A stretch of 64,000 nucleotides of DNA. Source: Pristiophorus japonicus. Lineage: Eukaryota. Under the pieces are notes generated by a model that saw only the letters and a list, made by a program, of their open reading frames with translations, did not search any database and was not told the DNA's origin. How positions within the stretch are numbered: the stretch's first letter is position 1; every line of letters begins with the position of its first letter. Below, piece by piece: positions 1-64,000 of the stretch. Where the stretch lies: the NCBI RefSeq assembly GCF_044704955.1, contig NC_091995.1, positions 4,650,001 to 4,714,000 of the forward strand, read 5' to 3'. The position numbers and the translations under genes are program-made.

Positions 1-103
1 CAGCTTCCAAATGTTCAGCAAATGCTGCATTTATTTCAGTTCTCATCGGTTATTTTGTGACTGTGTGAAGTTTCACTGAACTGACCCACAATATAATCCT
101 CAC

Positions 104-526
104 CTTCAGAAATATCAGTCCGTCTCTTTGCTCCATCTGTTTCTGTAACTTTGAGAGCTCCTCCTGAATAGACTTTAAATTCTCTTGAATTTCTCGAAGG
201 TTTTTCTCCATTGTTTCTACAATCTTCCCCTCTTGTTCCCTGAGATCTCGGATTAAACGCTGCTCTTTCTCAGTGAGAATCTGGTGCATTTTAGTGAACT
301 GGGATGTGATGCGGGTCTGCAGACTGCTCGACTGTTCCGACCAAATGAAATGTGAAACATAATTAATGTACCGCGATAGAGGGAACAAAACTAACCGAGA
401 TCCCAGAAAATCAGCTCAGGGAGACCTTCCCCGAACTCCGGAAATCTGCTGTTTCTGTTTTAATTCCGTCTCTAGAGCCGCCGATTCCTTCTCTGTGAGA
501 GAATCTAAGGAAGATTTCAGCCGGTC
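104..526 (-). pseudogene. TRIM copy A, 5'-truncated: 96-bp exon (431-526) and 234-bp coiled-coil exon (104-337); continues off the left edge
   Basis: Near-identical to exons 2-3 of the copies at 11492-11914 and 55324-55746. The donor is mutated GT->GG (429-430) and the acceptor AG->CG (338-339). Homology stops at ~559 in intron 1, so the RING/B-box exon is missing. Confidence 0.9.
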
Positions 527-706
527 CTGGGATTGGGAGAAAATCACAGAATTAAAGTGTTCGATTGTCGGCCGTTAAACATTAAATATTTAAACCCAAC
601 CGGCAAGTTCCGAGCGCGAGCCTCTTTCAACCGGAATCATGGCCGCTAACCCCGCCTCCCGGCGGTGCTGATTGGCCAGTGGCGGCCTGTTAGGAGCTCT
701 CGCGGA

Positions 707-1052
707 AGCGGATTGGCCGGAGCGCCTGTCACTCAGTGTGAGGGAGGCGGTTTTCCGGGTCGCGGCACTGGTGGGGTAAGCGGATCAGTCAGAGTGCCTG
801 TCACGCAGAGTGAGGGAGGCGGGTTTCTGGGGCGGGGCACTGCCGGGGTAAGCGGATTGGTCGGAGCGCCTGTCACTCAGAGTGAGGGAGGCGGGTTTCC
901 GGGACGCGGCACTGCTGGGGTAAGCGGATTGGTCGGAGCGCCTGTCACTCAGAGTGAGGGAGGCGGGTTTCCGGGACGCGGCACTGCTGGGGTAAGCGGA
1001 TTGGTCGGAGCGCCTGTCACTCAGAGTGAGGGAGGCGGGTTTCCGGGGCGGG
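707..1052 (+). repeat. 72-bp tandem repeat, ~5 copies, inside the promoter cassette
   Basis: Unit starts at AGCGGAT at 707, 779, 851, 923 and 995; visible as a 24-aa repeat in ORF 665-1279. Confidence 0.95.
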
Positions 1053-1260
1053 CCTGGGCCTCAGTGGGAGTCGGACTCGGAGCTCGGGCAGTGTGTTTGG
1101 GCCGAGCGTCAGTCACGCCGCGCTGGGCCCTTATCTCGGCGAGTTGGAGCCGGTGGGAGCGGCTCACGGCGGCCGCCGCCTGCTTTTATACTCGGGGCGG
1201 GGTTTATTTCACACTTTGGATTCTTCTTGTTATTATTCACTCGGGGGGAGCCAGGGCGTC

Positions 1261-1330
1261 ATGGCAACGGGTTTGGTGAGCGAGCTGGACATTCGCCTCT
1301 TCCCCGGGAACCTGCTGAGCGGTGGCTGGG
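1261..1330 (+). pseudogene. ATF6B-like first coding exon (MATGLVSELDIRLFPGNLLSGGW, phase-1 donor); no downstream exons seen
   Basis: gtcATGG start and G|GTAAG donor. The peptide resembles the recalled ATF6B N-terminus (LLSEIADPTRFFTDNLLSPEDW) with an intron after W+1. The identification is from memory, not a search. Confidence 0.5.
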
Positions 1331-2059
1331 GTAAGGGGGTTGCGGAAGAGGGTGACTGGGGGGTGGGAGGGTAAGGAGGATGAGGGGGGGTCACCATGTC
1401 TCTATTGTCAGCACCTAGAATCATAGACACACAGCACAGGAGGGGGCCATTCGGCCCATTGTGCCTGTGCTGGTTCTTGGAAAGAGCTGTCCCATTAGTC
1501 TCACTCCCTGCTCTTTCCCCAGGGCCCTGTGAATGTCTCCTACTCAACTATTTATCCAAATCCCTTTTGCAAGTTACTATATTGAATCTGCTTCCACCGC
1601 CCTTTCAGGCAGGGCAGTCCCCTCATTTCCCCCGTTTTTTCTAAGGGAGAAGAAAACCTCTCCAATATTTTGATTTTAAGCAGTAAGAGAGCATCTCTGA
1701 AATGAATGTGAATTCTCAGCGGGCCGATGTGTTATACACCCCATGTCTGGCGAACAGAACTCTATCCCTGTGCATTTTCAGCAGCGTGGCTTGGTGTTTA
1801 TTCAGCATTGTGATCGATGTGCTTGTGACCTGCGATAGTTTTGTTTCCTTATTTAACAAACTTTTTGTCTTCTGAGGAACAGTCGAATCAATCGCAGAAC
1901 CTCATCGACTCTCAATTTTCTAAATTGTGCAATATTTTGGATGGAAAGGAACGGAACTTGGTCAAAGAACTGAATGAGGAAAAGGATGATATTTTATTCA
2001 GAAAGGAGACACATCTGTGAGAAATCCAAGAGAATTCACGATAAGCTTTTCTTGTAGAT

Positions 2060-2960
2060 AAATGTCCTGAACTTGGGGATAGAAAGTACAATTTTGAAGT
2101 TTGTAGGTGATACAAAACTTGGCAACCTCGTGAATAGTGAGCAGGATAGTAGCAGACTTCAGGATGACATAGACAGGTGAAATGGGCAGACACATGGCAG
2201 ATGCAATTTAATGCGGATGAGTGTGAAGTGATGCACTTTGCGGGGGAACAACATGGAGAGGCAGTATAATCTAAATGGTTCTATTTTGAGGGTTGTGCAA
2301 AAACCGAAGGAGCTGGGGTGCAGGTTCACAAATCTTTGAAAGTGGCAGGGCAAGTTGATAAGACGATTAAGAAAGCTTGTAGGATACTTGGCTTTGCAAA
2401 TGGGGGCATTGAATTCAAAAACAAGGAAGTCATGCTGAACCTTTACAAATCACTGGTTAGGCCTAAGTATTGTGTAGAATTCTGGAAACCACACTTACGG
2501 AAGGATGTTGTCTTGGAGAGGGTAAGAAAGGGGTTTACTAGGATCATAGAAAGTAGTAGGAATGAGGAACTTCAGATATGTGGAGAGATTGGAGAAGCTG
2601 GGATTGTTCTCCTTGGAGCAGACAAGGTCAAGGGGGACACCTAATAGAGGTATTGACCATTCTAAGGGGGTTTGATTAAGCAAATGGGGAGAAACTGTTT
2701 CTTCTGGCAAGAGAATCGGTAGCCAGCGGTCATAGATTTAAAATAATTGGCAAGAGAACTAGAGGGGAAATGTGGAGATATTTTTTTCACAAAGGGCTGT
2801 TAATATTTGGAACCGGAAAGGGTGGTGGAAGAAGATTCGATGGGGACTTTCAAAAGGCAATTGGACATTTACTTGAAGAGGATTAATTTGCAGGGTTATT
2901 GGGAAAAGGCTTGTGTGTGGCAATACATTGGACAGCTCTTTCATGAGATGAACAGCTTTA
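2060..2960 (+). mobile_element. CR1 LINE, RT C-terminus to 3' end, truncating the relic coiled-coil exon
   Basis: Degenerate FADDTKL motif and LYKSLVRP..YCVEFW motif; ends approximate. Confidence 0.85.
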
Positions 2961-3439
2961 ATCTCCTCTGTCTTTACATTCAGGCCCACATCACATCCTT
3001 TCTGTCTACTAAATACTACTTTTTGTTTATTAATTCATAGGGTTGTGGAAATCTGGAACACTCCCTCAAAAGACTGAATGTGAGGATCAAACAATTCAAC
3101 ATTTTCCAGACTGAGATGGATGGGTAGATTGTTGTTAGTTAAGGGCATCAAGGGATATGGAGCAAAAGTGGGTAAATGCAGTTGAGGTACAAATCAGCCA
3201 TGATCTAACTGAAACGTGGAACAGGCTCCTCCTGTCCCTGTGCACCATCCTCTGCAGTCAGCCATGTTTATAATATTCCCACAACACTGTAGTTCCCGAG
3301 TGCTACAGTAGCCTCGTGTTTTGGAATTGCTGATTTTCAAATTTTATCTTAGATTAATTTCTAAGCAGTGTCGAACACACATTGTGTATGTAAGATAGCA
3401 TGTCACTACTCTCTGAATGTCTGTTTATGCAATGGTTAT

Positions 3440-3858
3440 GTATTCACTGGAGTTCAGAAGAATGAGAGGGGACCTCAAACGTTTAAAATTCTGACGGGTT
3501 TAGACAGGTTAGATGCAGGAAGAATGTTCCCAATGTTGGGGAAGTCCAGAACCAGGGGTCACAGTCTGAGGATAAGGGGTAAGCCATTTAGGACCGAGAT
3601 GAGGAGAAACTTCTTCACCCAGAGAGTGGTGAACCTGTGCAATTCTCTACCACAGAAAGTAGTTGAGGCCAATTCACTAAATATATTCAAAAGGGAGTTA
3701 GATGAAGTCCTTGCTACTCGGGGGATCAAGGGGTATGGCGAGAAAGCAGGAAGGGGGTACTGAAGTTTCATGTTCAGCCATGAACTCATTGAATGGCGGT
3801 GCAGGCTCGAAGGGCTGAATGGCCTGCTCCTGCACCTATTTTCTATGTTTCTATGTTC
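3440..3858 (+). mobile_element. CR1 LINE 3' fragment nested in a truncated hAT-type element
   Basis: SRTRGHSLRI...FFTQRVVNL..SLP motifs and a (TTCTATGT)n tail. Confidence 0.85.
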
Positions 3859-5416
3859 AAGCAATCTTACCCAAAATTATTTTTTGCGCGCGGTTCTTTT
3901 AAATTTGCAGCCACACATGCGCAATATCTCTTCCAGCAGCAGGAGCAGCCTGCACAGGTCCGTGCGATTGGTGTAACATTGGTGGGCGGCCCTCACTAGC
4001 TCACCAAAACTTGCTAAATGGCCCTCCAGCTAAAATAATTGCCCACCCTGCCTTACAGGATTTCTTACATTGTCATTTAGCCCTTCCTGCTCCTCCAGTA
4101 CTTTTTGTCGTTTATCTTCAATGTGCACAGACCTATCTCATCATCATTACCACACTCATCACCAACCACCTCCCTACAGCCAGAATCTCCCTGCATCCCA
4201 CCAACTGCATCTTTGTCCTAACAATGTTCTCTGGCTTCTGAACTGCTTCTTCCTCCATGACTTGTTCTTCTGCATTACGAGTTAGTGCTTGATCTAATTG
4301 AATGCTGGAACAGGCTAGAGGGGCTGAATGGCCTACTCCTGTTCCTATGTTCCTATATCTCTACATTGTGTCTTTACAAGCATTCTTCCTGCCGTTGGTG
4401 TATTATCTATTATCTTATGTCCTCGGTTTCCTCCAGCACTTATTTCTGTTTCTTGCTACCCTTGTACCTGTTGCAAAAATTCCTGTCACAGGTTCCCAGT
4501 GACTCGCCCTCAATATTGAGTACGAGCCCATCCACTTCACTAAACTCTGACTCAATTAGTCCAATACTATCCCCTGGTCTTTACTAATTAGCTTTCCAAT
4601 CGTTTCCTTTGATTAGTTCCCTTCCGCTCCTCTGAAAGACCCAGACATTTTCATTCAGGTTTTGGGCAGCTGAGATCAGCGAGTTGCTACACACTGTACT
4701 ATTGACTCTCGAGCTCTTTCATGCTGCAAAGTCGAGCCTTGTTTTGTCTGTTTGAGCACTGCCAGCGGTCTGCTGTGCGTTAACATTTGTGTTTCTGTCT
4801 ATTTCAGGAGAGTCCACCCGAGGAGCAGAGGTGCGACACGCTCTCCAAAAGTAACTGAACAACATTATACAGTAGCATATTGAAGAGCTGGTTTTATTTT
4901 CTGTTTAATATTTCATATTTACATTATTAGTGAAGACAACCATCAGCCAAACATAGCGGAAGGCAGCCTGTCTCAACACTAAGGGCCCACTCAGTATAGT
5001 GTGGAGACATGTAATGGACAGTGTCAACCCTGGTACTGAGGGCCTTTCCTGTTTTCTTAATTAACCAGTAAAACCCTCAATAAGGGGCACATCTTAAGAA
5101 TACCAGACACGAGTACAAGAATGGAAATATTATCCATACCCACTTCAAATACGAAAATAAATGAAATGGCAGCACGTAATGTGTGATTCATGATTTATAA
5201 TGCAACAATCAAATAATAACAGACTATTTTTGAAGCAATCAGCCATTATAATTCATTCATTATCAAACCAAAACAGTGATTTAAATCATTAACCTGTTAC
5301 AGTAGGTTCTTTCAATGTTTAAAAGTGAAGAATTAATGCACGAGAATATTCACAACTGATTTGGTCAAATTACTTTCAATCACCTCCTGACTCCCCAAAA
5401 CCCGTTCTGCATATAA

Positions 5417-5910
5417 AAAGCACAAGTCAGGAGTGTGATGGAATACTCTCCACTTTCCTGGGTGAGTGCAGTTCCAACAAAATTCAAGAAGATTGACACC
5501 ATCCAGGACAAAGCAGCCTGCTTGATTATCACCCACCCACCACCTTAAACATTCACTCCCTCCACCACCGTCGCACTGTGTACCATCTACACGTTGCACT
5601 GCAGCAACTCCCAAACCCATGAACTCTACCACCTGGAGGGACAAGGGCAGCAGGTGCACGGGAACACCCTCAACTACAAGTTCCCCTCCAAGTTACACAC
5701 CATCCTCACTTGGAAATATATCAGCCATTCCTTCATTGTCGCTGGGTGAAAATCCTGGAACTCCCTCCCTAACAGCACTGTGAGAGCACCTTCACCTCAC
5801 AGACCGCAGCAGTTCAAAAAGGCAGCTCACCACCCCCTTCTCAAGGGCAATGAGGGATGGGCAATAAATGCTGGCCTTGCACCACCACATCCCAGGAATG
5901 AATGAACAAA
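5417..5910 (+). mobile_element. Non-LTR retrotransposon 3' end (CR1/L2 group); paralog at ~45717-46215
   Basis: KAQVRSVMEYSP...KKIDTIQDKAA-type RT C-terminal sequence and an (ATGA)n tail. Confidence 0.65.
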
Positions 5911-7201
5911 ATACAGAAGTGACTTTCAACATGGAATTTTTGCACTTCTCTGAAAAAAGATTAAGAAACGACCTTGAAGGGAGTGGAACACGGGGAAGGT
6001 TGAAAATATTTGAGAATGAAATTAAGTAAATCTGAAATATAATGGTTAAGTGATGTCAGGAATGTTTTTTTAAATCTGTAGATTTTAGAAAGAAGAGACA
6101 GAAAAAAATAAAAGAAACTTTGCCGGATTTCTGAGCGGCCTCCAGCGGGTGTTTGAAGAGCAGCTGGTTCGGCCGCTCAACGCGCCCTCACTCCGCCCAT
6201 TTGTACCTCAGGATTGCAATCAGGGTCCTCTGTATGTCACGGGACCCTGGTTTGACGAGGTTTCCCCCCTGAAACAGGCGGGCGTTCCCGCTGCCCATCT
6301 CAGGACCCCACCCAAGGTGATGATGGCTGAAGTGCCAGCGTAAACTTTAGTGCCATTTCCAGGTGACTATCACTCCAGTTACACCAGGCGGGGGCTCTTA
6401 AAATCAGCCCCGTTAGTTCAGGATAGGAGCAGGAGGAGGCCATTCAGCCCCTGGAGCCTGTCCCGCCATTCAGTGAGATCATGGCTGAGCTGTGTCCTAA
6501 CTCCATATACCCGCTTTTGGCCCATATCCCTTAATATCTTTGGTTAACGAAAATCTATCAATCTCAGGTTTAAAATTAACAATTGATCCAGCGTCAATTG
6601 CGGTTTGAAGAAGAAAATTCCAAACTTCTCCCACCCTTTGTGTGTAGAAGTATTTTCTAACTTCACTCCTGAAAGGCCTGGCTATAATTTTTAGACCATG
6701 TCCCGAGTCCTCGACTCCCCAAGCAGTGGAAATACGCTCTCAGTTCCCCTTAATCTCTTGAAAACTTCGATCAAATCACGTCTGAAACTTCTAAATTCCA
6801 GGGATGGGTCAAATAAGGATCCAGAGCAAGGTGCAAATTAAACAAAAAACATTTAGTCGTAATTATTCCCCAAACCGCCTAGAAAAATAAATGCAGCTTC
6901 TACTGCACAGTTTAATAACAGGCTTGGCAGCAGAGGTGTTGCTGATTGATCTCAAACACCGCCATGTAGCGCCACCTTCTGCCTGTGGAGCAACATTACA
7001 GGCAGGAAGGTCACCGGGTTCCTGCAGTTCACAGCTCATTCCACCCAGTGAGTTCCCCTCCACAATTCACCATCCATTTGTTTCTTCTCCCCACCCCACC
7101 CCTCGCTCTCTCTCCCCCCCCCCCCCCCCCCCCCCCCCGCTGTGACTGAGACCGACGCCCATCAGTTTGCAGGAGGCAGGGTGAAATTATGGGATGGGCC
7201 T

Positions 7202-7502
7202 TCCACCGGTCCGCGAGAGGTGGGCGCCGGAGGGACTGGAGAGCATCATCACCCCCGGCAACCACATTTTAATTTGATTTTATATGTTTTAAAGTTTAAT
7301 TTGTTTTTATTGCCGGGTTTTAGTGTCCCCCTCCCCTTTTATAGGGGGCACTTGTAAATTATATGGTTTTAATGCCTCCCCCCAAAAAATCAGAAAAAAA
7401 CAAAAATTAAAAAAAAGGCCAGTTAAAAGTGTCTGAAGTGTCCCCCAGATCGGGGGGCACTCGATCTAATGTTTATTTCCCCCCCCCCCCCTCCGAAAAG
7501 AG
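7202..7502 (+). mobile_element. 5'-truncated Tx1-like LINE 3' end with 15-bp TSD, in the 3' UTR of TRIM copy B
   Basis: TTATGGGATGGGCCT at 7187-7201 and 7503-7517. The site is empty in the paralogs (~51414 and ~15560). Encodes ERWAPEGLESIITPGNHILI*. Confidence 0.85.
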
Positions 7503-8924
7503 TTATGGGATGGGCCTGTTAGTGACATTTAACCCCACAGATTGTCAGCGGGGCGGAGTTTTTCCTGTAGATGATCCATCGCGGACAGAAGAAGGGAAAG
7601 ATTCTCCCAGTGAAAGTGTGGGTGAAAGTGTGGAGATGGGACATGTTGTCCGCATTGTAAAATGACACCTGTCCGCCCTCATAGTCCAGGTACACCCCGA
7701 TCTTCCGGGGCTTCACACTCGGGGTGAGGCGGGTCAGTGAGGGGGAGGTGCGGGCAAAATAGACACTTCCGCGATACAGCCACACAATCCAGTATCCGGT
7801 CTCTGGGCTCGGGGTGATTGGCCCTTTCCTCCCGGCAGACTCTCGGGTCACTCCGATCTCCCACCGAGTCCTGTCCCCCACCTCCACCTCCCAGTAGTGT
7901 CTCCCTGATGTGAATCCCTCCGATCCCAGGACACAGGACCAGACATCAAACCTCTTCGGGGTGTCAGGGAGCGGCTGCTGTTTGTCCCCGAGTCTCACAC
8001 GGGTCCGGTCCTCAGACAGGATGAGCCGGGGATGGGCTGTGTTCGGATCCAGAGTCAGAGAGGCTGGAGCTGGGGGAAAGTTAAAGTAACACAGTCAGTG
8101 ATTTAGTTTCTTGCTGTGATTTATTCAAACACTTTCCTGTTTAAAGAGCCCACTCGGGCTCTGGGTTGTGATCCTGGAATCTGCTGCCGCTCCAGGGTTT
8201 ACGTCCCGGGGGCGATTTCCGTCGATTTCGGGCCAGAGTCAGCGCCCAGAGATAAAGACCCGAAAACCACTGGAGACAGCGGGGGGAGGGGAGAGAGAGA
8301 GCGGGGAGGGGAGAGAGAGAGAGGTGGTGGAGGGCGCGGAAGAGAGCGGGGAGGCGGGTGACTGGGGTTAAAGCAGCTGTTTCCAAAGACCACAAGGAAA
8401 GTAGTGTTGTGAATAAAATATTTCACAGGTAAGACAGAGTCCAGTATAAGGAATGCGATGGAAATAAACACACTGCAATTACATCTGAAGGAGAAACTTA
8501 CATTTCTAATGTTCCTGACAAATGCCTCAAAGCACTTCCCACAATGTATTACTTCCCATACCCTCCGCATAAAGTATTTGGGAGTGATTTACGTCTCACA
8601 ATCGCCCGGATTTACACCGTAAACGGAGCAGTAACGAGACAAAAACCACCCGCAGTGCTTCCCACCTGGTTCCCACCAAGGCCCGCCGGGAAATTATGCC
8701 GCAGCCGCGAAATAGGAATCCAGCGCTCCCGCACTAAACATGGGGGAAGCCTCATTAGTTTATGCAAACCGGATCCCATAATGTACATGTGACCCCAATT
8801 CAATCTTGGTCTTCCATTGGACAGTGCGTGAGCTGTGCAAGTCCCACCCAGTGCAACAGTCTGTAGAATGGCCCAACCTGTGGTCCTTAAAGGGACCACT
8901 GGAACCCCCACAGGGATTGATGCA

Positions 8925-9150
8925 AGGAGTTAGCTCCGTCAGGTGTCCTGGGCAATATTTATTCATCAACCAACATCATGAAAACAGGTTATGTCATTAT
9001 CACGTTGCTGCTTGTGGGAGCTTGCTGTGCATAAACTGGTTGTGGCGTTTCCTACATTACAACAGTGACTACACATTAAAAACTCTTCATTGTCTGTAAA
9101 GAGCTTTGGGACGTCCTGAGGTCGTGAAAGGTCGGATATAAAAACACTTC
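8925..9150 (+). mobile_element. DeuSINE (SacSINE1/AmnSINE1-like) 3' part; related copies at ~14000-14220(-), 19505-19745(+), 20780-21110(+), 37890-38220(-), 39245-39480(-), 52880-53115(+)
   Basis: TGTGGGAGCTTGCTGTGC...CCTACATTACAACAGTGACTACAC...GCTTTGGGACGTCC motif. Confidence 0.7.
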
Positions 9151-10319
9151 TTTCTATTTATTCTCTGTGTAACAGTTTCTCTGTGGCCGGGAGGTGCATG
9201 AATTGTCCTGCCCGCTGCTGGCTGCTCCTCGGCTTTGCCCCTCCGCCCCACAACCCCCACCATCCTACCTCCTCCCCCCCTTCCCCCCGGATATATTTTC
9301 CTGTCATTCTCTGAGTTTGAGACTATCACTACTTTGTTGCCGACTCTGTGACTGTGTTAAACCTCTGGATGTTTATCTTCTCTCTGCGGTTTAGGATCTT
9401 GAATACTTCAGTAAGATCACCCCAAGCCCTCCCTTATCCAGTGCAAAGACTCCTGACTTCCAGACTAGACACTGACATCGGTGATCATTTAATCCAGGGT
9501 CTGGGAGCCGGTTTAGGCCCTTCTCATCTGAAGTTATAAATCATGAAAAGGAATATAGGTGATTTACCGGGGTTAATGGCGCCTAACATTTCTCTCCACG
9601 CTGTGTACTGTAAAGGGCCGTTGAACGTTCCGACAGACAGGGCGCCATCTGCTACTGACAGCACGGGATAGTCCTCACTAAGCCTGTAAATATTACACAG
9701 TTGATGTTATAAATTGACCATAAACAATTTTCTGAGTTATTTTAACAAACTGTGCAGAGTTTCAGTAAAGAGCATGTCCTACCACCTCTTCCGACAAGCT
9801 TCCTCCTGAAATAAATAAAACACAAACAGTGAGGACAGTCGAAGACTTCAGCAGGACACAGACAGGCTGGTGAAATGAGCAGACACAGGGCGGATACAAT
9901 TTAACACAGAGAAGTGTGAAGTGAGGCATTTTGGAAGGAAGAATGAGGAAAGGCATTGTAAACTAAATGGTACAATTTTAAATGGGGTGCAGGAACAGAG
10001 AGACCTGGGGATCACATTCACAAATCTTGGAGAAGTGAGTCGGGATTTTTTGACCAATGACTTGTGATGATCTGGAATGCACTGACTGACAGGGTGCAGG
10101 AAGCAGATTTAACAGTAATTGTCAAAAGTGAATTGGAAATACACTTGAAAGGGAAAAAAATTGCAGGGCTATGGGGAAAGAGCAGGGAGAGTGGGACTAT
10201 TGGGATATCTCTTTCAAAGAGACAGCACAGGCACAATGGGCCTTTTGTGGTGTAGGATTCTATGGTTGTAAGTAGTTGAACATTCTGATTTGTGTGTCAG
10301 ATACTGGAACTCAATATTC

Positions 10320-11210
10320 ATACATCCTCCAGGAGCAGCATTAAAGATGGTGGAGATAGAAACAGATTTGGGCATTCTAGTGCATACATCCTTAAAGGTA
10401 CACGAACAATGCCATGCAGGAATAGTTAGAGAAAATGGGGTGTTGGGGTGTATCCATAGGACAATTGAGTATAAGACGAGGCATACTGTTTTGTCCTTGT
10501 ATAAGACCTTAGTCAGGCCGTACTTGTAATACTATGTCCAGTTTTGGTCTCCTTATATGGTGGGTGATATTGAGGCTCTGGACTGGGTGCAGAAGAGGGC
10601 TACTGGACTAATTCCAATCTACATCATCTTATTTATCAAGATAGGTTAAAAGAGTTAGGACTCTTTACCTTAGAGCAGCGTAGACTTAAGGGGGATATGA
10701 TTGAGGTTTATGATAATGAATGGAATCGACAGTGTTCCAGCTGACCGTTTATTTCAATGGGTTAGGCAGGACCAGGGGGACAAAGTTAAGTTGTATAAGG
10801 CTAGATCGAGGTTAGATGTCAGGAGGTGGTTCTTTACACAGAGAATAGTAGACCTCTGGAACAAGCTGCCCTCTCATGTGGTGGATGCAGATTCACTGAA
10901 TTCCTTCAAGCAAAAGCTGGATTTGTTTCTGGCTGTGGCGGAGATTAACTCTAACAGAAGGTAGGTACTGCAGGGAGTTTAATGGCCAGAGTGATGATCT
11001 GGACTCGTTTCGATTGACTAGATGGGTCAGAGAGGAATTTCCCAGATTTTTCCCCTGAATTGGCCTGGGTTTTTTATCTGTTTTTTTGCCTCTCCCAGGA
11101 GATCACAAGATGGACTTGTATATGTTGTGATACACAAGGTATCGCAACCTGGGACAGGCTCGATGGCCCAGATGGTCTTTACCTGTCCGTCATTGTTTGT
11201 ATGTTCGTAT
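10320..11210 (+). mobile_element. CR1 LINE 3' fragment in intron 3 of TRIM copy B (absent from copy D)
   Basis: LYKTLVRPYL and FFTQRIVDLWNKLP motifs. Confidence 0.8.
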
Positions 11211-12410
11211 CAGTGTCACTCACAGACACAGTGACTGTCACACCCACAGTGCCACACACACCCACACACAACAACTCATTCCCGGGAGGTTGCAGGTATT
11301 CCCGGGAATGTGCGGACACAGTGGGAGCCGGTTATTTCAGTGACAACAACAGAACCGCCCCGGAATAGACAAAACAATCGGTTTAAATCAGTTTCGAATT
11401 ATTCAGCAAATGCTGCATTTATTTCAGTTCTGATCGGTTGTTTTGTGACTGTGTGAAGTTTCACTGAACTGACCCACAATATAATCCTCACCTTCAGAAA
11501 TATCAGTCCGTCTTTTTGCTCCATCTGTTTCTGCAACTTTGAGAGCTCCTCCTGAATAGAATTTAAATTCTCTTGAATTTCTCGAAGGGTTTTCTTCATT
11601 GTTTCCAGAATCTTCCCCTCTTGTTCCCTGAGATCTCGGATTAAACGCTGCTCTTTCTTAGTGAGAATCTGGTGCATTTTAGCGAACTCGGATGTGATGC
11701 GGGTCTGCAGACTGCTCGACTGTTCCTACCAAATGAAATGTGAAACATGATTAATGTACCGCGATAGAGGGAACAAAATTAACCGAGATCCCAGAAAATC
11801 AGCTCAGGGAGACCTTACCCTAACTCCGGAAATCTGCTGTTTCTGTTTTAATTCCGTTTCTCGAGCCGCCGATTTCTTCTCTTTGAGAGAATCTAAGGAA
11901 GATTTCAGCCGATCCTGGGATTGGAAGAGAAAATCACAGAATTAAAGTGATACAATAATCAGGTGATCCAATCTGTTCCCTTTTACCTTGTAGATTCGAA
12001 CAGCTTCTTTAATGGGCATGAAGCGGTGCTCTCTGTGTTCCCGTGCATCTCTACAAGTGTAACAGATCAGTTTCTTGTCAGTTTCACAAAACAGCTTCAG
12101 TTCTTCCTGATGTTCCTCACAATGAAGTTTACTTTCCTTCTCTTTCGGAGTTAGGTTTAATTTTCGAGCTTTCTCGGCCAGATTCGCTGCCATCCGATTT
12201 ATCCTGAGGTTTATTTCCGGAAACTCCTCTCTACATTCCGGGCAGGAGTTTGTCTCCTTCTTTTCCCAACACTGTGTGATACAGGAGCGGCAGAAGTTGT
12301 GCCCACACTCCAGTGAAACCGGATCGGTGAAGAAATCCAGACAAATGGGACAATTTTATTCCTCAGCAAAACTCTGGGCCCGCTGATTAGAAGCCAGGAT
12401 TGAGTTTCAG

Positions 12411-12440
12411 CACTTCCTGGTTCAATCCGCTTTCAGTTTC
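12411..12440 (-). promoter_or_regulatory. ISRE/IRF-type core GAAACTGAAA (12431-12440) and ETS site CAGGAAGTG upstream of TRIM copy B
   Basis: Matches GAAANNGAAA and lies ~35-45 nt upstream of the ancestral start; motif match only. Confidence 0.5.
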
Positions 12441-13364
12441 GATGTTGTTGCCTTGAATTCAGTTCAGCGATTTCCCGATGAATTCACTGCAATATTCGGG
12501 GAATTATTATTATACACTAGTGTATGTCCCGTCGACTTTTACACAGGGAGACAAAACCTAGAGCAGTTTGAAGGACAAACAGGGTTAGAGAGCCGAGGAG
12601 AATAATTGAGCCCTGTCCGGGAGGGTAACGGTCCCTAGGGTGTTGGCATTGGGAGGAGGGAGAGAGAGGGAGGGAGGAGGCGGGGATGGGCGGGGATCCA
12701 GATTCCAGTGCACTTTGCTCCAGACGGAACTCACTGCCGACCATAAACCCTCTGGTGACACACGGTGTGAGATAGAGATTCATAAACTGAATTGTGTTAA
12801 TGATTGCAGCCGCTCACCCTAAAACACAAAGTGCCCTAAATGTCAGGGAGTGATATCCGGTGACAGGTACACAGAAGACCCCGGGACGTCCCAAAGCGTT
12901 TTAAAATGCTCGAAGTACTTTTGAAGAAATGTAGGCACTGTTGTACTTGAACACTGCAAGTGCTGCCCTCCCAGTCCCTGAGACACTGTCTGATCGCAAG
13001 TCTTTCAGTGTTACACGGTGCACCGCTGCCACCTGCTGGCAGGATGTCAGTTCTGCAGGAAAGATTTCCCCATTAAAATGGCCCAAGAAGTGGCGACTGT
13101 CTCTGAAGGTTCACAGGGACGATGGGCCGAATGGCCTCCTTCTGTGCTGTATCACACTCTGATTCTTATGTATTCTTATACTTGGATCTATCAAGTGTAT
13201 TTCCAATTCGCTTTTGACAATTACTGTTAAATCTGCTTCCTCAACCCTGTCAGTCAGTGCATTCCAGATCATCACAAGCCATTGATAATAAAATCCCCAC
13301 TCACTTCTCCAAGATTTGTGAAAGTCTTTTACTGTCCTCACTGTTTGTGTTTTATTTATTTCAG

Positions 13365-15558
13365 GAGGAAGCTTGTCGGAAGAGGAAGTAGGACATGCTC
13401 TTTACAGAATCTCTGCACAGTTTGGTGAAGTGTTTATGGTCAATTTATAACATTAACTGTGTAATATTTACAGGCTTAGTGAGGACTATCCCGTGCAGTC
13501 AGTAGCAGATGGCACCCTGTCTATCGGAAAGTTCAACGGCCCTTTACAGTACACAACGTGGAGAGACATGATAGACGCCATTAACCCCGGTAAATCTCCT
13601 ATATTCCTTTTCATGATTATTAAATCCAGATGAGAAGGGCCTAAACCGGCTCCCAGACCCTGGATTAAATGATCACTGATGTCCGTGTCTAGTCTGGAAG
13701 TCAGGAGTCATTGCACTGGATAAGGGGGGGCTTGGGGTGACCTTACTGAAGTATTCAAGATCCTAAACTGCAGAGAGAAGATAAACATCCAGAGGTTTAA
13801 CACAGTCACAGAGTCTACAACAAAGTAGTGATAGTCTCAAACTCAGAGAATGGCAGAAAAATATATCCGGGGGGAGGAGGTAGGATGGTGGGGGTTTGTT
13901 GAGCGGAGGGGCAAAGCCGAGGAGCGGCCAGCAGCGGGCAGGACAATTCATGCACCTCCCGGCCACAGAGAAACTGTTACACAGAGAATAAATAGAAAGA
14001 ACGTGTTTTTATATCCGACCTTTCACGACCTCAGGACGTCCCAAAGCTCTTTAAAGCCAATGAAGAGTTTTTAAAGTGTAGTCACTGTTGTAATGTGGGA
14101 AAAGCCACAACCAGTTTATGCACAGCAACGTGATAATGACCAGATAACCTGTTTTCATGATGTTGGTTGATGGATAAATATTGCCCAGGACACCGGAGGG
14201 AACTAACTCCTTGCATCATTCCCTGTGGGGGTTCCAGCGGTCCCTTTAAGGACCACAGGTTGGGCCATTCTACAGACTGTTCCACTGGGTGGGACTTGCA
14301 CAGCTCACGCACTGTCCAATGGAAGACCAAGATTGCATTGGGGTCACATGTGCATTATGGGATCCGGTTTGCATAAACTAATGAGGCTTCCCCCATGTTT
14401 AGTGCGGGAGCGCTGGATTCCTATTTCGCGACTGCGGCATACTTTCCCGGCGGGCCTTGGTGGGAAGCATTGCGGGTGGTTTTTGTCTCGTTACTGCTCC
14501 GTTTACGGTGTAATCCGGGCGATTGTGAGACGTAAATCACTCCCAACTACTTTATGCGGAGGGTATGGGAAGTAATACATTGTGGGAAGTGCTTTGAGGC
14601 ATTTCTCAGGAACATTAGAAATGTAAGTTGCTCCTCCAGATGTAATTGCAGTGTGTTTATTTCCATCGCATTCCTTATACTGGACTCTGTCTTACCTGTG
14701 AAATATTTTATTCGCAGCACTACTTTCCTGTGGCCTTTGGAAACAGCTGCTTAAACCCCAGTCACCCCCCACCATCTCTCCCCATCCCCTGCTCTCTCTC
14801 CCCACCCCCACCCTGCTGTCTCCAGTGGTTTTCGGGTCTTTATCTCTGGGCACTGACTGCGCTGAGTCGGGCCCGAAATCGACGTAAATCGACCCCCGGG
14901 ACGTAAACCCTGGAGCGGCAGCAAATTCCAGGATCACAACCCAGAGCCCGAGTGGGCTCTTTAAACAGGAAAGAGTTTGAATAAATCACAGCAATAACTG
15001 ACTGTATTATTTTAACTTTCCCCCAGCTCCAGCCTCTCTGACTCTGGATCCGAACACAGCGAATCACCGGCTCATCCTGTCTGAGGACCGGACCAGTGTG
15101 AGACTCGGAGACAGACTGCAGCCGCTCCCTGACATCCCGGAGAGGTTTGATCGCTGGTCCTGTGTCCTGGGATCGGAGGGATACACATCAGGGAAACACT
15201 ACTGGGAGGTGGAGGTGGAGGACAAGACTGAGTGGTTTATGGGAGTGGCCCGAGAGGAAAGGGAGATTCACACCTGAGCCCAGAGACCGGATACTGGATA
15301 GTGGGGCTGTCCCCCGAAAGTGTCTATTTTGGCCGTACCTCCCCCTCACTGATCCCCCTCACCCCGAGTGTGGAGCCCCGGAAGATCGGGGTGTACCTGG
15401 ACGATGAGGGCGGACAGGTGTCATTTTACAATGCGGACAACATGTCCCATCTCCACACTTTCACCCACACTTTCACTGAGAGAATCTTTCCCATCTTCTT
15501 CCCGGGACAGAATGACGGGAAAAACTCCGCTGACCATCTGTGGGGTTAAAGGTCAACA
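13365..15558 (+). pseudogene. TRIM copy C, 3' half only: exons 13365-13387, 13474-13589 and a frameshifted B30.2 exon from 15027
   Basis: Inverted duplicate of copy B exons 4-6. A deletion after GVARE gives a premature TGA, and there is a second indel near the C-terminus. Exons 1-3 are absent. Confidence 0.9.
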
Positions 15559-16399
15559 GGCCCATCCCATAATTTCACCCTAGATCTAGATCTAGAAAAT
15601 CAATGCAATTTCCTTTTTTATACTTCCTGTTTTTGGTGCAAAAGGTGTTTGCAAAGAAAATCACAAATATGAAAATAATTGCCTGTCAATGTGCAGCGAA
15701 AATAATACTGGGACTTTGAAAAGTAACTGGCATTTTTCTTGTGACAAAAAAAAAGGAGAGAGATGATCAAATAAAACAATGGAACTGGTCAGGCACATTG
15801 AAGCAGCTGCAAGAAGCATTTACATTCGATAGGAGGGAGATGCCAGAAGGAAAGGTGATCCACATGACATTGATTACAAAGTGGAATCTAGACAGCAGGT
15901 GGGTGATATACAAGAACTGGGTAACATTAACAAGGGTAAACTAGGGACCAAAAGATGGGAACATCTACAGTAAGCTGTATAGACGGGAATGCTGAATGCA
16001 TTAAGGATCAACAATTCCAAAACACGAGGCTACTGTAGCACTCGGGAACTACAGTGTTGTGGGAATATTATAAACATGGCTGACTGCAGAGGATGGTGCA
16101 CAGGGACAGGAGGAGCCTGTTCCACCATTCAGTTAGATCATGGCTGATCTGTACCTCAACTGCATTTACCCGTTTTTGCTCCATATCCCTTGATGCCCTT
16201 AACCAACAAAAATCTACCCATCTCAGTCTTGAAAATGTTGAATTGTTTGAATCTCGCATTCAGTCTTTTGAGGGAGAGAGTTCCAGATTTCCACAACCCT
16301 GTGAATGAATTTTTTAAAAAACAAGAAAGTATTAAGGCAGAGCAGAGTAGACAGCAATGTTGTGATGTGGGCCTGGATGTCCAAGACACCGAGGAGATT

Positions 16400-18310
16400 A
16401 AAGCTGTTCATCCTGTGAAAGAGCTGTCCAATTTATTCCCACACCCAAGCCTTTCCCCATAACCCTGCAAATTAGTCCTCTTCAAGTACATGTCCAATTG
16501 CCTTTTGAAAGTCCCTCTGGAATCTGATTCCACCACCCTTTCAGGTCCCAAATCTAAATAACCCTTTGTGAAAAAATATCTCCACATTTCCCCTCTAGTT
16601 CTCTTGCCAATTATTTTAAATCTATGATCTCTGGCTGCTGATCCACTTGCCAGAAGAAGGAGTTTCTCCCCGTTTGCTCAATCAAAACACCTCAGAATTT
16701 GGAATACCTCTATTAGGTGTCCCCTTGACCTTTACTATCCAAGGAGAACAATCCCAGCTTCTGCAATTTCGCCACATAACTGAAGTCCTTCATTCCTACT
16801 ATCATCCTAATAAACCTCCTTCTTACCCTCTCCAAGACTTGACATCCGTCCTCAAGTGTGGTTCACAGAATTCTACACAATACTCCAGCTCAGGCCTAAC
16901 CAGTGATTTGTAAACGTTTAGCATGACTTCCTTATTTTTGAATTCAATGCCCCCAGTTACAAAGCCAAGTATCTCACAAGCTTTCTTGTCTGTCTTTATC
17001 AACTTGCCCTGCCATATTCAAAGATGTGAACCTGCACCCCAGTTCCTTTCATTCTTGCACAACCCTCAAAATAGTACCATTTAGATTACACTGCCTCTCC
17101 ATGTTTGTCCCATAGTGCATCACTTGACACTTATTTGCATTGAATTGCATCTGCCATGTGTCAGCCCATTTCAGAATGACAGGCAGTGATTAGTGGGGTA
17201 CCGCATGGTTCAGTGCTGGGAGCTCAGCTATTTACAATATACATTAATGATTTGGACGAAGGAATTGAATGCAATATCTCCAAGTTTGCAGATGACACTA
17301 AGCTGGGTGGCAGTGAGAGCTGTGAGGAGGATGCCAAGAGGCTGCAGGGTGACTGGGACAGGTTAGCTGAGTGGGCAAATGCATGGCAGATGCAGTATAA
17401 TGTAGATAAATGTGAGGTTATCCACTTTGGTGGCAAAAACAGGGAGGCAGAATATTATCTGAATGGTGACAGATTAGGAAAAGGAGAGGTACAACAAGAC
17501 CTGGGTGTCATAGTACATCAATCATTGAAAGTTGGTGTGCAGGTACAGCAGGCAGTGAAGGCGGCAACTCGCATGTTGGCCTTCATAGCGAGAGGATCTG
17601 AGTATAGGTCTTACTGCCCTTGTACAGGGCCTTGGTGAGGCCACACCTTGAATACTGTGTACAGTTTTGGTCTCCTAATCTGAGGACGGATATTCTTGTT
17701 ATTGAGGGAGTGCAGCGAAGGTTCACCAGACTGATTCCTGGGATGGCAGGACTGACATGAAGACAGACTAGATCGACTAGGCTTATATTCACTGGAACTT
17801 AGAAGAATGCGAGGGGATTTCATGGAAACATTTAACATTCTGACGGTTTGGACTAGTTGGATGCAGCAAGAATGTTCCCGACGTTGGGGAAGTCCAGACC
17901 CAGGGGTCACAGTCTGAGGATAAGGGTAAGCCATTTAGGACCGAGATGAGAAGAAACTTATTCACTCAGAGTTGTGAGCATGTAGAATTCTCTACCACAA
18001 AGTTGTTGAGGCCAGTTCATTAGATGTGGCTTTTACGGCTAAAGGGATCAAGTGGTATGGCGAGAAAGCAGGAATGGGGTACTGAAGTTGCATGATCAGC
18101 CATGATCATTTTGAATGGTGGTGCAGGCTCAAAGGGCTGAATAGCCTACTCCTGCACCTATTTTCTATGTTTCTATATTTCACCAGTCTGTCAATGTCCT
18201 CGTGAATTCTGCTGCTATCCTCCTCACTATTCACTACTTTGCCAAGTTTTGTATCATCTGCAAACTTCAAAATTGTACTTTCTATACCCAAGTGCAGGTT
18301 ATTTATATAC
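16400..18310. mobile_element. CR1 (-) containing a younger nested CR1 (+, ~17170-18175)
   Basis: SGVPHGSVLG..FADDTKL ORF at 17186-17638 with a (TTCTATGT) tail, inside an older CR1. The same nesting is seen at 40720-42640. Confidence 0.85.
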
Positions 18311-18319
18311 AAGGAAAGC

Positions 18320-18778
18320 TTATCGTGAATGGTCTCAGATTTCTCACAGATGTGTCTCCATTCTGAATAAAATATCATCCTTTTCCTCATTCAGTTCTTC
18401 GACCAAGTTCCCTTCCTCTTCACCCAAAATATTGCACAATTTAGAAAATTCAGAGTCGATGAGGTTCTGTGATTGAATCGACTGTTCCTATGAATATAAA
18501 AAGAGTTTGTTAAAGAAGGAAGCAAAACTATCGCAGGTCACCAGCACATTGATCACAATGCTTAATAAAAGCCAAGCTATGCTGCTGGAAATGCACAGGG
18601 ATAGAGTTCTGTTAGCCAGACATGGGGTGTATAACACACTACCTGTACAGGCACAGCCCACATCGGCCCACTGAGAATTCACCTTCATTTCGGAGATGCT
18701 CTCTTCCTGCTCAAACTCAAGATATTGAAAAGAGGTTTACTTCTCCCTCAGAGAATGTAGGATTGTGTTCATTTTCTC
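18320..18778 (-). pseudogene. Second-lineage TRIM relic (96-bp exon and truncated coiled-coil exon)
   Basis: Paralogous to 40238-40700. Confidence 0.75.
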
Positions 18779-21319
18779 CTGGGATTGAAACACTGAGGTC
18801 GGAAGATAATTGGTAAAAAAATTCCAGGGAGGAAATGAGGGAAAACATTTATACACAGCGAGTTATGGTGATCTGGAACGCACTGCCTGAAAGGGCGGTG
18901 GAAGCAGATTCAATAGTAACTTTCAAATGGGAATTGGATAAATAGTTGAGTAGGAGACATTCACAAGGCTCTGGGGAAAGAGCAGGAAGTGAGACTAATG
19001 GGACAGCTCTTTCAAAGAGCCAGCACAGGCACGATGGGCAGAATGGCTTCTTCTGTGCTGTGTGTGTCTATGTTTCTAGGTGCTGACAACAGAGTCAGCG
19101 CTTTGCTAAAATTAGGATTAATTCTTAGCTGGACCAACTGTTTTAACTTCACTTCATAAATGGTTGCATCTGGTGCAAAGCTGAAGTGGAGTCAAACTCT
19201 CTCCTGGCCCTCAATGAAAACTATTGATCTTCAGAGTTACTCTGCACATCTCCCCTCGCCATCAATCTCAAACTGCTTTGCATCAAACACAGTAAGTGGC
19301 ATGACTGTCCCAATCACACTGAGCTGGGACATACTGAGTTAAGACATATAGAATCAGCTGAACTATAAGCAGAAGTACTGAGCTTTCTATACTTCAACAA
19401 CATTACAGATTCACAGTAAGATTCCCGCCCTCCTCCAGCTCACAAGATATCCTGAAATTTAAATAAAATGCAAAGTCAGGCAACACCAAGTTTCCTATTG
19501 GGAAGGAGAGCAGGGGAGTTCTCCCCAGTGTCCTGGGCCAATAGTTATCCCTCAATAAACATCACTAAAACAGTTGAGCTGGTCATTGCCACATTGCTGT
19601 TTGTGGGAACTTGTGTGCAAATTGGCTGCTGCGTTTCCTACTTTACATCACTGACTACACTTCAAAAGTACTTCATTGGCTGTAAAGCACTTTGGGACGT
19701 CTTGAGCTCGTGAAAGGCACGATATAAATGCAAGTCTTTCTTTCTACGGGACTAACACACACCATTATTGCAGCATGACATGCCCTCTGCTAGAAACTGT
19801 CAGACACAAGCCAGTGACAGTATGTGACTGAGATAGTCCTGATACAGCATCATTTCCTGCCCTTGCTAATTCCATCATTTTTTACCCATACTCCGGCTAT
19901 AAGCAAATTCTTTACACAAGTCTAATTTAAGCACACACATACACACCTTACAATAGATGACAGCCCCCTCACACAAAACAGAAGATCCCATGCACAGATT
20001 GTCTTTAACCCATGACTAGGATTACCCCTTATATTATGGGGATTATTTGCATCCCACCTCCTCCTCACCCTCACCCTATCCTCCTCCTCACCCCATTCCC
20101 CTCCTCACCCCCTTCCTCTACCCCCTCCCCAATGTACATTGGGCCCATACTTTCTGGAATTAAGAAGAAAGAGAGGTGTTCTCATTGAAACACAGGATTC
20201 TGAGGGGGACGGACAGGGTAGATGCTGAGAGGTTGTTTCCCCTGTCTGGAGAGTCTAGAACTAGGGAACATAGCCTCAGGATAAGTGGCCGGCCATTTAA
20301 GGCTGAGATGAGGAGGGATGTGAATCTTTGGAATTCTCTATCCCGAAGGGCTGTGGATGCTGAGTCTCTGAGTATATTTAAGGCTCCAATCGATAGATTT
20401 TTGGACTCTGAGGGAATCAAGGGATATGGTGATCAGACAGGAAAGTGGAGTTAAGGTCGAAGATCAGCCATGATCTTATTGAATGGCGGAGCAAGCTCAA
20501 ATTGTGAAGGGTGGGAGGGAGGGGCGGGGGGGGGGGGTGTCCCTGATAATAAAGAATGTTTACCCAGTTTCCCCTTAATTGCATCTGTGCTATTCACCAC
20601 AACCACTGCATGCAGTAGTGACTTCCACATTCTCAGCACTCTCTGGATATAGAAGTAATCCTCTTAAAACTGTGCCTTCATATAGTGACAGGAGGGAGAT
20701 AATTGCACTGAGAACTGCCCTCAACTCCTCCTGTGTATTTTTTCTGTGTTACCAATTTGTTTTTTTTTAGACTCAATCGTTATGGGTTTAAGTCCTGCTC
20801 CAGAACCTTGAGCACAAAATCTAGGCTGACACTCCAATGCAGTGCTGAGGGAGCACTGCACTGTCGAAGATGCCTTCTTTCAGTTGAGATCTTAAACCGA
20901 GCCCCCTCTACCCTCTCAGATGGATGTAACAGATCTCTCGACATTATTTTGAAGAGCAGCGGAAGTTATCCACAATGCCCTGGCCAATATCTTGCCCTGA
21001 GAAAAATATTATTTAGTCACTAACACACTGCTGCTTGTGGGAGCTTGCCGTGCGCAGATTGATGGCCACGTTTCCTACATTACAACCACAAGTGCACGTC
21101 AAAAGTACTTCCAGATCACAACAATTCACTGTTAAAAAAATAAAAGTTTCATGTCACCCCTGGTTCTTTATCGAATCACCTTAAATCGGTGTCAAAGACA
21201 CCGAGCCACGTGAGGAGATATTAAGACAGGTGACCAAAAGCTCATCAAAGAGGTAAGTTTTAAGAAGCGGCTCAAAGGAGGAGAGAGGGGTAGAGAGGCT
21301 GTAGAGGTTTAGGGAGTGT

Positions 21320-21906
21320 TTGCTAGTGCTGTTGGGGAGGGTTTAAACTAATATGGCAGGGGGATGGGAATCTATGCAGGGAGGCAGAGGGAAGTAAAAA
21401 AGGGGACAGAAGCAAAAGATACGAAGGAGAAAAGAAAGAGTGGAAGGCAGAGAAATCAAGGGCGAAAATCAAAAAGGGCCACATTATTACATAATTCTAA
21501 AAGGATAGAGTGCTAAAAAAACAAACCTGAAGGCTCAGAGTCTCAATGCAAAGAGCATTCGTAATAAGGTGGATGAATTAACTGCACAGATAGCTGTTAA
21601 TGGATATGACGTAATTAGGATTACGGAGACATGGCTCCAGGGTGACCAAAGCTGGGAACTCAATATCCAGGGGTATTCAATATTCAGGAAGGATAGACAG
21701 AAAGGAAAACGAGGTGGGGTAGCATTACTGGTTAAAGAGATTAACGCAATAGTAAGGAAGGACATTAACTTGGATGATGTGGAATCTATATGGGTACAGC
21801 TGCAAAACACCAAAGAGCAGAAAACGTTAGTGGAGTTGTGTACAGACCACCAAACAGTAGTAGTGAGGTTGGGGATGGCATCAAACAGGAAATTAGGGAT
21901 GCGTGC
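21320..21906 (+). mobile_element. CR1 ORF2 5' part (AP endonuclease), interrupted by a Gypsy LTR
   Basis: ITETWL...GYSIFRKDR...GGVALLVK motifs. Confidence 0.85.
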
Positions 21907-24415
21907 TGATACGTCCTTACTACACAGTATAAATGCACACGAGGCCCATGCTTGAGAGGTCAGTCTGTGACCTGTCCTTTATTCCTTAGCACTCAAGTGA
22001 TGAAGGTGGGTGGAGCTTCCCCTTTCATACCTGAAGGTCCAGGTTAGGAGTGTCTCCCACCTAGTGGTCAGTGTTCTCACAGTGTACAAATTAGGTCAGT
22101 TTATACATGGGTTACAATGCTGGTTGAATACATGACATCACCTCCCCCCCCCCCCCCCCCAAAGTCTTATTGGGATCACAGGTTGAGTCTCTCTGGTGGT
22201 TTACGCTCTCTTGTAGAGCGCCTGAGTTGGGGCTCCGGTTGTTGGGCGCTGGCCTGAGTGTCTGCAGTTTGCGGTGCCTCAGGCCTGTCCGGACTGACCA
22301 CAGTGACTGGGCTCTCCTCCCTTTGGTTCCGGTGTTCGGTCACCTGTTGTGGAGTGAACTCTACATCGTGTTCTTCCTCTGCTTCTTCTATGGGGTTGCT
22401 GAACCTCCTTTTTGTTTGATCCACATGTTTGCGGCAGATTTGTCCATTGGTAAGTTTAACTACCAGAATCCTATTTCCCTCTTTGGCAACCACAGTGCCT
22501 GCTAGCCATTTGGGCCCTGCAGCGTAGTTGAGGACAAAAACAGGATCATTTACATCAATACATCGCACCCTCGCATTCCTGTCATGGTAGTGATATTGTG
22601 ACTGGCGCCTGCTCTCGACAATTTCTTTCATGGTGGGGTGTATAATGGATAATCGTGTTTTGAACGTCCTTTTCATTAGCAGCTCTGCGGGTGGAACCCC
22701 TGTGAGCGAGTGTGGTCGGGATCTATAGGCCAACAGGAGGCGTGATAAGCGGGTTTGTAGGGAACCCCCTTGGAATCTGAGCATCCCCTGTTTGATTATC
22801 TGCACTGCTCGTTCTGCCTGGCCGTTTGAGGCCGGCTTGAACGGTGCCGTTCTAACATGGTTAATTCCATTGCCTGCCATGAAGTCCTGGAATTCAGGGC
22901 TTGTGAAGCACGGGCCATTGTCGCTGATCAAGATGTCCGGTAGACCGTGGGCGGCGAACAGTGCCCATAGACTTTCTACCGTGGCAGAGGATGTGCTTGA
23001 ATTTAAAATGTCACACTCGATCCATTTGGAGTAGGCGTCTACTACAACCAAAAACATTTTCCCCATGAAAGGACCTGCGTAGTCCACATGGATGCGTGAC
23101 CAAGGTTGGCGGGCCATGGCCAGGGGCTAAGGGGGGCTTCCCTGGGCGCATTGCCCAGCTGGGCACACATGTTGCACCTGCGAACACAAAGTTCCAGATC
23201 TGCGTCTATCCCTGGCCACCAAACGTGTGACCTGGCAATTGCCTTCATCGTGACAATGCCCGGGTGCCCATTGTGGAGTTCTCTGATGAACACCTCTCTG
23301 CCCATCTGGGGCATGACTACACGGTTTCCCCACAGTCGGCAATCGGCCTGAATCGAGAGTTCATCCTTGAGCCTGTGAAATGGTTTAAATTTCTCAGGGC
23401 ATGCCCTGTACGTGGCTGCCCAGTCCCCATTCAGGACACATTTCTTGACTAGAGACAATAGCAGGTCTCTATTTGTCCAGACTTTAATCTGACGGGCTGT
23501 CACGGGTGAGCCTTCGCTTCCGAAAGCTTCAACAGCCATGACCATCTCAGCAGCATGCTCGGTAGCCCCCTCAGTGGTGGCTAGTGGGAGTCTGCTGAGT
23601 GCATCGGCGCAGTTTTCGGTGCCCGGTCGGTGCCGAATTGTGTAGTCATAGGCAGCTAACGCGAGTGCCCACCTCTGTATGCGGGCCGATGCGTTTGCAT
23701 TTATGGCCTTCTTGTCGGCCAAAAGGGACATTAGGGGTTTGTGATCTGTCTCCAGCTCAAATTTCCTGCCAAACAGGTACTGGTGCATTTTCTTTACAGC
23801 ATATACACATGCGAGCGCCTCCTTTTCGACCATCCCGTAGCCCCTTTCTGCCTGGGACAGACTCCTGGAGGCATAAGCTACCGGCTGTAACTGACCCTTG
23901 GCATTGACATGCTGCAACACACACCCGACACCATAGGACGACACATCGCACGTTAACACAAGTTTCTTACGTGGGTTATATAGCGTTAACAGATTATTGG
24001 AACATAACAAATTGCGTGCTCTATTAAAAGCCCTTTCCTGGCTGTCCCCCCAGACCCCTTCGCGACCTTTGCGTAGGAGCATCTGTAGCGTGCTCAATTT
24101 GGGAAGAAAGTTACCAAAATAGTTCAGGAGCCCCAGGAACGAACGCAGCTCCGTCGTGTTACGGGGTCTGGGTGCTCTCTGAATCGCTTCCGTCTTGGAT
24201 GCAGTAGGGCTGATCCCGTCTGCTGCTACCCTCATCCCCAGGAATTCTACCCCTGGAGCTAGGAAGACGCACTTCGCCTTTTTCAGTCGCAGACCTACCC
24301 GGTCCAGTCTGCGTAGCACCTCCTCCAGGTTGTGGAGGTGTTCTTCAGTATCATAACCCGTAATGAGGATGTCGTCCTGAAAAACCACCGTCCCTGGAAT
24401 CGAATTGAGGAGGCT
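21907..24415 (-). mobile_element. Ty3/Gypsy LTR retrotransposon 3' half: partial RT, RNase H, integrase (frameshift ~23110), PPT and 3' LTR (21907-22137)
   Basis: FQDDILI, CDVSSYGVG, ETDHKPL, H2C2 zinc finger and integrase core (HVDYAGP, SDNGP, SNGQAER). Poly-G PPT followed by a TG...CA LTR. Confidence 0.95.
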
Positions 24416-26062
24416 GTACAGGAGCAAGTACAGGAGAAATGAGAAAGAGATGGTCGTCTTCACTAACAATGTAAATATGAAATATTACAGAAAATAAAAC
24501 CAGCTCTTCAATATGCTACTTTATAATGTTGTTCAGTTATTTTTGGTGAGTGTGTCGTACCTCTGCTCCTCGGGCAGACTCTCCTGAAGTAGACATGTTA
24601 ACGCACAGCAGACCACTGGCAGTGCTCAAACAGACTAAACAAGGCTCGACTTTGCAGCATGAAAGAGCTCAAGAGTCAATAGTAAAGTGTGGAGCAACTC
24701 GCTGATCTCAGCTGCCCAAAGCCTGAAGGAAAAGGTTTGGGCCTTTGAGAGGAGCGGACGAGAACTAATGGAAGGAAACGTTTGTAAAGCTAATTAGCAA
24801 AGGCGAGTGGACAATTTTGAACTAATTGAGTCAGAGTTTAGTGAAGTGGATGGGCTGGTACTCAATATTGAGGGCAAGTCACTGGGGAGCTGTGACATGG
24901 ATTTTTGCAACAGGTGCAGGGGCAGCAAGAAACAGAAATAACTGCTGGAGGAAACCGAGCATAGAAGATTATAGAGGATGTACTGACAGTAGGAAGGACG
25001 CTTGTAAAAACACTGAGAAAGCCACAACTTTGTGAAGACAGGAATAGGTCATTCAGCTCCACAAGCCTGTTCCACCATTCAATTAGATCAAGCCCCAACT
25101 CCTAATGGAGAAGACCAAGTCATGGCGGAAGTAGTATTTCAGAAGTCAGAGAACATGGTTAGGGCAAAGATGCAGTTGGTGAGGTGCAGAGAGATTCTGG
25201 CTGTAGGGAGGTGGGTGGTGATGAGTGTGGTAATGATGATGAGTTGGTTACCTAGAGATAGGTCTGTGCACATTGAAGATAAATGACAAAAGGTACTGGA
25301 GGAGCAGGAAGGGCTAAATGACAACGTAAGAAATCCTGTAAGGGCTCTGAACCCTCCCATGCAAGGATGGCCAAGAAAATCAAGGCAATTTCCTTTGACA
25401 TACTTCCTGTTCTGGGTGAAAGAGGTTTGTAAAACATGAGTAACTGCCAGTCAACTTGCTGCTAAAATAATACCAGGACTTTGAAAAGTAAATGGAGTTG
25501 ATCTTGTGACACAAAATGGGAGAGTGATGACCAAATAAAAACAATGGAACTGGTCAGGAACATTGAAGTAGCTGCAAGAAGCATTTACATTGGATAGGAG
25601 GGAGAAGGCCAGGAGGAAAGGTGATCCACATGACATTGATTACAGAGTGGAATCTAGACAGGAGGTGTGTGATATACAAGAACCAGGTAACATTAACAAG
25701 GGTAAACTAGGGGCCAAAAGGTGGGAACATCTACAGTAAGCTGTATAGACGTGAACGCTGAATGCATTAGGAATCAGCAATTACAAAACACGAGGCTACT
25801 GTACCACTCGGGAACTACAGTGTTGTGGGAATATTATAAACATGGCTGACTGCAGAGGATTGTGCACAGGGACAGGAGGAGCCTGTTCCACCGTTCAGTT
25901 AGATCATGGCTGATCTGTACCTCAACTGCATTTGCCCGTTTTTGCTCCATATCCCTTGATGCCCTGAACCAACAGAAATCTACCCATCTCAGTCTTGAAA
26001 ATGTTGAATTGTTTGATCCTCGTATTCAGTCTTTTGAGGGAAAGAGTTCCAGATTTCCACAA

Positions 26063-26926
26063 TTCTTTTGTCGAAAAACATAATTAAACATTAAATCAAG
26101 TGCCCCCTAATCTGAGGGGACACTCCAATCACTTATCAATGCCCTTCTTTTGTGGGTTTTTTTGTGGGGTTTTTTTGGGCAGTTAAAACGTGAATATATA
26201 CAAGTGCCCCCTATAAAAGGGGAGGGGGACACTACAACCGGCAATAAAACAAATTAAACTTTAAAACATATAAAATTAAATTAAAATTTGGTTGCCGGGG
26301 GTAATGATGCACTCCAGTCCCTCCAGCACCCACCTCTCATGGAAGGCCGCGAGCGTACCGGTGGACACTGCGTGCTCCATCTCCAAGAACACCCTGGCTC
26401 GGATGTACACACGGAAGAGAGGCAGGCAGTCAGGCTGAACGACCCCCTCGACCGCCCGCTGCCTGGACCGGCTGATGGCACCCTTGGCCGTGCCCAGGAG
26501 CAGTCCAACGAGGAGGCCCTCAGACCTACCCGCTCCCCCCCGCACAGGGTGCCCAAAGATCAGGAGTGTGGGACTGAAGTACAGCCAGAATTTCATGAGC
26601 AGCCCCTTTAAATAGTTGAAGAGGGGCTGCAACCTAGCACATTCGGTAAAAACATGGAACACGGACTCTTCCAAACCGCAGAAATTGCAGGCGGCCTGGG
26701 AGCCCATGAACCGACTTAAAAATTTGTTGCATTGGAACTGCTCCATGCACCACCCTCCAGGCCAAGTCCCCGATAAACAGTGGGAGGACTCCCGCCTCCT
26801 CCGGACGGCAAGATGGTGCGCCATGGCGTGTCCGGACGGCAGACAACGATGGCAAGGTTGAGAGTGTGCAGGAGCAGCCCGTACAGGAAACCCCTCTGCG
26901 CAGAACTGAAAGGCATGGAGGGGATT
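26063..26926 (-). mobile_element. 5'-truncated Tx1-like LINE (ORF2 C-terminal zinc finger plus 3' UTR) with 16-bp TSD
   Basis: CNFCGLEESVFHVFTEC zf-RVT-type motif. TTCCAGATTTCCACAA at 26047-26062 and 26927-26942. Clade assignment is by resemblance. Confidence 0.8.
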
Positions 26927-27039
26927 TTCCAGATTTCCACAACCCTGTGAATGAATTAACAAAAAAAAAGTATTGAGGTAGAGCAGACAGCAAGAATGTG
27001 ATGTACCAAAGACACTTAGGAGATTAAAGCTGTTCATCC

Positions 27040-27669
27040 TGTGAAAGAGCTGTCCAATTTATTCACACACTCAAGCCTTTTCCCCATAACCCTGCAAATT
27101 AATCCTCTTCAAGTACATGTCCAATTGCCTTTTGAAAGTTCCTCTGGAATCTGCTTCCACCACCCTTTCAGGTTCCAAATCTAAATAACCCTTTGTGAAA
27201 AAATATCTCCACATTTCTCCTCTAGTTCTCTTGCCAATTATTTTAAATTTGTGACCTCTAGCTACCGATCCACTTGCCAGAAGAAAGGTTTTCCCCGTTT
27301 GCTCAATCAAATCTCTCAGAATTTTGAATACCTCTATTAGGTATCCCCTTGACCTTTTCTGCTCCAAGGAGAACAATCCCAGCTTCTGCAATCTCTCCAC
27401 ATAACTGAAGTTCCTCATTCCTACTATCATCCAAGTAAACCCCCTTACCCTCTCCAAAACGTTGATATCCTTCCTTAAGTGTGGTTCACAGAATTCTACA
27501 CAATACTCCAGCAGAGGCCTAACCAGTGATTTGTAAAGGTTTACCATGACTTGCTTGATTTTGAATTCAATGCCCCCATTTACAAAGCCAAGTATCCCAC
27601 AAGTTTTCTTGACTGTCTTATCAACTTGCCCTGCCACCTTCAAAGATTTGTAAACATTTACCCCAGTTC
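27040..27669 (-). mobile_element. CR1 3' part; continues at ~30459-30700 beyond the Gypsy insertion
   Basis: ORF 27071-27643 contains LYKSLVRPLLEYCVEF and related CR1 motifs. Confidence 0.85.
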
Positions 27670-27674
27670 CTTCT

Positions 27675-30453
27675 TGTTATGTAATGATGTGTGTATCGTC
27701 CCAGTACCTTAAATGTATTGTAAGTACTATGCCACACCACAGAGGGCGCTGCGGTGGGAAACCCTGGTAGTACCTGTAACAAGGGCTATATAAGGCTGAC
27801 CACCACACCTGGGAGGCACTCTCGAGCTGAACAATAAAGGACGAAGGTCACAGCAGCTAGACTTACACCAGACCGTGTGGAGTCAGTGATTTGTGTGCTA
27901 CATACACCACTTTGGCAACGAGGAAGTGGACGAACTCCACGCAACCATGGCTACTCTGGCCTCGCTAAAGGATTTTACCGTGGGCAATGATTGGGAGGCC
28001 TTTACGGAAAGGCTCGAGTACTACTTCAGGTCAGCAAATGACCTGACGGAGGACACATACGCAATGAGAGAGAAGCGCAAGGCGATATTACTCTCCAGTT
28101 GTGGAGATGAGGTTTACTGTCTCATCAGGAATTTGCTGGCACCCGGGAGCGCCAGGGACAAGTCATACGAGGAGCTGACTGAACTCATTCGTGACCAGTT
28201 GAAACCGAAGGAGAGCATCCTCACGGCCAGATACAAATTTTACCATCACTGCAGACCCGAGGGCCAGGATATCACCAAATATGCTGCGGACCTCAGGAGA
28301 CTCGCGGCGCCGTGTGATTTTGGGGCACACCTTGACGAGGCTTTGCGGGACGTTTTCATTATGGGGATTGGCCACGACGGCCTCCTTCACAAGCTGCTGG
28401 CCACGGAACCCACAGTCACTCTGACAAAGACCATCGCCATCAGCCGGGCATATATGACCTCTACTTGCAGCACCAAGAAAATAATCCACAGTCTCGAACC
28501 CAGCAGGCACTGTCCACAGGATAGCGCCCACCACGGACAAAACTGCAGAACGTGACTCTGCCCGGGGCAGAGAGCACGGACCTCGGGATCCTGGAGCTCA
28601 GAGTCCGCCGAGGGGGGCCAATCAAGCAGCACCATGCTGGCGCTGTGGAGGAAGCCATGGGGCTCACCGGTGCAGGTTTGCGGAGTATACGTGCAATACC
28701 TGCCACGTTAAAGGCCACCTTCAGCGTATGTGTAAAAGAAATCGGACTCACCATGTGGCTGAGGAGATGGGGGATGATCCACTGTTCAGCGAGGAGCAGG
28801 TAGAAGAAGATGAGGTGTTGGGACTGTATACGTGCACCGACGATTCGCCCCCAGTGATAAGTGAAGTAAAAATCAACGGAGTCCCAGTGAGTATGGAAGT
28901 GGACACGGGCTCGGGTCCGTCGTTGATGAGTCGGGGAACTTTTGATAAACTGTGGATTAACCCAGCTGCACGACCCAAGCTGGTCCCGGTCATGGCGAAG
29001 CTGCGTACCTACACCAGGGAACTAATACCTGTTCTCGGCTGAGCGATGGTGCAGGTATCCCGCGGGGACGAGACACACGGGGACGAGAGACACGAGACCT
29101 TTGTGGGTCGTTGCAGGCGATGGGCCGACACTCCTTGGCCGGAGGTGGATAGGGAAGGTCCGTGGGAGCTGGGAAGACTTCATTCCTCCACAGGCTGCTG
29201 CTCCCCGGGGTGCTGCCATGCCCCGGGTCCTCAGAGAGCAGCGCCGACCAAGCTGGAGCTGCAGCCTCAATCCCCCCACAGGCAAGTCCCAGGCCCGGAT
29301 CTCACACAGAGACCCTGCAGCCCCAGCCCCCACAGGCAAGTCCCAGGCCCGGACCTCACACAGAGACTCTGCAGCCCCAGCCCCCACAGGCAAGCAGCCC
29401 TGAACAGAGGGGCCTAGTGGGGGGGGGGGGGTAGTGAGCTGGCGGGGCGCTGCGGGCGGGGTGCTGAGGGATCCAGGGGCCGGTGGTTCGGAAGGGCCCC
29501 GCAGAGGAAGAGGCCGTTTGGCGGGCCCCGCCGAGGAGCTGGTAGCGTCGGGCGGCGGCAGCAGCTGGGGGTCGGCGGCCATGGCAGCCGCAGGGGAGGC
29601 CGCTACGGAGGCCGCGGGGGACGTGACAAGTGCAGCCGCTGGAGAGGCCACGGCGGCCGCAGGAGAGGCGGCAAGTCAGGTGGCAGCGGGTGGGAGCGGA
29701 GGCTGTGACGGCGGAGGGCATTCGGAGCGGCGGCGGAGAAGAAAATGGCGGCGGCATCGTGTCGGAGCTGCAGAGCATCAAAGATGGCGGCGCCCAAGGA
29801 GAAGCCTCGTGGAATCCTCCTGCATCAAAGATGGCGCCTTAAAGAGGAAATGCACCCAGGAGTCTTAAAAGGGCCTTACAAAGAGGTGGTCCCCACAAAG
29901 GACTTCTGTTTGGCAGAGCGAGTCTAAAATGAGCTATGTTAATGTGAGATAGTGAATTTATAATAAGAATTACTTTTTTTATGCTGAATGGCATATTTGT
30001 GTAAAATAATGGATGAAGTACAATTAATGATAACAGCTAACAAGGAAATCAAGTTTCCGCTACCAGTCAATAACCAGTTAATGTACCAGATAAAATGTAC
30101 CATACTAACGCACTGTCTATGCCCACCTGCCTTCCGTTGGACAAGTGTGATGTTATGTAATGATGTGTGTATCGTTGTCCTGCGTCCAGGTCCGGGGGCG
30201 GTGGGGGGGAAGGTGATGTTATGTAATGATGTGTGTATCGTCCCAGTACCTTAAATGTATTGTAAGTACTATACCACACCACAGAGGGCGCTGCGGTGGG
30301 AAACCCTGGTAGTACCTGTAACAAGGGCTATATAAGGCTGACCACCACATCTGGGAGGCACTCTGGAGCTGAACAATAAAGGACGAAGGTCACAGCAGTT
30401 AGACTTACACCAGACCGTGTGGAGTCAGTGATTTGTGTGCTACATACACCATA
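27675..30453 (+). mobile_element. Non-autonomous Gypsy-type LTR element: 237-bp LTRs (27675-27911, 30217-30453), tRNA-Ser-like PBS, gag with two CCHC knuckles, protease; no RT or integrase
   Basis: Near-identical LTRs and 5-bp TSD CTTCT (27670-27674, 30454-30458). PBS TGGCAACGAGGA; CWRCGGSH..C and CNTCHVKGH..C knuckles; MEVDTGS protease; PPT before the 3' LTR. Confidence 0.92.
29273..29394 (+). repeat. 54-bp tandem repeat (~2.3 copies) inside the LTR element
   Basis: GGCAAG at 29281, 29335 and 29389 with conserved units. Confidence 0.85.
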
Positions 30454-31429
30454 CTTCTGTTCTTGCACAACCCTCAAAATAGAACCATTTAGATTATACT
30501 GCCTCTCCATGTTGTTCCTCCTAAAGTGCATCACCTCACACTCATCCACATGAAATTGTATCTGCCATGTGTCTGCCCATTTCTCCAGCCTGTCTATGTC
30601 CTCCTGAAGTCTGCTACTATCCTGCTCACTATGTTGCCAAGTTTTGTGTCATCTGCAAACTTCAAAATTGTACTTTCAATACCCAAGTTCAGGTTACTTA
30701 TCTACATCAAGGAAAGCTTATCGTGAATGGTCTCGGATTTATCACAGATGTGTCTCCATTCTGAGTAAAATATCATCCTTTTCTTCATTCAGTTCTTCGA
30801 CCAAGCTCTGTTCCTTTTCATCCAAAATGTTCCCTAATTTAGAAAATTCGGAGTCGATGAGGTTCTGCGATTGATTCGACTGTTCCTGTGAAGACAAAAA
30901 GAGCTTGTTAAAGAAGGAAGCAAAACCATTGCAGGTCACCAGCACATTAATCCCAGTGTTTAATAAACACCAAGCCAAGCTGCTGAAAATGCACAGGGAT
31001 AGAGTTCTGTTAGCTGGGCATGGGGTGCATAACACGCTCTCCGTACAGGCACGGCCCACTGAGAATTCATCTTCATTTTGGAGATGCTCTCTTACTGCTT
31101 AAACTCAAAATTGTCAAAAGAGGATTTCTTCTGCCTCAGAGAATGTAGGATTGCGTTTATTTTCACCTGCAATTTAAATTAAATAAGGTCTGAAGTTAAT
31201 TGGCAAAAAATCCAGGGGGAAATGAGAGAAAACATTCTTGCACAGTGAGTTATGGTGATCTGGAACGCACTGCCCGGAAGGGCGGGGGAAGCAGATTCAA
31301 TAGTAGCTTTCAAAAGGGAATTGGATAAATAGTTGAATAGGAGACATTCATAGGGCTCTGGGGAAAGAGCAGGGAGTGAGACTAATGGGACAGCTCTTTC
31401 AAAGAGCCAGCAACTTACAGATTATGACC

Positions 31430-32034
31430 ACCTCTGTAACATTGCCCGTCTCCACCCCTTGCCTGAGCTCATCCGCTGCTGAAACCCTCATCCACGCCTT
31501 TGTTGCCTCTAGACTTGTTTATTCTAACGCACTGCTGGCTGGCCTCCCACATTCTACCCTCCGTAAACTAGAGGTGATCCAAAACTCGGCAGCCCGTGTC
31601 CTAACTCGCATCAAGTCCCGCTCACCGACCGACCGACATTGGCTCCCGTTTAAACAAAATTCCCATCCTTGTTTACAAATCCCTCCATGGCCCTCGCCCC
31701 TCCCTATCTCTGTAATCTCCTCCAGCCCCACAACCCCCGAGATGTCTGCGCTCCTCTAATTCTGCCCTCCTGACCATCCCTGATAATAGTCGCTCCACCA
31801 TCGGTGGCCGTGCCTTCAGCTGCCTGGGCCCCAAGCTCTGGAACTCCCTCCCTAAACCTCTCCACCTCTCCACCTCACTTTCCTCCTTCAACCCGCTCCT
31901 TAAAACCTACCTCGTTCCCTTGCGATAATTTCTTCCTATGTGGCTGGTGTTAAATTTATCTGTTTGGTCTTATAACACTGCTGTGACGGACCTTGGGACC
32001 TTTTACTGCGTCAAAGGTGCTATATAAACACAAG

Positions 32035-32064
<30 letters not shown>
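31430..32064 (+). mobile_element. L2-type LINE 3' end with (TTG)n tail
   Basis: AETLIHAFVASRLVYSNALLAGLP..IQNSAARVLT motif. Confidence 0.8.
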
Positions 32065-32065
<1 letters not shown>

Positions 32066-32667
32066 CCCCCTCCCGGCCAATCACAGCACACACCCCGCGC
32101 CCGCTCACAGGGGCAAAGACTGACGACCGTTAAACATTAAATATTTAAACCCAACCGGCAAGTTCCGAGCGCGAGCCTCTTTCAACCGAAACCATGGCCG
32201 CAAACCCCGCCTCCCGGCGGCGCTGATTGGCCAGTGGCGGAGCGGTGTGGGAGAACAGTGGGGAAGCGGATTGGCCGGAGCGCCTGGCACTCATAGTGAA
32301 GGAGGTGGCTTTCCGGGGCGGGGCTCTCCCGGGGGAAGCCGACTGGCCGGAGCGCCTGTCACTCAGAGTGAGGGAGGCGGGTTTCCGGAGCAGACCCGGG
32401 CCTCAGTGGGAGTCGGACTCGGAACTTGGGCAGTGTGTTTGGGTCGAGCGCTAGTGACGCCGCGGTGGGCCCTTGTCTCGGCGAGTTGGAGCCGGTGGGA
32501 GCGGTTCACGGCGGCCGCCGCCTGCTTTTATACTCGGGGCGGGGTTTATTTCACACTTTGGATTCTTCTTGTTATTATTCACTCGGGGGGAGCCAGGGCG
32601 TCATGGCAACGGGTTTGGTGAGCGAGCTGGACAGTCGCTTCTTCCCCGGGAACCTGCTGAGCGGTGG
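32065..32667 (+). promoter_or_regulatory. CpG promoter/ATF6B-like exon-1 cassette, copy 2 (ATG 32603; canonical donor lost; 2 repeat units)
   Basis: Paralog of 563-1335; encodes MATGLVSELDSRFFPGNLLSGG. Confidence 0.7.
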
Positions 32668-33002
32668 GGATGGGGGGGAGGTGTTTGCTCCAGTCTGTAC
32701 TATATATAATGTGTGGGATTTTGTTGTGGATTGTGGGAGGGGAAACACATTTAAATAGTGTTTACAATGACGGGGTCTGCTGCCCAGTGAGTGAGCCACA
32801 GTCCTGGCTGGTGGCTACAGGATGTGCTGCAGATGGTACAGATCCAATGTGTAATCCATTGGAAGGTAATGCACCTAATTACCTACCTGCCAAATCTCAG
32901 TTATTGGGAGTGGGCACGATATATCGTATCATTTTTAAATGAACAAACCGCAGCCGTGCCTTCAGTTGCCTGGGCCCTAAGCTCTGGATTCTCTTCCTGC
33001 AG

Positions 33003-33150
33003 AGCTCCAGGAGAAGGTCATTCGGTTGCAGCAGGAGAACAAGATGCTGCGTGTACAGCAAGAGGAGATGCACAAGGACCGATTAACCGAGTTCCAGATC
33101 GTGCTGGACGCTGCCATCAGGAACACGCACAAACTGGAGAATGAAAACAG
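33003..33150 (+). pseudogene. Orphan Hook-family (HOOK1/2/3-like) internal exon
   Basis: EKVIRLQQENKMLRVQQE...LENENR resembles the recalled Hook motif EKLIRLQHENKML...ELETENR. Pyrimidine tract plus AG upstream, AG|GTCAG donor. No other Hook exons recognised. Confidence 0.7.
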
Positions 33151-33229
33151 GTCAGCAGGGGGAGTTGGAAATGTGCCAAAAGCACATGAACATTTTGGGA
33201 AGTTCAGTGTTGAAGCATGTATTTTTTCA

Positions 33230-33710
33230 CCCAGGTAACCAATGTGCAAGCAATTAAGAAAGCAAATGGTATGTTGGCCTTTATTTACAAGAGGATTTTG
33301 AGTATGAGTAAAGTGCAATTATATCGGGCCCTGGTGAGACCACACCTGGAGTCTTGTGTACAGTTTTGGTCTCCTCACCGAAGGAAGGATATACTTGCCA
33401 TTGAGGGAGTGCAATGAAAGTTCACCAGACTGATTCCTGGGATGGGGAAGATTGTCCTATGAGGAGAGATTGAGTAGACTAGGCCTATATTCTTCAGAAT
33501 TTAGAAGAATGAGAGGTGATCTCATTGAAACATACAAAATTCTTACAGGGCTTGACAAGGTGATGCAGGGAGGATGTTTCATGTGGCTGAGGAATCCAGA
33601 ACTAGGGGTTCTAGTCTCAGAACATGATCAGATCAGCCATGATCTTGTTGAATGACGGAGCAGGCTCGAGGGCCGTATGGCCTACTCCTGTTCCTATTTC
33701 TTATGATCTT
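33230..33710 (+). mobile_element. CR1 3' fragment
   Basis: [19 protein letters not shown] and RMRGDLIETYKIL motifs. Confidence 0.85.
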
Positions 33711-33711
33711 A

Positions 33712-36320
33712 GAAACATAGGAACATAGAAAATAGGTGCAGGAGCAGGCTTTGAGCCTGCACCACCGTTCAGTATGATCATGGCTGATCATGCAACTTCA
33801 GTACCCCACTCCTGCCTTCTCTCCATAACCCCTGATCCCTTTAGCTGTAAGGGCCACATCTAACTCCCTTTTGAATATATCCAACGAACTAGACTCAACA
33901 ACTTTCTGTGGTACAGAATTCCATAAGTTCACAATTCCCTGGGTGAAAAAGTTTCTCCTCATCGCGATCCTATATGGCTTACCCCTTATCCTTAGACTGC
34001 GACCCCTGGTTCTGGACTTCCCCCAACATTGGGAACATTCTTCCTGCATCGAACCTGTCCAATCCCGTATAATTTTATATGCGTCTAGGCTTATATTCAT
34101 TCCAATGAATACAAGCCAAGTCGATCCAGTCTTTTTTAATATGTCAGTCCTGCCATCCTGGTAATCAGTCTGGTGAGACTTCGCTGCACTCCCTCAATAG
34201 CAAGAATGTCCTTCCTCAGATTAGGAGACCAAAACTGCACACAATACTCAAGATGTGGGTCTCACCAAGGCCCTGTACAACTGCAATAAGACCTCCCTGC
34301 TCCTATACTCAAATCGTCTCGCTATGAAGGCCAACATGCTGTTTGCTTTCTTAACTGCCTGCTGTACCTGCATGCCTACTTTCAATGACTGATGTACCAT
34401 GACACTCAGGTCTCGTTGCACCTCCTCTTTTCCTAATCTGTCACCATTCAGATAATATTCTGTCTTCCTGCTTTTGTCACCAAAGTGGATAACCTCACAT
34501 TTATCCACATTATACTGCATCTGCCATGCATTTGCCCACTCACCTAACCTGTCCAAGTCACCCTGCAGCCTCTTGGCATCCACCCAGCTTAGTGTCATCT
34601 GCAAACTTGGAGATATTACATTCAATTCCTTTGTCTAAATCATTAATATAATAGTGTAAATAGCTGGGGTCCCAGAACTGAACCTTGTGGTACCCCACTA
34701 GTCACTGCCTGCCATTCTGAAAAGGACCTGTTTTTTCCCACTCTTTGCTTCCTGTCTGCCAACCAGTTCTCTATCCACGTCAATATATTATCCCCAATCC
34801 CATGTGCCTTAATTTTACACACTAATCTCTTGTGTGGGACCTTGTCAAAAGCCTTTTGAAGTCCAAATACACCACATCCACTGGTTCTCCCTTATCCACT
34901 CTACTAGTTACATCCTCAAAAAATTCTAGAAGATTTGTCAAGCATGACTTCCCTTTCATAAATCCATGCTGACTTGGACCGATCCTATCACTGCTTTCCA
35001 AATGTGCTGCTGTTAAATCTTTAATAATTGATTACAGCATTTTCCCCATTACTGATTCAGGCTAACCGGTCTATAATTCCCTGTTTTCTCTCTGCCTCCT
35101 TTTTTTATAAAGTGGGGTTATATTAGCTACCCTAAAAATCCATAGGAACTGATCCAGGATCCATGGAATGTTGGAAAATGACCACCAATGCATCTACTAC
35201 TTCTAGGGCCACTTAAGTACTCTGGGATGCAGACTATCGGGCCCTGGGGATTTATCGGCCTTCAATCCCATCAATTTCCCTAACACCATTTCCTGACTAA
35301 TGAGTTCCCTCTGTTCCTCCTTCTCGCTAAACTCTCGGTCCCCTTGTATTTTCGGGATTGTATTTATTTGTGTCTTCCTCAGTGAAGACAGAACCAAAGT
35401 ATTTGTTCAATTGCTCTGCTATTTCCTTGTTCTCCATTATGAATTCATCTGATTCTGACATTAGTCTTCACATATCTATAGAAGCTTTTGCAGTCAGTTT
35501 TTATGTTCCCTGCAAGCTTACACTCATATTCTATTTTTCCCCTCTGCTGAAATCTAAATTTCTCCCTGTCCTCAGGTTTGCTGCTTTTTCTGGCCAATTT
35601 ATATGCCTCTTCCTTGGATTTAACACTATCCCTAATTTCCCTTGTTAGCCACGGTTGAGCCACCGTCGCCATTTTATTTTTTACGCCAGACAGAGATGTA
35701 CAATTGTTGTAGTTCATCCATGTGATCTTTCAATGTCTGCCATTGCCTATCCACCATCAACCCTTTTAAGTATAATTCGCCAGTCTATCCGAGCCAATTA
35801 ATGTCTCATACCATCGAAGTTACCTTTCTTTAAGTTCAGGACCCTAGTCTCTGAATTAACTGTGTCACTCTGATGTCCTTCCTTACTATTGCGTTAATCT
35901 CCTCTTTAACCAGTAACACGACCCCACCTCCTTTTCCTTTCTGTATATCCTTTGTGAATATTGAATACCCCTGGATATGGAGTTCCCAGCTTTGGTCACC
36001 CTGGAGCCATGTATCCATAATCCTAATTACATCATATCCGTTAACAGCTACCTCGCAGTTAATTCATCCACCTTATTACGAATGCTCCTCGCATTGAGAC
36101 TCCGAGCCTTCAGGTTTTTTTTTTAGCACTCTTTGTCCTTTTAGAATTATGTTGTAATGTGGCCCTTTTTGATTTTTGCCCTTGATTTCTCTGCCTTCCA
36201 CTCTCTCTTTTCTCCTTTCTACCTTTTGCTTCTGTCCCCTTTTTTACTTCCCACTGCCTCCCTGGATAGATTCACATCCCCCTGCCATATTAGTTTAAAC
36301 CCTCCCCAACAGCACTAGCA
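33712..36320 (-). mobile_element. Long degenerate CR1 (endonuclease to 3' tail, internally deleted)
   Basis: Endonuclease, KSPGPD, RT and 3' tail motifs in order, with frameshifts. Confidence 0.85.
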
Positions 36321-36496
36321 AACACTCTCTAAACCTCGACAGCTTCTCTAACCCTCTCTCCTCCTTTGAGCCGCTTCTTAAAGCCTACTTCTTTGACTAG
36401 CTCCTGGTCACCTGTCTTAATATCTCCTCATGTGGCTCGGTATCAAATTTTGTTTGACACCGAATTAAGGTGATTCGATCAAGAAACAGGGGCGAC

Positions 36497-37855
36497 ATGA
36501 AACATAGAAAATAGGTGCAGGAGTCGGCCATTCGGCCCTTCGAGCCTGCACCGCCATTCAATAAGATCATGGCTGATCATTCCCTCAGTACCCCTTTCCT
36601 GTTTCTCTTCATACACCTTGATCCACTTAGCCGTAAGGGCCATATCTAACTCCCTCTTGAATATATCCAATGAACTGGCATCAACAACTCTCTGCGGCAG
36701 GGAATTCCATAGGTTAACAATAAGAGTGAAGAAGTTTCTCCTCATCTCAGTCCTAAATGACCCACCTCTTATCCTAAGACTATGTCCCCTAGTTCTGGAC
36801 TTCCCCAACATCGGGAACATTCTTCCCGCATCTAACCTGTCCAGTCCCATCAGAATCTTATACGTTTCTATGAGATCCCCTCTCATCCTTCTAAATTCCT
36901 GTGAATAAAAGCCCAGTTGATCCAGTCTCTCCTCATATGACAGCCCAGCCATCCCTGGAATCAATCTGGTGTACCTTCACTGCATTCCCTCAATAGCAAG
37001 AACGTCCTTCCTCAGATTAGGAGACCAAAACTGAACACAATATTCCAGGTGAGGCCTCACCAAGGTCCTGTACAACTGCAGTAAGACCTCCCTGCTCCTA
37101 TACTTAAATCCCCTAGCTATGAAGGCCAACATACCATTTGCCGCCTTCACCGCCTGCTGTACCTGCATGCCCACTTTGTGTCTGATGAACCATGACACCC
37201 AGGTCTCGTTGCACCTCCCCTTTTCCTAATCCAGATAATATTCTGACTTTGTGTTTTTGCCCCCAAAGTGGATAACCTCGCATTTATCCACATTATACTG
37301 CATCTACCATGCATTTGCCCACTCACCTAACCTGTCCAAGTCACCCTGCAGCCTCTTTGCATCCTCCTCACAGCTCACACCGCCACCCAGTTTAGTGTCA
37401 TCCGCTAACTTGGAGATATTACACTCAATTCCTTCATCTAAATCGTTAATGTATATTGTGAAGAGCTGGCGTCCCAGCACTGAGCCCTGCGGCACTCCAC
37501 TAGTCACAGCCTGCCATTCTGAAAAGGACCCGTTTATCCTGGCTCTGCTTCTTGTCTGCCAACCAGTTCTCTATCCACGTCAGTACATTACCCCCAATAC
37601 CATGTGCTTTGATTTTGCACACCAATCTCTTGTGCGGGACCTTGTCAAAAGCCTTTTGAAATTCCAAATGCACCACATCCACTGGCTCTTCCTTGTCCAC
37701 TCTGCTAGTTACATCCTCAAAAAAATTCCAGAAGATTCGTCAAACATGATTTCCCTTTCATAAATCCATGCTGACTTGGTCCAATCCTATCACTGCTTTC
37801 CAACTGCCCTGCTATTTCATCCTTAATGATTGATTACAACATTTTCCCCACTACT
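36497..37855 (-). mobile_element. CR1 RT to 3' end
   Basis: [20 protein letters not shown] and ADDTKL motifs. Confidence 0.88.
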
Positions 37856-40719
37856 TTATTTTTTAAACACAGCGAGTTGTTGTGATCTGGAAGTACTTTT
37901 GAAGTGTATTTGTGGTTGTAATGTAGGAAACGTAGCCGTCACTCTACGAACGGCAAGCTCCCACAAGCAGCAATGTGTTAGCGATTAAATAATATGTTTT
38001 TCTGAGGGCTAAATATTGGCCAGGGCATTGTGGATAACTTCCGCTGTTCTTCAAAATAATGTCATGAGATCTTTTACATCCACCTGAGAGGGTAGAGGGG
38101 GCTTGGTTTAAGATCTCATCTGAAAGAAGGCATCTCCGACAGTGCAGTGCTCCCTCAGCACTGCATTGGAGTGTCAGCCTAGATTTTGTGCTCAAGGTTC
38201 TGGAGCAGAACTTAAACCCATAACTATTGAGTCTTTTTAAAAAAAAAAACAAATTGGTAATACAGAAAAATAGACAGGAGGAGTTGAGGGCAGTTCTCGG
38301 TGCAATTATCTCCTTCCTGTCACTATATGAAGACACAGTTTTATGAGGATTACTTCTTTACCCAGAGAGTGTTGAGAATGTGGAAGTCACTACCACATGC
38401 AGTGGTCGAGGCGAATCGCACAGATGCAATTAAGGGGAAATTAGGTAAACAATTATTTATTATCCTTTGTTATTAGGGCCCCCCGCGCCCCCCCCCCTCC
38501 CTTTCACCATTTGAGCCTGCTCCGCCATTCAATAAGATCATGGCTGATCTTTGACCTTAACTCCACTTTCCTGCCTGATCACCATATCCCTTGATTTCCC
38601 CCAGAGTCCAAAAATCTATCGATCTCAGCCTTAAATTTACTCAGAGACTCAGTATCCACAGCCCTTTGGGATAGAGAACTCCAAAAATTCACATCCCTCC
38701 TCATCTCAGTCTTAAATGGCCGACCGCTTATCCTGAGACTATGTCCCCTAGTTCTAGACTCTCCAGACAAGGGAAACAACCTCTCAGCATCTACCCTGTC
38801 AGTCCCCCTCAGAATCCTGTGTTTCAATGAGAACACCTCTCTTTCTTCTTAATTCCAGAAACTATGTGCCCAATGTACATTAGGGAGGGGGGGGGGGGGA
38901 GAGGAAGGAGGATGGAGTGAGGAGGAGGTGGGATGATAATCCCCATAATATAATGGTGGATAATCTTAGTCATGGGTTAAAGACAATCTGTGTATGGGAT
39001 CTTCAGTTTTGTGTGAGGGGGTTATCACCTATTGTAAGGTGTGTATGTATGTGCTTAAATTAGATGTGTATAAAGAATCTGCTCATAGCCGGAGTATGGG
39101 TAAGAAATGATGGAATCAGTAACGGCAGGAAATGATGCTGTATCAGGACTATCTCAGTCACACACTGTCGCTGACTTGGGTCTGACCGTTTCTAGCAGAG
39201 GGCCGGTCATGCTGCAATAATGGTGTGTGTTAATCCCGTAGAAAGAAAGACTTGCATTTATATCGTGCCTTTCATGAGCTCAAGACGCCCCAAAGTGCTT
39301 TACAGCCAATGAAGTATTTTTGAAGTGTAGTCGGTGATGTAAAGTAGGAAACGCAGCAGCCAATTCGCACACAGTAAGATCCCACGAACAGCAATGTGGC
39401 AATGACCAGCTGATCTGTTTTAGTGATGTTGGTTGAGGGATAAATATTGACCCAGGACACTGGGACGAACTCCCCTGCTCTCCTTCCCAATAGGAAACTT
39501 GGTGTTGCCTAACTTTGCATTTTATTTAAATTTCAGGATATCTTGTGAGCTGGAGGAGGGCGGGAATCTTACTGTGAATCTGGAATGTTGTTGAAGTATA
39601 GAAAGCTCAGTACTTCTGTTTATAGTTCAGCTGATTCTGCTTGTCTTAACTCAGTATCTCCCGGCTCAGTGAGATTGGGACAGTCATGCCACTTACTGTG
39701 TGTTGATGCAAAGCAGTTTGAGATTGATGGTAAGGGGAGATGTGCAGAGTAACTCTGAAGATCAATAGTTTTCATTGACCATGGGCCAGGAGAGAGTTTG
39801 ACTCCACTTCAGCTTTGCACCAGCTGCAACCATTATGAAGTGACGTTAAAACAGTTGGTCCAGTGAAGAATTTTTTTTTTTTAAATCACATTTAATCCTA
39901 ATTTTAGCAAAGCGCTGACTCTGTTGTCAGCACCTAGAATCATAGACACACAGAGCACAGGAGGGGGCCATTCGGCCCATCGTACCTGTGCTGGCTCTTT
40001 GAAAGAGCTGTCCCTCCCTGCTCACACTCCCTGCTCTTTCCCCAGAGCCCTGTGAATGTCTCCTATTCAACTATTTATCCAATTCCCTTTTGAAAGTTAC
40101 TATTGAATCATCTTCCACCGCCCTTTCAGGCAGTGCATTCCAGATCACCATAACTCGCTGTGTAAAAATGTTTTCCTTCATTTCCTCCGTAGAATTTTTT
40201 TGCTAATTATCTTCCGACCTCAGTGTTTCAATCCCAGGAGAAAATGAACACAATCCTACCTTCTCTGAGGGGCAAGAAAACCTCTTTTCAATATTTTGAG
40301 TTTGAGCATCAAGAGAGCAACTCCAAAATGAAGATGAATTCTCAGTGGGCCGATGTGGGCTGTGCCTGTATGGGTAGTGTGTTATACACCCCATGCCTGG
40401 CTAACAGGACTCTATCCCTGTGTATTTTAAGCAGCATAGCTTGGTGCTTATTAAGCATTGTGATCAATGTGCTGGTGACCTGCGATAGTTTTGCTTCCTT
40501 CTTTAACAAACTCTTTTTATATTCATAGGAACAGTCGAATCAATCGCAGAACCTCATCGACTCTGAATTTTCTAAATTACGCAATATTTTGGGTGAAAAG
40601 GAACGGAACTTGGTCGAAGAACTGAATGAGGAAAAGGATGATATTTTATTGAGAATGGAGACAAATCTGAGAGAAATCCGAGACCATTCACAATAAGCTT
40701 TCCTTGTTGCTTATAAGTA

Positions 40720-42640
40720 AGCTGCACTTGGGTATAGAAAGTACAATTTTGAAGTTTGTAGATGATACAAAACTTGGCAACGTAGTGAATAGTGAGGAGG
40801 ATAGCAGCAGAGTTCAGGAGGACATAGACAGACTGGTGAAATATAGAAACATAGAAAATAGGTGCAGGAGTAGGCCATTCAGCCCTTCGAGCCTGCACCA
40901 CCATTCAATATGATCATGGCTAATCATGCAACTTCAGTACCCCATTCCTGCTTTCTCTTCATACCCCTTGATCCCTTTAGCCATAAGAGCCACGTCTAAA
41001 TCCCTTTTGAATATATCTAACTAACTGGCCTCAACAACTTTCTGTGGTAGAGAATTCCACATGCTCACAACTCTTGAGTGAATAAGTTTCTCCTCATCTC
41101 GGTCCTAAATGGCTTACCCCTTATCCTTAGACTGCGACCCATCGTTCTGGACTTCCCCAACATCGGGAACATTCTTCCTGCATCCAACCTTACCAATCCC
41201 GCAGAATTTTATATGTTTCTGAGATCCCCTCGCATTCTTCTAAATTCCAGTCAATATAAGCCTAGTCGATCCAGTCTTTCTTCATATGTCAGTCCTGCCA
41301 TCCTGGGAATCAGTCTGGTGAATCTTCGCTGCACTCCCTCAATGGCAAGAATGTCCTTCCTCAGATTAGGAGACCAAAACTGCACACATTATTCAAGGTA
41401 TGGCCTCACCAAGGCCCTGCACAACTGCAGTAAGACCTCCCTGCTCCTATACTCAAATCCTCTCACTATGAAGGCCAACATGCCATTTGCCGCCTTCACT
41501 GTCTGCAAAATCTGCATGCCAACTTTCAATGACTGATGTACCATGATACCCAGGTCTCGTTGCACCTCCCCTTTTCCTAATCTGTCACCATTCAGATAAT
41601 CTGCCTTCCTGTTTTTGCCACTAAAGTGGATAACCTCACATTTATCTACATTATACTGCATCTGCCATGCATTTGCCCAAGTCCAAGTCACCCTGCAGCC
41701 TCTTAGCATCCTCCTCACAGCTCACACTGCCACCCAGCTTAGTGTCATCTGCAAACTTCGAGATATTACATTCAATTCCTTCGTCCAAATCATTAATGTA
41801 TATTGTAAATAGCTGGGGTCCCAGCACTAAACCTTGCGGTACCTCACTAATCACTGCCTGCCATTCTGAAATGGGCTGACACATGGTGGATGCAATTCAA
41901 TGCAGATAGGTGTGAAGTGATGCACTGTGGGGCAAACAACATGGAGAGGCAGTGTAATCGAAATGGTACTATTTTGAGGGTTGTGCAAGAATGAAAGGAA
42001 CTGGGGTGCAGGTTCACATCTTTGAATATGGCAGGGCAAGTTGATAAAGACAGACAAGAAAGCTTGTGGGAGACTTGGCTTTGTAACTAGGGGCATTGAA
42101 TTCAAAAACAAGGAAGTCATGCTAAATATTTACAAATCACTGGTTAGGCCTCAGCTGGAGTATTGTGTAGAATTCTGTGAACCACACTTGAGGACGGATG
42201 TGAAGGTCTTGGAGAGGGTAAGAAGGAGCTTTACTCAGATGATCGTAGGAATGAGGAACTTAAGTTATGTGGAGAGATTGCAGAAGCTGGGATTGTTCTC
42301 CTTGGAGCAGTAAAGGTCAAGGGGACACCTAATAGAGGTATTCAAAATTCTGAGGTGTTTTGATTGAGCAAACGGGGAGAAACTGTTTCTTCTGGCAAGT
42401 GGATCAGTAGCCAGAGGTCATAGATTTAACATAATTGGCAAGAGAACTAGAGGGGAAATGTGGAGATATTTTTTCACAAAGGGTTATTAAGATTTGGGAC
42501 CTGAAAGGGTGGTGGAAGCAGATTCCAGAGGGACTTTCAAAAGGCAATTGGACATGTACTTGAAGAGGATTAATTTGCAGGGTTATGGGGAAAGGCTTGA
42601 GTGTGGAAATAAATTGGACAGCTCTTTCACAAGATGCACC
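40720..42640. mobile_element. CR1 (+) with nested CR1 (-, ~40845-41870)
   Basis: RT motifs on both strands; mirrors 16400-18310. Confidence 0.85.
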
Positions 42641-43484
42641 GCTTTAATCTCCTCGATGTCTTTCTGACATCCAGGCCCACATCACATCCCTGCTGTCAAC
42701 TCTGCTTGTCTTAATACTTTCTTGTTTCTTATTTTTAAATTCATTCACACAGTTGTGGAAATCTGGAACTCTCTCCCTCAAAAGACTGAATGCGAGGATC
42801 AAACAATTCAACATTTTCAAGACTGAGATGGGTAGATTTTTGTTGGTTAAGGGCATCAAGGGATATGGAGCAAAAGTGGGTAAATGCAGTTGAGGTACAG
42901 ATCAGTCATGATCTAACTGAATGGTGGAACAGGCTCCTCCTATCCCTGTGCACCATCCTCTGCAGTCAGCCATGTTTATAATATTCCCACAACACTGTAG
43001 TTCCCGAGTGCTACAGTAGCCTCGTGTTTTGGAATTGCTGATTCCTAATGCATTCAGCATTCCCGCCTATACAGCTTACTGTAGATGTTCCCATCTTTTG
43101 GCCCCTAGTTTACCCTTGTTAATGTTACCCGGTTCTTGTATATCACCCACCTGCTGTCTAGATTCCACTCTGTAATCAATGTCATGTGGATCACCTTTCC
43201 TCCTGGCCTTCTCCCTCCTATCCAATGCTTCTTGCAACTACTTCAATGTTCCTGACCAGTTCCATTGTTTTATTTGGTCATCTCTTTTTTTTTTGTCACA
43301 AGAAAAATGCCATTTACTTTTCAAAGTTCCAGTATTATTTTCGCTGCACATTGACAGGCAATTATTTTCATATTTGCGATTTCCTTTGCAAATACCTTTT
43401 GCACCAAAAACAGGAAGTATAAGAAAGGAAATTGCTTTGATTTTCTAGACCATCCTTGCATGGGGTGGTTCAGAGTCCTTATAG

Positions 43485-44346
43485 CAGTGGTGGGGATATC
43501 CAGCCCGGCAAGTCATTCTATCCGGCCCGCTGGATGGGACAGAAGTAGAACACGAGCCGGAGCTCGAGCTCTACATTCGTGTATCCACTTTCACTCCTCA
43601 TGGGTCAGAGACAGACCTGAACTGCAGCCAAGAAAAAACCATGTTAATACTTCATTCAAATTAATAATTCGCAAAAGCGATTCTCCCTGGCCCGATCATA
43701 AAACGCTCCTTTCTGTAATTTTGGGCCCCTGTGGCAGACGTCCATACCCAGAATGCACTGCGTACTGGAATATGCCCTATACATTTTAGAGTGGAGTCAT
43801 GGCTGCTCATCTCCGCAAATCTTTTACCGAAGAAAGTGACGGGGCTACATCTTTCCTCTCCCGGTATCGAGTACGACGGCAGGGGAGTTCTCCTCTGACA
43901 CCAATTGGGACTGCATTAGTCATCTTTTCAGAGGGACATAAGGATGACTGAGTTGGGAAATTGATGCTGACACAGGCTCCAAAGAGGGAACACTTCTATT
44001 TCACAGCACTGATTCACAGAGACCAGAAGATACCACAACATTTTCAATTTTTATCTTTGATTCATTTCTAAGCAGTGTCGAATACATGTTGTGTATGTAA
44101 TATAGTATCTGACCACTCTCTGAATTTCTGTTTATGCAATGGTTATGAGAATGCTATCTTCCCCCAAATTATTTTTTGCGCGCGGTCCCTTTAAATTTGC
44201 TGCATGTCCGGCCACTATGCAGCCACGCATGCGCAATATCTCCCAGCGGCAGGAGCGGGGAGCGACCTGCGCAGGACCGCGCGATTGGTGTAATGTTGGT
44301 GGGCGGAGCAGCTCACCAAAACTTGCTAAAATAATTGCCCACCCTG
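43485..44346. mobile_element. Non-autonomous hAT-type DNA transposon with 8-bp TSD
   Basis: Ends CAGTGGTGGG and CCCACCCTG. Flanks are CCTTATAG (43477-43484) and ACTTACAG (44347-44354). The paralog at ~25335-25342 has a single CCTTACAG (empty site). Confidence 0.7.
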
Positions 44347-47300
44347 ACTTACAGGATTTCTTACATTGTCATTTAGCCTTTCCTGATCCTCCAGTACCTT
44401 TTGTCATTTATCTTCAACGTGCACAGACCTATCTCTAGGTAACCAACTCATCATCATTACCACACTCATCATCACCCACCTCCCTACAGCCAGAATCTCC
44501 CTGCATCCCACCAACTGCATCTTTGTCCTAACCATGTTCTCTACCTTCTGAACTGCTTCTTCCTCATGAATTAGCCTAATGCATTAGGAGTTAGTGATTG
44601 ATCTAGTTGAATGCTGGAACAGGCTCGAGAGGCTGACTGGCTTACTCCTGTTCCTATATCTGTACATTGTGTCTTTACAATCATTCCTCCTGCTGTCAGT
44701 GTATTCTCTATTCTCTTGCTTGCTCGGTTTCCTCCAGCAGTTATTTCTGTTTCTTGCTGACCCTGTACCTGTTGCAAAAATCCCTGTCCCAGCTCCCCAG
44801 TGACTCGCCCTCAATTATGAGTACCAGCCCATCCACTTCACTAAACTCTGACTCAATTAGTCCAATACTATCCACTGGCCTTTGCTAATTAGCTTTCCAA
44901 TCGTTTCCTTGCATTAGTTCCCGTCCGCTCCTCTCAAAGGCCCAAACCTTTTCCTTCAGTTTTTGGGCAGCTGAGATCAGCGAGTTGCTCCGCACTTTAC
45001 TATTGACTCTCGAGCTCCTTCATGCTGCAAAGTCGAGCCTTGTTTAGTCTGTTTGAGCACTGCCAGCGGTCTGCTGTGCGTTAACCTTTGTGTTTCTGTC
45101 TATTTCAGGAGAGTACACCAGAGTAGCAGAGGTTCAAGACGCTCTCCAAAAATAACTGAACAACATTATAAAGTAGCATATTGAAGAGCTGGTTTTATTT
45201 TCTGTTTAATATTTCATATTTACATCATTAGTGAAGACGACCATCAGCCAAACATAGCGGAAGGCAGCCTGTCTCTGAGAGCATTTAAAGGGCTACCCAG
45301 TATAGAGTGTGGAGACATGTAATGGACATTCTCAACCCTGGTACGGAGGGCCTTTCCTGTTTTCTTACTTAACCCGTCAAATCCTCAATAAGTGGGCACA
45401 TCTTAAGAATACCAGACACAAGTACAAAAATGTAAATATTATCCATACCCACTTCAAATAAGAAAATAAATGAAATAGCAGCATGTGATGTCTGATTCAT
45501 GATTTATAATACAACAATCAAATACTAATCACAACTATTTTAGAAGCAATCAGCCATTATAATTAATTCATTAGTAAACAAGCAGTGATTTAAATCATTA
45601 ACCTCTTACAGTGGGTTCTCTCATGGTTTAAAACTGGAGAATTAATGCACGAGTATATTCACAACTGATTTGGTCAAATCACTTTCAATCACCTCCTGAC
45701 TCCCCAAAGCATATAAAAAGCACAAGTCAGAAGTGTGATGGAATACTCTCGGCTTTCCTGGTTGAGTGCAGTTCCAGCAAAGTTCAAGAAGCTCGACACC
45801 ATCCAGGACAAAGCAGCCGCTTGATTGGCACCGACCCACCACCTTAAACATTCACTCCTTCCACCACCGTCACACTGTGGCTGCAGTGTGTACCATCTAC
45901 ACGTTGCTCTGCAGCAACTCCCAAACCCATGACCTCTACCACCTAGAGGGACAAGGGCAGCAGATGCAGGGGAACACCCTCACCTACAAGTTCCCCTCCA
46001 AGTTACATACCACCTTCACTTGGAAATATATCAGCCGTCCCTTCATTGTCGCTGGGTCAAAATCCTGGAACTCCCTAACAGCACTGGGGGAGCACCTTCA
46101 CCTCACAGACCGCAGCAGTTCAAAAAGGTGGCTCACCACCCCCTTCTCAAGGGCAATGAGGGATGGGCAATAAATGCTGGCCTTGCACCACCACATCCCA
46201 GGAATGAATGAACAAAATACAGAAGAGACTTTCAACATGGAATTTTTGCACTTCAATGAAAAAAGATTAAGAAAAGGCCTTGAAGGGAGTGGAACACGGG
46301 GAAGTTTGAAAATATTTGTGAAGAAAATGAAGTAAATCAGAAATATAATGGTTGAGTGATGTCAGGAATGTGTTTTTAAATCTGTAGATTTTAGAAAGAA
46401 GCAGAGACAGAAAAAAAATAAAAGAAACTGACGGATTTCTGAGCGGCCTCCAGCGGGTGTTTGAAGAGCAGCTGGTTCGGCCACTCAACGCTCCCTCACT
46501 CCGCCCATTTGTACCTCAGAATTGCAATCAGGGTCCTCTGTATGTCACGGGACCCTGGTTTGACGAGGTTTCCCCTCTGAAACAGGCGGGCGTTCCCGCT
46601 GTCCATCTCAGGACCCCACCCAAGTGCCAGCGTGAACTTTAGTGCCATTTCCAGGCGACTATCGCTCCGGTTACACCAGGTGGGGGCTCTTACAATCAGC
46701 CCCGTTAGTTCAGGATAGGAGCAGGAGGCCATTCAACCCCTGGAGCCTGTCCCGCCATTCAATGAGATCATGGCTGAGCTGTGTCCAAACTCCATATACC
46801 CGCCTTTGCCCTATATCTCTTAATACCTTTGGTTAATGAAAATCTGTCAATCTCAGGTTTAAAATTAACAATTGATCCAGCATCAATTGCGGTTTGTGGA
46901 AGAAAATTCCAAACTTCTCCCACCCTTTGTGTGTCGAAGTATTTTATAACTTCACTCCTGAAAGGCCTGGCTATAATTTTTAGACGATGACCCTAGTCCT
47001 AGACTCCCCAAGCAGTGGAAATACTTGCTCTCAGTTCCCCTTAATATCTTGAAAACTTCGATCAAATCATGTCTTAAACTTCTAAATTCCAGGGAAGGAT
47101 AAAATAAGGATCCAGAGCAAGGTGCAAATTTTAAAAAATACGTTTAGTCCATGACTCTGGGACGTAATTATTCCTCGAATCGTTTAAAAAAAAATAACTG
47201 CCGCTTCTATTGTGCAGTTTAATAACAGACTTGGCATTGGAATTCTGGAATTCTTTGAGGATATAATGAGCATGGAGGTGTACCGATGGATGTGGTGTAT

Positions 47301-47785
47301 TTAGATTTCCAAAAGGCATTCGATAAGGTGCCACACAAAAGGTTACTGCAGAAGATAAAGGTTCGCGGAGTCAGAGGAAATGTACTAGCGTGGATAGAGA
47401 ATTGGCTGGCGAACAGAAAGCAGAGAGTCAGGATAAATGGGTCCTTTTCGGGTTGGAAATCGGTGGTTAGTGGTGTGCCATAGGGATCGGTGCTGGGACA
47501 ACAACTGTTTACAATATACATAGATGACCTGGAAGAGGGGACAAAGTGTAGTGTAACAAAATTTGCAGATGGCACAAAGATTAGTGGGAAAGCGGGTTGT
47601 GTAGCGGACACAGAGAGGCTGCAAAGAGATTTAGATAGGTTAAGCGAATGGGCTAAGGTTTTGCAGATGGAATACAATGTCGGAAAGTGTGAGGTCATCC
47701 ACCTTGGGGAAAAAAAACAGTAAAAGGGAATATTATTTGAATGGGGAGAAATTACAACGTGCTGCGGTGCAGAGGGACCTGGGGG

Positions 47786-50362
47786 TCCTTGCGCATGAAA
47801 CTCTTTTAGGGAGTTAATGGAAAAAACATTAAACCGTGCCCCCCGATCTGGGGGAAACACCAACATTTACAATGCCATTTTTTTTTTGGCACAGAATTGA
47901 ATTTTTCTCCAAGTGCCCCCTATAAAAGGGGAGGTGGACACTAAAAGCACCGGCAATTAAAACAAATTAAACTTTAAAATGTAAACAAATGATTTTGTAA
48001 TTAAACACAATGAATGTTCGGAGTGGGATTCAAACCCATGCCTGCAAAGAAGACTGTGAGCTGAACACAGCACCTTGGACCACTCGGCCATCCTGACTGC
48101 TTCCTTGTGCATGAAACTCTTTTGAGTTTACCTGAAAAAAAAACATTAAACCGTGCCACCCGCCCTGGATGACACAGCAGACATTTTCAAGGCCCTTTTT
48201 TTTCCTTTTTTGTGGTTTTTTTTTTGTGTTTTTCTTTTTTTTTGGGTGCTAAATCACATTTTTCCAAGTGCCCCCACTAAAAGGGGAGGGGGACACTAAA
48301 AGCACCGGCAATTAAAACAAATTAAACTTTAAAACGTAAAATCAAATTAAAATTTGGTTGCCGGGCGTGATGATGCACTCCAGTCCCTCCGGTGCCCACC
48401 TCTCGCGGAAGGCCACAAGCGTACCGGTGGACACCGTGTGCTCCATCTCCAAGGACACCCTGGACCGGATGTAAGAGTGGAAGAGAGGCAGAAAGTCAGG
48501 TTGAACGACCCCCTCGACCGCCCGCTGCCTGGACCGGCTGATGGCACCCTTGTGCATGAAACTCTTTTAGAGTTTATCTGTAAAACAAAACATTAAACCG
48601 TGCCACCCGACCTGGGTGACACACCAGACATTTACAAGGCCCTTTTTTTTCTTCCTTTTTTTTTGTGTTTTTCTTTTTTTTGGTTTTTTTTTTGGGCACT
48701 AAAATCACAATTTTTCCCCAGTGCCCCCTATAAAAGGGAAGGGGGACACTAAAAGCACCGGCAATTAAAACAAATTAAACTTTAAAACGTAAAATCAAAT
48801 TAAAATTTGGTTGCCGGGCGTGATGATGCACTCCAGTCCCTCCGGTGCCCACCTCTCGCGGAAGGCCGCGAGCGTACCAGTGGACACCGCGTGCTCCATC
48901 TCCAAGGACACCCTGGACCGGATGTAAGAGTGGAAGAGAGGCAGGCAGTCAGGTTGAACGACCCCCTCGACCGCCCGCTGCCTGGACTGGCTGATGGCTT
49001 CCTTGTGCATGAAACTCTTTTTGAGTTTATCTGTGAACATAAAAAGACATTAAACCGTGCCACCCGCCCTGGATGACACAGCAGACATTTACAAGGCCCC
49101 TTTTCTTTTTTCTTTTTTTGGTTTTTTTTTGGGGCGCTAAAATCAAATTTTTTCCAGTGCCCCCTATAAAAGGGGAGGGGGACACTAAAAGCACCGGCAA
49201 TTAAAACAAATTAAACTTTAAAACGTAAAATCAAATTAAAATTTGGTTGCCGGGCGTGATGATGCACTCCAGTCCCTCCGGTGCCCACCTCTCGCGGAAG
49301 GCCGCGAGCGTACCAGTGGACACCGCGTGCTCCATCTCCAAGGACACCCTGAACCGGATGTAAGAGCGGAAGAGAGGCAGGCAGTCAGGTTGAATGACCC
49401 CCTCGACCGCCCGCTGCCTGGACCGGCTGATGGCTTCCTTGTGCATGAAACTCTTTTAGAGTCTACCTGCAAAACATAAAACATGTATCCGTGCCACCCG
49501 ACCTGGATGACACACCAGACATTTATAAGGCCCTTTTTTTCTTTCTTTTTTTTTGTTTTTTGTTTTTTTTTGGGCACTAAAATCAAATTTTTTCCTTTTT
49601 CCAGTGCCCCCTATAAAAGGAGAGGGGGACACTAAAAGCACCGGCAATTAAAACAAATTAAACTTTAAAACGTAAAATCAAATTAAAATTTGGTTGCCGG
49701 GCGTGATGATGCACTCCAGTCCCTCCGGTGCCCACCTCTCACGGAAGGCCACGAGCGTACCGGTGGACACCGCGTGCTCCATCTCCAAGGACACCCTGGA
49801 CCGGATGTGAGAGCGGAAGAGAGGCAGGCAATCAGGTTGAACGACCCCCTCGACCGCCCGGTGCCTGGACCGGCTGATGGCTTCCTTGTGCATGAAACTC
49901 TTTTAAGTTTACCTGCAAAACATAAAAACATTAAACGGTGCCACCCGACCTGGGTGACACTCCAGACATTACAAGGCCCTTTTTTTTTTTCCCCCCCTTT
50001 TTTTTTGTTTTTTTTTTGTGTTTTTCTTTTTTGGTTTTTTTTTGGGCACTAAAATCACAATTTTCCCCAGTGCCCCCTATAAAAGGGAAGGGGGACACTA
50101 AAAGCACCGGCAATTAAAACAAATTAAACTTTAAAACGTAAATTCAAATTAAAATTTGGTTGCCGGGCGTGATGATGCACTCCAGTCCCTCCGGTGCCCA
50201 CCTCTCGCGGAAGGCCGCGAGCGTACCGGTGGACACCGCGTGCTCCATCTCCAAGGACACCCTGGACCGGATGTAAGAGCGGAAGAGAGGCAGGCAGTCA
50301 GGTTGAACGACCCCCTCGACCGCCCGCTGCCTGGACCGGCTGATGGCTTCCTTGTGCATGAA
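47786..50362 (-). mobile_element. Head-to-tail array of six Tx1-like 3'-end units separated by seven copies of the CR1 target (T)CCTTGTGCATGAA
   Basis: Target copies at 47786, 48102, 48548, 49000, 49436, 49883 and 50349. Five units encode AISRSRQRAVEG...PGNQILI*, homologous to 26063-26926. Confidence 0.92.
48015..48097 (-). tRNA. tRNA-Leu(CAG)-derived pseudogene, 83 nt
   Basis: GTCAGGATGGCCGAGTGGTCCAAGG..CTGTGTTCAGCTCACAG..GGGTTTGAATCCCACTCCGAACA aligns with vertebrate tRNA-Leu-CAG. It has two acceptor-stem mismatches and TTC->TTT in the T-loop. Confidence 0.88.
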
Positions 50363-51429
50363 TCCCAAAATGTTAGTTTGCAGGTGCAGCAGGTAATCAG
50401 GAAGGCGAATGGAATGTTGGCCTTCATTGCGAGAGGGATGGAGTACAAAAGCAGGGAGGTTCTGCTGCAACTGCAATTGGTGAGGCCGCAACTGGAGTAC
50501 TGCGTGCAGTTTTGGTCACCTTACTTAAGGAAGGATATACTAGCTTTGGAGGGGGTACAGAGACGATTCACGAGGCTGATTCCGGAGATGAGGGGGTTAC
50601 CTTATGATGATAAATTGAGTAGACTGGATCTTTACTCGTTGGAGTTCAGAAGGATGAGGGGTGATCTTATAGAAACATTTAAAAATAATGAAAGGGATAG
50701 ACAAGATAGAGGCAGAGAGGTTGTTTCCACTGGTCGGGGAGACTAGAACTAGGGGGCACAGCATCAAAAAAACGGGGGAGCCAATTTAAAACCGAGTTAA
50801 GAAGGAATTTCTTCTCCCAGAGGGCTGTGAATCTGTGGAATTTTCTGTCCAAGAAAGCAGTTGAGGCTAGCTCATTGAAATGTATTCAAGTCACGGATAG
50901 ATTGATTTTTAACCAATAAGGGAATTTAGGGTTACGGGGAGTGGGCGGGTAAGTGGAGCTGAGTCCACGGCCAGATCAGCCATGATCTTGTTGAATGGCG
51001 GAGCAGGCTCGAGGGGCTAGATGGCCGACTCCTGTTCCTAATTCTTATGTTCTTATGTATGTTCAGACACCTTCTGCCTGTGGAGAAACATTACAGGCAG
51101 GAAGGTCACCGGGTTCCTGCAGTTCTCAGCTCATTCCACCCAGTGAGTTCCTCTCCACAATTCACCATCCAGTGTTTCTTCTCCCCCTCCACCCCGCTCT
51201 CTATCCCACTCCCCCCGCTCTCTCTCCCACCTCCACCCGCTCTCTCTCCCTCTCCCCCTCCCCCCGCGCTCTCCCCCCATCCCTCTCTCCCGCTCCCCCC
51301 CACACTCTCTCTCCCCTCCCCCCATTCTTTCTCTCCCTCCCCCGCTCGCTCTTCCCCCGCTGTGACAGAGACTGATGCCCATCAGTTTTCAGCTGGTAAG
51401 AGGCAGGGTGAAATTATGGGATGGGCCTG

Positions 51430-54400
51430 TTAGTGACCTTTAACCCCGCAGATTGTCAGCGGTTCGGAGTTTTTCCCGCCATCATTCAGTCCCGGATTGA
51501 AGAAGGGAAAGATTCTCTCAGTGAAAGTGTGGGTGAAAGTGTGGAGATGGGACATGTTGTCCGCATTGTAAAATGACACCTGTCCGCCCTCATAGTCCAG
51601 GTACACTCCGATCTTCCGGGGCTCCACACTCAGGATGAGGGGGGTCTGTGAGGGGGAGGTGCTGGCAACATAGTCACTTCCGACATTCAGTCTAACAATC
51701 CAGTATCCGGTCTCTGGGCTCCTGGTGAATATCCCTTTCCTCCCGCCATACTCTCGGGTCACTCCCATAAACCACCGAGTCTTGTTCCCCACGTCCACCT
51801 CCCAGTAGTGTCTCCCTGATGTGAATCCCTCCGATCCCAGGACACAGAGCCAGACATCAAACCTCTCCGGGGTGTCAGGGAGCGGCTGCAGTCTGTCTCC
51901 GAGTCTCACACGGGTCCGGTCCTCAGACAGGATGAGCCGGGGATTCGCTGTGTTCGGATCCAGAGTCAGAGAGGCTGGAGCTGGGGAAAGTTAAAGTAAC
52001 ACAGTCAGTGATTTAGTTTCTTGCTGTGATTTATTCAAACACTTTCCCTTTTAAAGTGCCCACTCGGTCTCTGGGTTGTGATCATGGAAACTCCTGCCGT
52101 GCCAGGGTTTACGCCCCGGGGGTCGATTTAAGTCAATTTCGGGCCTGAATCAGCGCAGTCAGCGCCTGGAGATAAAGACCCGAAAACCACTGGAGACACT
52201 GAGGGAGGGTAGAGAGAGATCGGAGGTGGGCGGGAGGAGGGGGAGAGAGACTGGCGGGACAGTGTGAGTGGGGTCGGGGGAGGGGAGAGAGAGAGCGGTG
52301 GGGTTGGGTTGCGGGGAGACTGAGGTTTAAGCAGCTGTTTCCAAAGGCCACAAGGAAAGTAGTGTTGTAAATAAAATATTTCACAGGTAAGACAGAGTCC
52401 AGTATAAGGAATGCGATGGAAATAAACACACTGCAATTACATCTGAAGGAGAAACTTACATTTCTAATGTTCCTGACAAATGTCTCAAAGCACTTCCCAC
52501 AATGTATTACTTCCCATACCCTCCGTATAAAGTATTTGGGAGTGATTTACGTCTCACAATCGCCCGGATTTACACCGTAAACGGAGCAGTAACGAGACAG
52601 AAACCACCTGCAGTGCTTCCCACCTGGTTCCCACCAAGGCCCGCCGGGAAATTATGCCGCAGCCGCGAAATAGGAATCCAGCGCTCCCGCACTAAACATG
52701 GGGGAAGCCTCATTAGTTTATGCAAACCGGATCCCATAATGTACATGGGACCCCAATGCAATCTTGGTCTTCCATTGGACGGTGCGTGAGCTGTGCAAGT
52801 CCGACCCAGTGGAACAGTCTGTCGAATGGCCCAACCTGTGGTCCTTAAAGGGACCGCTGGAACCCCCACAGGGAATGATGCAAGGAGTTAGTTCCGTCCG
52901 CTGTCCTGGACAATATTTATCCATCAACCAACAATAAGAAAACAAGTTATCTGGTCACGATCACATTGCTGTTTGTGGGAGCTTGCTGTGCATAAACTGG
53001 TTGTGGCGTTTCCCACATTACAACAGTGACTACACTTTAAAAACTCTTCATTGGCTTTAAAGAGCTTTGGAACGTCTTGAGGTCGTGAAAGGTCGGATAT
53101 AAAAACATGTTCTTTCTATTTATTCTCTAACAGTTTCTCTGTGGCCGGGAGGTGCATGAATTGTCCTGCCCGCTGCTGGCTGCTCCTCGGCTTTGCCCCT
53201 CCGCCCCACAACCCCCACCATCCTACCTCCTCCCCCCCGGATATATTTTCCCGCCTTTCTCTGAGTTTGAGACTGTCGCTACTTTGTTGTAGACTCTGTG
53301 ACTGTGTTAAACCTCTGGATGTTTATCTTCTGTCTGCGGTTTAGGATTTTGAATACTTCAGTAAGATCACCCCAAGCCCTCCCTTGTCCAGTGCAAAGAC
53401 TCCTGACTTCCAGACTAGACACGGACATCGGTGATCATTTAATCCAGGGTCTGGGAGCCGGTTTAGGCCCTTCTCATCTGGAGTTATAAATCATGAAAAG
53501 GAACATAGGAGATTTACCAGGGTTAATGGCGTCTATCATTTCTCTCCATGCTGTGTACTGTAAAGGGCCGTTGAACTTTCCGATAGGCAGGGCGCCATCT
53601 ACTACTGACAGCACGGGATCGTCTTCACTAATCCTGTAAATATTATGCAGTTGATGTTATAAATTGACCATAAACACTTTACCAAACTGCAGAGATTCTG
53701 TAAAGAGCATGTCCTACCTCCCCTTCCAACAAGCTTCCTCCTGAAATAAATAAAACACAAACAGTGAGGACAGTAATAGACTTCAGGAGGACACAGACAG
53801 GCTGGTGAAATGAGCAGACACAGGGCGGATACAATTTAACACAGAGAAGTGTGAAGTGAAGCATTTTGGAAGGAAGAATGAGGGAAGGCATTGTAAACTA
53901 AATGGTACAATTTTAAATGGAGTGCAGGAACAGAGAGACCTGGGGGAATCACATTTACAAACTTGATGGAGCGTGGCGATTATTTTTAACAGTGAATCAT
54001 AGAATCATAGAAATGTACAGCACGCCAGGAGGCCATTCAGCCCATCGTGTCCGTGCCGGCTGACAAAGCGTATCCAGCCTAATGTCACGTTCCAGCTCTT
54101 GGTATGTAGGTTTAAAGGTTACGCCTCTTCACATACATATTCAAGTATTTTTAAATGTGGTGCGGGTTTCTGCCTCTACCACCCTTTCAGGCCGTGAGTT
54201 CCAGATCCCCACTACCCTCTGGGTGAAACATTATCCCCTCAAATTCCCTCTAAACCCCTAGAAATTGCTTTAAATCCATGTCCCCTGATTGTTGACCCCT
54301 CTGCTAAGGGAAATCGGCCTTTCCTATCCACTCTTTCTCGGCTCCTCATAATTCGAAACACCTCAATATGGTCTCCTCTCAGCCTCCTCTGTTCCAAAGT

Positions 54401-56232
54401 AAACAATCCCAATCCAATCTTTCCTCGTAGCTAAAATTCTCCAGTCCAGGCAACATCCTCGCAAATCGCCTCTGTACCCTCTCTAGTGCAATCACACCTT
54501 TCCTGTAATGTGGTGACCAGAACTGCACGCAGTACTCTAGCTGTGACCTAACTAGTGTTTTATACAGTTCAAGCGTAATCTCCCTGCTCTTGTATTCAAT
54601 GCCTCGGTGAATGAAGACAAGTATTCCGTATGCCTTCTTAACCACCTTATCTACCTGTGCTGCTACCTTCAGGGATCTGTGGACACGCACTCCAAGGTCC
54701 CTCTGTTCCACAATGACTTGTGATGATCAGGAATGCACTGAATGACAGCGTGGAGGAAGCAGATTTCATGGTAATTTTAAAAAGGGAATTGGAAATACAC
54801 TTGAAATGGAAATAAATGCAAGGCTATGGGGAAAGAGGAGTGGGATTAATAGGATCGCTCTTTCAAAGAGCCACACAGACACGATGGGCCATTTGTGCTG
54901 TAGGATTCTATGACTGTAAGTAGTTGAACATTCCGATTCATGTGTCAGATACTGGAACTCAACATCAGTGCCACTCACACACACAGTGACTGTCACACCC
55001 ACCGTACCACACACACCACACACCACAACATGGAACTGGAACTGGATTGCAATGTGAGTTCTGGGAGATATTAAACTATGGGGCAGCACAGAAATAATTA
55101 TAAGCAAAGTATTAACATCACAGCAACCCATTCCCATGATTTTACAGACAGTGTGGGAGTGGGATATTTCCGTGTCGATAGCAGAACCGCCCATGAATAG
55201 ACAAAACAATCGGTTTAAATCAGTTTCGAAATGTTCAGCAAAAGCTGCATTTATTTTAGTTATCATCAGTTATTTTGTGACTGTGTGAAGTTTCACTGAA
55301 TTGACCCACAATATAATCCTCACCTTCAGCAATGTCAGTCCGTCTTTTTGCTCCATCTGTTTCTGCAACTTTGAGAGCTCCTCCTGAATAGAATTTAAAT
55401 TCTCTTGAATCTGTCGAAGATTTTCCTCCATTGTTTCTAGAATCTTCCCCTCTTGTTCCCTGAGATCTCGGATTAAACGCTGCTCTTTCTCAATGAGAAT
55501 CTGGTGCATTTTAGTGAACTCGAATGTGATGCGGGTCTGCAGACTGCTCGACTGTTCCTACCAAATGAAATATGAAACATAATTAATGTCCCGGGATAAA
55601 GGGAACAAAACTAACCGAGATCCCAGAAAATCAGCTCAGGGAGACCTTACCCTAATTCCGGAAATCTGCTGTTTCTGTTTTAATTCCGTTTCTAGAGCCG
55701 CCGATTTCTTCTCCGTGAGAGAATCTAAGGAAGATTTCAGCCGATCCTGGGATTGGGAGAGAAAATCACGGAGTAAACGTGTTAGACCATGAAAATATGA
55801 TAAAATAATCAGGTGATCAAATCTGTTCCCTGTTACCTTGTAAAATTCAACAGCTTCTTTAATGGGCATGAAGCGGTGCTCTCTGTGTTCCCGCGCAACA
55901 ACACACATCACGCAGATCAATTTCCTGTCAGTTTCACAAAACAGCTTCAGTTCTTCCTGATGTTCCTCACAGTGAAGTTTACTTTCTGTCTCTTTCGGAT
56001 TCGGGGTTAATTTTCGAGCTTTCTCGGCCAGATTCGCTGCCATCCGATTTACCCTGAGGTTTCTTTCCGGAAACTCCTCTCTACATTCCGGGCAGGAGTT
56101 TGTCTCCTTCTTTTCCCAACACTGTGTGATACAGGCGCGGCAGAAGTTATGCCCACACTCCAGTAAAACCGGATCGGTGAAGAAATCCAGACAAATGGGA
56201 CAAATTGCCTCCTCAGCCAAACTCGCGGCCAT
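51430..56232 (-). CDS. Intact TRIM copy D, RFP/TRIM27/TRIM39-like E3 ligase (RING-B-box-CC-B30.2), 471 aa; exons 56232-55837, 55746-55651, 55557-55324, 53740-53718, 53633-53518, 51980-51430
   Basis: aacATGG start; C3HC4 RING, B-box, coiled-coil and PRY/SPRY motifs. Introns are GT-AG with consistent phases, and the 1416-nt spliced frame is open. Confidence 0.92.
53995..54710 (-). mobile_element. CR1 3' fragment in intron 3 of copy D
   Basis: ORF 54379-54711 has [21 protein letters not shown]; tail repeat present. Confidence 0.85.
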
Positions 56233-58390
56233 GTTTTCTCTCAGCACTTCCTGATTCAATCCGCTCTCAGTTACAGTGTTTACTGAGCTGCCGAACACCC
56301 TCAGTTCAGCGATTTCCCGAAGAAGTTCACTGCAATACTCAGGGATGTCCCGTCGACTTTTACACGGGGAGACAAAACTTCGAGCAGACTGAAGGACAAA
56401 CAGGGTTGGAGCACGGAGGGGACGAACTGAACCCCGGCCGGGAGGGTGAAAGTCCCTGGGGTATTGGCAGTGGGAGGAGGGAGGGAGAGAGGGGGGAGGA
56501 GGCGGGGATTGGCGGGGCTCCAGATTCCAGTGCACTTTGCTCCGGACCGAACTCACTGCCGACTGCACACCCTCTGGTGAAACTCGGTGTGAGATAAACA
56601 GAATCGTGTTAACGATCGCAGCCGCTCACCCTAAAACACAAAGTGCCCTCAATGTCAAGGAGCTGTCTGGAAACCATGACCAGTGTCAGTGCTTCCTGAT
56701 TGAAACTGCTGGAGTCATGTTTCTGTGGGTGGATCCAGACCCGGTTCCCAGTCACAGATCACTCTGAGTCCCTGGAAGTGCTGCCCACATCTGGATGAAA
56801 TAGAATCGCATTTACAAAGTCTGTGTCGTTTCGGGATGAGCACCGCGTTATACTGGGAGTCAGCGGTCATTTTATTGAGGCTGGGAAGCGGGAGAGGGGA
56901 AATGAGGAAGGCAGTGGAGAGATGAATGCTGATTTGGAAGACAGCGTTTTATTTTATAGATTTTGTATGCAGTGTTATGATGCAAAATGGTGCGGTGCCC
57001 ATTTTCTAGAAATTTTGCGTTAGTGCCCGAGACCAATTTCACTCCAGAATTCCTGCATTGAGTTTTTTTGTTCTTAATGAAAATGCATTCACCATCGATC
57101 ACATGAGTTTAGAGTGGTCTCAGCATCTTTATTACTCCCATTAATCTAACAATTCATATAACACAAATGAAATTAAAAAAAACAGTTATGCCAGACAACA
57201 ACTCTGAAGCAGGAAGTCGAAGCGCTGGTTACTAGTCTATCATTGACTGCATTGCTATTCACTACAATATCACAGTGAACATTTAGAAGCACAGTCCCAA
57301 TGGATGGGTTTCTTCTGTTTAAATTGCAGAACTGACGAGCACTGGGTGATTGTTTCTGTGTTCTACCAAGTGATCTAAGTCTGTAAAGCACTTCCTAAGG
57401 TTGTGAAATGCGCTATATAAATGGAAGTTGCATTTTTTTATTGTCGTGGCCACTAACTTTATTAATGTGAGACAGTTGCTAGAATACAATAGGATGATAA
57501 TCTTGTCAGTAAATTATCGAGTTACATAAAACTTCAGAGAGCCTGCATTACCTCCTGTTCTCATCAGCTGCCTGATAAACAGACTGTCACTCACACTGAC
57601 TGTTCTGTGCTTAATAGATTGGCATGTGGTAGCAAGATCAATCATATCAAAGTGATTTCAAAACTATCAACGCCTCGATATCCTCACTGCGACAATGACA
57701 GGAACAAATTAGATCTGGAAAGTTATATTTCTGTGTAGTTATGGACATTGACAGGAAGTTAGTCCCACTGACACTTGGAAACATACATTGGAACTAAAAT
57801 AAGTTTCCAAGATCATTACAAATGATGGAGGCCATTCTGCCCATCTTGAGGCATCAGAGAGATCTTCACTTCATCCCATTGTCCCATTGACTTGTTTCTT
57901 TAATGATTCCAGGGTTTGACAAGATTATCATCACTCTATCTGGAATTTCATTCCACATTGTGATGACTCTGGGGTGGGGATGGGGAGGAGATTTTGAAGC
58001 CTACCACTGCTGCAAACAAGGTGGCAGTGCCATAAAAATGTACTGACCACTGGTGGCCCCTGTGATCCTGATCCACTACAAGGAGCCCTGCGGCCCCCGG
58101 TCTCCTGCGGTTCTCAAGCAGAATGATGTGTGCAAAATATTGCAGGTTTCTGAAGGCAGTGGTTCATCCAAGAAACCCTGTATTTGTTATATTGGGAGAG
58201 CTGAAATTTCAGCTGACTACTTGAGGCGCTGTTTTAGAAAGTGGTTTTGTTGCAGAAATAAGTTTAATTCTACTCAGCGCCATTTGTAACCCTGATACAT
58301 TGCAACTGCTTAAAGATCATCTTTGATATGATTTGTTCATTGTATATCACATGAGTTATAAATCAGAACATAGGAACCTATGAGTTTTAC

Positions 58391-58620
58391 CGGGGTTAAT
58401 GGTGAATATTATTTCTCTCCACAGTGTGCACTGTAAAGGCCGTTGAATTTTTCCACGGACACGGCAGCATCTGATAATATCAGTATAGTCCTCGCCAGTC
58501 CTGCAAATATCAAACAATCGATTATAAATTGACCATAATCACTTTTTTCAGCTATTTTACCAAACTGTGCAGAGTTTCAGTAAAGAGCAAGTTCTACCTC
58601 ATCTTCTGACAAGCTTCCTC
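58391..58620 (-). pseudogene. TRIM copy E relic: 23-bp exon (58598-58620) and frameshifted linker exon (58391-58500); intron-3 homology extends to ~60425
   Basis: EEACQKM and ..INP|GT match exons 4-5; no B30.2 or 5' exons seen. Confidence 0.8.
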
Positions 58621-58759
58621 CTGAATTATTAGGAAAATACAAATCTGAGTTGCCAGAGACTGAGCATCTATATCCGGACAGCAGAAATACACCCAAGTGC
58701 CGGTCATTCCGCATTCTCACTGCTGCCGACACACAGATAGAAAGAGATTATAATAAAAG

Positions 58760-59275
58760 CGAGATCGAAACACAGGAGAAAGTGCAACACAGATTTACAC
58801 GAATGATACCAGAACTCAGTGGCTACAGCCGTCAGCAAAGTTTACAACAGGCTGGGGCACTTTTCTCGAGATAAGAGAAGATGGAGAAGTGTCCCGATGG
58901 AGGTTTTTAAAGTTATTATGGGTTTCGATTGGGTAGATGCAGAAAAGATGTTTCCACTTGTGGGAGTCAAAAACTGGGGGCCATAAATATAAAGTAGTCA
59001 CTAATAAATCCAAAAGGGAATTCAGGAGAAATCACTTTACTCAGAGAGTGGTGAGAATGTGGAACTCGCTGCCACAGAGAGTAGTTGAGGCGAATAGCAT
59101 CGATGTATTTAAGGGGAAGCTAGATAATTACATGCTGGAGAAAGAGACAGAAGGATATATTGATCGGGTGAGCTGTAGTAAGGTGGGAGGAGGTTCGTGT
59201 GGAGCATAAATACCGACATAGATCTGTTGGATCCAATGGCCTGTCCCTGTGCTGTAAAATCTACGTAATTCTCTG
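58760..59275 (+). mobile_element. CR1 3' fragment
   Basis: FTQRVVRMWNSLPQRVVEA motif. Confidence 0.8.
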
Positions 59276-59564
59276 TTGAATATATTTGAAAAACAGACAG
59301 TAGATATTACATCCAGAGTATTTCAAGCAGCTAATAGAAAAAGGATATAGTTGAAAATGGGAGTTGTGTCAGATACTGGAAACCAACATCAACCCCACTC
59401 ACAGACACAGTGCCTCTCACACCCACCGTGCCACACACACCCACACACTCACAACATGGAACTGGAACAGGATTGCAATGGGACTTTCAGGAGAATATTA
59501 AAGTTGGGCACCACAGAAATAATTACAAGCCGAGTGTCTAGATCAGGGCAACTCATTCCCCGGG

Positions 59565-60319
59565 CCATTCATTAATCGTGGGCCACCCCCACCCTGCGAG
59601 AGGACACCACCGCAGGTCGGGAGAATAAAAGAGCAGCGCAGGCCCTGAAACATCATGGGCCACCCTGACCTGTGAGAGGACACCACCGCAATTCGGGAGG
59701 ATAAAGAGCATACCACTGCAGCTTCCAGCGTGAGCTGCTTCAAGAGTGTGACAGCTTCGAGGTGGGCAACTGGATGACGTCATCAAAACCCACTTCGTGC
59801 TTTGGTCATGGTTTGGAGCGTGGGCAGAAACATCAGCGGGGTCCAGGTACAGTGGAGGAGCGGGAAGGTCGAGGCGGAGGAGAGGTGAGAGATCGTCGCA
59901 GTGGAGCGGCGAGAGATCGTTGCAGAGGAGCGGTGAATGTTTGTGGCAGTGGAACGGCGAGAGATCGTTGCGGAGGAGCGGCGAATGAGGGTATGGGGTC
60001 CAGAAGAGCCGAGGGCCCAGGGGCAGCACGGGCCGGCCCACACTGCGGTATATGAGCGCACTGGGTCCGTGCAGCAGAGCAGGTCTCCAGCCGTCCTGGT
60101 TAACCCTTGCCACTGGATAAAGGCCGAGCTCTGTCAAGCCCCGTGTGGTGGCTGATGTGTGACGGTCACCACACGTTAAAACAATCCAGGCACAGGCATC
60201 TTCCACCCTTCAATTGGAGTTCAGGACTGGAATATTAGGTCCTTCATTGAAACATCTGTCAACCCATGTGGAAGCAAGTCCTCCTGGTTCCAGGGGCCGC
60301 CGATGATGATGATGAAGAC
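59565..60319 (+). mobile_element. ~750-bp non-coding retroposon with (GAT)n tail and ~10-bp TSD; related fragments at ~61190-61830
   Basis: CATTCCC(C)GGG on both flanks (59554 and 60320). The paralogous intron at ~11277 has a single copy. Confidence 0.6.
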
Positions 60320-60512
60320 CATTCCCGGGGAGGTTGCGGGTATTCCCGGGATTCTGTAGATATTGTGGGAGGCCGATTAGTTCGGTGACAATCGCAGATC
60401 CGCCCCGGAATAGACAAAACAATCTGTGAGCCTCCTGTGAAGCGCCTGGGGACCTTTTACTGCGTTAAAGGCGCTATATAAACACAGGTTGTTGTTGTTG
60501 TTGTTGTTGTTG

Positions 60513-61128
60513 TCCCCCTCCCGGCCAATCACAGCACACACCCCGCGCCCGCTCACAGGGGCAAAGATTGCCGGCCGTTAAACATTAAATATTTAAACCC
60601 AACCGGCAAGTTCCGAGCGCGAGCCTCTTTCAACCGAAATCATGGCCGGAAACCCCGCCTCCCGGCGGCGCTGATTGGCCAATGGCGGCACGGTGAAGAG
60701 CTCTACGGGAAGCCGATTGGCCAGCATGACTGTCACTCAGAGTGAGGGAGGCGGGTTTCCAGGGCGGGGCTCTGCTGGGGGAAGCGGATTGGCCAGAGCG
60801 CCTATCACTCAGAGCGAGGTAGGCGAGTTTCCGGGGCGGGCCCGGGCCTCAGTGGGAGTCGGACTCGAAGCTCGGGCAGTGTGTTTGGGCCGAGCATCAG
60901 TGCCACAGCGCTGGGACCTTGTCTCGGCGAGTTAGAGCCGGTGGGAGCGGCTCACGGCGGTCGCCGCCTGCTTTTATACTCGGCGGCGGGGGGGGTTTAT
61001 TTCACACTTTGGATTCTTCTTGTTATTATTCACCCGGGGGGAGCCAGGGCGTCATGGCAACGGGTTTGGTGAGCGAGGTGGACAGTCGCTTCATCCCCGG
61101 GAACCTGCTGAGCGGTGGCTGCGGTAAG
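60513..61128 (+). promoter_or_regulatory. CpG promoter/ATF6B-like exon-1 cassette, copy 3 (coding 61054-61123, G|GTAAG donor; 2 repeat units)
   Basis: Paralog of 563-1335; encodes MATGLVSEVDSRFIPGNLLSGGC. It is preceded by the same (TTG)n tail as copy 2. Confidence 0.7.
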
Positions 61129-61999
61129 GACAGTATTTAAACAGTGTGCAAGTTCCAGGTTACCATAATCCAGGCCGCTGATTGGAGGTGGGCAGGTACA
61201 GCAGGAGCGACGAGAGATTGCAGAGAGATGTGATCGGGCCCAGAGGCAGCACGGGCCCAGCCCACACTGCGATATGTGAGCGCACTGGGTCCGTGCAGCA
61301 GAGCAGGACTCCAGCCGTCCTGGTTAACCCTTGCCACTGGGTAAAGGCCGTGTGGCGGCTGATGTGCGATGGTCACCACACGTTAAAAAAAATCCAGACA
61401 CAGGCATCTTCCACCCTTCAACATGCCTCCTTGATAAAGTGCAGCATTCCCACCGACACCTGGGATTCCCTGGCCAACGACTGCCCTAAGTGGAGGAAGA
61501 GCATCCGAGAGGGCACTGAGTACCTCGAGTCTCGTTGCTGAGAGCATGCATAGTATAGTATTAGGCAGTCCCTCATATCGAGGATGACCTGCTTCCACAC
61601 CAAAAATAGATGAGTTCACAGGTGTTTCAGTGAGGGACCCTACAATCTAGGTCCAGAACTACATACTAAAGGGTGGAAGATGCTTGTGAATGGATTCTTT
61701 TAATGTGGGGTTGTTGTTGCACACCAGCCACCACGTGGGCTTGGCACAGCTAGGTCTTAATCCAGTGGCAAGGATTAACCAAGACGACTGGAGACCAAGC
61801 TCTGCTGCACGGACCTAGTGCGCACGGACGCACCTACTATCCATAGATCGCCTTGTGGGTTGGTCTATGCTGCCACTGGGCCCTCTCCTCGTCTGGGCAG
61901 AAACCAAGTGCAGGCAGGGGAAGGAGCGTGTGGCAAACCAGACTCACTCCCACCCTTTCCTTCAATGACTGTCTGTCCCACCTGTGACAGAAACTGTAA

Positions 62000-63660
62000 T
62001 TGGCCTCACTAATACCCTGTATAACTGTAGCAAGACTTCCCTGCTTTTATATTCCATCCCCTTTGCAATAAAGGCCAAGATTCCTTTGGCCTTCCTGATC
62101 ACTTGCTGTACCTGCATACTACCTTTTCTGTTTAATGCACCAGGTCCTGGTGCGCTGCAGCACATTGCAATTTTTCTACATTTAAATAATAACCTGCTCT
62201 TCATTTTTTTTTCTGCCAAAGTGCATAACCTCGCACTTTCCAATATTACACTCCATCTGCCAAATTTTTGCCCACTAGCTTAGCCTGTTTATGTCCTTTT
62301 GTAGGTTTTTTGTGTCCTCCTCACACATTGCTTTTCCTTCTATCTTTGTATCATCAGCAAACCTGGCTGAGTTCATCCAAGTCGTTTAATAGCTATTGTA
62401 AATAGTTGGGATCCCTGCAGCACCCCACTAGTTACTGATTGCCAACCCGAGAATGAACCATTTATCCTGACTCTCTGTTTTCTGTTAGCTACCCAATCCT
62501 CTATCTGTGATAGTATATTACCCTCCCAACCCTGTGAACTTTTATTTTGTGCAATAACCTTTTATGTGGCACCTTGTCAAATGCCTTCTGGAAATCCAAA
62601 TACACCACATCCACTGGTTCCCTGTTATCCACTCTGTTTGTTACATCCTTAAAAAACTCCAGCAAATTTGTCAAACATGACTTCCTCTTCATAAATGCAT
62701 GCTGACTCTGCCTGACTGAATTATGCTTTTCCAAATGTCCTGCTACTGCTTTAATAATGGACTCCCAACATTTTCCCAACCACAGATGTTAAGCTAACTG
62801 GTCTGTAGTTTCCTGCTTTTTGTCTGCCTCCTTTTTTAAATAGGGGTGTTACTTTTGCAATTTTCCAATCTGCTGGGACCACCCCAGTATCCAGGGAATT
62901 TTGGTAAATTGCAACCAATGCATTCACTATCCCAGCCACTACTACCCTTAAGACCCTAGGATTCAAGCCATCTGGTCCAGGGGATTTATCCGCCTTTAGT
63001 CCCATTATCTTACTGAATGCTACCACCTTAGTAATTGTGATTGTGTTAAGTTCCTCCCCCCTATAGCCCCTTGACTATCCACTGTTGGGATATTGTTTGT
63101 GTCCTCTACTGTAAAGACTGATACAAAATGTTTGTTCAGAGTTTCTGCCATCCATGTTTCCCATCAGTAATTCCCCAGTCTCATCCTCTAAGGGACCAAC
63201 ATTTACTGTAGCCACTCATTTCCTTTGTATATACATATAGAAACTCTTGCTATCTGTTTTTATATTTTGTGCTAGTTTACTTTCATAGTCTTTCTTCCCT
63301 TTCTTAATCATTTTTTTAGTCATTCTTTGCTGGCCTTTAAAAGCTTTCCAATCTTCTGTCCTCACTCATTTTGGCCACTTTGTATGCCCTTGTTTTTAAT
63401 TGGATACCATCCTTTATTTCTTTAGTTAGTCACGGATGGCTATCTTTTCTCTTACACCCTTTCCTCCTCGCTGGAATGCATTTTTGTTAAGAGTTATGAA
63501 ATATCTCTGGTTTGAGTTCCAACTTTCTTGCCCTCCATCTGAATTTGAAATTCAACCATGTTCTGATCACTCATTCCAAGGGGATCCTTTACTAGCAGAT
63601 TGTTTATTAATCCTGTCTCATTACACAGGACCAGATCTAAGATAACCTGCCCCCTGGTTT
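62000..63660 (-). mobile_element. Degenerate CR1 ORF2; another CR1 piece (+) runs from ~63660 to the window end
   Basis: KSPGPDG, NYRPVSLTSVVGK and DFQKAFDKVPH motifs. Confidence 0.85.
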
Positions 63661-64000
63661 CAGGGAGGATAAAGAAAAAAGGGAGGCTTATCAGAGATAA
63701 CGGGGGCTAAATACTGCAGAATCTCTCGAGTACAGAAAGTCCAGGGGTGAAATTAAAAAAGATATTACGAAAGCAAAGAGAGAGCATGAAAAATTATTGG
63801 CATGGAAACCGCAAAGATGTGTTATAAATATATTAAGAGCAAGAGGATAACTAAACAAAGGGTGGTAGGGCTTATTAGAGACCATGAGGGTAATCTGTGT
63901 GTGGAGGCGGAAGATGTGGGTATGGTTCTTAATGAATATTTTGCGTCTGTTTTCACAAAAGAGAGGGGCGATGCAGACACTACTATCGAGGAGAATTGTG

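Follow-up and report, generated by a model that had tools for sequence, protein, structure and literature searches.

A multi-lineage stack of truncated Tx1-clade LINEs at a 14-bp site in a CR1-type LINE of Pristiophorus japonicus, with 5' junctions probably acquired by pairing with resident copies

We suggest that the array at 47786..50362 of the window (the whole 64,000-nucleotide stretch of Pristiophorus japonicus DNA analysed here) is a stack of truncated Tx1 copies from several lineages, lying antisense at a 14-bp site in a CR1-type LINE, and that newcomers probably obtained their 5' junctions by pairing with the element already resident at the site. The units are 5'-truncated pieces of a young autonomous 7.2-kb LINE of the Tx1 clade. 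Judged by their sequences, units 2–6 are of independent origin and do not form a monophyletic group; at the same time, four of them begin at a junction found nowhere else in the genome.

A split CR1 element that resumes exactly after six same-orientation units, each bounded by one target copy, had been described by the initial annotation, and this picture stands. The target core occurs seven times within 47786-50362, with no further match in the rest of the window, and six minus-strand units lie head-to-tail between the seven copies, exactly one copy separating neighbours (Table 1). The host translation reads QRDLGVLAHE to the left of the array and SQNVSLQVQQVIRK to the right, in frame; since the host resumes after exactly one duplicated 14-mer, one 14-bp duplication accounts for the break. 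The proposal that each target-site duplication (TSD) recreates the target also holds. Including one target copy, units 1–6 measure 316, 445, 453, 436, 447 and 466 nt. Units 2–6 are mutually 87–93% identical and cover the last ~70 codons of the Tx1 ORF2 and then a 3' UTR that lacks poly(A). As had been noted, the units differ in their A-tracts and 5' junctions, and one has another head, now recognised as tRNA-Leu(CAG); the 3' ends of units 2–6 vary as well, and the 5' junction of unit 2 lies two letters apart from that of units 3–6. The CAAGG microhomology claimed between element and target proved real on comparison. A hairpin with a 5-nt loop was predicted in all six units, but folding z-scores reached <= -2 in only two of the six, and a structure claim for the unit 3' ends was dropped on this account. 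Apart from the tRNA of unit 1, an Rfam scan of the array region returned no match.

Table 1. Positions of the array, its host LINE and the two solo Tx1 copies within the window
Feature	Position	Strand	Remarks
Solo A, older-lineage Tx1 tail, off-target, own 14-bp TSD	7202..7503	+	just beyond PRY-SPRY exon stop
Solo B, truncated Tx1 copy, other site in CR1-type 3' region	26062..26925	-	5' limit approximate
Host LINE, part upstream of the site, 5'-truncated	47245..47799	+	RT region, 93.6% to another host copy
Target copy 1	47786-47799	+	leftmost copy, one substitution; end of upstream host part
Unit 1, pre-tRNA-Leu/Tx1 3' UTR chimera	47800..48101	-	tail ~185 nt, older Tx1 lineage
tRNA-Leu(CAG)-derived head of unit 1, degenerate	48015..48097	-	ARAGORN; Rfam tRNA 29.4 bits
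Target copy 2, 14-bp TSD	48102..48115	+	core search
Unit 2, ORF2 tail and 3' UTR	48116..48546	-	stop 48347-48349; 5' junction within CAAGG microhomology
Target copy 3	48547..48560	+	13/14 letters; outer letter is the element's
Unit 3, ORF2 tail and 3' UTR	48561..48999	-	stop 48800-48802; 5' junction private to array
Target copy 4	49000..49013	+	core search
Unit 4, ORF2 tail and 3' UTR	49014..49435	-	stop 49236-49238; 5' junction of unit 3, other lineage
Target copy 5	49436..49449	+	core search
Unit 5, ORF2 tail and 3' UTR	49450..49882	-	stop 49683-49685; junction as units 3-4, other lineage
Target copy 6	49883..49896	+	core search
Unit 6, ORF2 tail and 3' UTR	49897..50348	-	stop 50149-50151; junction as units 3-5
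Target copy 7	50349..50362	+	core search
Host LINE, resumed part	50363..51061	+	begins SQNVSLQVQQVIRK; ends in short tandem repeats, no poly(A)

In a tree of 109 tails covering the last 435 nt (drawn from 134 units, with unit 1 left out), units 2–6 fall at five places, and forcing them together costs 110.6 log-likelihood units (p-AU 0.00067). Independent insertion, as proposed in the initial annotation, is upheld by this rejection of monophyly. Each tail is 1.5–4.0% distant from a copy at another locus, compared with 3.8–8.3% among the five themselves, and the 3' variants of the window units match those at other loci. Unit 6 is the nearest to copies elsewhere (1.5%) and is likely to be the youngest of the array. 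Further to that, a search of the 5.9-Gb genome found the exact 5' junction of units 3–6 in this array only. Hotspot junctions of this kind number 20 genome-wide, five of them in the window array and 15 further at ~11 loci, which start within 3 nt of the window start point. A private junction combined with non-monophyly means that neither a short family nor simple amplification fits both observations.

Genome-wide counts bear out the idea that one site in an abundant LINE is hit repeatedly. A pattern joining the target to the element 3' end gave 16,007 exact junctions in the 5.92-Gb genome, and the reversed control pattern gave 0. Specificity was assessed with a target-independent 29-nt motif of the 3' UTR (8,925 matches), which favours younger lineages, by taking the 53 matches listed on C1 up to 32.6 Mb. 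On target were 48 of these 53 copies (35 exact junctions and 13 with variant letters), and 14-bp duplications also flank four of the five copies found off target. The encoded endonuclease is likely to have a 14-bp specificity. By exact patterns, 7,265 left ends are occupied and 27,756 sites are empty, an occupancy of ~21% (about a fifth) that is a rough figure, the occupied and empty patterns testing different flanks. Among first units with a visible 5' end, 21 of 84 are stubs of <60 nt; the array and locus samples used here and below are drawn largely from the initial 60 Mb of a single chromosome.

Both solo copies in the window sit off target, as previously described; with 48 of 53 copies on target, the specificity is nevertheless stricter than was deduced from them. 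The site of solo A has 13 matches, all on C19 between 4.66 and 5.91 Mb at ~39-kb spacing; it was considered as a second specific target and rejected, the 13 matches being copies of one insertion within a duplicated gene cluster. The site of solo B has only two matches. A mobile CR1-Tx1 composite was likewise considered for loci with identical stubs at 0.2–3.2 Mb on C1. Their outer flanks are common, so these loci are segmental duplicates, and at most one of each kind was kept in later counts.

Stretches of C1 carry 7.2-kb elements head to tail, with one target copy between neighbours. The full-length element has no LTRs and encodes an ORF1 of 698 aa, separate from and upstream of an ORF2 of 1,299 aa. 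ORF1 gave no Pfam match. ORF2 contains Exo_endo_phos (APE endonuclease, residues 6-227) and RVT_1 (512-761) domains, as well as a zf-RVT (1137-1180) that, at 23.7 bits, falls under the curated cut-off of 27.5 bits. The Tx1-like identity recognised initially agrees with the best named full-length match, Xenopus Tx1 ORF2, which is 49% identical across 1,296 aligned residues; teleost elements come next at 35–38%, and on these protein comparisons the element is probably a member of the Tx1 clade. Copies are 5'-truncated to varying extents with a fixed 3' end, and both ORFs are intact in 15 of the 43 full-length copies examined. It is this intact full-length source with both ORFs that makes the window units truncated pieces of a young autonomous family.

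The host LINE spans 47245-51061, within a duplicated cluster of TRIM-like genes, where a PRY-SPRY exon lies upstream of it. Named matches of its protein are reverse transcriptases of rays, chimaera, birds and turtles at 46–66% identity, none of them labelled CR1. We take it to be a CR1, the dominant LINE of birds and turtles; it has reverse transcriptase relatives as in CR1, and a tandem-repeat 3' tail without poly(A) is a further CR1 trait that it displays. As the insertion site is ~700 bp from the host 3' end, most truncated hosts would retain it. At least four loci carry a different right-hand flank, from a second host subfamily. The named relatives of the host and Tx1 proteins together suggest a cartilaginous fish as the source of both LINEs.

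Unit 1 consists of a pre-tRNA leader, gene and trailer joined to ~185 nt of Tx1 3' UTR. Its head matches tRNA-Leu gene copies including the ~32-nt trailer up to the T-run, and for this reason unit 1 is likely to have arisen by a template switch onto a precursor tRNA. The tail is closest (92.8%) to an older-lineage full-length copy, and unit 1 is likely the oldest unit of the array. The junction between its head and the target has one match in the genome, i.e. is unique, and 29 other loci (the best 30 of 40 scored, from 1,529 candidates) yielded a single Tx1 tail, with a different junction. The make-up of head and tail fits a tRNA-Leu SINE family, but this candidate is not supported, none of the loci read having the head-tail junction of unit 1. 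Small RNAs were captured at other loci too: another tRNA-Leu chimera with a different junction (L153), other tRNAs (L073 and L132) and a whole 5S rRNA (L099). Around the hotspot, 11 of 15 letters in the junction of unit 1 agree with the element; the three letters beyond the TSD in units 3–6 equal those of unit 1, two of them being non-element letters. These few letters suggest that unit 1 may have seeded the start point of units 2–6.

The sharing of 5' ends is not peculiar to the window. At loci on C1 picked from position lists without regard to 5' ends, a hand tally with one repeated block dropped found a common 5' end in 17 of 24 adjacent truncated pairs (17 of 27 with three stub pairs added), against 3 of 990 unrelated pairs formed from the first units of 45 loci. 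The start point differs from array to array, each having its own. The bodies of most same-start pairs are as divergent as random copies and disagree at sites segregating among other loci, and the lineage markers at their 3' ends differ in most cases. A similar pattern is seen for full-length neighbours: the first 100 nt contain no more than one difference in 10 of 17 adjacent pairs, compared with 0.8% of 1,134 cross-locus pairs. With the young 9.7-Mb array set aside, this holds for 5 of 11 pairs, and those five differ at 5–17 sites over positions 300–640.

Some units are mosaics, with a neighbour-like 5' end and a foreign 3' end. On C10, two full-length units are identical at positions 1-2126 and then differ at 59 sites, and the short units upstream of them match. 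At 57.7 Mb on C1, the repeat takes in two short units and 1,613 nt of a full-length unit, beyond which the sequence differs. At L113, a junction keeping just four target letters recurs in two unlike bodies, and at L125 two truncated units contain 9 nt belonging to the 5' end of the full-length unit downstream of them. Ordinary duplication also happens in the arrays, since three adjacent units at 9.72–9.74 Mb on C1 and the L198 pair (293/295 identical) are plain near-copies. L198 had been a candidate for an aberrant junction copied between lineages and was discarded as a near-exact duplicate. A further exception to the divergence of same-start bodies is one pair at 9.76 Mb on C1, identical save near the 3' end.

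Private substitutions are fewer on the 5'-side unit in 18 of the 22 arrays that were informative (24 tested, two ties; p 0.004), with four arrays as exceptions. Among adjacent pairs, 26 have fewer private substitutions on the 5' side, 11 show the opposite and 20 are ties; the five window units alone show no trend. These private substitutions suggest that arrays grow mainly on the element 5' side, and growth on the 3' side, the first geometry considered, was dropped after this polarity test. By hand tally, 16 of 25 units with an intact downstream neighbour are themselves 5'-intact, compared with 18 of 84 first units; leaving out the stubs and the 9.7-Mb array gives 10 of 18 and 18 of 63 (p 0.049, also a hand tally), which amounts to a modest effect of an intact downstream neighbour on 5' intactness. 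Genome-wide, in the two contexts counted, 4,220 intact 5' ends lie behind another unit and 453 directly adjoin the main host flank.

Joining in trans is indicated by five full-length copies, ~3% apart, that have in common a junction deleting the site and some host DNA. Their hosts have five different outer flanks, and the junction of this lineage has 154 dispersed matches. Twelve hosts of the 154-copy lineage are at a mutual distance of 4.1% and at 4.5% from 54 other hosts, and for 8 of the 12 the nearest or tied-nearest host is a non-member. In the simplest reading, an RNA carrying upstream host sequence would give a cDNA that anneals to the new target, whereas moving of the entire host-element composite is disfavoured. 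The junction points to homology-guided 5' joining in the family.

We propose that the endonuclease would nick the duplicated site on the 5' side of the resident, where reverse transcriptase would copy the new RNA. The DNA beside the nick being the same element, long homology would replace microhomology in the annealing step, and the strand that anneals would be either the new cDNA or, after its extension into the resident, the opposite strand. Synthesis would then reproduce the resident's 5' end as far as the site. A truncated resident would thus act as a ruler, the newcomer being trimmed to the same start, and beside a full-length resident a short cDNA would be completed to full length; copying may run on through further units, giving repeated blocks. 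For the window, unit 1 would have come first, via a template switch, its junction then setting the start of units 2–6. A wider version, in which arrays serve as the element's own repair templates and most full-length copies were completed from a resident 5' end, is put forward tentatively, as a possibility we hold slightly less probable than its opposite.

Several observations run against templating. The 5' end is not common to both members in 7 of 24 pairs of truncated units (10 of 27 if stub pairs are counted), 7 of 17 full-length pairs are not closely alike in their first 100 nt, and the window start point is a microhomology hotspot, used at ~11 other loci. The plain near-copies, the four polarity exceptions, the lack of a trend among the window units and the slightly smaller mutual distance of the hosts of the 154-copy lineage also count against it.

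Shared junctions with foreign bodies, as well as mosaics foreign at the 3' end, would also be covered by the main rival reading, in which a tandem duplication (by exchange or slippage between TSDs, perhaps nick-started) came first and abortive insertions at a TSD later overwrote the body with foreign cDNA from its 3' end onward, so that the original 5' junction was kept. Near-identical neighbours, which such a history begins with, do exist. We nevertheless regard it as unlikely: only one of 17 same-start truncated pairs (L198) is near-exact, so conversion would be needed after nearly every duplication, and the initial homology would be just 14 bp, or 4 bp at L113. Neither the younger 5'-side units nor the L125 junction, which comes from a neighbour of different length, is predicted by it.

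It is very unlikely that the units inserted independently and were truncated alike through target-end microhomology, with at most a second-strand cut a few bases into the resident. The window start is a real hotspot, position 4342 is common to two unrelated loci, and L125 is compatible with a 17-nt duplication, but the hotspot accounts for ~20 of 16,007 junctions, each array has its own start point with background sharing at 3 of 990, and no account is offered of the shared tracts of 100–2,100 nt or of the copied upstream units.

Unequal crossover amplifying one or two insertions, the alternative kept by the initial annotation, fits the identical units at C1 9.72–9.74 Mb and L198 and in this respect stands for a few units elsewhere; for the window array it fails, because monophyly is rejected and the units, 3.8–8.3% apart, have 3' variants as at other loci, whereas a satellite-like array would be monophyletic and more alike than copies elsewhere. 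An assembly artefact finds some room in the contigs of four sequencing runs, which are too short to bridge the units, but five lineage-specific units are not something an assembler would invent. Either of these origins is extremely improbable in our view. Almost no credence can be given to the short non-autonomous family with a fixed 5' end that was initially thought to hit the site repeatedly: five units of ~430–450 nt do begin at one position and ~11 other loci within 3 nt of it, but such a LINE derivative needs dispersed copies, a common 5' end and one lineage, and units 2–6 instead have an exact junction (units 3–6) confined to the window array, belong to five lineages shared with long and full-length copies, derive from a full-length autonomous source, and are paralleled by other arrays with other common starts.

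Pairing of newcomers with the resident, our preferred reading, can be compared with several known systems. Tx1L of Xenopus laevis, the type member of the Tx1 clade, inserts site-specifically into another transposon, Tx1D (PMC4494074). It resembles the present family in its two ORFs, in ORF2 (49%) and in having a transposon as target; however, that target is a piggyBac-type DNA transposon rather than the coding region of a CR1-type LINE, and here there are ~16,000 junctions and arrays with common 5' ends. Crocodilian Tx1-Mar and SINEU-3 likewise use a fixed site in another transposon, with small-RNA heads on Tx1 tails, and crocodilian tandem Tx1 insertions sandwich one TSD and were read as sequential insertion (Kojima 2015, PMC4494074). 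The targets named in the portions of that paper cited here are Mariner, Harbinger, LTR elements and microsatellites, not CR1 (its supplementary figures may add targets), and common 5' truncations are not among the features those portions describe (PMC4494074). The tRNA-headed unit in our window is, in contrast to SINEU-3, a one-off and no SINE family.

In the excerpts of Stage and Eickbush (2009, PMC2718515) cited here, R1 in Drosophila 28S rDNA is an APE-type site-specific LINE with 14-bp TSDs between stacked units and additions at the resident's 5'-side TSD, much as in our arrays. Melanogaster-type R1 is proposed there to form precise 5' junctions via cDNA annealing to the upstream target (PMC2718515), and the 154-copy lineage resembles this mode of joining. 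R1 differs in its clade and rDNA target and, according to the same excerpts, anneals via target DNA in its RNA, while here the partner would likely be the resident element. Drosophila TE dimers, as far as the cited parts of McGurk and Barbash (2018, PMC5932611) go, originate from repeated insertion into a single site and may then expand by unequal exchange, distinct 5' truncations being diagnostic of double insertion (6 of 10 jockey dimers). In our arrays, by contrast, independent lineages have equal truncation, so that equal truncation is no proof of duplication. Related events in the sections of 10.1101/2024.08.27.596794 and PMC11371274 cited here are templated or chimeric L1 insertions and 'anneal' junctions of R2 transgenes, in which the cDNA departs from its RNA to pair with homologous DNA close by in an SDSA-like manner; Pol III RNAs are also captured there as extra templates. 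Those events are, in the same sections, rare, with short templates and from cultured or tumour cells, whereas templating here is apparently the majority outcome beside a resident, in the germline and with tracts of up to kilobases.

Within the literature covered, which included few subscription journals and no Repbase, we found no Tx1 family targeting CR1, no shared truncations among independently inserted neighbours and no neighbour-templated 5' ends. Transposon targeting and TSD stacking are known already from Tx1L, Tx1-Mar and R1, and the new part is likely to be the neighbour-templated 5' ends.

The joining of the 5' end is, to our knowledge, the least understood step of target-primed reverse transcription in LINEs. 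In this genome that step is recorded by germline insertions in their thousands, next to marked residents at a single defined site, so that tract lengths, polarity and rescue rates can be read from one genome, and the family provides intact young copies of an APE-type enzyme of likely 14-bp specificity. The arrays overturn the common shortcut by which tandem copies with the same 5' truncation are taken as duplicates, and they illustrate how one LINE fills roughly one in five matching sites in another (7,265 occupied versus 27,756 empty exact matches). If the tentative repair-template reading is true, it would explain why roughly nine in ten intact 5' ends lie inside arrays (4,220 versus 453), and the stacks would not only rescue cDNAs that are truncated but also shuffle promoters and ORF1, placing them on new ORF2 lineages.

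Insertions of only 12-14 nt, each accompanied by a complete 14-bp target duplication, were found for the Tx1 family, and they correspond approximately to the hairpin-like terminal end of the element. Among first units, 21 of 84 are shorter than 60 nt. One older Tx1 lineage has a single target-deleting 5' junction, which recurs at 154 dispersed sites. Rearranged junctions were seen at L092 and L218 (C1:11.38 Mb), L025 and L142, and include an inverted 5'-end fragment together with target sequence, as well as short duplications of host flank. Between 0.18 and 3.25 Mb on chromosome C1, loci fall into three groups within which inserts and flanks are identical (L001-L010, L014, L015); they reflect segmental duplication of a large region close to the end of the chromosome.

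The window also holds two copies of a TRIM-like gene, spaced ~44 kb apart, whose exons we take from their motifs to encode RING/B-box, coiled-coil and PRY-SPRY domains. Solo A, the off-target Tx1 tail lying just past the stop of a PRY-SPRY exon, is present in 13 copies over C19 4.66-5.91 Mb at a spacing of ~39 kb, indicating that the TRIM-like gene unit repeats across this interval. Other repeats in the window include a dispersed repeat and broken LTR-retrotransposon-like coding pieces, the latter with motifs presumably of gag, RT/RNase H and integrase.

The ORF2 tail of unit 6 in the window array (window 50048-50354) matches a contig from a sequencing run of another organism with three differences and one gap over ~306 nt. 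As this contig continues into further element sequence, we conclude that a close relative of the Tx1 family exists in that organism.

Coordinates of features in the window and at retrieved genomic loci (L-numbers)
Feature	Location	Strand
12-14-nt Tx1 insertions	L100, L101, L103, L115, L116, L120, L134, L140, L145, L150	
Older lineage, target-deleting junction	L237-L248, L073, L080, L117, L118, L122	
TRIM-like gene exons (two copies)	window 50-415, 7519-8094, 11942-12355, 51430-51990, 55636-56625	minus
Broken LTR-retrotransposon-like pieces	window 22176-24484, 27890-29042	
Dispersed repeat, internal 72-bp tandem unit	window 706-1047, 32257-32559, 60703-61005	
Captured 5S rRNA/tRNA precursors	L099:9458-9577, L073:8884-8955, L132:9449-9537, L153:1534-1616	

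Many degenerate copies of tRNA-Leu(CAG) with a common trailer, some of them adjoining tRNA-Glu, lie on C20 and unplaced contigs (L154-L181; 1,529 candidates at an initial look). At the CR1 site, some Tx1 3' ends carry captured 5S rRNA or tRNA precursors, and such captures are raw material for new SINEs.

Follow-up and report, generated by a model that had tools for sequence, protein, structure and literature searches.

A tRNA-Leu precursor joined to the tail of a site-specific Tx1 LINE in Pristiophorus japonicus: a probable template-jump chimera among many at one target site

Results

The locus

In this study we analysed 64,000 nt of Pristiophorus japonicus DNA (the window; GCF_044704955.1, contig NC_091995.1, positions 4,650,001-4,714,000 of the forward strand) and searched the 5.9-Gb genome for related sequences. 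A unit with a tRNA-Leu head and a LINE-derived tail is the last of six that are stacked inside the RT coding region of a plus-strand host LINE (Table 1). The layout that had been read earlier from the sequence alone (target copy, AGCA, an 83-nt tRNA-Leu without CCA, a trailer of ~30 nt, the LINE 3' UTR and again the target copy) was confirmed on the minus strand, with a trailer of 32 nt. The last three T of the trailer are common to the LINE tail in the junction comparison, and the tail consists of 3' UTR only, without ORF2 sequence. The tRNA-Leu(CAG) at 48097-48015 is the only tRNA that ARAGORN finds in the window; we call it degenerate because its Rfam score lies just at the threshold (RF00005, 29.4 bits against a gathering score of 29, E 0.0023). 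The tail carries T4+ runs at 47979, 47962, 47946, 47927 and 47826. Both hairpins claimed for it do fold, with modest scores here (z -1.9 and -1.6; 13 of 200 shuffles equal); hairpin 2 folds strongly in two neighbours (z -3.3 and -4.1), and the folding of the whole tail has no significance (z -0.85). Across the six stack units 98% of the cells of hairpin 2 are paired, with one two-sided change that is located in the window unit, a covariation without significance since 87 of 500 shuffles reach the same level.

Table 1. Features of the window, in order of position
Feature	Position	Strand	Basis
LTR-retrotransposon RT, RNase H and integrase frames	22176-24484	-
Older Tx1-like 3' fragment of another family, short flanking duplication, different site	26060-26900	-	71% to stack unit
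Two long direct repeats that flank a gag-like region	27700-30450
Host CR1-like LINE, RT coding part before the target	47259..47799	+	Pfam RVT_1 below cutoff, E 2.5e-6 and 7.9e-4; translation
3' copy of target site, one mismatch	47786..47799	-	sequence
Tx1-clade LINE 3' UTR, 183 nt, subfamily unlike the stack neighbours; five T4+ runs	47800..47982	-	sequence comparison
3' UTR hairpin 2 (predicted)	47836..47860	-	folding; one two-sided change against neighbours
3' UTR hairpin 1 (predicted)	47912..47942	-	folding, z -1.9
32-nt 3' trailer ending at the T-run of the source gene (presumed Pol III terminator)	47983..48014	-	source loci, L002
Degenerate tRNA-Leu(CAG), without CCA	48015..48097	-	ARAGORN; Rfam RF00005 29.4 bits
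4-nt pre-tRNA 5' leader AGCA (AACA in source loci)	48098..48101	-	source loci, L002, L248, L263
5' copy of the 14-nt target site (TSD), shared with the upstream stack unit	48102..48115	-	sequence; same site bounds insertions genome-wide
Five 5'-truncated Tx1 units, 436-466 nt, target copies between	48116..50348	-	same 5' start, different 3' UTR variants
Host CR1-like LINE, ORF2 C-terminal part and 3' end	50349..51062	+	RT/endonuclease protein relatives
RING + B-box (TRIM-like) reading frame	55636-56625	-

The tail donor and its target

The 3' tip of the LINE together with the target gave 15,664 exact matches genome-wide, at one site inside a CR1-like LINE, and empty target sites gave 24,459, a ratio of filled to empty sites that is rough because the two patterns differ. 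The target lies in ORF2 of the host LINE, antisense to the Tx1 insertions. We presume the host LINE to be of CR1 type from its motifs; its named eukaryotic relatives are those of cartilaginous fishes. Full-length copies of the tail donor are 7.2 kb long and 93-100% alike, and several have intact ORFs of 702 and 1,306 aa. Pfam recognises endonuclease (APE) and RT domains in ORF2 and gave no match for ORF1. ORF2 is 49% identical over 1,296 aa to that of Xenopus laevis Tx1L (YTX2), and 64% in the RT region. When 30 of the 3' ends were sampled, 27 were at the target (24 whole and three shortened inside stacks) and three elsewhere. Two ORFs, APE and RT domains, a Tx1L-like ORF2 and site-specific insertion with a TSD are the features of the Tx1 clade, and the claim that this LINE made the window insertion at a site shared with its relatives is well supported. 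A tandem array of full-length 7.2-kb copies with intact ORFs lies at G000:C1:9.71-9.77 Mb (L117-L121). Two neighbouring copies in it are 100% identical, and the family is therefore probably recent or active. The element itself may already be catalogued in Repbase or Dfam.

The source of the head

A query made of head and junction was scored on 40 of 1,527 candidates, and among these scored matches all besides the window and one other locus (L002) cover query bases 2-118 only and then diverge. We fetched 28 loci of this source type (L003-L030), which have common flanks on both sides. Their match to the head runs from the 4-nt leader to the T-run with which the trailer closes, in agreement with the earlier proposal of a pre-tRNA-derived head, and the trailer thus does match a tRNA-Leu locus, one that is repeated. 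The AGCA of the window unit is the pre-tRNA leader, and the head is the copy of a precursor transcript from a real, repeated tRNA-Leu locus. This degenerate locus and its neighbouring tRNA genes recur on many contigs, often ~100 kb apart, and one copy (L008) sits among other tRNA genes. The head differs from the 28 loci at 10-12 of 119 nt, including five private substitutions, and among the 40 of 1,527 candidates scored no exact source copy was found. L002 is a second, independent Leu chimera at the same target, with the same leader, here in the AACA form, and the same end point followed by a tRNA-like piece and then by Tx1 ORF2. Two more Leu captures (L248, L263) come from another locus type, also carry AACA and have the same leader start. 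These independent captures all carry joins unlike that of the window unit.

The head might also have arrived as DNA, if recombination or repair had put a fragment of a tRNA gene in the place of the 5' part of a unit already in the stack. The trailer has an imperfect similarity to Tx1 at the joint, stacks do exchange sequence, and the AAGGAAGC found at the window junction occurs also at the private 5' junction of four stack neighbours and could hint at copying at the DNA level. We nevertheless regard such a replacement, which the sequence-only reading had named as the finding that would overturn it, as extremely unlikely: the head runs from leader to terminator like many other captures, no flanking gene DNA was carried along, and the tail matches another subfamily elsewhere (80 of 85) far above the best neighbour (51).

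Is the unit a SINE?

In its head the window unit resembles a SINE2 element, being tRNA-derived with A and B boxes (in degenerate form), and so it does in its tail, which is shared with a LINE 3' end inside a TSD. T4 is a terminator of Pol III, and a terminator-free body is lacking here with five T4+ runs before the 3' end. Dispersed copies with one head-tail junction were likewise missing from three pattern searches of the genome. The junction of tRNA, trailer and tail has one match; the trailer ending off its usual flank has three (the window, L002 and one source variant); and any B box shortly before this tail has eight matches at six loci, whose heads are all different (control, one). These searches used exact or degenerate patterns, which diverged copies may escape. 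No recurring junction of head and tail was found among 36 capture events or among 98 sampled junctions (see below). As a SINE the unit would be largely dead since Pol III would stop at the T-runs before the tail end; transcription through the tail is not impossible, as read-through of a T4 occurs in one capture (L197).

A tRNA-Leu SINE that is young or low in copy number and is moved by the Tx1 LINE would account for the canonical order of head, tail and TSD. Such a family might be overlooked by exact patterns where its copies have diverged, and Tx1 elements do mobilise SINEU in crocodilians (PMC4494074). Yet the junction is single-copy, other Leu captures have other joins, the tail holds its five T4+ runs, and no junction recurs; moreover captures are a small minority of the LINE copies, the pattern expected from independent template switches according to the available text of PMC4494074. 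A new SINE, as first proposed, is hence very unlikely, and of the two origins offered at the outset the template-switch chimera seems to be the right one. The window unit has what defines chimeric retrocopies of small RNAs and LINEs: a sense RNA copy lies 5' of a truncated LINE inside one TSD pair, the head is bounded by transcript ends and the junction is unique. A tailless retropseudogene was also considered for it and is ruled out by the 183 nt of Tx1 3' UTR; another locus (L061) may be such a case.

Other captured RNAs at the same target

The fusion in the window is one of dozens that we observed at this target site. A search for the target with an A-box motif gave 42 matches (control, 0), of which 39 were true by hand count and represent 36 events. 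Two chance A-box matches (L036, L046) and a SINE at the site with no Tx1 3' end in view (L070) were dropped, and two groups of matches (L043/L044 and L073/L074/L076) were each counted once. The heads fall into six classes (15 Tyr, 9 SINE, 6 Lys, 3 Ile, 2 Arg and 1 Phe), and 10 of the 36 events are chains of two or three RNAs. The Tyr source gene (L236) belongs to a 1.42-kb tandem array; its intron is retained in all 15 Tyr heads chosen by the A box and its trailer in 14. We compared 83 distinct tRNA-like 3' ends, counting those of SINE heads, and none carries CCA. Among 29 dispersed Tyr trailers that were fetched, 28 lie at the target (23 events, with L228-L233 counted as one) and one carries a CR1-type tail. 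One capture (L197) passes the first T4 and ends at the second T4 of its source, which fits an RNA template. Where Tyr stands behind another RNA, the first base of the leader varies by no more than 1 nt in nine of nine events, and these Tyr 5' ends are therefore complete.

A second pattern, a T4 run followed by the Tx1 tip, gave 277 rows, the first 100 of which represent 81 sites. Of the 66 sites inspected, 45 hold recognisable small RNAs attached to a Tx1 remnant of just the final 9-15 nt; the other 15 sites comprise nine apparent host deletions, two already counted, two tandem duplicates and two not fetched. Captured at the target are intron-containing pre-tRNAs, SINE RNAs and, as confirmed by Rfam, 5S, vault, tRNA-Sec, U1 and U6 RNAs; Pol III terminators are the usual end point. 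Some degenerate copies were given their isotype names provisionally, in part by ARAGORN at a relaxed threshold, and relaxed ARAGORN calls inside Tx1 ORF2 were treated as false. The Tx1 3' tip is present on nearly every capture; two lack a clear one (L061, L221). Tip variants differ among captures and match variants of Tx1 subfamilies, and some captures are truncated at the 3' or the 5' side (L040, L099, L345). In a sample chosen by the 3' junction only (98 junctions from one contig, duplicates included), three showed a small RNA, nine were insertions of the tip alone (11-13 nt) and 17 could not be followed to the 5' end. From the three junctions we estimate ~480 captures genome-wide (95% range 100-1,360), so such fusions likely number in the hundreds.

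Capture is not unique to this family. CR1-type 3' tails with captured RNAs were seen at four loci (L208, L342, L343, L344), including a chain of U6, a Lys-like pre-tRNA and a LINE tail. Other Tx1-like families at other targets, one of them in an LTR-like repeat, carry tRNA or SINE heads (L349, L351, L353), and the head of L353 is an intron-containing Tyr. ARAGORN finds a 16-nt intron in captured tRNA-Arg(TCG) precursors (L050, L061, L207, L239, L241, L264, L273), and a Pro-like tRNA (L354:1333-1420) is apparently intron-bearing as well; in mammals these two types are not known to have introns. At two loci (L061, L237) tip plus target is briefly matched within the trailer of a pre-tRNA-iMet, and it is precisely at this match that L061 ends. 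Such a layout suggests direct priming by pairing between RNA and target; perhaps Tx1 RNA carries target sequence at its 3' end. At five further loci (L129, L184, L252, L276, L138) the DNA that directly follows the target on its downstream side is copied, in most cases in inverted orientation, 5' of the tip; these would be apparent jumps onto target DNA. At L247 at least 500 nt of GC-rich sequence lie 5' of a captured pre-tRNA-iMet; Rfam gave it no name, and we take it to resemble an rDNA spacer.

The stacks

The 5' start common to the five upstream units occurs 20 times genome-wide, and its AAG variant is found only in this stack. The last 85 nt of each of the six units score 75-85 against other loci and 51-67 against the neighbours. 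It had been argued earlier from the deviating tRNA unit that the stack holds at least two independent insertions. The independent insertion of this unit stands; the number is probably too low, since the six 3' ends are each closer to other loci. One 5' truncation point combined with different 3' UTR variants was seen in seven of eight sampled stacks of truncated units (besides 48116-50348 of the window: L102, L107, L121, L133/L171, L144, L165 and L168). Unit bodies are near-identical with differing UTRs in two pairs, and the rest differ by 1-4% throughout. As a possible hypothesis, stacks might grow by repeated target-primed reverse transcription (TPRT) at the TSD, during which the cDNA would acquire the 5' junction of the unit already resident beside it. 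Tandem arrays made by re-insertion at the TSD have been described for R1 (PMC2718515). For stacks in which the first unit also has the common 5' end and no two 3' ends agree, we rejected unequal crossing-over as the sole cause; it does fit one identical pair (L118/L119).

Discussion

Taken together, the unit at 47800..48101 is, to judge from its sequence, a one-off fusion of an unprocessed pre-tRNA-Leu with the 3' UTR of a site-specific Tx1 LINE. Site specificity, the TSD, an intact source element, the precursor features of the heads and the chains of RNAs are all observed directly. We think it very probable that the fusion arose when the LINE RT left its own RNA for a nascent Pol III transcript, onto whose U-tailed 3' end it jumped, and serial template jumping during TPRT in the nucleus would with high probability be the general mechanism. 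ORF2p would first nick the target and prime on the 3' end of Tx1 RNA. Synthesis would then stall, after ~185 nt in the window unit and very often after ~11 nt elsewhere. The 3' end of the cDNA, often an A, would take the 3' U-run of a nuclear precursor RNA as its next template, and at the 5' end of the captured RNA the RT would jump to another RNA or to the upstream target strand. Nearly every capture ends in the Tx1 tip, and nine of the 98 sampled insertions are tip alone, which points to Tx1 RNA as the template on which synthesis begins and frequently halts. A T is shared at the joint to the Tx1 body in 11 of 16 hand-picked cases (10 of 16 if L062 is re-placed) against a rough null of 0.39 (p 0.016), and the remaining five share no T; from an original 19 joints, two with an intervening tail of another family (L203, L075) and one whose donor does not end in T (L045) had been dropped. 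The shared T may point to short A:U pairing. A precedent is given by the R2 RT, which in vitro jumps serially with the help of 1-nt pairing (PMC8594491).

A join made between RNAs has also to be considered, in which RtcB or another ligase connects the pre-tRNA to a fragment of Tx1 RNA and the fused RNA is then retrotransposed, as for U6/L1. The orientation and the T-run ends are as in U6/L1 chimeras (PMC6789731), and U6 was captured at this site too (L337, L345). According to PMC6789731, however, RtcB depends on a 5'-OH together with a 2',3'-cyclic phosphate, and ligation drops strongly when the ends are 3'-OH or 5'-triphosphate. For the captured RNAs the end chemistry is deduced here from what is established for Pol III. 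In the chains, terminator ends are joined directly to complete leaders (nine of nine Tyr cases), L337 is a pre-tRNA joined to an intact U6 5' end, and an 11-nt tip alone would be without the hairpins of the 3' UTR. U6 itself is rare at the target, with none among the 66 inspected sites; the number of U6 captures is to be read as a floor because the U6 family search scored only 48 candidates, mostly gene arrays. Ligation is thus in our view unlikely. As these RNAs should not have the ends that RtcB requires, and serial jumping is known from R2 in vitro, we prefer serial template jumping, and the sequence favours a join by jump over one by RNA ligation.

SINEs are thought to arise when a LINE RT switches onto a tRNA, and the intermediates are rare and scattered in mammals. 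The window unit exemplifies the presumed raw material of SINEs and not a SINE family. At a single known 14-nt site we have dozens of such intermediates, expect hundreds and also have the intact source element, so that the rules of capture become countable: which RNAs are chosen, how much pairing is needed and why most are barred by internal terminators from turning into SINEs. The system allows template jumping to be separated from RNA ligation, its captures would form a record of nascent Pol III transcripts of the germ line, and it suggests a strongly jumping, site-specific RT that is open to in vitro testing. As a joint reading, which we put forward tentatively and which may prove wrong slightly more readily than right, a vertebrate Tx1 LINE might supply the germ line with an enzyme that jumps serially from the end of one template to the next, stalls ~11 nt into its own RNA and threads nascent Pol III transcripts in succession into one address. 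The result would be a fossil library of several hundred precursor RNAs with their start sites, introns and terminators, and a nursery of SINEs; the same loose cDNA end would copy the 5' junction of resident neighbours and so build stacks with one 5' end and many 3' ends.

Template-switch chimeras as such are already known, and template switching has been proposed as the origin of SINE heads (PMC5786205); new here are the scale, the chains, the precursor ends and the single address. In the literature covered (mostly open-access papers without their supplements) we found no Tx1 element that targets a LINE coding region and none that captures whole pre-tRNAs in chains, nor a precedent for this scale, for whole sense pre-tRNAs, for chains or for one fixed address. 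The comparisons that follow hold as far as the available text of the cited papers goes. Xenopus laevis Tx1L (YTX2) likewise combines an APE endonuclease with an RT and has two ORFs; it targets the DNA transposon Tx1D (PMC4494074), whereas the shark family targets a CR1-like LINE. Crocodilian SINEU and Tx1-Mar (PMC4494074) share with our system the Tx1-clade machinery, a target inside another transposon, tandem insertions around the TSD and the repeated 5' addition of small-RNA heads. SINEU, however, forms amplified families with U1/U2 heads and a Mariner target, while here we see no amplified chimera, heads from Pol III precursors and a target in LINE coding sequence.

L1 makes tailless and pre-tRNA retropseudogenes (Schmitz 2004, via PMC4476161 and PMC2912911), which are also retrocopies of nuclear tRNA precursors. 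These are without LINE sequence and usually 3'-truncated; in contrast, nearly all captures described here keep the 3' tip of Tx1, and the terminator is where most of them stop. Human tRNA/LINE-1 chimeras (PMC13174262) similarly hold tRNA and LINE in one event with a TSD, at 21 loci, mostly half-length and antisense and read as twin priming, whereas we find whole sense precursors with leader, intron and trailer. In U6/L1-type chimeras (PMC4476161, PMC6789731), too, a sense small nuclear RNA lies 5' of a truncated LINE between TSDs; triple chimeras occur occasionally, and L2 and RTE make such chimeras as well (PMC4476161). In those chimeras the captured RNA is mainly U6 or U6atac, and ligation by RtcB has been implicated, while at the shark target pre-tRNAs and 5S dominate and chains are common (10 of 36 events), all at one target. 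The R2 RT (PMC8594491) also copies whole RNAs serially end to end with a 1-nt pair at the cDNA 3' end. Its activity was seen in vitro for an element with a restriction-like endonuclease, whereas the record described here would be one left in vivo by an element of the APE type.
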